Part shown: positions 1 to 64,000 of the stretch, piece after piece | Position numbering within the stretch: the stretch's first letter is position 1 | How the letters are laid out: each line of letters opens with the position of its first letter | Source: Octopus vulgaris | Lineage: Eukaryota | Assembly (NCBI GenBank): GCA_951406725.2 | Contig: OX597816.1 | Span: 35,774,001 to 35,838,000, forward strand | Reading direction: 5' to 3' | DNA: 64,000 nucleotides | Translations under genes and position numbers: made by a program | The notes under the pieces: model-generated | What the model saw: only the letters and a program-made list of their open reading frames with translations | Told to the model about the DNA's origin: nothing | Database searches by the model: none

Positions 1-393
1 TTTTGATTCAGATTATTGCTTATCCTTCCTTCTTTGGTTAAATCTTAAATTTACAGCTGGGCGTTGAGGAACACCGCAGTAGACACCTTCTCTCGGTGGT
101 GATGCGCTCGCCATTTCCACACCCTCTAACATCTATCCTGATGTACAATATCTACCTACCAAACCTTTGTGTTCAAAAACAATTCCTAAACAGTATTCCT
201 ACTCTCCCTGTGAATATGAATGCATTATACTGAACTTTTGTTAAATAGCTTCCTCCCCTCCCTAGTTCATCTTCCTTTTCTTTTCTTTTATCTCATTTTC
301 TGCCTCTCTTATAAATATATCTCTTTTACTAGTTTTTTAAAAATACTTTTAAAATTTTATTTATTTATTTATTTATTTATTTCTGATAATTCC

Positions 394-513
394 GGGTTGG
401 TGAAGGGAGCTTAGCGCTCATCACTTATAAAATGTTCCAATGGATTGCGCAAGAACTCTCATCTGACAGTCAAGCCCGAATCCTTCGCCAAACCAACAGG
501 CGAAGAATGGGAA
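394..513 (+). ncRNA. Candidate degenerate HDV-like ribozyme at the element 5' end
   Basis: P1 GGGTTGG(394-400)/CAAGCCC(471-477); P3 ACT/AGT around loop CTCATCTGAC; P1.1 TC/GA; GGCGAA with C501; P2 TTCCAAT(435-441)/ATGGGAA(507-513). Folded by eye, imperfect. Confidence 0.4.
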
Positions 514-729
514 AATATAAGTATATGGCAACTTCAGTTAACCAGTGTTACGGATAGGCTGCACTCATTAGCCTTGGATTGCAAACAGCCTTGGAGAAGG
601 GAGCCTCTGAGACCAAAACCTTGAGAGCAAGGCCCCTGCCGCCTTGGTGGACTACTTTTATAGATATGTTGTCTCGATAAAAATACCTGTTGGTACTAAC
701 CTAAAAGCACACTTCATTTGTGAGAGAAA

Positions 730-3465
730 ATGTCAAGCAAAATAGACGACGTTAACAGTGAAGGTTCCGCACCCGTCAGGTACCCAACTTTGCAGCAGGG
801 TGAGCCCGGTCGTAATGCAGCATCTGCTAGCCATGCAAGAAGACACAAGTGGAGTAAACAAGTAAGCATGATGGGTATAGAGTGTTACTACCAGGGCACC
901 CCAGTAGATGCGAATAATGAGCCTGTCAGAGGGTACAGAAAACGAATGCCCAGGGAATCGAAGACAATGGAACTGTTTAAAATTAATGAACAGATATTAT
1001 GTGACCAAGTAAGAGCAATACGAAAGAATGGATGGCTAGCAGAACCGGAGCTAGAAGTTATTAAAAGAGGGCTATCGGGTGATGCTGGGCAGGCGAGAAA
1101 CGAAAGTGGTATAGTGGAAGTGATGGACAGTTGTTCGAAAGAAAATATTGCCGTGAATTATTAAAGAACTGAGATCAGTGACAACTCAGACAATGACAAT
1201 CAATTAATAATAGACAGAAGTTTTGATCTATTAAATACAGATCGGACAGAATCTATGTGTGACTTTAAAATAGCTAATCAAGAGGTGAGTGATCTCAATA
1301 ATGTATTGAGACACATTGAAACAAAGAATATTACATAAACAAATAATATTATCTAGGCTGCTGGTAGGACTGTGGCGAAAAGAATGGTTTTGAAAACTGC
1401 TGAGAATAGAACAGCGACGGATAGGAGAGGAAATAAACAATCGTGTTGGAAAAGGAGACTTTTTGAAGACATAATCTCCTTGAACATTGCAGTATCAATA
1501 CTTTTTAGGAAAAGAAATGGAGAACGTAAGAATGAATGGGAATCCTGAAAATTTAGGAAGAAGGACTGTGTAGATACAGAAGGCCTGGATATTGTAATTG
1601 AAGAAATGTAGTAACGCATACATGCAAAAAAAAAGAGGGAGAGAGAGAGACAGAGAGAGAGAGGGAACTAGGTTTAAACAACGGATTAAGCAATACCAGC
1701 AAAACATTGTTTAGAACCGACTAAAAAAGATTTCAACAAGAAATTAATGTTGATAAAAACGTGATGCTGTTGCTGATAAATACTTTTCTGTGGAAAGATA
1801 TGGAGTAAACAAGAATACGATAATACTACAGCTGAATGGCTGTGCAGCCTGAAACAAACAGCTTCTTATCCCTAGCAAGTAATTATCCACTTCACAGGAG
1901 ATAGTATCAGAAATATGAGTTAAAATTTAAGAAATTGGAAAGCAGTAGGACTTCATGGTGTACAGGGATTTTGCATTAAAAATGTTTAGTAGATGCCATG
2001 ACAGAAGACGACGTTGTTGTGCCTGAGGGATGCTCTCAAAGGGAAATGCAGCTGACAATTACAGACTTGCCTCTCATTAATGTGGAAGTTACTGTCAGAT
2101 GGAATTGCAGAAGAACTGTATAAATTTCTTGATGGGAAGATACATTACCGCCGGAACAAGAAGGCTATAGAAGAAGAGGAGAGGGGTACCAAAGATCAAC
2201 TACTGATACACAAACTGGTAATGCAAATCTTAAACGAAGGTGACAAATCTGGGACTGTCCGGGATTGAATATTGCAAAGCTTATGACATGATTCCACATC
2301 CGTGCATCCTCGAGAACTTAGGATCTGTTTTGAGTTGCGAGGAATGTAACGTGTTTCTTGAAGAGAGGTATTGTGGGATGGAAAACTGAAATGACATCTT
2401 ACGGAAAAAGCGAGGCACTATGAGTATCAGAAGAGGAATTTTCCAGGGTGATAACCTATCACCACTGCTTTGTGTTCTCTGTATGATACCCCTGACCTTG
2501 GTACTTTGGAAAATTAATCTCGGGTGTCAACTAAAGGAGAAATCCGAAGCAATCAACCACCTCTTCTTCATGGATGATTTGAAATTGTATGCCAAAGATG
2601 GGACACAAGTGAGTTCGTTGGTGAACACAGTCCACTCCTTTAGTACTGATATTAGAATGGAATTTGGATTGAAGAAGTGCGGAATAATCTACCAGCTAAG
2701 GCAAGGTATAGTCCCTAGCAAGGATAAAATTACCAAATAGAGGCTTGATTAAACAAATTGAAGCGGAAGGATACAAATACCTTGGGACACTAGTGTTCTA
2801 CGAGATAATGGGAAAGGAAATGAAAAAGCAACTGAGGACGGAGTATTTCCGAAGAATGAAGCTGGTGTTGCGCTCAAAATTGATTGAATGGAATAAAATC
2901 CAAGCAGTTAATACGTGGGTGATAGCATCACTTCTGTATGGAACAGTAATTATAAAATGGTGAAAGAGAAATGAAGAAAATGGATACCAAGACCAGAAAA
3001 ATGTTTACAGTACACGGAGCCTTCCACCTTAAAAGTGACACCGAAAGATTGTACTTGTCTAGAAGACGGTGAGAGAGATTTGATCAGTTGCCAGGACTGT
3101 ATCGTAGCAGAGGAAAAGAGCCTCAGGTGGCATATAAAATGCCGTTAAGGCACTGTTGAAACACATGAAGATGGACGGCGTCATCAAAACAGAAAATTGT
3201 GTAACTAAAGAAAAATTTATATAAGATCTCAACAAAAACAAAACAAAAAGGAAAAGCATGGAAGGAAAAATGTATGGTCAGTTTGCAAGAAATGTGAACG
3301 CCATGACAGATATAAGGGACCGAAGATAGAAACAGAAGCACTCATATGCACAGCTCAGGAACAAGCATTAAGAACAAACTATATGAAGTGCAGATTGGAC
3401 AACACTACCGATCACCGGACCAGACATCGGAACCCGGATATTGTTGTGGTGGAAAAGAAAGAAAG
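730..3465 (+). pseudogene. Frameshifted, stop-ridden ORF of the Dong/R4 element (reverse transcriptase)
   Basis: Collinear fragments in ORFs 730-1164, 2080-2268, 2420-2740 and 2745-2963, separated by stops and frameshifts. Confidence 0.85.
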
Positions 3466-3470
3466 AAAAA

Positions 3471-3492
3471 AATAATGATAATAATAATAATA

Positions 3493-3527
<35 letters not shown>
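3471..3527 (+). repeat. (TAA)n microsatellite at the 3' end of the Dong/R4 copy
   Basis: Direct reading. Confidence 0.95.
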
Positions 3528-3528
<1 letters not shown>

Positions 3529-3964
3529 GCTAGACGCAATATTAAAACAAAAAGGAGAAATTCAATTGCCATTCATAGTGACTGAGGGTCCATGGTAGCA
3601 GCTACACTGCTAGAAATAAGAGTCAAAACCCTGATAGCCACAAACATAGCACAGGTCTATGTAATGACAAGACAGTTGACAGTCTCACAGCGAGCGCAGA
3701 TATTAAATTGGCAAGCCAAATTCGCTTGAAATTAAAGTTCATCAGTAGTACTACTCCATTACTGATAATTAAGTAAAATCCAAACGATCAGTATACAGAC
3801 ATTACCGTAAGAGTCAATAGCTTATCCAGCCGAATAGTACTGCGAAACTTATACAATAATACATGTAGCTAGACACAAACTTGTGCTATATATATATATA
3901 GGGGTGATGAATGATAAAACGTGTAAACATATTTACATATGTGTATCTGTCTGTATATTCGTAC

Positions 3965-4006
<42 letters not shown>

Positions 4007-4008
4007 AT

Positions 4009-4052
<44 letters not shown>

Positions 4053-4088
4053 GTATGATATATATATGTGTGTGTATATATATATTTA

Positions 4089-4331
4089 TATATTGTATAG
4101 AGGGCATTATTACACATAAATGCCTCACACTAAGAGGGACATAAGTCATTACTACCAAAATTTCACTAATCGTACCTAATGCAGTTTTCGAAGCAAGACA
4201 TTTAAAAAATGAATTTAAATGTCTTGCTTCGAAAACCGCATTAGGTACGATTAGTGAAATTTTGGTAGTAATGACTTATGTCCCTCTTAGTGTGAGGCAT
4301 TTATGTCTAATAATGTCCTCTATACAATATA
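4089..4331. repeat. Near-perfect long palindrome (118-bp arms, 7-nt loop)
   Basis: 4089-4206 is the reverse complement of 4214-4331 with about 3 mismatches; loop AAATGAA. Confidence 0.95.
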
Positions 4332-4529
4332 AATTAATATTTTCAAAAGAAAAAAATATTTTCGAATTTTTCTCTTATGAGGTTTTTCACGCTAACTACC
4401 TGATAATTTCTTGTTAAGATTCCTTATTAAGAAGTTATCCTTAATTGTTAAATATATATTTATATATATATATATATATATATATCTACATATATATATA
4501 AATATATATATATTTTTATATATATATAT

Positions 4530-4564
<35 letters not shown>

Positions 4565-4565
<1 letters not shown>

Positions 4566-4679
4566 CACGTGATCACGTGACCGACCAGACCATCAGATGT
4601 TGCTACACATCGCTGGTCACAATACGATCGCATTGTTTTAGCCTTCGAATAACGCCACCCCACTTGCTAAGCGAACAGG

Positions 4680-4683
<4 letters not shown>
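4565..4683 (-). mobile_element. 3' tail fragment of a SINE embedded in (TA)n
   Basis: Near-identical to 15870-15988, which continues into a tRNA-like head; ends in TCACGTGATCACGTGA. Confidence 0.75.
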
Positions 4684-4749
<66 letters not shown>

Positions 4750-5404
4750 AGTAAGTAGAGAATAATGTAAATACATTACGAAGGATATATAAATAATTAA
4801 GAGTATTTCCGTATATATCAATGGCCAAACATATTAAACTGTCGTCTGGTCACATGGGAATTAGGATCCACAACTTGAAAATAATTTATTAATTCCCTCT
4901 TGCAATTTCAGTTTTAAGGTCCACTGATGAAGAATCAACATTAAAGCGCCAAATTAAAGGACGAATCCACATTTAACATCTCTACACCTATATTGTTTTT
5001 ACTGGCTTGTTTTGTTCTTACTGTCCTGTTCTTGTTACCACTTTGACACTTCCGCAAAAAAATCCCAAATTTTATTTAATTTGCTTTGCGGGAAGGACTG
5101 TTTCAAGAAGTCACGTCTTGTCCTTATCGCTGAACGCGGAGTAGATAAAAACAGGGACAACTCAAGAAGGGGAATATTGCTTGTGTCGTATATCTTGTAC
5201 TCGGATCTTTCGTTGTTTGGAAAAAAAATTCGTTTCCATGTTTTCGTTTCGCATTGTGTTAAACGTTTTTTGATGTCCTTTACCCATATTTGGATGTATA
5301 TATACATATAGATGTAGGTATGAACATATATGTATGTATATATGCATATATTTATATATTTTTTATATTATCTGATCGAACGCCATGCATCCTTTTCCAA
5401 GTAA

Positions 5405-5454
<50 letters not shown>

Positions 5455-5562
5455 CATATATATATATAAGTATATATTGATATATAGATATAGATATAGA
5501 TATATATAAATAGATAGACAGATAGACATATATGTGTGTGTATGTGTGTGTGTGCGTGAGTA

Positions 5563-5602
<40 letters not shown>

Positions 5603-5680
5603 CACGGCAAAAATTTGCATCGATCCTAATATAATATAACAGTAACAACCATAATAATTACAGCCGATAATTTGTCTTAC

Positions 5681-5757
5681 CTTCGAAGCTTACTGTCTGG
5701 ATATATCATCATTGATGCAATACAAAACAAATCCATGCAACCAGTGCAATATTTGAC
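5681..5757 (-). CDS. Candidate internal exon of an unidentified host gene ([25 protein letters not shown])
   Basis: Acceptor cttttctttcttacatcag, donor AAG|gtaaga, one open frame, non-repetitive sequence. Confidence 0.3.
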
Positions 5758-5897
5758 CTGATGTAAGAAAGAAAAGTATATATCTGTAGACAAAACTGAA
5801 AGTATCCATTTACTTGTGTGCAAAACTTTTACACACCATTTGAGCATCAAGTAAAAAGAAAGAATTTCCTGCACTAAGGGATTTTTCTGACAGTTAC

Positions 5898-5966
5898 ATT
5901 GTCTATCGTCTGTATCAACATTTTCAACATATTTATTACATAGCTAACACATTTTGTCATCTCAGG
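5898..5966 (-). CDS. Candidate internal exon (PEMTKCVSYVINMLKMLIQTIDN)
   Basis: Acceptor gatttttcggatag, donor AAT|gtaact; 69 nt, phase-compatible with the exon at 5681-5757 across a 140-nt intron. Confidence 0.22.
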
Positions 5967-6321
5967 CTATCCGAAAAATCAATCATAACAAAATGTGGTA
6001 CAAAATTTTGACATTAAAAAAAACATACATTCTTCTATACCAATATTCCTGTCTCATCAGAAGACACAACTAAAACGCCAAGATTTGCTTAAAATATCTA
6101 CAATGGATTTTCATTAAGATTTCACGCTAACAACTTAGTGTCAAACACAGACGCCTTTGCACGGCCGAAAAATTTTTATTCTTCATTTGGTAGGGAGGAA
6201 AGAGAGGTAATCAAATGTTAAATCTGATTTCAGGATTTCAAATTAAGCAGGAACCCTTCCCCTTCCACACGGCCTGTAATGAACTACTTGAAGTCACATT
6301 AATGGATACTACATTCCTTGC

Positions 6322-6409
<88 letters not shown>

Positions 6410-6584
6410 ATTCGAGACAAAACCACTATTTTAAAATCAAACAAGGAAAGACTTAATTAATACATAACATTTTAATATAAATTAAATAAACCGCCACTAC
6501 AATTATATTATATAATATTTTACTATAAAATTGGATTTAATCCTAAATCTGATTTTTCCCTCTAATTTTGGATTCATTCCCTAA

Positions 6585-6653
<69 letters not shown>

Positions 6654-6684
6654 TCTATTTTCTCTCCTTGTTTATTTCTGTGCT

Positions 6685-6721
6685 CCTTTCTGTCGAAGAG
6701 CATAGGCTCGAAACCTAAAGG
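6685..6721 (+). ncRNA. Minimal hammerhead-like motif, U6 core variant, within a ~160-bp pseudo-LTR-like repeat (6650-6808)
   Basis: CCTTT-CTGTCGA-A-GAGC-ATAG-GCTC-GAAAC-CT-AAAGG; stems I and II pair, cleavage triplet degenerate. Confidence 0.5.
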
Positions 6722-6974
6722 TCTTTCTCACTTCACGAGCGTTAAACTAATACATTTGTTTGTTGTTTACACACCAGTCTTCGTCTTTTTTTCGTAAATT
6801 CTCACTATATGTGTGTGTGTGTGTGTCTGTGTGTGTGAGTGCGCATGTGTGTGTGTGCGTGTGTGTGTGTGTGTGCGTGCGTGAGTGTGTGCTTTCGATG
6901 CGAATTGTTTTGTTATACGGTCCCGTGTTTTACAATCCTGTAAATAATAATAACCGTATGCTTATTAGCTTAAA

Positions 6975-7211
6975 GGGCGGCGAGCTGGCAGAATCGTTAG
7001 CACGCCGGGCGAAATGCTTAGCAGTATTTCGCCTGCCGTTACGTTCTGAGTTCAAATTCCACCGAGGTCGACTTTGCCTGTCATCCTTTCGGGTTCGATT
7101 AAATAAGTACCAGTTACGCACTGGGATCGATATAATCGACTTAATCCGTTTGTCTGTCCTTGTTTGTCCTCTCTGTGTTTAGTCACTTGTGGGTAGTAAA
7201 GAAATAGGTAT
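6975..7211 (+). mobile_element. tRNA-derived SINE, family B (Meta-domain-like centre)
   Basis: Head GGCGGCGAGCTGGCAGAATCG..GAGTTCAAATTC; centre TCATCCTTTCGGG.TCGAT..AAGTACCAG; multiple copies in window. Confidence 0.85.
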
Positions 7212-7213
7212 AC

Positions 7214-7590
7214 ATATAAGCTTAAAGCTTATGGCGTTCACCCTGCAATGACCAAGGAAAGTAGTCTAATGAGCCCTTAACCATATGCTTTAAGCTTATA
7301 TAAATAATATCATTATTATTTTTAGGATTGTGAAAAACGACACCGTATAACAAAACCATACGTACCAGAAGCATATAGAAAGTTATTTACTTTTTACACA
7401 GAACAAATATGAACTAATATTGTTGTTAAATTTGTCAAAAACAGGGCGGCTAATTCGCTTGTGTAAATATAACACAGTCGCCGTAAAAAGCGATGTGGTT
7501 TCGAGTCCCACGGGGATCGGAATGACTTCTTTTATTAGACTATTTTCCTTAGTCATTGGACGGTGATCACCATAAGCTTTGAGCTTATAT
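7214..7590. repeat. Nested inverted repeats (MITE- or pLTR-like)
   Basis: 7214-7270 is an imperfect reverse complement of 7534-7590; a shorter inverted copy lies at 7281-7301. Confidence 0.75.
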
Positions 7591-7769
7591 AAATACCATT
7601 ATATATATATCAAATGTGAGGATAAAATTCTTTTCGAAAAAAATTATTTTTTCGAAAAAAATTTCATCAATGGGCTGGAGTATTTCTATTTTGGATGTAT
7701 TTGCCCATGACTTAGTATTTGCTTCTTCCATGGGTATGAGTAAGTATCTCATTTATTTATTTTGCCACA

Positions 7770-7827
7770 TGTATCACTGACGAAGAGAGGGCTCTTAGTA
7801 GCTAACTCTGAAATCGGTCCGATATGG
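7770..7827 (+). ncRNA. Minimal type I hammerhead ribozyme motif (canonical core)
   Basis: GTATCA-CTGACGA-AGAG..CTCT-GAAAT-CG-GTC-CGATAT; near-palindromic stem III (ATCGGT), one mismatch in stem I. Confidence 0.7.
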
Positions 7828-7970
7828 TAATAATGGAATGCTTTAGAAATTTCTGTCGACCCTTTTTCGAGTAGCGTGCGTATTGTGAAAAAAATATATG
7901 GTTAATGGACAATATGTCCAATTTTTCGGCATATTTGGCATTAGAATTTTTTCCTTTGCCCTCATTTATG

Positions 7971-8056
<86 letters not shown>

Positions 8057-8619
8057 CAGGCAAAATAGACAGTTATAAATCTCAAGACGAGATAGATTAA
8101 TACGTATGAGCAGCAAAGCAAGTAGCCACATGTAAGTGGCAGATGGATGTTACTACTAGTTGAACCCCATGGCGAACTCTTCATCAGCTGGTTTTCGGTG
8201 CAATCTCTGCACCCTTATATACAATACGTTGCTAGGAGAGAGAGCGAGCCCTTACTACCCACTAGTAGCGGACAGGATCACCGGACCTGCCAGTTCATTT
8301 ATTAGATTATTATTCAGTTGCTTATTCCACGTGTAATACCTTCCTTTTCAATATGTTCGTTGTTGACAATTGTAAGTGCAGTGCAGGAAATTAGAGAGAA
8401 ATATACTTCTTTGTTATTGGGAGTTTTAAGTTTTTCTCATTATTTACAAGCGAATATCTAAATGCATATTTATAAATTTATATTTGTGATAATACTTCAT
8501 CGGGAAATGCACATGATCCTCAGACTGAATTTGACAAAAAATGATATTGCATAAAAGGAAAAGAAAAGAAAAGACAATGCCCCATCCCAAAATAAACGTA
8601 TTTCTAAAAATATTTTAAA

Positions 8620-9350
8620 AAAATATCAACAAGTGTATGGTCGAGAGAGGAGGCTTCATTCAAAGTAGCCAACCTCAGCTTACATCACGGCTTCAAGATG
8701 GGTGCAGAACCTGGAGCATGCATCCCTTACTGTGTTAGTGGAGAGATCTCCGAACAGCTACTTCGTCTTACAACACTAGTTCGATTTTCATGTTACTGGT
8801 TGGTGTCTTTCTCAAAGTTGTCCCTCTCATTGTAATCTGTGGGATTATAATGAGGTAAATTAGGAGGGCAGATATTAAGGATAGTAAAGTCGTAGTAATT
8901 CCCAGGGAGTTATTTCTGAAACTTTCCTGAAGTATAGCAAAGACTCAAATCCTGCTGCCGCATATGTATTCTTCCAGCAGCAATCGTCTCCAACCAGGGC
9001 TTGACCACAATCACCAGCAACTTCACATAGCCGTTTTTATTGAGACTACTTCCATGTTCAAAGATGTGGGGATTACGTTTGACTTGCAGACACAGCAAGA
9101 ACGTCTGCTATGACCCATATGGCCACGGCTTTATAATCTTCGGTGGGGCAGTCCATGTCACATCTTACAGTCTTTGCCGTGTCTACAGGGCATCGATCAG
9201 CAGCCATGATTTCGGCATTTTGATATCCAGAGTGAATTATCATGATACAATCAACTCTTTAGGTGGCTTTCAGTCCTCTATGTCTACTAACTTTTTCTCA
9301 AATACAAGTTTAAGCGTTATGCTCTCTAACGCCATTGACGTTTCACTAAA
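8620..9350 (-). mobile_element. Decayed Tc1/mariner-superfamily transposase remnant (maT-like)
   Basis: HMRQQDLSLCYTS resembles WQQDSAPCHTS; CPPNLPHYNPTDY resembles WPPNSPDLNPLDY. Confidence 0.65.
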
Positions 9351-10244
9351 ACGTCAAGCTATTCCTGAAAAGGGGATATAAAAAATCGTGAAATTTAGCC
9401 CGAAAACCCACTAATAAATCTCATACAGTATCGGAATTGTTATTGGTTAAGTGGTTAAGATAATGTCTAATACTTCGAACAATAAAATGCAGTAACATGT
9501 TTAAGTAATCATTCAACAATGCTGTTCTAATTTTTTAATCCTTATGACACCATATGACACATATTTATCCATATGCTATTATGTTCTGGTGACATTCCAA
9601 ATAATTTGCTATCAAATTAACATTGAAATATTCCGCGATAATCGTTTTTAGAAATCGATAGGATTTTTTGAAGACCTTAAATATTAAATTGTTGACCTCT
9701 AGTGAATTTTAGCATACTAGAATACAATAAACAACTGCATTGATATTTTGTTTTTGTGCATTTACTTGTGCATTTACAAATACTCTATTTGATAATTACA
9801 TTAAATAGAAATAAGCGAGTTGTATGTATTCGATTCAGTCAATTGCACATTTGCTCTTTCTATCTTGTATATTACTTTGTAAAATGAATAAAATAATTGA
9901 ATGAAAACTACTCACGGTAAAAGGAATTATTTCAGAGTTCAAAATGGCACATCTTTTTCATTAGATTTTATATTTTTTTACCAATATTAATAAAAATGTC
10001 AGAAGGAGCAATACTCCATTTAATGTTTGCTTACATGCAATACGAGATAAATAAATACATTATTTTTTATTATATTAGCGCTTGATTGGTGGTAAAATAT
10101 AATCGATAGTCTTTCCACTATGCCGCAAACTACAGCAATGATATAAATTTCCATAGTATCCTATTTCATAATAATAACAGTTAAAATATATTCAAAGATT
10201 TTACTCATCAGTCGATCTTCATTTCATTCAATATCATCTAAATG

Positions 10245-10458
10245 TTAGAGTGGATACCATGCGGATTTCGATTGGCTATTAACATTAATAGCGTTCATTT
10301 TAGTTACTAATGAAAACGGTCCGTTTACAACACAATTTTTCACACCCTCTTCTGAATGTGCACAACGGTGAACCCATACTTGTATATATTGCCGGGTCAA
10401 CTTAAAGCTACTGTTGTACACAGTGCTAAGTTTACTATTGTTAACGTCCAGTTTATAT
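10245..10458 (-). CDS. Candidate terminal exon of an unidentified gene (..RQYIQVWV..SKSAWYPL*), weakly C2-domain-like
   Basis: Open 70-codon non-repetitive frame after ttggcag; the ending WYPL* resembles the last strand of C2 domains; no further support. Confidence 0.25.
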
Positions 10459-10564
10459 CTGCCAATGTTTTCAAACATTGCACAAATTTTAAGAAAATAG
10501 AATCACTTGCATTGGCTTATGCCATTCTGACGCTCAGTAAATATCTAATAATCTTTTCTATTAT

Positions 10565-10750
10565 GGGCACAAGGCCTGAAATTTGGGGGAAGGAAAAGTG
10601 CGATTTCCGCGACCTCAGTACTCAGATGGTACTTATTTTATCGACCCCGAAATAATGAAAGGCAAATTTGGCCGCGGTGGAACATGAACTCAAAGGGATA
10701 ATGCCGCAAACATTTTGCCCGATGTGCTAACGATTCTGCCAGTTTGCCAC
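10565..10750 (-). mobile_element. SINE family B, diverged
   Basis: GGTACTTATTTTATCGACCCCGAAA..GCTAACGATTCTGCCAG. Confidence 0.75.
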
Positions 10751-11252
10751 TTTAATAAATATTTAATAATGAATATATGATCACTATGCCATACACACAT
10801 GCATACATATATAATTACTTAGGAATATCTATTGGCCATTGATACGAAGTTTACAAATCCTCTCACCAAGATACAGTTTCAGTTATATACCTATTGCTAT
10901 TGGAGCAACATAATACATCCCAAATCGCCTGGAGCAAGGTATTCTTTTGTTCGTTTACTTGTCTCTGTCATTTGATTGCGGCCATGCTGGAGCTCTGCCT
11001 TGTGTTTAAATTTGAATTTTGGAAGATGTAAGGGCGTCTCTTTATTTCCTATGCTACACATTAACACGATATTTGAGTCAATACAAATATACAAGACCTT
11101 AAATTTTGAAAGATAGTGCACAAAAGAAGATCCTCTCCGTTACAACCTTGCTACTAAGCAGACGGCTGTTTAAGATTAAGTCTATATGTAAATGAGAAAA
11201 ATGATTGACACACACGCGTGCATATACCTATATGTATGTATGTATGTATGTA

Positions 11253-11656
11253 TTCTCTTTTACTTGTTTCAGTCATTTGACTCTGGCCATGCTGGAGCAC
11301 CGTCTTTTAGTCGAGCAAATCGATCCCAGGACTTATTCTTTGTAAGCCTAGTACTTATTCTATCGGTCATTTTTGCCGAACCGCTAAGTTAGGGGAACGT
11401 AAACACACCAGCACCGGTCGTCAAGCGATGTTGTGGGGACAAACACAGACACACAAACATATACACACATGTACATATATATACGTATATGCGACGGGCT
11501 TCTTTCAGTTTCCGACTACCGAATCCACTCACAAGCTTTTGGTCGGCCCAAGGCTATAGTAGAAGACACTTGCCCAAGGTGCCACGCAGTGGGACTGAAC
11601 ACTGAACTATGTGGCTCATAAGCAAGCTACTTACTACAAAGCCACTCCTACGCCTA
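11253..11656 (-). mobile_element. tRNA-derived SINE, family A, full length with internal microsatellite
   Basis: Reverse complement of AGGCG.AGGAGTGGCT.TG..GTAAGTAGCTTGC..GTTCAGTCCCACTGCG..TGACTGAAACAAGTAAAAGAG; many copies in window. Confidence 0.88.
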
Positions 11657-11749
11657 TATGAATAATTTTATTACAAAATCATAAATCATTTTAAATTTAT
11701 ATATACATATATAAGTATAATCCTTGGATGGAATTTATAAACAGTTAAT

Positions 11750-12900
11750 GCACTGCTAGATGCATTAAATGACTAGGCCACTAGTCAGTATCACTATGGA
11801 GGTCTGGAGTTGATGAACTCTTTGAACGCACTTTCAGCATCGGTTTGATTTTTGAACTACTCTTTCTCCCGCAGGAAACCATCTAAGTGCTTGAAAAAGT
11901 GGTAGTCGGTAGGAAAATATCGGGGGAATGAGCTGAGTTAGGAAGAACTTTATTGCCAAGTTCCCTCAACTTCTGGAACATCATTAGTGAAGCGTGTGGT
12001 CGTGCATTGTCATGAAGAATGATTGGCCCTCTTTTGTTGACCAGTCTGAGACAGAGGATTAGCTGTTCTTCACATATTTTGGCGATTTCATGGCAATCTG
12101 TTTCTGCAGTAATGTTTTTTTATACGTTTTAAGAAGTTATAGTGATTGAGTCCAGCAGTACACCATCGAACAGTCGCCATAACCTTCTTTTTGAGGAACT
12201 GGTGGTTAGTTTATGTTTTCAGTGCTTCATTCTGGTCCAACCACTGAGAAGAACTCTTTTTTTATTATTGTACAGAATCCACTTTTCATCGCAGGTATAC
12301 AACACGGCCGAGAAATGGACCGCTCTGACTACGAAATAGAAGCGTCGAGCAAAGTTCATATCTACACATTTTCTTATTTTCATTCAGAGCATGTGATTCG
12401 TAATCATTTTTTTAAATTTTCCAATGGCATGCAAATTTTGTAGGCAGTTTTCTATCTAAATTGAAGTTATTTTGGCAGTTCTCGAGTGGTTTTACGTGGA
12501 TCTTTCTCAACGACGGTCTTTAATTGTCCACCATCGATGACGATCTTCAAGACTCAGGGCACTACTGCGAAATTGTTTAAACCATATTCAAGCTGACCAC
12601 TGCCTGGTCATTTTCTCACCAAACGTTTCGGTGATATCGCGAGCAGTTTCAGCTGTTTTACGTCTTCTTTTGAAGTTATGTAGCAAAATTACTCGAATAT
12701 CGCGCTTTGACAATTCCGTTTCAGATTATTGTAACAACGGTGAAAAAATTATCAATGTTATTTTATTGATGCATTTAGGCAAGTCTATGTCTGTATTATA
12801 TGACAATTGCCAAAAAATGTTTAAAGGAAATTCAAAACTCTGCAAGAATCCGGTGCCATTTCGTCATAGTTCAAAACGTTGCTTGTTTAATACTCAACCT
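11750..12900 (-). mobile_element. Decayed mariner (DD34D-type) element
   Basis: Minus-strand LVNKRGPIILHDNARPH (~11995-12045) and PTDYHFFKHLD (~11880-11912); frameshifted. Confidence 0.85.
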
Positions 12901-13590
12901 GATATATACAAATTATAAAAATAATTTTAAAAATCATACAGTACAGTACTGTTTCTACTTCGTGGACTTTCACCTATCGCAGTGGAGGTGCAGTTTGGAA
13001 CGTAACACCTGCGATAGTCGAGGAATAACTGTCTATTCGAAAGCATATTTTTCTCTTCCAATATTTACACTTTAGACATTACGCAAATAATATTCTATAC
13101 AGAAACCGTGAATAAGTACAAGCAACTGAACAGCTTATTAATAGCGAAGAGTTTGTCAGATGTTTTGAATAATCCAACATTTTCTGCATGAACAACTGGC
13201 ACATAACGTCAGAATTCATGATTGAATTTACGATCTTCCAAATTCCGTATACACAAGTAAGCTCACAAGTGACAAGAGAAAATAAATACTGAACGTTTAA
13301 CCTTACATTGATTCCTTTATTTCATGGGAATGCTTTGACGTTTAATACATGCCATTTTCCTGAATAGCATTTTCTTAACGTTTTTATGCATGGCAGCAAT
13401 CCTGTTTTACCTGAGCATAATACTTATCTATTGCATCAGCTCTTTATATGTAACATTTTCTTATTGTGCAAGATCACGGCTATACAGTCTGTTAATGTAT
13501 TCTCTATGCATTAAAACCAGGACGTGTATACTCACACGCAAATACACACATACATAGGTGTTTATGTGTATGTATATTCCCATCAATCTA

Positions 13591-13631
<41 letters not shown>

Positions 13632-13664
13632 GAGGCACTGAGCAGTTATACGCACACATACACA

Positions 13665-13819
13665 CACGGCAGTAACTTCCGCCTACCGAATTCAATCACA
13701 AAGCGTCGGTGGGCTCGGGGCTATAGTAGAAGATACCTGCTCAAAGTGCCACGCAGTGGGACTGAACCCGAAACCATGTAGCTAGTAAGCAAACTCCCTA
13801 ACCACACAGCCATGCCCCT
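13665..13819 (-). mobile_element. SINE family A, head half
   Basis: GTGCCACGCAGTGGGACTGAACCCGAAACCATGT..ACCACACAGCC. Confidence 0.75.
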
Positions 13820-14669
13820 ATCAATCTATCTATATCTATATGTGTGCGTGTGTGTGTGTGTATATATACATATATACATATATATGTGAGTTTACGAGAG
13901 TGTGTGTGAATATGTATGTGTACATATGTATACTTAATTATAAATGTTTTTATGAGTATATTGTACTTGTGTATGTTGGCATCTGTATATGTAGATACAC
14001 ATATATATGAGCATGTATGTATGTAAACATTCATGTATGTATGTATGTAAGTATGTATATGTAAATATATAAATACTTCTACAGTTGTTCTTCGTGGTTG
14101 GTGTATGATACTGCCTGAGTCGTTTCTTTTATGGTTGTTCGTGTTAATTGGGAAATATTTGTATCAGGTAAATTTGCTGCTGCTGTTGTTTTTGTTCAGA
14201 TTAAATAAATATGTTAATAATGGAATTTGACTGTGATTTATATTAGATCTTGTAACTGCATCGAGACTCTTGTGTGAGGAGAAAATAACTGGATTTTCGA
14301 CCAAAACATAACTACCGTCGTTTATAGCAAACCATTCTTTAAGTAAAGTGTACTAGCCATCTGAATGTGGCTAGCCACTGGGGGTGGGTGTTACTGACGC
14401 TTTTAGCCCCAGGAGATCCACGTCTCCAGCTGTCCGTAGACATAATTTCTGTGCCCTTATGATATTTGCAAAGGGAGGTCATCCTCCCTACCTCCCAATA
14501 GAAGCTCGAACAGGATGCTGCATCTGCGAAAGATCGAAAGCAATCGTACTGTTTCATTTAAAACAATATATAAGTTTCTTTAAATCATGAAATTTAGCAA
14601 CAAACTAACAGACTTCAAAATGCAAAATATTTGAAATCCTCAACAGAACGCAGAAAATATTGATTTCAA

Positions 14670-14878
14670 ATTTTATTACAAGGCCAGTAGTTTCGAGGTA
14701 AGTGTGTTAGTCCATTAAATCGACCCCAGTGCTAAACTGATACTTATTTTATTGACCCCGAATGGATGAAGGGTAATGCCAACTACGGCAGAATTTTAAC
14801 TCAGAACGTGAAAACGAACGAAATGCAAGCAAGGCATTTTACCATACGTGCTAATTAATTATTCTGCCCGCTCACCGT
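14670..14878 (-). mobile_element. SINE family B, diverged
   Basis: ATCGACCCCAGTG..ACTTATTTTATTGACCCCGAATGGATGAA..AACTCAGAACG. Confidence 0.75.
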
Positions 14879-15824
14879 TTAATCAAATCAGAAAACATTC
14901 TCGAATAACAGTAGTAGGTTGGAGTGCTTATCTTGGAATCGCAAGTTAGTGAAAGCACAGCAATTAGAAAGACATATTGTCTATTATTTGCTAACTCATC
15001 ATTGCACGTTATGCTTTTAATTGAAATGTTCGAATAATTTTTCCTTGAAATAAGCACGTCTTTAAACTGAATTAATACTGACACGTATTCTTCATTAGAA
15101 AAGAAAAGCTTTGTGTCACCTAAATGCTTTTTCGTCCCTTGTAATACGCGGGAAATAAAAATTACAATAAAAAGTAACGTCTGTAGAAAAATAAGAAATA
15201 CAAATCGCCAATATTATTTTATGGTAATTCAAGTAAATCTTGATGTTCTAATACAATCTACCACTGCCTGTTTTGTAAAATTACACCGTTATTCTCCACA
15301 TTTACGTAGAATTCTGACAAATCAAACAAGTAGAGTAGCAAAGTAATTCTATAACCCAAAGTTGAAAATTCACATGTGATTCCTAAAGAGTGAAAACATT
15401 TAAGTGAATATTCACAAAGAAAATAGCAAAAGTAAACGTCACAGTAAATGATAATCGTACGTTTTGTTGAAGAGAGATCAAGTTAAAGTTGATCCAGTCT
15501 AAGGAAGCAATATACATTACAATATCACGTAGTATTTTACCGTATGCATTTCAGATAAAATCTGAAGGATCTATAGCATAGGAATACAGACATTTATTTC
15601 AATTGGTACTTTCTCATTTGTAACTAGAATGTGTAAGTAGGCCGTATACATGTACAGACCAAAGGCCGAATGATTCAATGTTTGAAGAAATGCTGTGAAG
15701 CTAAGACCTGTATGGACGTGTATTCACGGGTGGCCCCATAAATCGGCCATTTCTATCTTTATCTAAATACTCTACTGCTCTATTACTTAGAGCATGCTTA
15801 TCCCTCGGATTTATGATTCACTGC

Positions 15825-15869
<45 letters not shown>

Positions 15870-15876
<7 letters not shown>

Positions 15877-16162
15877 ATCACGTGACCGACCAGGCCATCA
15901 GATGTTGTTACACATCGCTGGTCACAATGTGTTCGCATTGTTTTAGCCTTCGAATGACGCCACCCCGCTGGCTAAGCGAGCAGGCCAACAGAAGAAAGAG
16001 TGCTGATCACCACCAACAGCAGGGATCACCACCCCCTGCCGGAGTCTCGTGGAGCTTCTAGGTGTTTTCGCTCAATAAACACTTACAACGCCCGGTCTGG
16101 GAATCGAAACCGCGATCCTACAACCGCGAGTCCGCTGCCGTAACCACTGGGCCATTGCGCCT

Positions 16163-16164
<2 letters not shown>
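15870..16164 (-). mobile_element. tRNA-derived SINE, family C, with CACGTGATCACGTG tail, flanked by (TA)n on both sides
   Basis: Head GGAGGCGCAATGGCCCAGTGG..GGTTTCGATTCCC shared with 46897 and 20437; different tail. Confidence 0.8.
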
Positions 16165-16224
<60 letters not shown>

Positions 16225-16314
16225 TAATAAATAAAATATATGCATACATACATACATATATGTACGTACCTACATTTACATGTATATATACATGCATATA
16301 TAAATATATATACG

Positions 16315-16495
16315 TGAGTACAGGACACCACAAATAGACGTAGAACTCAACGAGAAACGAAAACGTAAAAACAAGCATGGAACGGACCATTCTTTTACAA
16401 CGAAAAAACAGAGTACAAGAGAAACTACACAAGGAAAATTCCCTTTCATCAGATGTCCCTGGTTCAACTCCAGCGTGTTTCGAAGGTGAGGACAT
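16315..16495 (-). repeat. Dispersed pseudo-LTR-like repeat; relatives at ~5120-5290 and ~41800-41960 (+)
   Basis: Shared blocks CTGANGAAGGG..TGTACTC..GTTTTCGTTTC..TG.TGTCCT.TAC.CA. Confidence 0.6.
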
Positions 16496-16607
16496 ATATA
16501 TATATATATAACGAGAAGGTTTACAAAAATAAACAAAAGACGAAGGCAGGTGGAGTACAAACAAACAAATGTATTAGTATGGCGTTCAGGAATAGAAATA
16601 GAACAAG

Positions 16608-16645
16608 TCTTTTACGTTTCAAGGCTACGCTCTTCAACAGAAAGA
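16608..16645 (-). ncRNA. Minimal hammerhead-like motif, U6 core variant, in pLTR-like repeat 16510-16705
   Basis: TCTTT-CTGTTGA-A-GAGC-GTAG-CCTT-GAAAC-GT-A-AAAGA. Confidence 0.55.
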
Positions 16646-16708
16646 TACACAGAAAAGAAACGAGGAGAGAAACAAGGAGAGAAAAAAATGCGTGCAGGAG
16701 CTAACACA

Positions 16709-17131
16709 CTTTACTGTTTTTCTCATTTCAGTCATCTTGACTATGGCCATGCTGGAGCACCACCTTTAGTCGAGCGAATCGACGCCACGACTTACTCTTT
16801 GTAAGCCTAGTACTTATTCTATCGGTCTATTTTACCGAACCGCTAAGTTACGGGGATGTAAACACATCATCATCGATTGTCAAACGATGTTTTGGTGACA
16901 AACACAGACACCCAAACACATACACACACACACACACATACATATATATATACATATATACGTCGGGCTTCTTTCAATTTCCGCTTACCAAATCCATTCA
17001 AAAGGCTTTGGTCGGCCCGAGGCTATAGTAGAAGCCACTTGCCCGAGATGCCACGCAATGGGACTGGGACTGAACCCGGAACATTGTGGTTGGCAAGCAA
17101 GCTACTTACCACCCACACACTCCTACGCCTA
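16709..17131 (-). mobile_element. SINE family A, full length
   Basis: Collinear with the other family A copies. Confidence 0.88.
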
Positions 17132-17173
17132 TATATATATATATATATATTATATATTATTATTATTATTATT

Positions 17174-17726
17174 GAATGAGAGAGCAGTTCATGCCATCAA
17201 AGAGACACTAGGGTAAAATATACGAAGCCCAATATACCCATCATGACTACTCGACTGATAAGGGTAAAATAGGCACATGCATCACAACCATATGTGCGTG
17301 ACATGGTGATCTCATATCAACACAAACAGCACCTGACCTTGCAGGTGGGGCCCAGTTAGAATTTTCTTCAGGATGAGTAGCCCAACCCGCTCAAAAGGTC
17401 CCTGAATAAGAGTTGTTTAAGGATGTTGAAAGAATCACCCATGTTTCCAGAGGTGAACTATTCAAACCCCAAAGAATCCCTCTCAACACATGGCTATGAT
17501 GCTCCCCACTACTTCTGCTCGTGAAAAGAGATGCACATATTGTCAACCACCAAGGAACATGCTCAACTGGTTAAGGTCAAACAACTGACAAGCAAATCTG
17601 TGGTATTGAGCAGAATATTTGCTGTAGCCCATCTTTTATACCAAGACAAAACAATGTACATGATGACACTTCCAATCAGTTAAGATCAGAAGCCATGAGA
17701 GCCACTGCCTGGTACTGCATCAGGGC

Positions 17727-17730
<4 letters not shown>
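17174..17730 (-). mobile_element. ~555-bp non-coding retroposon-like element in (TAA)n, copy 1
   Basis: Highly similar to 17761-18123, 43229-43789 and 44066-44616; (TTA)n on both sides; orientation inferred from one-sided truncation. Confidence 0.85.
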
Positions 17731-17760
<30 letters not shown>

Positions 17761-18121
17761 GAGTGAGAGAACAGTGCATGCCATCAAAGTGACACTAGAG
17801 TAAAATATACGAAGCTCAGTTTACCCATCATGACTACCCGTCTGATAAGGGTACAATAGGCACATGCATCACAACCATATGTGCGCGATATGGTGATCTC
17901 ATATCAATATAAACAGCACATGACCTTGCAGGTGGGGCCCAATTAGAATTTTCTCCTGGTCGAGTAACACATCCTGCTCAAAATGTCCCTGAATAAGGGT
18001 TGTTTAAGGAAGTTGAACGAAACACCCATGTTTCCAGAGGTGAATTATTCAAACTTCAAAGAATCCTTCTCAACACTTGGCTATGATGCTCCCCCACTTC
18101 TTCTGCTCGTGATCAGAGATG

Positions 18122-18123
<2 letters not shown>
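17761..18123 (-). mobile_element. ~555-bp element, copy 2, 5'-truncated
   Basis: Same left end GAGTGAGAGA; stops at TCAGAGATGCA, then (TTA)n. Confidence 0.85.
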
Positions 18124-18200
<77 letters not shown>

Positions 18201-18302
18201 GCGTGTGTTTCTGTGCGTGCGTGTGTGTGTGTGTGTGTGTATACATGCATGTCTATAGCGATCGACCGGCCTACAACACTATACACCCATAAATCCACTC
18301 AC

Positions 18303-18344
18303 CATAATTTATTTTGGCTGAACTCCATGTATTACTGCTTAACA
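18303..18344 (-). CDS. Candidate 42-nt symmetric (phase 1-1) exon (xLSSNTWSSAKINYx)
   Basis: Strong acceptor ttctgtattttcag and donor ATG|gtgagt; length is a multiple of 3; single open frame. Confidence 0.38.
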
Positions 18345-20436
18345 CTGAAAATACAGAATTAATGTACCAGTAATCACATCGCGTCCACATAACTATGAAT
18401 TGTTGTTTCAGCTTTCTGTAATCCCTTCATAACAGTTAATTTTTAGTGTTTCCTATGGGGATGTCGAAGATAAGAAACCAATATACTGCACAGCATCTTT
18501 CTCAGTGTCTGCATTCGCAATTGGTGCGCTGTTACGGGAGTTCCATGATTTTGAGTAGTGTAGAAACGCATCTTAGTGGAAATTCTTTCCAGGTTTAATC
18601 TAACCCGGAGTAGTAGCACTTTTTAGGATCCCAGCTATGGGTTGTATAGCATGTGAACCACTCGGAGTGAGGAGCCCCTAGCTCTCGTTGGAATTTCCTC
18701 CTAGGAGAAGGTAAATCTGTATAAATAAACCTGAAATGCAATCAACTTCTGGCCGTTTCAACGCACGTTGCGCTATTGGTGTTATAGCTGATTACGCTGA
18801 AAGTGGATCCTGTGCTGTGCAACAGTTTATTCACTCAAAACAAATTTACATCTAGAAATTTCATGGAGTCTTGAAATATTTCCATGGCCTTACTATAGTG
18901 AGTAAGTGGTCTTACTCGGTTACGATTTGACTTCCCACCACCACCATATTCAACTCATTAGCACAAGCCGAACAATAATGTATCGTTAGCGATGTGTATA
19001 CATTCAGGGACATTTTACAGTTAGAAATTTAAACAAACAGCATTTCAAATATTCTACAATGCTATTGGGAATAGCTTCTGACCTGACGTTTCAGTTGATT
19101 CTTTTACATAACTATTGGCATTTTCGTGTAATTGAAAAATTTGATTCCATCTGAGACATGGGTTTTATAGTATCTGGCAAAATAATCAACCCTAAAGCGT
19201 ATTGAATTAAACTGAGCTTTTTATTTTTATTTTTTCTTTAGAAAGCAATGGCTGATAAATAACGTAATGAAAGTGGAAAAAATCTAAGTATCGTACATCT
19301 TAAACAAAGATTTGAACAAAGGATACATAATTAAATGCTAGTAACAAAGAAAAACAAAGCTGAGGTTGGGTAGGTCAGAGAAGCTCGCCAATATATTATA
19401 TTATCAAGAGACTTATTTCACTTATGAACAAGTATGTTGTGATTTATGCATTCTTGTAATACATGTGTAATTTTCCTGATGATATATAGAATGTTGTAAA
19501 GATTTTCGTGGCTTGTTATTAAGTGCAAATCTTTATTGCACAGGGAATTAGTAAGAAAAAATTAGAGGTATGCACCATTTACATGTTCCAACGTTTAATA
19601 AATTGTCATTCTCCAAGATTGAAAAAACTCAATGGTATATTACATATAAACAGATAAAATCTAACTGTATCCTGACTATAGATATCGAAACTCTAACTTT
19701 ATAATGATGTCTTAAGTTTATGCTGTCAAATTCCATTACTGAAAATATAAAACAATACATCAAATATATGTATAAGGAAGAAAAATAACGAATTTGAAAA
19801 AATACTATATGTTATACGAAGAACATAATCGTATATCATCCCATTGCCTCATAATATTTGTTTGTTTTTGTTTTTGTTTTTTCTAACTGAAAGAACGGAA
19901 AATACTATCTACGAGGAAAACGTACTCGTTTATCGTCGTTTAGGTATAATGGATATAATAAGGGATGCTGGTGTATGATCTTCCCCTCACTACCACATTT
20001 CTTTGATATTCTAAGACACGTCTTGCTGTCGCTTCAGATAATATATCCAAGTAGAATCACCAGATCCTACAAATCCGTCATATAACTTTCTTATCAGCTT
20101 CGCTTCCCTGTTAGCTTATCATGGCGCCGTAATACTTTGTTTCTCACAGCTCACACAAATATTTCAGTTTCGAAAGTTATACATGGACAGAATACATAAA
20201 AAAAACGTATTTGAAAGAGCGCATGCTAAAGTTAATGGCAGAAACTGCTCATATAAGTTTTTTCTGATTATAACATATATACTTTATAAGTAGATAGCTT
20301 TCATATAATAACAATAGCAATATCAGCGTCTATGAAAGAGACTACGTTTCATATTAATTAGGGATGCAAGCACAATGAAGTATTTGAGTATCACAATGAA
20401 TCGATCCGGGATATTTAATATTACGTGTTCGCAAGT

Positions 20437-20740
20437 GGAGGCACATGGCCTAGTGGTCAGAACAGCGGACTCGTGGTCGAGGGGTCGCGGGTTCGAATCT
20501 CACACCGGGTGATGTGTGTGTTTATGAGCGAAATACCTAAGCTCCACATGGCTCCGGCAGAAGGTAATAGCGAACTTCTGCTGACTCTTTCGCCACAACT
20601 TTCTCTCACTCTTTCCTCCTGCATCTTGCAGCTCACCTGCGACGGACCGGCGTCCCGTCCAGGTGGGGAACCTATACGCCAAGAAACCGGGAAACCGGCC
20701 CTATGAGCCAGGCATGGCTCGAAAAGGAACAAACAACAAC
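20437..20740 (+). mobile_element. SINE family C head with V-domain-like body; direct repeat at both ends
   Basis: tRNA-like head TGGCCTAGTGG..GGTTCGAATCTC; CCTGCGACGGACCGGCGTCCCGTCCAGG; (AAC)n tail; CAAGTGGAG at 20432-20440 and 20740-20748. Confidence 0.8.
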
Positions 20741-21594
20741 AAGTGGAGTTAGGACCCATTTTTATATCTCATGCGGCAATATCCCTGCTGTTTCGTGGCG
20801 TATGTCAGTTTTGAGTAGACTATTGTTAACCATGATTTCTTCATCCTTGTTCACTCGCTTATATTGGAAGACTTTTCTTCGAAATCAATAAGTTTCACTT
20901 TTTTCTGTGAAACTGATGATATATAGAATCCGATATAAGTTTCCTAGGCGACGGTAGTGATCTGTTACACTGTTCTCGTGGCGAATACAACCTGTAATCC
21001 CCCCGTACTTTTAATAGTATCCATGCCTCTAAACAGTGCAATACAAAAGATTATAATATTTCTTTGTACACTTTACACTGCACTTGAATCCGCTGGTGTT
21101 CTCCATGCTCAACATTGAGCATACCAGCCTAGGCTTGCACATCCTGCAGGAATGTTTGTCAGTGAAACTTTCATCACCAAAGCTTTTACTACCCAGGTAA
21201 CTAGAGTTGCTTCTTCTAGCGTCTGCTTCGTAATTGTCGCCAGCCCATATTGTGCCACTTGGTTCTTTGAAGCCTCATTAATACAGAACCTCGGGCATCC
21301 AGGTGTAAACATTTAAATTTAGATTTGTGGGTGCACTGACAAAAACAAAAAACGGGCTCTGCATTTCCCATTCCTATGGAAACATAGGTACATTTGTTTG
21401 CAATCGCATTCCTCTCATTGACGTGAATATGGTCTTAGTTGAAGTTTACAGTGCGACAACCTAGAGACAAAACATTGCGACGTGTTTCTATGTTTTCATA
21501 TATGCGTTTATATATATGGGTGTTTGTGTGTGTGTGTGAGTGTGTGTGTATGTATGTATGTACGTGTGATGTATGTCTCTCTCTCTTTCTCTCT

Positions 21595-21642
<48 letters not shown>

Positions 21643-21732
21643 TATATAAATTCCGTTGTCTGTGTGTGTGTGTGTGTATCTTTTAGGATCTCGGGCGTCC
21701 ACCATCCGAATGCGCTCAAATTTCAGATGTAG

Positions 21733-21958
21733 ATACCTATTTCTTTACTACCCACAAGGGGCTAAACACAGAAGGGACAAACAAGGACAAACACACGAAT
21801 TAAGTCGATTATATCGACCCCAGTGCGTAACTGGTACTTATTTAATCGACCCCGAATGGATGAAAGGCAAAGTCAACCTCGGCAGAATTTGAACTCAGAA
21901 AATAACGGCAGACGAAATACGGCTACGCATTTTGCCCGGCGGGCTAACGTTTCTGCCG
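21733..21958 (-). mobile_element. SINE family B
   Basis: Reverse complement of the 6975-7211 type. Confidence 0.87.
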
Positions 21959-22516
21959 GGCATGTATAAGTCTTGAAAAAATTACAAAAATCGATTCCAG
22001 GAGAGAATGCGACCGATAAAGCCATGGGAACGTGCATTTGTACGCGCCAGTACATCAGCTGTTGCGATCGATACAATTTGCACAAAAAAAAAAAAAGCCG
22101 GCTGGCTTGAAATAATGCCACAAAATGCAGTATATTTAAGAGACAAAAAATATGCAAAAGAGATATTTTCTCCAAACTTGACATTTCTTCCGTCAACCTG
22201 TACATAACTGCACCTTCCATTTTTTGTTGTTTTTGTACTGCTTAAAGACACGTTTCTTTCCTGCCAAGCTTACTGTTTAAACCATGCTTGTGTTCACCCA
22301 GTCAACATCCTTATCATTACTGGTAATTTGAATTCTTCGATTGCATATTTGTGTGAATAAAATCGTTTTTCTTCAGACTGAGGAAAAAAGTCTATCTTTA
22401 TTTCTTCTTTAGCTAGTGTCTCAAACTTAGGTTAAAACAGTGTTTGTCAAAGGGCAGGCCTATGTGACGGTCGGACAAGTTGTTTTGAGAAAAAATATAT
22501 ATATAAATATCTGATA

Positions 22517-22557
<41 letters not shown>

Positions 22558-22566
22558 TCTGATATG

Positions 22567-22613
<47 letters not shown>

Positions 22614-22827
22614 TATATGAAAGATGGAAAGAGAGAATTTACAGTCTAGTATAATCCAATTTGTGGCTAACAGCATCGGATAGTAAGGAATAACCTGGGA
22701 CTATATGAGGTAACCAATTTCAATATGTTTCATCCATGGGTAAATCCTGAGTTCGCTTCATTGGATTGTATACAAGACGGTTCAAATAAATAAGGTGAGT
22801 TATTCAGTTTTTATTATTAAGTCTTTA

Positions 22828-22978
22828 TGTTCTGAGTTCAAATTCTGCCGAGATCGACTTAGCTTTTCATCCTTTCGGGGACGATCAATTAAGTACCAGT
22901 TGCGTACTGGGTTCAATCGATTTGACTGGCTCCTCCCCACAAATTTCAGGCCGTATGCCTATAGTAGAAACGATTATT
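22828..22978 (+). mobile_element. SINE family B, partial
   Basis: GTTCTGAGTTCAAATTC..TTTCATCCTTTCGGGG..AAGTACCAG. Confidence 0.75.
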
Positions 22979-23810
22979 AGAGGCATTTATACGACATATG
23001 GGATTTAAACATTTCTGCGAGATATATTTCCACTACTTGACGTTAATTAACTAAATTAGGATATTGAATTCATGATCGCAAGATCACGGTTTCCATTCCG
23101 GGCCTGGGAATTCACAGTATTCTTGAGCAAGCCATTTCATGTTGTTCTATGGTCAATTCGATATCTATGTTGTTATGGCAGCGTGCAATTTTGCGACAGG
23201 CAATTTCAATTTGATAGAAGTGAGCTAAAGTGCTACATTTGAAACGAATTCGAGTAGGCTATTCAGCATTAAATTGCGGAACTATAACGTATATTTTTAG
23301 ATAGATAGTCACAATAGATAATCGGGTTAGTGCAACAGCAGTGTTGCAGTCCAAATCGTGGAGAATCTATAAGACGGTAAAAGAAGATATATCGATGAAG
23401 AATGATCTGCGTGTCATACAACGGGTATATGACCTTTGTTAGCTCTTCCCGTAACTATACATTTGCACATGTATCCCTATATAATTTGAGGATATATGCA
23501 CGTGTAATTATCACTGTTACATAAAGTAATGTGGATTGAATTTATATCTTATTTATAACTTCAAGTTTATTCATAATTAAGCCCCTACAATTAACTAAAG
23601 AATATGATATCAAAGAAATTTATATATATTGAACTTGAATATCCAAGGTGTAAGTCTAGATTCACCGACATTATACCTATTCATCTTCATGATAACATAT
23701 ATACGCATTATTGATTTTGGAGTAGTAAAAATGTTATAAAATATCATATAAACTGGCAGTAATATTGCATGTAGTTTCTTCTTACACCGACATACACAGA
23801 CATTCATCCC

Positions 23811-23897
<87 letters not shown>

Positions 23898-23901
23898 ACA
23901 C

Positions 23902-23947
<46 letters not shown>

Positions 23948-23957
23948 ATATATATAT

Positions 23958-24025
<68 letters not shown>

Positions 24026-25688
24026 ATATATATTAATATATATATATACATATATATATATATATTTATATATTAATATATATATATATATATATACATA
24101 CTCCCACACACATATAGACATATATATATATATTCATGTATGTATGTATTAGAGAAAAACGTGTAAACATTTTTCGATTGGCATGTACATAGAATGCTTA
24201 CTAATAAAATATCTTTCATGGTGACATGGAAATTAGCAGTCCAATGTATAGTTTATTGATTATCAATGCTCACATAACTTTTTTTTATTTCTAAATATCT
24301 TTACTCTGTGTTTTGTTTTATTTTATATAGAAGGAATTATGAAACAGACCAATTCTGATGAGTGCAAAAAATAAATTTCGACCAATTAGCTTTTAATTAA
24401 TAGACTGTTAGGATGAAATATTTGGTGTACGTATGTACATGAAGTGCTTTTATTAAATATATTAATGCAATTCTACTAATTTGTTTATCTGATAATATCT
24501 GGATAATTATACTCTAACGTTCGCGAAAATGACATTTTTTATATTGCTGAAAGAATAAGCTAATTCATAGCGACTAGAGAAAGCATATACACACCGTCTT
24601 TAACGTTATGGACACCTTTTTAATGTAAAAACATATACACAAGTTTCTATTTATACACCGTTTTAAGAAACTTTAAGAACTGTTTCTGTCTGAAACATTG
24701 TGAATATATATATATATTTATGCATATACCATGTATCCACTATTCTTCTGCAAAGTATTTCACGTTTGTAATTTGATGTGCGTCCGTGTCGTATCACAGT
24801 GTTGTATCACAGCGTTGTATCATAGAGTGGTATCTGTCTGAAAAGAGAAGAAATATTAGATATATTTCACTGAATTTATGGACATTATAGTTTTACGTAA
24901 TACTTAGTAATACTTAGTGTCCTGACATTTTCAATGATATGATTTGATCATATATTTACGCCTCGGTTCACATGCGTTTTCGGACGAATACTATAAAATA
25001 AACCGTGCAAGCGATGTATTAAGAAATATACTGCTCAAATTTACCTGTCACATTACTAATATTTACATGTCAGAATGAGATCCCTTCAAGCTAAAATCTG
25101 ATCGGATTTCGATCCAGAGTTTTAATGTCAATTCATATATCTCAGTAATACAGCTAAGATATTTTTAAAGTTTAAGGGAAAATAAATGTCGTTGGTTTAT
25201 AAGCATCCGACATCGTGCAAATATATGACATTATGCTTTTCAAATCTGACAAATGAAGTTATTTCCTTAGAGTTATATATTTTGCAATAATCTGGCATTC
25301 TTATGTCAGTCTTCAAAGTCAAGCACTCCGTAAATCACTCTATAAAACGCATTTATTAGCTCGAATTTTAATATAAATATCAATTTGAGAGGAAATATAC
25401 CTAGCTTAAGATGTCTAGGTTGTTGTTCCGTGTAAACCGGTTTCCTTGTGTTGTGAAATTCTTTTATATTAACTTATTTCTTGTTGTTGTCTCTTGAATA
25501 AAAATGATCCAAGAAATATACATACATTTTCTAAACTACCTTTATAGTAAATTTCTATATATACTTTATTTTCATTATAGTTTTTATTACGTAATAAAGA
25601 AATTATGTTTCATTACATCTGAAGACGCACGGTATTGCTGCAAATTAAAGCAGTGCTGTTATAGTTGCTTATTGAAAATCGGTATCTG

Positions 25689-25764
<76 letters not shown>

Positions 25765-25919
25765 TACACGCACACGTCGAGACCATCACCCCTCTTTCAC
25801 ACGCACATACATACTCTCTTATACATACACGCACATTCGTGTTAAGGGTCATCTTTACTTTGTTATCTCCCCTACTTCTTCCCCCTCGTGTGTGACCCTT
25901 CTGTCCGAAGTCGGTAGCC

Positions 25920-26206
25920 ATGATAGATCGTTAGCCACTACACACATTTTTTTCTCTCCTTGTTTCTCTGCTTGTTTTTTTCCGTAGAAGAGCGTAGGCT
26001 CGAAACGTAAAAGACTTTTTCTATTCCTGAGCGTTATACTAATACATATGTTTCTTTTGTACACCACCTGTCTTCGTTTTTTATTTTCTTTTTTGCTCGG
26101 GAAGTGAAAAAGTCTTTAATGTTTCGAGTTTACGCTCTTCCACAGGAACACAGAAAGAAACAAAGAGAGAAAATAAAGAATGTATAGTGGCTAACGATCC
26201 GTCATT
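25920..26206. repeat. Tail-to-tail inverted pair of the hammerhead-bearing pLTR-like repeat (motifs at 25977-26014 + and 26113-26150 -)
   Basis: GATCGTTAGCCACTA..GAAGAGCGTAGGCTCGAAACGTAAAAGAC..GAGC mirrored on the opposite strand. Confidence 0.85.
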
Positions 26207-26651
26207 ATGTTTACTTATGCTCCTTTTTCGTTCATCTTTTTAAATACTTCATCGTTCCATCAACAGATCCCCTTCTTTAACGCCCTTCCCTCATTTTCCC
26301 CCCATATCCATTCATTTATACCCCAGCTGCGTTTTGCAGTTGACAGCATCGACGGAGGGCGCAATATTATCGATAAGGTGCCGAAATTATGATGAAAGGC
26401 TGAGCGAGTCCACTTTCACTTTGTGATTTTTCCTTTTCACAGTATTTTCCTTAGTCGTCTCTCGGTGCAACATTTGGCTATTTTACATCCGCCCGTATCC
26501 ATTTACGCACGCACTCACACACACATGCACGCACGCACGCCCAGACACACACACACACATGCACACATATATAGCAGCATGGGTACACACACACAGTTAT
26601 ATATATATTTGCATCTGTAATATTATTACTATTATTATTATTATTACTATT

Positions 26652-26682
<31 letters not shown>

Positions 26683-26690
26683 TTATTATT

Positions 26691-26870
26691 GTCATTTACT
26701 TTTAATCTGCATATTTGATGCAATCATTTGCCGGGGCACACCCAGCGCCCTAGGGCAAGTGAAGGTTAAGAGTTGTTGAAATATAGCTGAAAGCTTGGGA
26801 AGGGGAAGTAGAGAAATATATCCATGTAATACAACACAAACATTTACATTGATAGGGGTTTTCTAAGGAT
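26691..26870 (-). mobile_element. Second copy of the 3'-terminal ~180 bp of the adjacent Dong/R4 element, with its own (TAA)n tail
   Basis: Near-identical to 26952-27131. Confidence 0.9.
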
Positions 26871-26872
26871 AA

Positions 26873-26951
<79 letters not shown>

Positions 26952-27690
26952 GTCATTTACTTTTAATCTGCATGTTTGATGCAATCACTTGCCGGGGCAC
27001 ACCCAGCGCCCTAGGGCAAGTGAAGGTTAAGAGTTGTTGAAATATAGCTGAAAGCTTGGGGAGGGGAAGTAGAGAAATATCTCCATGTAATACATTACAA
27101 ACATTTACATTGATAGGATTTTTCTAAGGATGTGGGCAGTACTTGTTAGCACAATCTTTTGGACTTCTTTGAGACATGGTTCTCCAGGGATATTGTCTAC
27201 GTGTTTCTGACATCCCTTTTTTATCATACCTAGGGCACCTACAATAACACGAACAGTTTTTGTTTTACGATTCCACATCTTTTGTATTTTGATTTCCAGG
27301 TCCTTATATTTACAAAGTTTGTCAATTTCCTTTACATATATATTGTTATCAGTGAGGACGCTTACTTCTATTAGTCTGCAAGTATTTTCTTCCTTGTCTT
27401 TAACAATTATGTCTGGTTGATTAGCCTTGATCGTTCTGTCAGTGTTGACTGGAAAATCCCAGAGGATGGTGACATTTTTATCTTCAACAACTGGCTGAGG
27501 ATGATGTTCATACCAGTTAGCAAGAGTGCCGAATTTGTAGTGTTTACACATCTTCCAATGTATATACTGTCCTACCCTATCGTGGCGATTTTTGTATTCG
27601 TTTGGTGTCAGCACAGGACATCCGGAAACGAGATGGTCTATTGTTTCGGCAAATGTATCACAGAATCTGCATTTAGGGTACATGAATATA
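26952..27690 (-). mobile_element. 5'-truncated Dong/R4 element: CCHC finger + PD-(D/E)xK restriction-like endonuclease + 3' UTR
   Basis: ORF 27105-27683: CRFC..ETIDHLVSGC..RHDRV..LWDF..QPDII..LIEVSV..KYKDL..VGALG. Confidence 0.93.
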
Positions 27691-27691
27691 T

Positions 27692-27845
27692 AGAGAGTAG
27701 GAGATTTGTCGACTTCAAACTTAAGTTATTTCTCCTAGCGAATTATATTTTCTTTTATATTTATGGACATCCCTCTCAATGAGATGCAGTTTTCAAATTT
27801 CGAAGTCGTTTTTCTCTTGAGGCTAAATACACACACACACACACA
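27692..27845. repeat. ~140-bp direct repeat, second copy at 30098-30250
   Basis: GATTTGTCGACTTCAAACTTAAGTTATTTCTCC..CTTGAGGCTAAATACACAC at both sites. Confidence 0.9.
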
Positions 27846-28087
27846 CCGTTTCGGAGACGCTAGCCTGGTAATTTCTGGTAAACAAGCTTTGATCTTGTGC
27901 TGCCAGTATGTAGCCTTCAGTTTCTGCTTTCAATCCTGAACTCTTCAGCCACTGATGGGTTGTTGCTTGGTCTACATCAGTATTTTGGCTTCGGAGAATA
28001 TATTGTCCATGCAGGGACTTCTGGCTCCACCGCCTCTCAATTTGATTCTGCCCGTTCTTTTTTGCAGTCTCTTTTATTCGCTGTCTG

Positions 28088-28183
<96 letters not shown>

Positions 28184-28217
28184 CGTCGTTGTTGTTGGTG
28201 GTGGTGGTGTTGTTGTA

Positions 28218-28432
28218 AGGCGGTTAGCTGGCAGAAACGTTAGCACGCCGGGCGAAATGCGTAGCCGTATTTCGTCTGCCGTAACGTTCTGTGTTCAAAT
28301 TCCGCCGAGGTTGACTTTGTCTTTCATCCTTTCGGGGTCGATAAATTAAGTACCAATTGAGTCATGCAGTCGAATTAATCGACTTATCCCCTCCCCTAAG
28401 TTTCAGGCCTTGTGCCTAGAGTAGAAAAGATT
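28218..28432 (+). mobile_element. SINE family B inside a compound trinucleotide microsatellite
   Basis: GGCGGTTAGCTGGCAGAAACG..TTTCATCCTTTCGGGGTCGATAAATTAAGTACC. Confidence 0.85.
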
Positions 28433-28513
28433 ATTATTATTATTGTTGTAGTAGTAGTAGTAGTAGTAGTGGTAGTAGTAGTACTAGTATTAGTAGTAGT
28501 AGCAGTAGTAGTG

Positions 28514-28580
<67 letters not shown>

Positions 28581-29669
28581 CAGCAGCAGCAACAGAAACA
28601 GAATGAGGAGGACGAGGAGGGACTGCAGCATCGGCAGTAGTGCTGGTGTATTAGTACTCTCAGAGACACTTGCCCGAACACACACACAAATATATATATG
28701 CATGATGGCTGTCCACTCGTGACCGAGGAAGGCCGTCTCTCAAGTACGTTCTAGCAAAAAACGTCAGCAATTCACCTGCATGATGTTATTGGACTCGCAA
28801 TGGCTCTATTCGAATTCGCAATCGGGTAATTCGTCCCGCCACAAATTTAAATCCAATAAGGCCTGCACAATACGTCAGAGACCCTCTCCCACCTATTAAC
28901 TTTATCCATTGGCAAATGAGTGTAAGATATCCAGAGTGATATGGGTTGCAAATTGAGTAATTTGTAAGTGCCACGGAATCAAATGCAAGCAAAATTTACC
29001 CAAAATGTTCTATACAATTCTCTGCATATCTCGCTTTATATCAGTAACTCTCTTCAGAGACATGCTTTGACATAAGCTTAGAGATGCCTCACCCCAGCTG
29101 CTTATCCAGCACGCTGAACACTAATCTGAGATTTGTACATAAATTACATATATATAAGAATAGTATTACGAGGATGGAGTATAACAGGCTTTAATAGCAG
29201 AACTAAACATTTGGTTCTACACCGCGCACCATTTTTAACATGCTGAGTATATATTCAAAGTTTATGGTAGAAGAACATTTTTTGTAAATATTATATAGTT
29301 GATTGCTGCTGAGCAACAGTCTTGTATGGGCGCTTCCTCATGATGCGGAAGTAATGGTTTTTGTATAGCTGAAGGCTGGTTCATCGCTGGGGTTTAAGCA
29401 ACAACAAAAATATTTTGTAATTGAAGTTTTTAACACTCACCCCTACCAAACAAATCCGCATCTATGTGCGCGCGAGTGTATGTACGTATGTGTATGTAAG
29501 GAAAAATATTTCTAAAATAAAAGTATGCTATTAATAGAGATTATTTTTTATATACATTTTTCTAAATTGTCCTGTCGGTCTAATAAAATTCCTTACATAC
29601 ATACATAATACACACATACTGACACGCGGACAGAGGTAAAGAGAAAAAAAGGGAGAGATAGAGAGAGAA

Positions 29670-29706
<37 letters not shown>

Positions 29707-30233
29707 CAGAGAGAGAGAGACAGAGAGAGACCTTCCTGTTTGAAATTTTATAATTAAATGAAAATTTTCAAATTTGGTAAATTCATGTAGTTTTTTCACG
29801 CTGAATCCAATTTTGTGATTGATTTATTTCAGAAAATTTGATAAAAATTATTTGCTCAAGCAGAAAGCAGGATTCGTGCGCGAGAGCTACGTATCATAAA
29901 ATGAATGTAAGCAAGACGAAGTTTTAAGCAAAATTAAAACAATTGTACATTCATATGAAGCGAGAGGGGGAATAACACCAATACAGAGAGAGAGAGAGGG
30001 GGGATGAGAGAAAGAGAGATAGAAAGAGAGAGATAAAGAGTGCGGTAAATATAAAGGGGTAAAGTGCAAGAGAGAGAGAGAGAGAGAGCAATAGATAGAG
30101 AGTAGAAGATTTGTCGACTTCAAACTTAAGTTATTTCTCCGAGCGAATTATATTTTCTTTAATATTTATGGACAACCCTTTCAATGAGATGCAGTTTGCA
30201 AATTTCGAAGTCGTTTTTCTCTTGAGGCTAAAT

Positions 30234-30272
<39 letters not shown>

Positions 30273-30298
30273 AACTCTCATTTATGCATATATGTATG

Positions 30299-30519
<221 letters not shown>

Positions 30520-31008
30520 TTTCATTCTCAATTGCCCTCTTCTTTTATCTCACTCTGCCCCTTTTCATTTTTCTTTCTTTCTAGTCTTCTATCCATCTGC
30601 CGCTACCTATCTCCTCTCCTCCCACGAGACTGGTTTTTCCGCCAAGCCTGAACTCTCTTTCTTGGTTCCACTACCATACGTGTAGCATCTCTTATATTCC
30701 TTCCCACGACTTGCAACTATTACGTACCTGCCGTAAGGCTTCACATCCACACACGGCTGCTTAATTTAATTCGTCCTTAGTCGAAATACATATGTTGTTA
30801 ATATCCTCTTGTTTGCATTTTTAATTGTGCGCTTTTTCTCCGTTTTCTCGTCCTTTTTTGTATACTTTCGCTTGCTGCCTTTCTTCCAAGGAATTTAGTG
30901 CTCTTAGCTTAAATTTTCTTGGGGCCGGCCAGATTGGAGCAGTCACGAGTGTAACCGGCCGATACTACTGAGATAATCTGGAACTTGACTGAAGATAGAA
31001 AGATCTGA

Positions 31009-31044
<36 letters not shown>

Positions 31045-31439
31045 ATATATAGATATATATTTATATTTATAGTGAGATGTATATGTATGTATGCATATAT
31101 GTATTTACAAACATATACATTATTAAGCTGTGTGTGCTTGTGTGCATTAAAGTATATGTCCATATGAATGTATATATACTGTATGCATGTATGTGTATAT
31201 ATATATAAACATATGGCTGAAATAACACTGTGACAATACATATATATTTTAATAATAATTTCATTTTGATTTAATGCTGCCCATAAATGCTCGGAAGGCG
31301 CGTGAAACACGTATAACTATTGAAACGATTTTAACACTACAACTAACAGTCTTATCGAAAGATTAATCATAAAATTTATTACAGTGAAAAGTTCCATTAA
31401 TGGAAGATATGGTTTAACAGCATTAAATTTTCTTACATA

Positions 31440-31830
31440 TAAAACTTCATACCTAACATTCGAAAACGAATTAATAAATCTGATTCCAAATACCAATTTC
31501 AGACAATATTCTGAAACTAAACCGAGAAGAAAGAGATTTAAAATATAAAAGCAAGAATTCAGATAAACCTAAAATGGATCAAAAGGCCAATAAGCATATC
31601 TTCGATCGGATTATAACTAGTGCAGGTAGTAATCTATGTATAAGAATGTATGTTACCTTAATTGACAATAATAATATAGTCATGCACATTACCAGTGAAC
31701 TACACAGACGATAAGGACAATACATTTGTAACAAATAGTTCCTACACCACAGTTATAGACTATTTAAGACCTAGCCCACGCTTTTTATCGCTAACCTTTC
31801 TGAAAGACATTTAGGTATAAGAATTAAAGT
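31440..31830 (+). mobile_element. Possible highly decayed Penelope-like ORF fragment
   Basis: FENELINLIPNTNFRQY resembles the segment upstream of RT in PLE ORFs; weak. Confidence 0.3.
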
Positions 31831-32916
31831 CATATAATACGATGTTGTCGTATCTCAAATCCAGCTTATATTTACGTAACAAAAATAATCCTAAAATATT
31901 ATGATTTCTTATTATCCAGAATAAAAATAACTACGTTTCTGTTGGGTGTATAAATGACTGCCACACTTCATTCCCGCAATCTTTCCCTATTTTCACATTT
32001 ATCTAATCAATATTATTTACTATTTCTGACTACTGAAATATTGATTTAAAATTTAGGCACAAGGCCAGCACTTCGGGGTAGAAGGTAAATCGTTACATCG
32101 ATCGACGCCAGTGCTTAACTGGTATTTACTTTATTGAGTCCGAGCAGATAAACGACTAAGTCGATTTCAGCTTAATTTCATTACTTAAAACTTGGCATAT
32201 TACAAACTTAGAAAAAATATATTTTATTAAGATAAATTTTACAGGATAAGAAGCACACCGTTTGAAGTCATTCTGGTTACAAAAAATCTCTAAACTAAAG
32301 TTTTAGCCAGATATTTCATAGGAAAAACACTATGTGAGTGAATCTTATGAATTTCTGTAGATATTATGACAACATTGATTGTTATTACTTAACATTAGCA
32401 CGCACACATCAAACACATTCGATAACAACTTCGAAAACAACACGTGTATAAAAGTAGATGAAGCCACTGCAGATTAACAATAGTTAACCTGATACAGGCA
32501 TAAGTCGAAAACCAGAAATTTCTTGGTTAAAATATATCTAAATCATATGCACATATTTGAGCAGAACTTTAAGTATTTAAATCAATTATTAGTTTCCTCA
32601 GCAACAATATAAATATCTAATATTTAGCAGAATATATACGATTAAATAACTGAGGAAAGTGTAAGGCTTAAGCATTGTTTAATGTTTCATGAGTTAAACG
32701 TCAATCATAAATACTTAAAAAATAATCTTCATATTATATACACACGATTACAAATAAAGAAATTATGCCAACATATCCACATATCCAGCCATATTATCTA
32801 ATCAAGTTCATCCGAGGTGATTTTTTATCTAACATGATAAATATATTTGAGAACAACGTAAAACTAAAATTTCCTAGAACGCCATCATGTTCGATCTCTT
32901 TGATTCTTGCATGCTG

Positions 32917-32981
<65 letters not shown>

Positions 32982-33842
32982 AAGAACACAAATAACACAA
33001 ATTAAGTTTCAAATTTACAACTGTTTCGGTAAAATTTTATTCATGTATTCATAGATTGCATCATACTCTATAGTCCAAAATCTGCAAGCAAAATAATGGT
33101 CTTTCGATATCTTTGATTTTCGCATGCCCAACATATCCACTCTTAAATTATCTTTATTTGATTTATATCACATTAATTAGATTTATCACGTTTTTCAACC
33201 TCCTTTATCTCTGCTGCTAATTGGATTACAAGCAATAACTGCAGATTAGCCAAATTCCATGGTCTTTCAAAATCTGACACAGCTTTATTTTGCTTGTATT
33301 ACAAATCTATTGTATTCTAGAATAATGTAGGAGAATAATATTTCATATTCTAATATTTATATCTATATATATTCTGCACACTTGCTCCCAATTTCACAGG
33401 CGCAATCTACCTTTATTATTTTCGGTGCTAAAGTTGACGTAAAACTTCTAATCGAATATTGTAAATTAATCAACATGTCTTTTCGTGTTTAAAATTTATG
33501 ACACGCGTGAACTCATCTGTTTTACTTTGTTCTTATGTATTAATTTTCACATATCTTTTTTTAAATTTGATAACACATAGTGTATAGAGGTCTCATAACA
33601 TTTAATAATCGCTCTCTTTCAAAATATAAAATATCAATGTCGTAACAGCTTGTAAAAAGGGTGAATTCAAATTATAAATATGTCGTAATTTTTTATAGTA
33701 CATAATAAAATTTGACATATGTTTCATTTATATTCTTTTTGTCTGTAAAAATTTACAACTAAATTTTATGCCAGAACATCATTTACAGCATAATCAATTT
33801 TACCAATGTTTGTATGTGCGTATATGTTTGTGTGTGTATACA

Positions 33843-33920
<78 letters not shown>

Positions 33921-33937
33921 TATACATATATATATAA

Positions 33938-34059
<122 letters not shown>

Positions 34060-34064
34060 GGATT

Positions 34065-34282
34065 ATTTACTCTTTTACTTGTTTCAGTCATGTGAGTGCG
34101 GCCATGCTGAAACACTGCCTTTAGTCGAGCAATTCGACACCAGGACATATTCTTTGTCAGCCTAGTAATCAATCTAACTGTCTCTTTTGCCGAACCGCTA
34201 AGTTACGGGGACATAAACACACTTGCACCAGTTGTCAAGGGATGGTGGGGCGACAAACACAGACACACAAACACACACACAC

Positions 34283-34331
<49 letters not shown>

Positions 34332-34530
34332 AATATATATATATAAATATTTATATATATATACATATACATATATACGATGGTCATCTTCTCAGTTTCT
34401 GCCTATCAAATCCACTCACAAGGCTTTGATTGTCCCGAGGCTATAGTAAAAAACACTTGCCCAAGGTGCCATGCCGTGGGTCATGAATCCAGAACCATGT
34501 GGTTGGTAAGGAAGCTACTTACACCGCCAC
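34065..34530 (-). mobile_element. SINE family A with expanded internal (CA)n(TA)n
   Basis: Collinear with the other copies. Confidence 0.87.
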
Positions 34531-34579
34531 TCTTGTCCCTATACAAAATGTCCTGCACTATCTGTATGTTCCTCCAAAC

Positions 34580-34760
34580 AAAGATGGAGAGATTAAGCCG
34601 ATTATATCGAACCCAGTGTTCAGCAGGTGCTAGTATTATCGACCCCAAAACAATAAAAGATAAAGTCGAATTCTGTGCAATTTGTACTCAGAACGTAAAA
34701 ACGGACGAAATAGCACTAGGCATTTTGTTCGGCGTGCAAATGGTCCAACCAGCTCGCCGA
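34580..34760 (-). mobile_element. SINE family B, diverged
   Basis: ATTATCGACCCC..AAAGTCGA..ACTCAGAACGTA..CCAGCTCGCCG. Confidence 0.7.
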
Positions 34761-35139
34761 ATAGAGAGATAGAGAGAGGGGGAGGGAGAAGGAGAGAGAA
34801 AGAGACAGACAGATAGAGATCTAAACAGTTTGATCTAAACTGTGAGTTTCGAGCGTGTAGCTTGTGTTCGGCTATTGGGGTCTGAATGATAGTTCGATTG
34901 AAGAGCGTCAATGCTTATTACTGGACGTTAGCCTGCGATTAGTCCAGAAAGTTCACGCGGTATAGCAGTTTGATCTTGGTAATTCCGCGAAAAAATTTAA
35001 ACAATTATATATATATATATATATATACACATACATATATATACGAGTATGTACGTATGTATATATGTGTATATATACATACACACACACACATATATAT
35101 ATATATACATATATATATACATACACACACACACACACG

Positions 35140-35195
<56 letters not shown>

Positions 35196-35289
35196 TCGAC
35201 AAACATTGAGACGTAAAACTCTTATCCCTGGTAGACAGATGAATGCCAAAAGAGCTAGTATTGCTCGAGAATCCCATCTTCCATTACTT

Positions 35290-36330
35290 AAATTGGGTAT
35301 TTTTGGAAACTTTACAGTAGGAAATTTATCTGGTCAAATGAAATAGAAATTTCATGTCATCTTGCCATCCTGCTCATTCAGGAGTCTTTTCTTCACCATT
35401 GCTGAAATTAGCCTGTAGTTTCTCGGAATCACTTAGAAGCTTTGGAATGAATGTATATTCAATATTGGGAGATAACATTTTTTCTCGAAGATCGTTATCC
35501 ATTACAACACGAAGAACTCTATCAGGGATATGATGCTGACAACTAATAAATTGCAATTCTTTCAAACACTTTTGAGAAAACTGTCTTTGCGACAGAATAA
35601 CAATGTCATATATTTTCCCAGTGTTCATACTCGTTGTATTAAAAATAATCATCTTTACACAGTCCTATAAATTATATTCATCTAAAACTGCTATAATTCC
35701 TTTCACAACAGTATCTGCCTCTTGGTTTGGTGATTGGAGTGCTTCTAACATAACTTCTCCCTGTTCATTCTTTAAAACTAGAAGTTGTTATTCTTGGTCG
35801 TCAATACATTTACCATCAAAATGCAATGACCAGTTGTTTAAATGTCATGTTTTCTTAATTTTCTTTTTAGTTTAAAAGCTTCTTTGATAGTCCATCTGTA
35901 TCTACGAAATTCGACGTTGATTCCACCTTCAGATAATTGTTGACAAACTATTGCTGCTTTCTAGGTTGATGGCTTGGATGATATTTCTAACTTGGAAGCA
36001 GTTTCACTTTTACTCTATTTCCTCCTTATTTGTGAGGATTCTTCATCGTATTTTTCGGACTCTTCACATTCACTTTTAGTCTCTGCTTCAGACGTTGACG
36101 ATGACACTGGAGTTGCTCTGTTTAAAGTTGGCATTAAGGACTTTTTTCTCCCTTTTGATGGATGGATAGTTTTGGGATTGGCTGCCTTTTCAGTTGCATA
36201 CGCAACCTGTCTCTTGCTTTGCTTTCAATTTGAAGATAATATAACCTTCTACCCAAACTGAACAGTCATTCACCGTTTTCCTTTGTGATGTCAAACATTC
36301 CTTTCAATGAATCGTATTTTCCCTGTTTCA
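35290..36330 (-). pseudogene. Decayed DDE transposase with CxxH motif (hAT-like, probably hATm type); the element may extend to ~37520
   Basis: WSLHFDGK..VLDEYNL*DCVKMIIFNTTSMNTG..QFISCQHHIPDRVLR, with in-frame stops. Confidence 0.7.
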
Positions 36331-38450
36331 CACATGTATCGTAGATATTCAGCAACTTCTCTGATTTTTTTTTGGTTCAAGTTGAATTGATAAATACGGG
36401 AAATTTAATTTCTCATGCCATAAAAAAGTAAGTTACTTTCGAAATTTCATTTATTCTTTCTTTACTTCCTTGATGGTACCGCCAGGGAACAGGTAGCGCA
36501 CGACAGCTTGAATCGTCATTGGTATCCTGCAGTTGTTTTCCAAAGTATGCTCCTCTAGAGGAACAGGTCTTTTTTTCCCTATGTGAATCTTGAAATTGCA
36601 CGAGATTCTTCGTCCAAATTTTGTTTGTTTGTTTGTTTTTTGAGTGACACAAAATCTTCTCTTATGAGACATTATTTTAGATACTCCAGTTGGATAAGCC
36701 TACTATTCTGAAAACAGTTAATATAGTAAGAGCTTTTAGCGTCACAGAAATAAAATGGAGAGGAAAGGGTTATTTCCTAAACTAGTAATATTTCGGCTGC
36801 GAAATAAACTATGTTCTTGGCACAACATCTCCTTTTTACTACTAAAATAACCTCGAAAACAATTTTGACTTCATTTACGGGCAACATTTCGATTTGCTTC
36901 TGTTTCACTTTCGACCGATGTCCACACATGCGTAGAATTCTACTTAAATGCCACACATAAAAAACATGAATCTACCACAAAGTATGACATACTACAAACA
37001 ACACCAACACGACATTATTTCTGAGGAAACTTCCATCCTTTCAAAATAGCTGACACATTCCGAGTTTTACCTTTTTGAAAACGGGGAGGTGATAAGTGGT
37101 GGAGGTTAGGAAAGGACAATTGAATATTTATTTCAGAATTTTTTTTTTTTAATTTTAATTTTCTTAAACATTCGTAATCTCTGTATTTCTCTACGTGGAT
37201 TACAAAAGAAAAAAAAATCCGAAAATGTTGAAAATTAAATAAATGGGGTGGGGAGGGGAAAAATTTACAATTTCGAACACATGATTTTCCGGCAAAATTG
37301 TAATCTCCAATATAGAAAACACAGGAATCTCAACAAATTTTGGAAAAAAGAAAGTGGCGAGGATCACCGCCGACATTCTAGAAACTACTGGTACACGACA
37401 CGATTTCTGAAACAAAATTTCTCTGAAGTTTATATGGAATATCAGGTTTTCCAATACGCCTATCAGAAACACGAATTACAAAATAAAACTGTCATTTCCA
37501 TTGGATTTGATCTGTAAATTCACATATGCACACAACAACAAATAATATAATTTGTACTGGAGTTTCATCTATAGTGAATCTTTATACGCGCACACGCACA
37601 AAACAAGCTATTTTTACATACATTTTTGGATGGTAAATAAGTTTGAATAAGTTTGCCCTTTCTTTGGCAGGCAATGTCTCCCACTTCACTTCTCTACTTC
37701 CGCTGACTGAGTAGCTTTATCTCTTCCTTTCAATTTCTCATTATAACGTATGGATACACTATGTTGTCAACAACATGTTACAACTTCACTAATTTCATCG
37801 ACGTATGACTAAACCTGGATTTCATTTTTACAAACATTGCTATCAATTGTATAGCAAATATGGTCTGTAAAGCTGATTTATTTTAAGACAATGTCTCTGT
37901 GTACATATCAGTACGTGTTCCTTGGGTGCATCCACCCTACAAATACGTGCACACTCTACATAACGGCTCCACAATCAGGGATAACATTCTCTATTTGGTA
38001 ATCCTCGGAGAAAACAATAGAGAGTAGGAATCTTTATGAATTTTCCTCTTTCATTTTTCTTCTTGAAGAAACACTAAAGTCTCCTTCCATCCATCACCTC
38101 AGCCCTTCCCAAAAGCTACAAACTCCCAATGTTTCTCTTCTAGCATTTCAGAAAGCTAGGAAGTTTCTTCAGAAAGAACATCCTTTAACTGTTGGTTCTA
38201 GCACGTCACGTTCTCTGGTGATCAGCTGATATTTCTTACGTTTGATATTTCAGTACAATTCTGCGAATGCATGAAACATCAAACGACATTGAAAACTTGA
38301 AAGTTTGTAACACATTGTGCCCGTACGAATGGAACAAATAATACAATGTGGCCATAGCTTATAACATCTGAGCAATGCAAGGGTGCATTGCTAATGTATA
38401 TATATATATGTGTGTGTGTGTGTATGAATGTATGTATGTACGTATGTATA

Positions 38451-38489
<39 letters not shown>

Positions 38490-38539
38490 TTATATATATT
38501 TGTGTGTGTATGTGTGTGTGTATGTACGTTTGTGAACCA

Positions 38540-38830
38540 GGCGACAATAACTACACAAGAAATGAGAAAATATTTTATATTGGCTCGAATCAGAATTGGG
38601 TTAAATTAAGAATTGCGAGTCATGAATCTACATTAAGAGACCAAAATGAAAGGAAAAGTGCAGGAAATAAATAAAGTTAATTAAATAAAGTTAACTACAC
38701 AATTGAATGGAAGATAGTAGCACATGCATTGAGTTATACAATTGATAAGTTCTGCAGATTATTTTAATTTTTTTTTAAATATGAAAATCTTTATTCATCG
38801 TAAACATCATAAACAACAGAATGTACTTCA
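38540..38830 (+). mobile_element. Penelope-like GIY-YIG endonuclease fragment
   Basis: KIFYIGSNQNWVKLRIASHESTLRD, followed by YTIEWKIV. Confidence 0.65.
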
Positions 38831-39203
38831 TCAACATCAATGCTGATGTTGTTATAACGAAATTTAGGTTGACAATGTTATCAGATATATATATATATAT
38901 ATGTTGAGATGTTCTGATAAGTCTCCTTGATTCACTTAGTTTCTTGCAGGTGGAATATATGATATATTGACGAGAAATATACGATGATATTTATATAATC
39001 TGACGATTATACCTTTACGAAAATTACAAAATAATGAAAAGCAAAAGAAACATTATTAACTTGAGACAAGATAAAGTTTTTTTTTTCCTTGTAACCATAT
39101 AAATAAGAATCTATTTATTAAATTTAAATAATGTAAAGAACTTAAATGATGTATTACCGATATTACAACGATAGGTTAGTAGTAGGTATTATAATAGATT
39201 ATC

Positions 39204-39302
<99 letters not shown>

Positions 39303-39337
39303 CATATATACATATATATACATATTCATATATATAC

Positions 39338-39374
<37 letters not shown>

Positions 39375-40039
39375 AGTTTAGACGATAAAACACACGCACT
39401 ATATATTTGGTGTTAATTTGCTTCAGCTTTATTTTATTTTTTGCATTAATCGTATTTCGATCAGGGTTCTTTCGTCACACTTCTGTAACTTCCTCACTTG
39501 TCCTTTGCTTTCTCGTTTCTTATTTGTGTCTTTCCTTACTATTTTGTATTGCTAGTGTATGTGTCTTTATTTTGTATCCCTAGTGTATGTGTCTTTATTT
39601 GCGCACGCGTGTCCACCTATGTGTGTCTATGTTTAGTAAGTGCATGTGTGGGGGGAGTGCCTGAATTATATTTATCCCTTGTTTATACACGTTCGTTTAA
39701 TTTGCTTTTATTTATTTTGTTCATGTGTTTATACCTACATATTATTTTTTAATCTTTTTGTGTATTTAATTTAATTTAATTTTATTAACGTATATAGTTA
39801 TTTAATTACATCTGTTTATCTGTGTATTGTATTATTCATATTGTCATCAGTTTATGGGGATCTTATTCTGTCATATGTTGTGGGGTGTGTGCCAGTGTTC
39901 CATTCCAGTTTCCTATTCAGGCTTGGTCTATTTTCTATTATATGTGTAGCTTCTGTAATTTGTCTAAGCAATGCATCTGTTCTCGGTTGTCAAGCGATGT
40001 TGTGGAGCCAAACACAGACACACAAACAAATACACATTC

Positions 40040-40098
<59 letters not shown>

Positions 40099-40143
40099 CA
40101 TACATACACATTTATATATATATAAACAAGTGGGGTTTAGAAT

Positions 40144-40224
40144 TCATGACAGCTTTTTCGGTAGAATTTTAGTGATGCATTTAGAGATTACATCCTAAAG
40201 CATAGTCAACCATCTTCAGACCAG
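40144..40224 (-). ncRNA. Degenerate type I hammerhead motif with long stem II
   Basis: TGGT-CTGAAGA-T-GGT..(hairpin)..ACC-GAAA-AAGCT-GTC-ATGA; stem III is one change from palindromic ACAGCTGT. Confidence 0.55.
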
Positions 40225-40287
40225 ATAATAGCGACGTGTTATCTTTTGGTGCTTGTATCACCAAAGGTTAGATTATACTATGTTAAG

Positions 40288-40342
<55 letters not shown>

Positions 40343-40681
40343 TGTATGTATGTATGTATGTATGTATACACACACTCACATATATATATATATATATATA
40401 CTTATTCTTTTATTTCAATTGTAAGTGTATATGTAATTGTAATTGTATGTATGTGGGTATGTATATGGATATGCATTCAAAGGAATCAATTATTATTATT
40501 CTTAGGGGTATTATATTATTCTTATATAGATAAAGTATAAACAGAAGAAGAAGAAAGTTATCAAAAGAGAGATAATAGTGGAATTTTTAAAAAATCAATA
40601 TAGCCTAATATTATTTTAGAAATGAAAAGATATATAAGGAATACATACATACATACATACATACATACATACATACATACA

Positions 40682-40715
<34 letters not shown>

Positions 40716-42038
40716 CATACATATACATATATATATATATATATATATATTACTGAGATGTACTCGCATAGCAAGTGATTTGATCTGAGATCCTGTGCTC
40801 GAACGAAAACAATTGCAGCGTGGAAGGTGTTTGTAAGCCATTTAAGAAACACACAAAAGCCGTTCGATTCACTTCAACATTTAAGTTTAATTTGTTAAAA
40901 TATTTTCGTCGCTAAAATCCGCGACCTGTTCACTGACAAAAATCCGTGCTGCATCTGAGAAAGTAACAGTTAGTTCGTCATATATATGTACGTATGTATG
41001 TGTGTATGTATGTATACATGCATGTATGAATGTATGTATGTATCTATGTATGTACGTACATACGCCTATGTATGTATGTATGTATGTATGTATGTATGTA
41101 TGTATGTATGTATGTGTGTGTATATGCACGCACATATACACTATAAACTTAAAGCTATAAACCTGTAGTGATGGATAGATGTAGACTGACCACTCATCAC
41201 AATAATATCAAATTTCAACCTCCCCCGCCGAAATTAGGAAGTGACTTACGACCCTCACCCCCAAAGCAATATCCTAAAACCTATTATCAGACATTTATCT
41301 CTATATCACAGAACTTTTTTTTTACTATTACTTGTTTTTTTTTCTTACCCTCCCTACATCTAGTTAGTTCTGGTCAAATATATATACGTACGTATGTATG
41401 TATACGCGCACGTATGCATGTGCCCATGTATGTGTGCGTGCATGTACGTGCGTATGTACGTATGTATGCCCATACATAGGTATGTATGTATGTTTGTACT
41501 CATGTGCTACGTATGTATGTGAGTGTCTAAGTATACACAAACATATATATATTGATGTGATATATTTTCTATTGATGGCTTTAGACAAAGGTCCACTATA
41601 AGTGGGTTAGAGTTTATATTAATACCTGTGATATGAGTTGGTACTAAAAGTATAAATTTTGTAGTATTAATAAAGACACTTTATTATATTCCGTTATTTT
41701 TTTGTTTATTGACTTGCTGAAATCCTGCGGGAAGTGGGGAGGAGAGTTATGTTCGGTTCCGTAATCTAATTTGTCGTCTATTGTTTTAAAATACATACAT
41801 ACTAGATGAAACCTTAGCGACTGAAGAAGGGGTTTTTTCTTTGTCTTAATTATCCTGTACTCCAATTTTTGTTGTTTTAAAAAAAATGTCCAGTTCCTTT
41901 GGCTTGTGTCTATGTTTTCGTTTCTCTTTGTTTCGACGTCCCTTTGGTGTCCTGTACTCATATATGCGTGTATATGTACATGTAGAGGTAGGTACGTACA
42001 TATATGTTTATATATATTCATATGTTTTATTTCATTCA

Positions 42039-42074
<36 letters not shown>

Positions 42075-42479
42075 ATACTATTATCCACATCACACACTGT
42101 CATCCAAGCATCCACACACCATCATGCGCGCTCCCACACTCTCACAATCATATAATATATAAACACAGACAATATATACATACGCATAAAGACATTTAAC
42201 TTTTGCCCACAAAGATGCACTATGCACTTGCACTCTATTTGATCACATACCTACCAGGACATAGAATGCATATCACTCCATATAATGTACACACTGTATT
42301 ACTTATACACATACACATACACATGTCCGCATAATCTTCGGTTTACCCATACATAGGTCCTCACACACTCGCTCCCATTGATAAATGCACACTTACTCAC
42401 ACACACATGCTCTTGCGTAACTTAGTTCATTGGAGTCACTGTTATTATTTATTACTATTATTATTATTATTACCATTAT

Positions 42480-43120
42480 TTTTTTTTCTTCTTCTTTCAA
42501 ATTTGCTTCCAATTCTTGCCGAGCGTCTTCCCGACTCCTAGGGCAAAGAAACTCATAGTATACATTGGTAGGCCATTAAACCAAACTCAATAGTTCGTTC
42601 ATTTTTTTTTTTAAAGTTATATTAAGATACATGAGCAGCAACAGTTCTCACATCGACAATGCTCTTCTCAATACGTGTGATGTACCAGTTAAGACAATCT
42701 TTTGCACTTCTTGCAGGGATGGTAAGCCAGGGATCATTCTCATATAATTTTCGGTTCCCTTCTTGATCATTCCTAGTGCTCCTACGATCACTGGTATTGT
42801 AACCGCCTTGAGATGCCACATTTTCTCAATTTCAATGAGTAGGTCTTTATATTTTCTGAGCTTGTCAAACTCTTTCGCTGAGATATTATGATCACAGGGG
42901 ATGCTCATGTCGATCAATAAGCAAACTTTATTGTTTTTGTCTTTCACAACAATATCTGGTTTATTGGCCTTGATGGTTCGGTCTGTATGTACTGGAAAGT
43001 CCCACAGAATGGTTACATTTTCTCCTTCAGTTACAGCCTCAGGGTGGTGATTATACCACTTGTCGGCAGTTTTTATATTCTAATGCCGACTTATTAGCCA
43101 GTGTAGATAGTGGCCAACTT
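42480..43120 (-). mobile_element. 5'-truncated Dong/R4 element of a different family (RLE domain + 3' UTR), in (TAA)n
   Basis: KVGHYLHW..KWYNHHP..ILWDFPVHTDRTIKANKPDIVV..LIDMSIP..KYKDL..PVIVGALG. Confidence 0.93.
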
Positions 43121-43140
43121 ATTTTTATTATTATTATTAA

Positions 43141-43209
<69 letters not shown>

Positions 43210-43228
43210 AATTATTATTAATATTATT

Positions 43229-43932
<704 letters not shown>

Positions 43933-43934
43933 CA

Positions 43935-43965
<31 letters not shown>

Positions 43966-44003
43966 TATTATTATTAATATTATTATTATTATTAGTATTA
44001 TTA

Positions 44004-44065
<62 letters not shown>

Positions 44066-44616
44066 GAGTGAGAGAGCAGTTCATGCCATCAAAGTGACAC
44101 TGGGGTAAAATATACGAAGCCCAATATACCCATCATGACTACCCGTCTGATAAAGGTACACCAGGCACATGCATCACAACCATATGTGCGCGACATGGTG
44201 ATCTCATATCAAGATAAACAGCACATGACCTTGCAGGTGGGGCCCAGTTTGAATTTTCTTCAGGTTGAGTAACCCATCCCGCTCAAACGGTCCCCGAATA
44301 AGGGTTGTTTAAGGATGTTGAAAGAACCACTCATGTTTCCAGAGGTGAACTATTCAAACCCCAAAGCATCCCTCTCAACACATGGCTATGATGCTCCCCC
44401 ACTACTTCTGCTCGTGATCAGAGATGCACATATCGTCAGCCACTAAGGGACATGCTCAACTGGTTAAGGTCAAACAACTGACAAGCAAATCTGTGGTATT
44501 GAGCAGAATATTTGCTGTAGCCCATCTTTTATACCAAGACAAAACAATGTACATGATAACACTTCCAATCAGTTAAGATCAGAAGCCATGAGAGCCACTG
44601 CCTGGTACTGCATCAG
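44066..44616 (-). mobile_element. ~555-bp element, copy 4 (last ~7 nt missing)
   Basis: As above. Confidence 0.85.
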
Positions 44617-44688
<72 letters not shown>

Positions 44689-44702
44689 CATTATTATTAT
44701 TA

Positions 44703-44760
<58 letters not shown>

Positions 44761-44776
44761 CATTATTATTATTATC

Positions 44777-44808
<32 letters not shown>

Positions 44809-44822
44809 CATTATTATTATTA

Positions 44823-44872
<50 letters not shown>

Positions 44873-44888
44873 ATTATTATTATTATAA

Positions 44889-44922
<34 letters not shown>

Positions 44923-44949
44923 GTATTATTATTATCATTATTATTATTA

Positions 44950-45030
<81 letters not shown>
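44617..45030. repeat. Long imperfect (TTA)n array (also 43121-43228 and 43790-44065)
   Basis: Direct reading. Confidence 0.97.
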
Positions 45031-45031
<1 letters not shown>

Positions 45032-45401
45032 CTCCCTTTCATTCAGCCTCTTTTTTTCAATCATCTCGTTATGTTGGACCTTTGAACTGTGCATACTTTT
45101 CCTCTCTTCTTTTTTCCCCTCTTAATTCTCGCAACCTAAAAGATTTTCGCATTCTTCGTCAGCGTCATACTTAAACACCTGCTTGCTGCTCCTACACATG
45201 TGTTCGTCTTTTGTTTTCTGTAAATTTGCATTACATATATGTGTATGTGTATGTGTGCGTGTTTGTGTATGTGTGTGAGTGATTGCGTATGCATATGTAT
45301 ATATATTTACACATAACACTCTACTATATTCTATAATTTCTGTCTACTTAGCTAGCTATGTATCCATATTTATATGTGTATAGAGTGCGGATGTATATAT
45401 G

Positions 45402-45453
<52 letters not shown>

Positions 45454-45471
45454 CTATCGATTTATCTATCT

Positions 45472-45528
<57 letters not shown>

Positions 45529-46458
45529 CATACATACATGCATAAGTATGCGGAATGTGAATTTATGTTGTTTGTTAATTTTGAAATATGTCAGACTTAA
45601 TTTCATGAAAATAAATGAAAGTTATTTCTAAAGGAGCATAGAAATTTCCTTTCTACAACTGAAAGGAATAATAATTGTGGTTTTTCAAGTGATATCTACG
45701 TTCAGAATTAGTAGATGAAACGTCTCTTGCTATATATTACCGAATCTCTTAGGTTTTTTCCTCATTTACTATCATTTATCGTATTACTTCAAATCCTGTA
45801 ATGGTAGCCTTCTCCCCGTTTAGCACTTTCATTGTATTGTCATTTATCAATTTAAATTCATTCATGTTTCTTCGTCGTACTATTTCAAATTAACCCTTCT
45901 GCCTCTGCACATCTTTTCGTTTCACCTTTATTTCCTTATTTCTAAATCGCAATCCCTTATGTGTCCTTTCTTACCCTCTTTCTGTATTGATATTCATCCT
46001 TGAATCAATTCAAACATAAAAAAAAATATTGTGTATTTGCTTATTGTTTGTCTCCACGATTACATTTTGATTATGACGCAATTGTTCTCGTTATAAACTA
46101 CATATTGTCTTTGATTTGTTTATCAGAGTTATTATCTGTATACGAAACTCCCCGCTCCTTAATTATTAACCGAATTTCCACTTCTATGGTTCACAGAACC
46201 TTCTTATATTTTTTTAGATTATTCAAATTATTCGAATGAATAATGATATTCCAGTCACCAATGAAATAGAGCCAAATCTCCACATATAACTCTCACAACA
46301 ACATATTTTATACGAAAGTCCTAGCAAGAAATGTGTAAGGCAGGAATATAAATAGGTGACTGCTTGGGGCACATTATAATTTGGGATGCAATAAATAGCT
46401 TATACCACATTCATTTTTTTCGATTAGTAATACAAAAATGTAGTGATAAGTTAAACAA

Positions 46459-46795
46459 AGGCACAGGAGTGGCTGTGTGGTAAGTAGCTTGCTGACCAAC
46501 CACATGGTTCCGGGTTCAGTCCCACTGCGTGGCATCTTGGGCAAGTGTCTTCTGCTATAGCCCCGGGCCGACCAATGCCTTGTGAGTGGATTTGGTAGAC
46601 GGAAACTGAAAGAAGCCTGTCGTATATATGTATATATATATATGTGTGTGTATGTGTTTGTGTGTCTGGGTTTGTCCCCCTGGTGAGTTTACGTCCCCGT
46701 CACTTACAGGTTCGGCAAAAAAACCGATAGAACGACTAAAAGGCGGTGCTCCAGCATGGCCGCAGTCAAATGACTGAAACAAGTAAAAGAGAGTA
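46459..46795 (+). mobile_element. SINE family A with internal deletions
   Basis: AGGCACAGGAGTGGCTGTGTGG..GAAACAAGTAAAAGAG. Confidence 0.87.
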
Positions 46796-46896
46796 AATGA
46801 GATCTTTCCAAGAAAAAAGAAGTGTAGAATGTAGAAAGGTTGAATGAGAGAATCATGGAGAATGTAACCTTTCGCATGAGTTGTAATGAAACACCC

Positions 46897-47283
46897 GGAG
46901 GCACAATGGCCCAGTGGTTAGGGCAGCGGACTCGCGGTCATAGGATCGCGGTTTCGATTCCCAGACTGGGCGTTGTGAGTGTTTAATGAGCGAAAACACC
47001 TAAAAAGCTCCACGAGGCTCCGGCAGGGGATGGTGGTGATCCCTGCTGTACTCTTTCACCACAACTTTCTCTCACTCTTACTTCCTGTTTCTGTTGTACC
47101 TGTATTTCAAGGGGCCGCCCTTGTCACACTCTGTGTCACGCTGAATATCCCCGAGAACTACATTAAGGGTGCACGTGTCTGTGGAGTGCTCAGCCACTTA
47201 CACGTTAATTTCACGAGCAGGCTGTTCCGTTGATTCGGTTCAACCGGAACCCTCGTCGTCGTAACCGATGGAGTGCTTCCACC
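46897..47283 (+). mobile_element. SINE family C, full length, 11-bp target-site duplication
   Basis: tRNA-like A and B boxes; AATGAAACACC at 46885-46895 and 47284-47294. Confidence 0.9.
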
Positions 47284-47832
47284 AATGAAACACCTGAAAC
47301 TTTCCCAAATGACAGACCCAAAAAATGTAATACATGATCCAAAATCTATAAATAACTTGCTCACAATTTAGTTCACTTTTAGGAGTGGACTTGTTAGATG
47401 TGGTAGGGATCATTATTGAAGGATGATGTAAAATAATAAAGATCTTAATATTGAACTAGAAGAACATTGCACAAATTGGGGTTAGCTTATGAAATTGAAT
47501 ACCCTGACGACAGGCTTGAGTTTTAGTGTTACAAAGACATAGGAGGCCATCGATAAGATAACTTTATCATAGGCCTCCTTCAGTAAAAATTTTTATGTAA
47601 TTAATTGCATTTTTGTGATCATTGAAGGTCATTTGTTTCCATAAACAGAAAAATATATTGATTGAATCTATACCAACGAGCGTGATCTACTGTCTTCAAT
47701 TTTCTACAGTTTTATATTCTGTTCACAAACATTTATTCAATAACTGCCGGAGAATAAGATCAAGTGTTCCACACCAGCATCGGTTGTCAAGCGATGCAAG
47801 GGAGAAAAACACAGACACACAGACATATACAT

Positions 47833-47867
<35 letters not shown>

Positions 47868-48471
47868 ACATATATATCATATATATATATATATAAAACA
47901 TATATATATCATATATATGGAGAGAGAGACGGCAGACAGAGGGTGGGAGAGAGAAAGAGTCCGAGAGATAGAAATGCTAGACACATACAGATATATAAAA
48001 TAACATGCCACATAAATTATTGAGGACATGTCATAATTATCAAGTGGTATTTAAGACCAACTTCAATGGGGAAAGGATGATAATCACACGAATCAAATAT
48101 TCTCCAAAAGAGACATGACAGTAAACAACATTTCAGTCTTATTGTCCGGAGATAAATGACAGTCTTGAATACGTGTTTATGGCTTGCTTTACAACTGGAG
48201 ATAGTCTTCACTGTCATTCGGTAATTATGTCACATCCTCTACAGGCGGAGATAATTTTAGTTTGTGTCGTATGTAATTTGATGTACTCGCATGTCTCTGT
48301 TATTCAAATACATTCCGCTGGCCGGTTTCTTTTATTTCTGTTATTGCATTTTTGACTAAAGCATATTCTTTTATTTTTTACGTTTTTTTTCCTTGTACGT
48401 GTTTCAGTCATTTGACTTCAGAAAACATATGCATGTATATGTTTGTGTGTGAGTATGCATTTATATATACA

Positions 48472-48905
48472 TAGGTGCAGGAGTGGCTGTGTGGTAAGTA
48501 GCTTGCTTACGAACCACATGGTTCCGGGTTCAGTCCCACTGCATGGCATCTGGGGCTAGTGTCTTCTGCTATAGCCCCGGGCCGACCAATGTCTTGTGAG
48601 TGGATTTGGTAGACGGAAACTGAAAGAAGCGTGTCACACACACATATATATATATATATATGTGTGTGTGTGTATGTGTGTGGGGGGGTTTGTGTGTTTG
48701 TGTTTGTCCCCCTAGCATTGCTTGACAACCGATGCTGGTGTGTTTACGTCCCCGTCACTTAGAGGTTCGGCAAAAAGAGACTGATAGAATAAGTACTGAG
48801 CTTACAAAGAATAAGTCCCGGGGTCGATTTGGTCGACTAAAGGCGGTGCTCCAGCATGGCCGCAGTCAAATGACTGAAATAAGTAAAAGAGTAAAAGAGT
48901 AAAGA
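48472..48905 (+). mobile_element. SINE family A, full length, (GTAAAAGA)n tail
   Basis: Collinear with the other copies. Confidence 0.9.
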
Positions 48906-48912
48906 GCATATG

Positions 48913-48981
<69 letters not shown>

Positions 48982-49014
48982 GTGTATATAAATATATGTA
49001 TATATATAAATGCA

Positions 49015-49058
<44 letters not shown>

Positions 49059-49715
49059 TATATATATACACATATAACGTGGAAGACCTTTTCTAAGGTA
49101 AATCATTCGAAATATTATCGAGCTATATGATGCCGGCATATAAAGGTGATGAGTGATACTGCAGACTATTCATATAATATAGTAGTAAAATGTCGTTTTG
49201 TTTGTATCTTCTAAGTGTAATAGTGAACGTTATAAATTGTGAATATGATCAAATTAGATAGTGGATGGATTGTTTTCTTCATTTTTCATGAAACGATTTA
49301 GTTCTATCTATATTTATGGTGAATATTCGCCAACAACTCCCACTCATTTATGACAACATTCATCAAATTTTTCCTTCCGTTTCACATTGAACGGCTTCCA
49401 TACTATACCTCGCTAACACTAAAGTGCCTTTGTGAATGAAAAAATAATTTACGGCAAACGAATATCGGTCATTCACATCAGATAAAATAACCGAAGATTA
49501 TAAATTATGTACATATATGGTATACATATATCGAGGTATATAGCTGATACATATATGGAAGTATATAGCTGTATAATACATATGTCTTACGTATATATAT
49601 AAATATATATACAAGATAAGAAAATGGAGAAATACATCTAAATCAAATATCAATTACCAGATAATACTCAATCACATACTTTATATATATATATATATAT
49701 ATATCCAACTATCTA

Positions 49716-49801
<86 letters not shown>

Positions 49802-49873
49802 GTACATATAAGAAGATTACAAAGTAATAAACGATTATTTTAGACTTCATTTGCTTACTGTTGTTTCTGGTAT

Positions 49874-49994
49874 AATATGCAATCAAGTTCTAGTTGAGCG
49901 TAACACTTTAAAGCTTCATCAGAGCATAAAATATGCAAGTCAATTTCTAGTTGAGTATAACACTTTAAAACTTCATCAGAGCATAGAATATGCA
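49874..49994. repeat. Tandem repeat, ~57-bp unit, just over two copies; each unit has CTGATGA on the minus strand
   Basis: AATATGCAA..TTCTAGTTGAG..TAACACTTTAAA.CTTCATCAGAGCATA twice. Confidence 0.9.
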
Positions 49995-50474
49995 GTGTAG
50001 TTTATGCGGAAGAAGAATTACATTTATAACTATATATATATACAGGAGAAATCATTATAAATAGGAAAGTGAACACTCACGTCGGAGATGAAAGTGAAGG
50101 GGTCCTCCCCACTTGTCCACTAGTAAATGTTTTTGAACTTCAAAATCTTAATGACGCTAAATGGTTTAGTTTTTCTCTCCCCTTCCCATACATCTTTTAT
50201 TCGTTCTTCTCCCTATCGTCCTTTCATTATATGAGTTCGTGGGTCTGTGCGTGTCTACGTAAGTATGTCTCTGTAAATATATATATGTATATATGTACAC
50301 CTATAGGCATATATATGTGTATGTGTACGTGGTGTGTGTGTGAGTAAGTATGTATGTTTTTTTCTTCTGTATCATATGGGTGGGTGTATATGTATGTATG
50401 TATTTGTATATATATATATATATGTGTGTGTGTGTGCGTGTGTCTGAGTGTGCATCTGTGTGGGTGAGTATACT

Positions 50475-50680
50475 CTCTCTTTTACTCTTTTACTTGTTTC
50501 AGTCATTTGACTGCGGCCATGCTGGAGCACCGCCTTTAATCGAGCAACTCGACCCCGGGACTTATTCTTTTGTAAGCCCAGTACTTATTCTATCGGTCTC
50601 TTTGGCCGAACCGTTAAGTAACGGGGACATAAACACACCAGCATCGGTTGTGAAGCAATGCTAGGAGGACAAACACACAA
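50475..50680 (-). mobile_element. SINE family A, tail half
   Basis: CTCTTTTACTTGTTTCAGTCATTTGACTGCGGCCATG.. Confidence 0.85.
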
Positions 50681-51090
50681 TACATACAGTTAGAAGTAAT
50701 TACCTTAATATTCTAAATTTGGTTATACCAAAGTTTATTCTATTTAGCGTAGGACTCGGAACTTTCATCCTCGACGTAAACGATGGTTTTCTCAACGGTA
50801 ATGTTTTTCCTATGTATATGCATAGATGCATTAATTCTTTTCGCAAATGTACAGCATTTCAGACTCGAGATTCTGATTAAGCTAAAAATATAGTGGACCC
50901 AATTATGTATCCATTTCATTTTATAGCAGAAAAAGCTGTAAGCTAATGACGCTCAGAAGATAATCGTTTATACTTTTGACTTCTTATTTTCTTGTGCTCG
51001 ACTAGTGCTTCTTTCTGAAGCATATGTATATAGAATTCTACACTTGGTTATTAGATTCGCGTGGCTGTATGGTAAGTAGCTTGCTTACCT

Positions 51091-52600
51091 CGTTTACGCA
51101 TTCGTGAGTTTGTCAGTCACTTTCGAGAGTGAACACTGTCAAGGCGTGTTTCGAAGCTGTCCTTAATCAAAGAATCGTTGAAGCCGCGACTGCTAGGTAG
51201 GCGTCTGTCTTTTTAGGGATTCAGTAGGGGATTTTTTAATTTTTTTGATATTGTTTTATTTTTCGAATAAGAAATCCTCACTGGTTCCTAGACATTTGTC
51301 TGGTGCGGTCGCACCGAGTGACTCACTGTGAGAATTGTTGTTTGGTGGGCGTGTCTCGATACCATAATTTGAAAAATGTATGAATTCGTGGAGGACGTTT
51401 TGCGTGCTGTGACGAGGAACTGGAGAACCTGTATTCTTGTGGATTACCTGAGTGGCGGAATTCTGTTGCCGTGAATTGAAATGTCTTCCTTCGTTCTTTT
51501 TCTCTGTTCTGTCTTTCTGTTCTTTTTTGTGATTTTATTGGACATTTTATTTGGAAAGTTTTGGATTTTGTGTTGAATATTTTTCTTTATTTTTTTCTTT
51601 TGCAACAAGGCAACTGAAAAACAAAACACTGTATTGGGGTGGCGAATTGTGGCCCCCAAGCAGTGGGGAAAAACTTTAATGAGAGAACGGTGGTGTTGAG
51701 TACATATTCCAAGTCCCTCGACACCATCGCTGTGTTGTCTCAGTCGGCAGAATATCTGCCAACTATTACGTTTATTGCAAGGAGTGTCAAATATGCAACG
51801 GTGTGGTTGCTGTTTGATACCACTGGGGAGGCTCGAGATTTTGCGAGCCAACCCTTCGAAGTGGAAAAATTCTGTTTCTCCCCACATATGGCGGGAGGAA
51901 ATTGACAAGAGCTTGGGTGTGTGAGCTGCCACCAGGAATAGAATTCGAGTGGATAGAAGACACTATCCGTCGGGGTCTGGGTGGCAGCAGAGCCAAGCTC
52001 TTAAATATCAACATTCTGCAAGCAGCCGATTGGGTAGGGTCCAAACCAGTTTTGACCCTGTGGGCCCGGTCAGCCGATAATCTGGTTTTTCCAGATATTT
52101 TTAGGACGGCCGGATGCAGGTACCCTGTGATTATTGAGGGTCGCCCCCCACTCCTGATGTCATCGGTGACTGAAGCCTTGCCATATAAAGAAAAACTGTT
52201 CTCAGGAACAAAGCAGTCCTGGAGCAGTTGATGGAGACTTCTGTAGAAGAAGGAACGAAGGCGACCGTTGGGGCGGAAGGCCCCTCAAAGAACGGAAGCA
52301 AGAGGAAGAAGGTGAGCAAAAATGGGTGCTCACCAAAGGATCCTAGGGATGAAGGAGGGGAGGCGAATCTCCCGGTCACGGAGGAGAAGCACCCTCCTCC
52401 AGTTGAGAAGAAACAACTGAGGAAGAGGAAGGGAAGCGGGACATTGGCGGCAGTCGGTGACATATCACCGAAATGTCCCGGAACCTCGTGGGTAGGGGTT
52501 ATGCCACTGGCAGGGGAAGAGACAGCGTGGCGGTGATTTTGCCGCCACGATAGAAGTGACTACCTCGACCCAGGAGGAGGAAAATTATTTCCTTATTCAT
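51091..52600 (+). mobile_element. 5' UTR + frameshifted ORF1 (gag-like) of an L1/Tx1-type LINE; ORF2 absent
   Basis: GC-richer island; ORFs 51639-51905, 51902-52231 and 52228-52536: AWVCELPPGIEFEWI..YPVIIEGRPPL followed by a Lys-rich disordered tail, typical of L1/Tx1 ORF1 around the zinc knuckle. Confidence 0.6.
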
Positions 52601-53349
52601 ATTTTTAAAGAGACCTGAAGATATTTAGAAATCTCATGAGACTCTGTAGTAATAAAGCCACTCAAAATAATAGTAACAGGTACTGGTACAAATATCCGCC
52701 AATAAAAGCTATTATTAGTGGTGCGGAAAAAGAAACAAAATTCTAACATGATACAAAGCAGCATGAAACATACACAAAACAGAAAATAGTTTAATTTACG
52801 AATGTAAAATAAAATCATCGTGAAAATAACGTCGACATTCTATTAAATGAACTTCGTATTTTCATTAATGATAATAACAAATCAATTTCGCAAAAACGGA
52901 TTGACAAAATGATTTGTATTACACCCACTAATACATTTACTAACCAAAATAAATGTTATTAGAGAGCATTAGCTGAATATATATGGAGTCAAGAAGTTTC
53001 GATTTCAAACTGCTGTTGAATATGAGAGGTACTACTCCCGCCTGCAATGGCAAAACCAACTAATAATTAACAATCAGCAAAATAATATCGTGTTGTGTCT
53101 AGGGAGAGTCATTCTCTTTACTGCCTTAATATTTATCTCACTCATCGGTAAAGTATACACTCATTTACTTATTTATATTACCTATCTACCTATTCGCCAC
53201 TATGTCTATCTGTTTACATTCATACCCATTTGCCTACATACATGTGCAGATACATATACGTATACAGATATACATACACACACACATACATGCATCTATA
53301 TAACAGTCCACTAAATATTCTAGCTGTATATAAATATAAACTTTGGGTA

Positions 53350-53810
53350 TGGGGGAATGACTACCTACTACATATATTTCTGTTTAGTAGTGAGGACGTA
53401 CTTCTGTATTTGCCTGAGTGTCTGGTCCTTTGGGAGTTTGAATAAAATGTGGATGTCAAATTGTGACCCACGTTGCCTCCATGTAGGTCCTTGGCATGTT
53501 GGTAGAGAATTGAGGACTGCCTTTTTGTCGTCATATTGTCTCTAATGTTTCATCTAGTCTTTCCGTAATGCTCCTAGATGTCTCTCTTAAATATGTAATG
53601 TTCATGTCTTTATGCTGTTTCTAGTTCTACAGTTTATGCCAGAGTTAATCCTACATACCATGCAGTTATCATTGTTGCATATGGTATTCTCAAAGGGGTA
53701 TGCCCTATATAGTTGTGATCTGATGCAGTTCCCTGGCTTTTCAACGATCTTTATGTTGAATTTGGTCCCATACAGACAGTATTATACAGGTATAATATTT
53801 AGTGGAATGT
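53350..53810 (-). mobile_element. Penelope-like GIY-YIG domain remnant
   Basis: NIKIVEKPGNCIRSQL..CNNDNCMVC..INCRTRN..YLRETSRSITERL..SILYQHAKDLH. Confidence 0.7.
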
Positions 53811-54820
53811 TACGTAGATGTATGTATGTGTGTATATGTATACGTATATGCATGTGCACATGTATGTAGGTAAATGGATATCAATATAAAAAGACAGACA
53901 TACAGGCGGATAGGTACGTAGGTTATATGAACAGACAAGCACACATGCATACATATATACGCAAATGAAGACAGAAACATGTGATAATGTACAGACACAC
54001 CTCACTACATATAAGGACACATATGGAGACACACACCCATACATACAAACACTACATAGTCACAAAAAACCCTTTCACGGACACACTCAGACATACACAT
54101 ACAAGGAGACAGAGGTACACACAAATGCAAACACACACACATAAAAACAGACACGAACTCACAAACACATGAATATGCAGAATACATACATACAAGCGTA
54201 CACACGTACATAAATATGTACATATGCACACACATGCATGCATATATTCACATACAAATATATATACATACATACTTGTCTATGCATGCACACACACACT
54301 GATCCACACACATGCGCACAAACAAACAGAAAGAACGCAGCTCGGACAATGGACAGAGTCAACGACTATTGAATAGGTTACAAGACTGAACGAAAGTTTA
54401 GGAAAAATTAATACGTAAATGAGTGGAAACTTTACCGGCGAGTGTGTTAAATAATAAAGTACTAAAAGAGAATGACTCTCCCCAGACACAACAAAATATG
54501 CTGCAACATACGAACTCATAGAATCTTGCAAACCAGATCCAAAAACGAAGTAAAGTAATATCTGATAAATTTTTAAATAAACTGATATAAACATTGTAAG
54601 TGCTCACTAAACGACTGTAAATATTCGATATTCAACTGAAATCATTGTTATTTTCAATATCGAAAGATTTTTTCTTTATATTATCTACATTTATATCATC
54701 AATAATTGCATATTCATATATAAATATTTTCCTACTCATCCATATGAAAATGCGTGTATATATCTATGTGTGTGTTTGTCTACGTGAATGTGTGAACGTA
54801 TATATGCATGTATACCCCCA

Positions 54821-54899
<79 letters not shown>

Positions 54900-54929
54900 A
54901 GTGTAGTTCTCTGTTTCAGTCTGTCCTAT

Positions 54930-56560
54930 ATAGTTATCCCCACAACCTGAACGGGTTATAACATGAATTAGATCCTCGCAAGCACAAATGAAGGCGGTTT
55001 CAATGGTGAACATCTCTCATTATTTGAATAGGAAACCTGTGCTGAAATACATCAAAAGTCTCATTAGAGACGTACTTGACATGCTTCAGCACCTACCAAA
55101 AACAAGTAATAAAGAGACATTATTGGTTTCCGTCGATTATATTAATCTTTACACACATTCCACATCACTATGGAATAAAAGAAATAAATGCCTGGATGGA
55201 AATATATCCTGAGCGCATGTATTCCGGAACGCATAAACATGGTTTTTATTATTGAATTTTTTAAATTTATACTTCAGAACAAATATTTCCTATTTCCTGA
55301 TATCTACTATTTTCCAAAATGCAAAATTGCGATGGGCTCGAAATTAGCTCCTGTTCTTTCGAACCTAATAATGGGATATTCTGATTTCACCATATATGAA
55401 GTGCCACTTCAAAAATATGAATATCCATTGCACCATTATGTAAGATGGAACTGAAGATACATGGGTGAATACTTAATCATTTGGAAGATAACCATTGATA
55501 AACTTTTGGAATTTAAATTAATACTAGATAAAATAACCCCTAACATACATCCGACACTATTGTGGAAATCCTTTTTGATAAATTAAAGGGAATATTGCTT
55601 TGTATGTGTTTCCGGTGGCATGAGCTCACTTTCTTGGGTATTATGATAAAAATGTCAACAACCAGCTTGTAACTGACATTTATCATATACCAACGGTATC
55701 GAAGTAATATTTCCTGTTTAGCTCATGCCACCTGAAATGCATAAAAAGCAATATCCCCTTTAATTTAGCAAAAAGTATTTCTACAATAGTGTCGGATGGA
55801 AATACTCCGAACATTCGTCTTCAAAACCTAAAAGAAATACTACGGGAAAGACAAAATCCAACCTCACTAATAGACGATGGAATTAAGCATGATAAGAAAT
55901 TGGGCATTAAAACACTTACGGTAGCAAAACGTAATACCACACCTCATCTCAAATCACTACCGTATATATCAACCCACAACCATACAATGAGGCGTACAAC
56001 GCTATTATACAAAATCTACTTGTGCTTACTAAAGATCCAAAAACGAACAACCTCTGTAAACACCTAAATTCATCAAATGCAAAAAGCCACACAAATCGCT
56101 GAAAAGACTTCTGACAAATACGAATCTTTACACAACAACCACGAAACCTACGGTTAAAGCATATGGACGCTCAAACTATGGACCTGCCCAAACCTCCTGG
56201 AAAGCACGGAATACCTATTCAGACAAGAAAAGAGTTTCACATTTATACCCAACTTCACTTGTGCTTTCGAGAGTCTAATTTATGTTATAAACTGTTCAGG
56301 TTGTTGACATATCTAGGGCAGACAAGTATGACACTGAGACCGAAACCAACCAACATAAGGAACAGATCCGGTTCCCGCAAGACAGACAGATTCTTTTGAG
56401 TTAATACATAGAGAGTTATGCAGGTAATATCCAACCAAACTTCCAAGTGTTCCCTGCCTATCAGTGCAAAGGATCAATTTCTAAACAAAAATCTTTAAAT
56501 AAAGAAAATTTGTATATGGAAAAATGCAGAACACGTCTAAATATTTACGCATAACCAACT
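54930..56560 (+). mobile_element. Decayed Penelope-like element (RT + GIY-YIG)
   Basis: LLVSVDYINLYT; IAMGSKLAPVLSNLIMG; TDIYHIPT..SCH..NIPFNLA; LPYISTHN; NFTCA..NLIYVINCSGC-like segment..YLGQTS. Confidence 0.88.
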
Positions 56561-56963
56561 TTGGTCTCAGTATATATCTTAATTCATGATCACATACACA
56601 TCGCTGTACATAATTCATCTCACTACTTTAGGTTTTTGGTTTTCGTATATATATTTATAACCTCCCCGAAAGATAAGCAATTACCTCCCCTGTCTCCAAG
56701 AATAACGATCAACAATTACCTCCTCTTAAATTTTTCTATAAATCATTAATTCACAAGCTTGTCCACACACAACATGGAAAACATGGGGTGTATGGGATGA
56801 GAATGTGGTATTTGTATATATTATTAGTTAACGTGGTAAAAATACGAAATTAAAATAGTTTCAGTGTCATGATTAGTGAAAGTGAAACAATACATTTTCA
56901 CTTATAAAATATATTTAAAAATATATTAAAACTATGTAATCCGTATGCATTTCCTTCTTTCAT

Positions 56964-57013
<50 letters not shown>

Positions 57014-57076
57014 ATTACAATTCACCATGTGGTGATAATCGAAATTCTCCTCCTCTCTTTCTCTTACAAAATGTAC

Positions 57077-57130
<54 letters not shown>

Positions 57131-57226
57131 ATCCAAACATGAAAACACAAAGAGAAAACACAACAACGCGAAGACGTGGAACAAGTATAGTGTTATTGGA
57201 CGCTCAGGAAAGTAAGAACGAAGTAA

Positions 57227-57262
57227 GACTTAAAGTTTCGAGCGGAGCTCTTCCTCAGAATC
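57227..57262 (-). ncRNA. Minimal hammerhead motif with canonical A6 core, relative of the U6 family; in pLTR-like repeat ~57128-57330
   Basis: GATT-CTGAGGA-A-GAGC-TCC-GCTC-GAAAC-TTT-AAGTC; downstream TTCCTGAGCGT..TAA.AC shared with the U6 copies. Confidence 0.55.
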
Positions 57263-57999
57263 ATAGAAAAAGGAAAGCTCCAAGGTAGGGAACACGGAGG
57301 GAAAAGATCGCCAACGATACACACGCAGCCGAAGCTATATTATTCTCCACAGGTAGAAGTATTTGTTAATTAGATGTTGAAAATGCACAGAGAACCGTAA
57401 AGGTATTTTTTAATTATTGTATTTAAAGATTTAACCGGTTTCACATCGGTTTCACGCCGGTTTACACACATTTTTTTAATGGAAACAGAAAGATGTGGTT
57501 TGTGTCACAGATGTTTTTCTTCTGACTAGTTATTTCAGTAGCTTGCCCTATTTTTATACTAAGTTCTAGGCATAAATTTCTATATGTTTTGAATAGGGTT
57601 TGATTAGTTGATGACTGATCTTAGAAATTTTTGCAGCTTTCCCACTACGTCCGTGTTTAGTGGCAAGTGACAATGTTTAGCCTCGTAAGTTAAGGCTGCC
57701 ACGGTTGATGAACAAGTTTTGTGGCAGTACTCAACGATGCTCTGAATGTTTTCTGATCAGTGTAAGCACATAAATGTGGAAGAATGTATGAAAAAGCACT
57801 GCTCGAATACCTGAGGCAGGGTAATATGCTTTATTATTAAAGCTGGAAAATAATCACAAAAATATCGTTAACAAACTGCTAGTCAGAAATTAATGTTACG
57901 GTTCGTCCGACAGCTTTGATTGAGAATCAAAATTGTCCGACGAACGGGAACGTAAATTGTTATAATATTTAATTTGCTCCTTATATCCTGCCTTACATA

Positions 58000-58229
58000 G
58001 GCGGCGAGCTGGCAGAGTCGTTAGCACGCCGGGAGAAATGCGTAGCCGTATTTCGTCTGTCTTGACGTTCTGAGTTCAAATCCGCCGAGGTCGACTTTGC
58101 CTTTCATCCTTTCGGGGTCGATAAATTAAGTACCATTTACGCACTGGGGTCGATGTAATCGACTTAATCCCTTTGTCTGTCCTTGTTTCTCCCCTCTATG
58201 TTTAGCCCCTTGTGGGTAATAAAGAAACA
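58000..58229 (+). mobile_element. SINE family B, full length, 18-bp target-site duplication
   Basis: TATATCCTGCCTTACATA at 57982-57999 and 58230-58247. Confidence 0.92.
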
Positions 58230-58699
58230 TATATCCTGCCTTACATATCTCTTTATATCCTGCCTTAGAATATCAGTAATCAAAAATCACAAAATATTAA
58301 CACTAATGTAGTAATATGTGCCTGAGTATTACCTTTGAGGATGATAGAACATAAGTTATTTCCTTGACTTTACACTCAACTGAAATTCAGCTTTTTATTT
58401 CCTATACCATAAAGCTTCAACAGATCTGAAATATATTAGCTTTCTTAGCAATCATCCTTCAGATATAACAAAAAAACCTGGTGAAGGATATACCACTCAG
58501 ACTCTCTAAATTATCCGCCAATGTTAAACTTTTCAATAGAAATGCTGATTTTATAATGCGTCCTTATGGAAGGCAGGCTATAAGGAGCAAATTAAGTATT
58601 ATAAACTTTTTGACCCCTGTTTAACATATAATAATGTGGTTGATAGTAGTTCTACACTAATAATAATAATATTATTTATAACGTTTCTTAAATAGGTAA

Positions 58700-59500
58700 T
58701 GATTAGGATAATTCCTTAAATCGAAATAGTCAAAAACCTAATCTTGGTAAATTTAAAATAAACAGTCTAAGATAGGTAACTATACTTCCCCACTCTTTTT
58801 CTGTACTGTTAATGGGAAGTTTTGCTATAAATCGCATGATCCTGGTAAAACTATTTGGTTTATTACTCCATATGGAAAGAAAATCATTAATAACCTTCCT
58901 TACCTGTTTCGTAAACCCATCGAGAGGAACTTCCCCTAAAATTCCAGGTACCGCTTAATTTTCAACTCACATGGTATCAGAACCGGTTTTTCCAACACTA
59001 ATAATCTCCTGTACGTTATATCCTCGCATAACGACTATATTCTTAACGGCAAAATGGCTTCGTTTAATAACTCTAATAACAATCATATTAATAAAGATAA
59101 TCACTTCTTAAAAAATAATATCAATAGTAATAATGCTTGTAATTGTAGTCCGAATAAAACCTCCGTTCTCAACAGAAATTTAAAGTGCTGTTTATCAATG
59201 TAGAGCATCTTTAGGAACAAAAGAATGTTTTTAAATCCGTCTTGCCTGAACAGAAATTAAAAAAAAAACGTATTGCCAACCATCTTTCTACATTTAAATA
59301 TATTAATAAAAGTAATACTGCAGGACTTAGTAAACTAATTTAGCACCTCAAAGGCAACAATAAACAATTTTCTTTGGATGGAAAAAATTTTTGAAGATTG
59401 TCTCCTTATGATAAAGGGAAATCCTTTTGTCCTCTTTATACGGAAAAAAACCCCAATTATTTATACTGTTTACCAAACACACACTAGTCAACACCTATAA
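58700..59500 (+). mobile_element. Highly decayed C-terminal part of a Penelope-like ORF (linker + GIY-YIG)
   Basis: YRLIFNSH..VISSHN..CNC..VYQC..KKRIANHLSTF..GLSKLI. Confidence 0.65.
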
Positions 59501-59783
59501 GGAGCGTGTTTATAGGTGTTTACATAGGAAAAACACACTTTCAGCGATTTCAGATAATTTTTGTCTCCTTACCTAATAATATCTACAACTTACATTTTAC
59601 TCTTTTCATCCTATACATCCCATTCTTTCCATTCTCATTCCTATCCATTCACCGATTTGATTATACCTTCGTTAATAATATAATTGTCTTTCTCTCTCCA
59701 TTATCTTCCTCTCTCGTTCTATGACGTCAAGTTTCTGAAAGGATTTTATAAAAAATTACTAGTGTTCTCTATGAACCTTGGTT

Positions 59784-59824
<41 letters not shown>

Positions 59825-59913
59825 TGACTTGGGAAAACTTCCAACCTGAGTTCTCATTCCTAAGGTATTTTTCGATGTTGTTATTATTATTATCATTATT
59901 ATTATTGTTGTTA

Positions 59914-59995
<82 letters not shown>

Positions 59996-60023
59996 TATTA
60001 TTATTAATATTATTATTATTATT

Positions 60024-60078
<55 letters not shown>

Positions 60079-60085
60079 GTAATAA

Positions 60086-60151
<66 letters not shown>

Positions 60152-60202
60152 GCATCAAAAAATACCTTAGGAATGAGAACCCAGGTTTCGAAATTTCTGT
60201 AA

Positions 60203-60245
60203 GACACCTGATGAAGGCTGGAGGGTATATCAGCCGAAACGTGTT
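60203..60245 (+). ncRNA. Minimal hammerhead motif, canonical core, cleavage triplet deleted
   Basis: GACAC-CTGATGA-A-GGCTG-GAGGGTATAT-CAGCC-GAAAC-GTGTT. Confidence 0.65.
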
Positions 60246-60925
60246 AACAACAATCAAGATGAGGACAAATATCCGTCAAACGTAAATGATATAAATAATG
60301 TACATAATTCATCATCTCTTAAATATAGAACTGCATAAAACTCTGGTTGTCAAGTGGGAAATATGGGACAAGTACAGCTGCAAAATCTGTGAGACACACT
60401 CATACACACCACGAATTCGCTCACAATACTTTGGTAGGCCGTGGCTATAGTAACAGAAAACTGCCAGATGTCACACGCAGTTGGACTGAACCCGAAACCA
60501 TGCGGCGGAGAAGCCAACTTCTCACCACCCAGACACGCATGGGTCTATAAATAGGGAAGTTAACCAAGCAGAATGCTGAACTTGACCAAAACAAAAGTAG
60601 GTTCTCCGAAAACAGTAAATATTCTTTATCAAAATAAAATGACGTCACGAAATCTGCACTCAGCCAAAACTTGTACAGGGAACCAACCGACCGACCAAAA
60701 CACTAATGCCAAAACAAAATATAATTTTTGACGAAAAACATCTGCGAAAAAGTATGACATCATCAAAATTATAAGCAATCAAAAATTAGATTCTTTTCCG
60801 TAAAAACAATATATAAACAAAAAATATCTTCCGATTCCCAAAATAGCCAGAACAGCGAAGAGAAAAGTGCACGAAGGAAAAAAGAACTACACACACCACG
60901 GCAGAAATTCTAAAAAGAAATAAAG

Positions 60926-60988
<63 letters not shown>

Positions 60989-61295
60989 TCTCTCTCTCCA
61001 TGTATTCTATAACTTTCAATGATGTACATTTTTTTTACGAACTTCGCCGAACATTTATTTTGATATTATCTATCTCTGTCGACTCATGGAAACTTCTATG
61101 CAAATTTGATCGTTTAAACACGTTTTTTCCGATTTTTACCTCGACATTTTAAACTGTGTTTTAAAAAATGGCCTTTATTTTATATATCTTTCTACCAATG
61201 ATGAACAAAAAAATTGTTGAAACTAGTTTTGTATGTGAATAAATCTATTAAAAACAACTGTATGCATATATATATATATATATATAGACACATGC

Positions 61296-61328
<33 letters not shown>

Positions 61329-61339
61329 GACACATACAT

Positions 61340-62200
61340 ATATATAGACACATATATATATATACATATATACATAGACACATATAGACACATATGAATA
61401 CCACTGAAGAAAGCATTGATCGTGTTCATACATGGTGAATGATGACAAGCCATCCACTATAAATCACATAGCTAATGTTATTTGTGTATTGCGTGAGAGG
61501 GTTGTGGATATTCTACACAATGAACTAGGCTTGAAACACGTTTCTCCTCGGTGGGCTGCATGTCGTCTGACACCTGATCAAAAGCGCACCTGGTTGACCA
61601 CATCACAGAGAAATCTGACATTTCTGGAGGCAGCTGGCTTCTTTGAGCCTTTTCTTCAGCCAGAGATAACGAGACAATCCATGAAATAGAAGCACGCCTC
61701 CTCACTACATGCTCCAATGACGATCTAGTCCTATTTATGTGCAGAGAAGGTGACAGCCTCAGATTTTGGGGATGCAAAATGCATTGTTTATAGAATATTT
61801 TCAAAAGGGCCATACCAACAATGGAAAATAATATACCAATTTGCTGAGGCAGTTACGAAAATTTATCAAGACTATACGCTCATGAAAACTGACGAAAGAC
61901 TACTTTTTTGAATACGGTACTTGCTTTCAGTGGCTGCTGACTGTGACTGTAGCTTTGAAGTAGTTGATCACTCTCCCTATTCCTCTTATTTTGCCTTTTA
62001 TAGCTATGATTTATGGCCTGACATGAAAAAGGTTTTGGCTAGGAGCCAGATGACGTCAAATCTTATGTTGATAAATTTTCACGAACATGATGAAAGCACA
62101 TTCAACAGTAGGATCCAATCATTGCAAGAGCAATGCAAAACATTTTGGTCCACTTACATGAAAGTATCTTATTCGGTGTATGGTGATTTCAGCAGAGCTT
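61340..62200 (+). mobile_element. Decayed mariner transposase remnant
   Basis: ILHNELGLKHVSPRWAACRLTPDQK (WVPxxL region); VVDHSPYSSYFA..LWPDMKK (YSPDLAP region). Confidence 0.8.
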
Positions 62201-62735
62201 CGTATTATATTTAAATTGTATTTACAAAACTTTCTTTAAAGTGTTATCCATCTTTCTAGCAATAGAAATTGGAGATAAAATTTCACTAATACCATTATGC
62301 AAAATAAAGATAAAAATGAGATAGAATTGTGCTTAAGTTAGACATTTCAGATAAAATTTATGATAACTTACGCGAAAAAACATTTTGAAGACAACCGTGA
62401 AAAGAATTAATTTCTGCTTGTTAGAATATTCTAAACGACTCAAGTATGTATTTTACAAATTTATATCTACATAAATATGCAAACTTTGATTACCATAATT
62501 TTTGAAGATTCAAGTACATCATCTTATGAAATCAGTTTTATTGAACACACTAAAACGTTTCAAAACACACACACACACACACACACAATATATAAGTTTG
62601 CGTTGCGTGTTTGAATGCAGTGTATGCATTTACATATATATGTAAATATATATAAATGTATATTTATACATAACATGTATCACAATCGTTATTGAACAGT
62701 TTATAACTCTCTCTCTCTCCCTCTCTCTCTTTCTC

Positions 62736-62736
<1 letters not shown>

Positions 62737-62767
<31 letters not shown>

Positions 62768-62768
62768 T

Positions 62769-62802
<34 letters not shown>

Positions 62803-62803
62803 C

Positions 62804-62834
<31 letters not shown>

Positions 62835-62855
62835 GGATGGATGGATGGATGGATG

Positions 62856-62906
<51 letters not shown>

Positions 62907-62920
62907 GGATATATATATAT

Positions 62921-62982
<62 letters not shown>

Positions 62983-62995
62983 GGTTGAATGGATG

Positions 62996-63027
<32 letters not shown>

Positions 63028-63048
63028 CACAGACAGGCAGTTAAACAA

Positions 63049-63141
<93 letters not shown>

Positions 63142-63157
63142 GAGATAGATAGATAGA
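62737..63157 (+). repeat. (GATA)n/(GATG)n compound microsatellite
   Basis: Direct reading. Confidence 0.97.
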
Positions 63158-63450
63158 CCATTGATTCCTATTCCCTGCTGATTCAAATTTCGAGGGCCTT
63201 AAAGGAACCTATCTCGTCAGATTGGCAATAAGCGTTGTTTCGGATTATTACCAGTCTGATGAAAAGGCTCCGATAGGGGCTTCGAAACTTGAACTAGCAT
63301 GGAATCTGAACCAAACTGTTTTGTCTAATACATGTAATCCCCCCCAAAATGTGTTGAGTGTTCTTTCTTTTGTTTGTCCACTCAGTCATATATATCCATA
63401 GATATATATCTTTGCTTAAGTTCAAAACGTTGTTTTTTCAGAAAACAAAA

Positions 63451-63623
63451 TAGGCGCAGGAGTGGCTGCGTGGTAAGTAGCTTGTTTACTAACCACATGG
63501 TTCCGGGTTCAGTCCCACTGCGTGGCATCTTGCGCAAGTGTCTTTTACTATAGACTCGGGCCGACCAAAGCCTTGTGAGTGGATTTGGTAGACGGAAACT
63601 GAAAGAAGCCCATCGTATATATG

Positions 63624-63666
<43 letters not shown>

Positions 63667-63880
63667 TTGTGTGTCTGTGTTTCTCCTTCTAGTATTGCTT
63701 GACAACCGATGCTGGTGTGCTTATGTCCCCGTAACTTAGCGGTTCGACAAAAGACACCGATAGAATAAGTACTGGGCTTACAAAAGAATAAGTCCCGGGG
63801 TCGAGTTGCTCGATTAAAGGCGGTGCTTCCTCATGGCCGCAGTCAAATGACTGAAACAAGTAAAAAAAAGAGTAAAAAGA
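63451..63880 (+). mobile_element. SINE family A, full length
   Basis: TAGGCGCAGGAGTGGCTGCGTGG..GACTGAAACAAGTAAAA. Confidence 0.9.
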
Positions 63881-64000
63881 GCTTCACCATTCCCTAGCGG
63901 AACCGGTGTCCTACACTTTGAGAAGCAGCTGGAGATAAGATAACTTGGCCAAAAGAACTGGCTAGTGCAAGTAAAAATAAATATTGAAAAAAAGCAATTG

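Follow-up and report, generated by a model that had tools for sequence, protein, structure and literature searches.

Position 6 of the hammerhead ribozyme core is a conserved ("required") A. In the window, that is, the whole 64,000-nt stretch of Octopus vulgaris DNA analysed here, four hammerhead-like motifs have T at this position, and the question is whether such a motif is a ruined ribozyme or one still in use. Re-reading of the sequence reproduced the positions and cores that an earlier note had reported for these four U6 motifs and for a fifth motif with A6 (Table 1). The note had called several copies damaged; the damage is real, but "several" was too few, all four U6 copies being affected. 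Copy 1 shows loop CpG decay, G16.2>C and loss of one stem I A; copy 2 has two changes in stem II (3′ arm); copy 3 has a sporadic U4C; and copy 4 is changed in loop/stem II and at G16.2. The window copies are dead and decay neutrally like other genomic copies. The pseudo-LTR (pLTR) copy around motif 2 shows a 91% match to the 3′ pLTR of a full-length element (L202), and the fragment with motif 4 lies tail to tail with the copy that holds motif 3. A repeat search of the window was dominated by microsatellites. An Rfam search of the whole window gave microsatellite false matches, with no hammerhead family among the 150 of 211 matches listed.

Table 1. Pseudo-LTR copies and hammerhead motifs located in the window
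Feature	Position	Strand	Details	Basis
Pseudo-LTR copy, U6 family, 5′-truncated	6646..6801	+	Subfamily S2 (C7); adjoins (TA)n tract	nhmmer match, tree placement
U6 hammerhead motif (copy 1), core CTGTCGA	6685..6721	+	Damaged	
Pseudo-LTR copy, 5′-truncated, S5/S6 type	16496..16717	-	Includes element 3′ end beside (TA)n	
U6 hammerhead motif (copy 2), core CTGTTGA	16608..16645	-	Damaged	
5′-truncated copy, part of 3′ UTR + pseudo-LTR	25760..26090	+	Subfamily S4 (A7); begins at (TA)n tract	
U6 hammerhead motif (copy 3), core CCGTAGA	25977..26014	+	Stem II and GAAACGTA intact	
Inverted pseudo-LTR fragment, G7 core, U17 (S3 type)	26093..26205	-	3′-truncated	
U6 hammerhead motif (copy 4), core CTGTGGA	26113..26150	-	Damaged	
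Old degenerate fragment of the pseudo-LTR, from its part downstream of the motif	45128..45226	+	No recognisable core	
Pseudo-LTR copy, sister family B1 (consensus core CUGACGA, A6)	57147..57315	-	Motif at 57227-57262, core CTGAGGA	

Judged from sequence, the motif is a minimal type I hammerhead in the pLTR of a Neptune-like Penelope element (PLE). ORFs were sought beside copies picked by their core, nearly all of which were short 5′-truncated stubs. At three loci (L202, L203 and L204) the motif stands on either side of an ORF, 4.2-4.4 kb apart, so that both pLTRs carry it. The L202 ORF (968 aa, 4527-7433) has the RT motifs DKG and YxDD (DKSG at 375, YIDD at 617), a match to Pfam RVT_1 (E 6e-8), a CX2-5CxxC linker at 835 and a visible GIY-YIG-like C-terminus (IIYCISCxxC..LYIGQT..F.EH). 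Pfam GIY-YIG gave no match on L202 itself; it was precomputed for several of the 120 homologues listed. The clade name Neptune rests on the linker and the (TA)n targets. The single RT ORF, linker, C-terminal GIY-YIG-like region, partial tandems and (TA)n insertion sites are shared with Neptune/Nematis-type EN+ PLEs as described in the accessible text of Craig 2021 (PMC8557442); the hammerheads of those elements are called canonical there and were searched with CUGANGA, whereas the motif here has U6. The element ends ~110 nt beyond the cut site at its 3′ side. A long pyrimidine tract lies directly 5′ of the core, and poly-T tracts just upstream are freely variable in length.

The motif is non-coding. 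One could read the block as S-V-E-E-R-R-L-E-T-stop, a frame that exists and in which N7 is the four-fold wobble base of the valine codon; this would explain a fixed T6 beside a free N7. However, the ORF starts ~750 nt downstream of one motif, and 600-1100 nt separate its stop from the other one further downstream; this map refutes the protein-coding reading. The variable poly-T length, the other four-fold sites, which never vary, and the loss of the stop in U17 subfamilies also make it practically untenable.

A genome search for exact matches to CTG-NN-GAAGAGCGTAGGCTCGAAACGT returned 16,332 copies and the reversed control returned 0, so the motif is not a chance pattern. Position 6 was T in 15,730 copies (96.3%, counted as the total minus the A6 and C/G6 copies), A in 180 (1.1%) and C/G in 422. 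In 96 T6 copies among the first 100 matches listed, N7 was T in 39, A in 23, C in 21 and G in 13 by hand count. At loci picked by their ORF, the motif was CTGTNGA in all 22 that have one (7 of 29 non-query loci were without a motif in range). Copies picked by their flank had T6 in 56/64, C6 in 7 and A6 in 1, and gave the consensus CTGTNGA in every subfamily. The proposal of a PLE pLTR family fixed for U6 therefore stood up, and no subfamily consensus turned out to be canonical A6. A6 (180) and C6 (~370) are about twice as frequent as the matching U4 changes (~100 and ~155; the C6 and U4 split figures are hand counts on the 100 matches listed), and C6 occurs in 7/32 copies of one old subfamily. 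A separate A6 or C6 subfamily within the U6 lineage was sought and rejected: 20 A6 and 30 C/G6 loci were scattered across all subfamilies, and in the copies examined these variants thus resemble post-insertion mutations. Two further candidates were dismissed. A U4C+U6 subfamily failed because U4C is sporadic and U4 variants of all kinds total just 300 genome-wide; a second U6 family of the CTGTTGAGGTAGCGAACCAC type (11 loci) is not this motif, since G17 follows and stem I is missing. The U6 family numbers at least 20,163 copies, against 14,383 A6 minimal hammerheads, the two counts coming from patterns that are not identical. The U6 family was also seen in contigs under four organism labels, with listed variants at N7 and H17 in a visibly incomplete table.

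Subfamily limits were drawn by eye on a tree built from the flanks alone; S1c came from exact-core-picked copies only, and S7 almost entirely, with 2 of its copies unbiased. The earlier note had described position 7 as freely varying. All four bases do occur across subfamilies, but position 7 is not free within one: each base marks a subfamily, and the four window U6 copies belong to four different ones. Along the series of eight successive subfamily consensuses, N7 underwent at least four changes and H17 two (A/U, never G). The other 34 motif sites showed 0 changes, compared with 60/138 flank sites (Fisher p 9e-8) or 24/77 sites of the downstream flank alone (p 8e-5); with N7 and H17 included, p was 8.5e-6 for all flank and 0.0018 for downstream. 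The longest invariant run in the flanks is 13 sites. Loop II, with the sequence GUAG, varies no more than the core does. All eight consensuses have GAAAC-GU-A or -U, that is, G12 A13 A14, A15.1-U16.1, a loopless palindromic stem III and an H17 that is not G. At the level of subfamily consensuses the core is not changing at a neutral pace. Variation is confined to the two positions where hammerheads allow it, in line with the earlier note's proposal that the family varies where an active hammerhead does.

The motif is not mutation-cold: divergence of inserted copies from their own consensus is 5.9% at non-CpG and 14% at CpG sites in the motif, versus 4.5% and 5.1% downstream. Its persistence through eight subfamilies suggests that it is likely still used. 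A dead motif, killed once by A6U, might instead have hitch-hiked with a successful master and stayed invariant by chance; A6 mutants are weak, inserted copies decay neutrally and part of the sample was picked by exact core. We regard this as very improbable: the contrast with the downstream flank holds despite three CpGs in the motif, and the ORF-picked and flank-picked samples gave the same consensus.

The fifth window motif had been taken for a relative with the same flank and a canonical core. The core is canonical; the flank agrees with the U6 family at only 69/123 sites. This motif belongs to sister family B1, which has a 3-nt loop II, and its G7 is a private change. A6 is present in the sister families and in 21/21 matches from relatives, so U6 is the derived state. 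The earlier note had suggested testing stems I and II for covariation. Stem II is invariant inside the U6 family and covaries only against sister families and relatives. When U6 subfamilies are set beside sister families and relatives, both sides have changed in 7/8 pairs, and 96.9% of stem I + II cells are paired (0/500 shuffles as high). Helix I is CUUU/AAAG (5 bp in S5-S7; 95.3% of cells paired), with pair 2.4-1.4 C-G versus G-C in sister families. Helix II is GAGC/GCUC, preceded by an extra A between 9 and 10.1; G10.1-C11.1 is G-C in 16/16 rows, and in relatives both partners have changed in 3/4 pairs.

These data also bear on a role of the block at the sequence level, unrelated to folding, be it within the pLTR promoter, as an acceptor for splicing or as a site recognised by an endonuclease. 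PLE pLTRs hold promoters (PMC6765202), the Drosophila Penelope intron ends at helix I (PMC4209133), each according to the accessible text, and the pyrimidine tract lies directly before the core. However, the stems covary with relatives, the invariance reaches just as far as the hammerhead does, with changes inside the block at N7 and H17 alone, and A7 creates an earlier AG with no sign of cost, S4 being a large subfamily. A sequence-level role is, we consider, unlikely. The pLTR and 5′ UTR were covered by contigs of 14 datasets guessed to be RNA, and these presumed-RNA contigs, in which ends and strand are not visible, had no joint at candidate splice acceptors.

Canonical descriptors miss the U6 motif, as had been suspected. 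The published PLE descriptor requires CUGANGA, and Rfam returned no hammerhead family at E≤10 for 201 nt around an intact U6 copy; the absence of stem III, and not U6, may account for this non-match. On the core strand C3 U4 G5 A6 N7 G8 A9, six positions agree and position 6 is U. A natural A6U hammerhead was not found in the searchable literature, outside which lie key core-variant papers that could already hold A6U. Lunse, Weinberg and Breaker reportedly described about 150,000 PLE hammerhead variants, and Brill 2024 is said to concern selected core variants.

The metazoan PLE minimal hammerhead consensus is CUGANGAH (Cervera and De la Pena 2014, PMC4209133). Going by the accessible text of that paper, the motif shares with those hammerheads the pLTR location, U-rich flank, helix I of 4-5 bp, subfamily structure, extra nucleotide between A9 and G10.1, G10.1-C11.1, GAAAC-GU-H with a loopless palindrome, and mostly solo truncated copies; it differs in having U6 in every subfamily, all other consensus features being present. 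The core variant described there is U3-A8, not U6, and helix II has 4 bp here versus 7-8 bp for Schistosoma. A natural pyrimidine at position 6 also occurs in the A6C hammerhead of phage Bcep176 (Perreault 2011, PMC3088659; Naghdi 2020, PMC7151607), which the accessible parts of these papers describe as weakly active and preferring Mn2+; A6C cost one ribozyme >10,000-fold in 0.3 mM Mg2+ (PMC7151607). That is a single phage example with C6 and a full stem III, whereas here U6 stands in a loopless dimer-type motif in >20,000 copies and eight subfamilies. The Poseidon_Ac hammerhead of Anolis, likewise in a PLE pLTR, cleaves only with the element's protein (Frangieh 2024, PMC11167929) and is a model for protein-assisted cleavage. 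In that model uncut RNA is reverse transcribed from downstream of the motif, which fits a 3′ end ~110 nt past the site here. The Poseidon_Ac ORF starts inside the hammerhead rather than ~750 nt downstream, and Poseidon_Ac belongs to a different PLE clade (PMC11167929); the accessible text of that paper makes no mention of a position-6 change.

We judge the chances to be somewhat better than even that the U6 motif is a selected, slow, probably protein- or dimer-assisted hammerhead ribozyme of a Neptune-like Penelope element, with cleavage predicted. The master lineage would have swapped A6 for U, after which the motif was held under selection. C3-G8, G12, A9, A13-A14, A15.1-U16.1 and G10.1-C11.1 would have been retained for their continuing part in the catalytic core. 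In a tandem transcript, two pLTR copies would pair via ACGU to form stem III and be cut after GUA or GUU; to fire, the motif would require this partner copy for its ACGU dimer helix, probably along with the protein that the element encodes. U6 would lower the rate, and the monomer is predicted to rest as a rod with stems I and II formed, in which the pairs U4·G16.2/G5-C15.2/U6-A15.1 mask the dimer palindrome. Slow rate and rod together would leave most template RNA uncut long enough for reverse transcription through the site. The weak activity of natural A6C and the protein-dependent cleavage in Poseidon_Ac speak for this scheme. The invariance of loop II counts against it, since catalysis alone does not explain GUAG, and so do the cost of A6C in one ribozyme, the low activity of CUGA-turn mutants, the Poseidon insertion result, the copies that read through the cut site, and the chimera and exact-junction results given below. 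Nearest-neighbour computation gives no preference to the active dimer, whether of U6 or of the A6 sister: its energy is -3 to -8.5 kcal/mol, whereas the best cofold lies far lower, at -21 to -24.

The rod may itself be the selected structure. A6U would then have turned the motif into a non-catalytic hairpin kept for recognition by the element RT/endonuclease or a host protein, in which, by prediction, three new pairs and then an internal loop rich in purines lie between stem I and stem II. It is the lowest-energy predicted monomer fold in 7/7 U6 subfamily representatives, whereas stem I is lost in the four A6 motifs folded for comparison. The rod likewise leaves N7 and H17 unpaired or makes them optional, the invariant loop II suits it, and 96/102 flank-found copies read through the cut site. 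The accessible portions of three papers point the same way: in a full mutational scan, activity was low for every CUGA-turn single mutant, the C3/G8 swap apart (PMC9901934); hammerhead mutants of Poseidon left insertion in vitro unaffected (PMC11167929); and Naiads thrive without canonical hammerheads (PMC8557442). However, the rod gives no pairing partner to C3, G8, A9, the extra A, G12, A13, A14 or U16.1, none of which ever changed, and H17 moved solely between A and U. In C7 subfamilies the margin over the open fold can shrink to 0.2 kcal/mol, the z-scores of the rod (-0.6 to -2.2) are weak, and U6-A15.1 (7 paired, 9 unpaired) is without covariation support. A non-catalytic rod is less likely than a ribozyme, but a serious rival to it.

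Insertion junctions were also inspected. Of 21 direct (TA)n 5′ junctions, 10 lie 0-5 nt past the site (binomial p 0.003) but only 2 exactly at it; the sample comes from the first 100 of 340 rows and excludes 14 other loci whose junctions are untidy, along with 2 internal duplications. RT pausing at a hairpin or microhomology explains this clustering as well. Subfamily chimeras breaking at the cut site, possible under a circular-RNA model, were absent from 214 scored copies except L042.

PLEs may or may not need hammerhead cutting: in vitro activity is low, cleavage is dispensable for insertion in the one reconstituted system, and some clades are without the motif. Here a lineage altered a "conserved" core base and then spread to >20,000 copies in eight subfamilies, while a sister lineage kept A6. 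If the U6 motif cleaves, the natural hammerhead core extends to U6, and descriptor searches miss over half of the genome's minimal hammerhead-like motifs (20,163 versus 14,383, patterns not identical). If it does not, a hammerhead fold has been conserved for a non-catalytic job. We tentatively put forward that U6 is an adaptive rewiring rather than damage, one that may pre-fold stems I and II and hide ACGU, a switch that protein, a partner copy or a non-Mg2+ metal would open. Were this true, the genome's most abundant hammerhead would be active, textbook-breaking and invisible to CUGANGA searches, with its A6 sister as a natural control.

Re-reading of the window confirmed the positions of the four U6 motifs, minimal type I hammerheads of a Penelope-like element (PLE) with T/U at core position 6, and of their A6 relative in sister family B1. 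All window copies of the U6 family were short, 5'-truncated repeats, and each of the four carried private damage inside the motif. The genome search (2.8 Gb, 227 contigs) gave 16,332 exact matches to CTG-NN-GAAGAGCGTAGGCTCGAAACGT and 0 to the control. Position 6 was A in 180 matches and C or G in 422; the remainder after subtraction of these, 15,730 (96.3%), had T6, so the recurrence proposed from four motifs extends far beyond the window. The family reached 20,163 matches when stem II was unconstrained; a similar but not identical pattern for canonical A6 minimal hammerheads, pooled over every family, matched 14,383 times. A third, very common family with a canonical minimal hammerhead (CUGAUGA, 6-bp stem II, long loop) made up more than half of the A6 matches among the 100 listed. 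The 20 A6 and 30 C/G6 loci inspected in the U6 lineage were dispersed through all subfamilies, as post-insertion mutations would be; such non-consensus changes were ~2-fold as numerous at position 6 as at position 4.

Two samples were drawn independently of the core. Among 29 non-query loci chosen by ORF DNA, the motif was in range in 22, and all 22 had CTGTNGA. The 102 copies found through the downstream flank alone comprised 64 of the U6 lineage, 32 of the sister family and 6 lacking the motif. Position 6 was T in 56, C in 7 and A in 1 of the U6-lineage copies, and A in 32/32 sister-family copies. These findings indicate that the consensus of the U6 family is not A6.

A subfamily tree of 230 copies was built from flanks only, with motif columns masked and subfamily limits set by eye. 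It formed a ladder of three old T7 groups followed by C7, G7+U17, A7, C7, T7 and T7+U17, and copies of the last group were 0.8% from their own consensus. Upstream and downstream flanks assigned the same subfamily within one step in 213/214 scored copies. Across eight subfamily consensuses, N7 (core position 7) changed at least four times and H17, the nucleotide before the putative cut site, twice (A or U only). The 34 remaining motif sites showed no change, vs. 60/138 flank sites (p 9e-8), a comparison in which S1c and most of S7 (the youngest subfamily) came from copies selected by exact core and poly-T tracts raised the upstream counts. The same 0/34 stood against 24/77 downstream sites (p 8e-5) and 15/54 in the cleanest block (p 3e-4). 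This invariance was not due to low mutation, because inserted copies decayed within the motif at 5.9% of non-CpG and 14% of CpG sites. Across the subfamily consensuses, core positions did not change at the neutral rate. The earlier note had described position 7 as freely varying; N7 was indeed the most changed site in the whole alignment, but each base marks subfamilies on the ladder. The U6 motif is real, large in copy number and selected. An altered stem II, with a UUCG loop and containing a U.U mismatch, recurred in two unlinked old U6 copies (L232, L233), which may represent a small side subfamily.

Sister-family cores were CUGACGA, CCGACGA (U4C subfamily) and CUGAAGA. When 80 metagenome loci of related PLEs were scanned with U6 permitted, 18 of them yielded a total of 21 motifs, with A6 in 21/21. 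Because the sister families and all these motifs have A6, U6 is the derived state on sequence comparison. U3-A8 occurred in 3 of the 21. Position 4 seems tolerant of change in these elements, since U4C is fixed in sister subfamily B2 (CCGACGA in 7/9 copies, with its own flank marker) and was seen in another 3/21. In one copy, L042, the upstream sequence is of sister type and the core has A6, but loop II and the downstream flank are those of the U6 family; it would be either a relic of an A6 ancestor or a recombinant.

Covariation was assessed in 16 rows of U6 subfamilies, sisters and relatives. Seven of eight stem pairs changed on both sides, and 96.9% of cells were paired, a value equalled in 0/500 shuffles; this should not be read as a probability, since the rows share ancestry and were chosen by hand. 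Covariation in stems I and II was thus present across subfamilies, sisters and relatives, but none was found within the U6 family, whose stems are invariant.

Sequence upstream of the motif leads into the end of an ORF that carries both a CxxxxCxxC linker and a GIY-YIG-like region. Of 20 long loci fetched, three (L202, L203, L204) had a direct pair of motifs bracketing the ORF at a spacing of 4.2-4.4 kb. The frame of L202 is open over 968 aa, contains DKSG and YIDD, and has an RT match in Pfam; its closest proteins among the matches listed were unnamed and 53-58% identical. The motif is non-coding, because ~750 nt separate the 5' motif from the ORF start and 600-1100 nt separate the stop from the 3' motif; a valine-wobble coding reading of N7 was rejected, as the motif lies outside the ORF at both ends. 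The element's 3' end lay ~110 nt beyond the motif, mostly in (TA)n. The carrier is a Neptune/Nematis-type PLE by features shared with the available part of PMC8557442, not by an RT tree. The two pseudo-LTRs of L202 are 82% identical and from different subfamilies; this locus is a younger copy in front of an older body. A four-codon frame, ATG-x-x-CGY-stop, lies ~65 nt upstream of the U6 core in all subfamily consensuses spanning the site, with the stop alternating TAG/TGA; its conservation may be chance.

Other repeats were noticed. Three dispersed SINE-like sets (190-225 nt, 83-93% alike) belong to families other than the U6 element. A separate short repeat family (L221-L231), whose terminal hairpin AACCACG-AAA-CGTGGTT is perfectly paired, has the words CCGAAAC and CTGATGA upstream of it and is possibly a hammerhead of different topology.

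Features located in the window and in fetched genomic loci
Feature	Location	Strand	Remark
U6 motif	window 6685-6721	+
U6 motif	window 16608-16645	-
U6 motif	window 25977-26014	+
U6 motif	window 26113-26150	-
A6 relative (B1)	window 57227-57262	-
Four-codon frame	window 25918-25932
Third-family hammerhead	window 60203-60250	+	small deletion after GU puts G at position 17
SINE-like repeat	window 6987-7211 / 21733-21957
SINE-like repeat	window 11435-11655 / 46459-46679 / 63450-63664
SINE-like repeat	window 50488-50677 / 63676-63865
206-aa open frame	window about 27108-27725	-	Cys/His motifs; resembles a retroelement fragment
Sister subfamily B2	L056, L061, L044, L055, L074, L052, L058, L194
A6 core with U6-family flank	L042:1420-1630
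Altered stem II	L232:2215	+
Altered stem II	L233	-
Upstream pseudo-LTR	L202:3693-3896		S7
Downstream pseudo-LTR	L202:8073-8277		S5

The U6 motif has every feature but A6 of the metazoan PLE hammerhead consensus in the available part of PMC4209133, where PLE minimal hammerheads show weak cleavage that requires a dimer or an extended stem III. Position 6 matters, because single substitutions in the CUGA turn gave weak activity in a full mutational scan (excerpts of PMC9901934) and a natural A6C hammerhead was slow in Mg2+, reaching ~0.3 per minute in Mn2+ (excerpts of PMC3088659, PMC7151607). The accessible portion of PMC11167929 describes an Anolis Poseidon hammerhead that cleaved only with its protein present, was not needed for insertion in vitro and left RNA-seq without cut ends. 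The predicted U6 monomer fold was a rod that kept stems I and II and paired U4-G5-U6 with A15.1-C-G (7/7 subfamilies); four A6 motifs were predicted to misfold in stem I. The energy margins are small. This predicted rod and the invariance of loop II support the main rival reading, a non-cutting structure bound by protein, which we regard as possible but rather unlikely. We lean towards a slow, gated ribozyme with putative cleavage, because selection appears to have maintained both the NUH rule and those catalytic bases that are unpaired. Slow cutting would suit the element: it would leave RNA spanning the cut site, from which copies would be made, and 96/102 flank-found copies derive from transcripts running through that site.

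The literature searched contained no description of a natural U6 (A6U, CUGUNGA) hammerhead, although Lunse et al. or Brill et al. could contain one, or of Penelope elements with this variant in Octopus, cephalopods or Neptune. The wording A6U was not found in the available text of PMC3088659, PMC7151607, PMC11014351 and PMC12192606. An Rfam search gave no match to the U6 motif, in agreement with the suggestion that canonical descriptors miss it. Within a known RNA type, the PLE minimal hammerhead, U6 represents a new core variant, with putative ribozyme activity.
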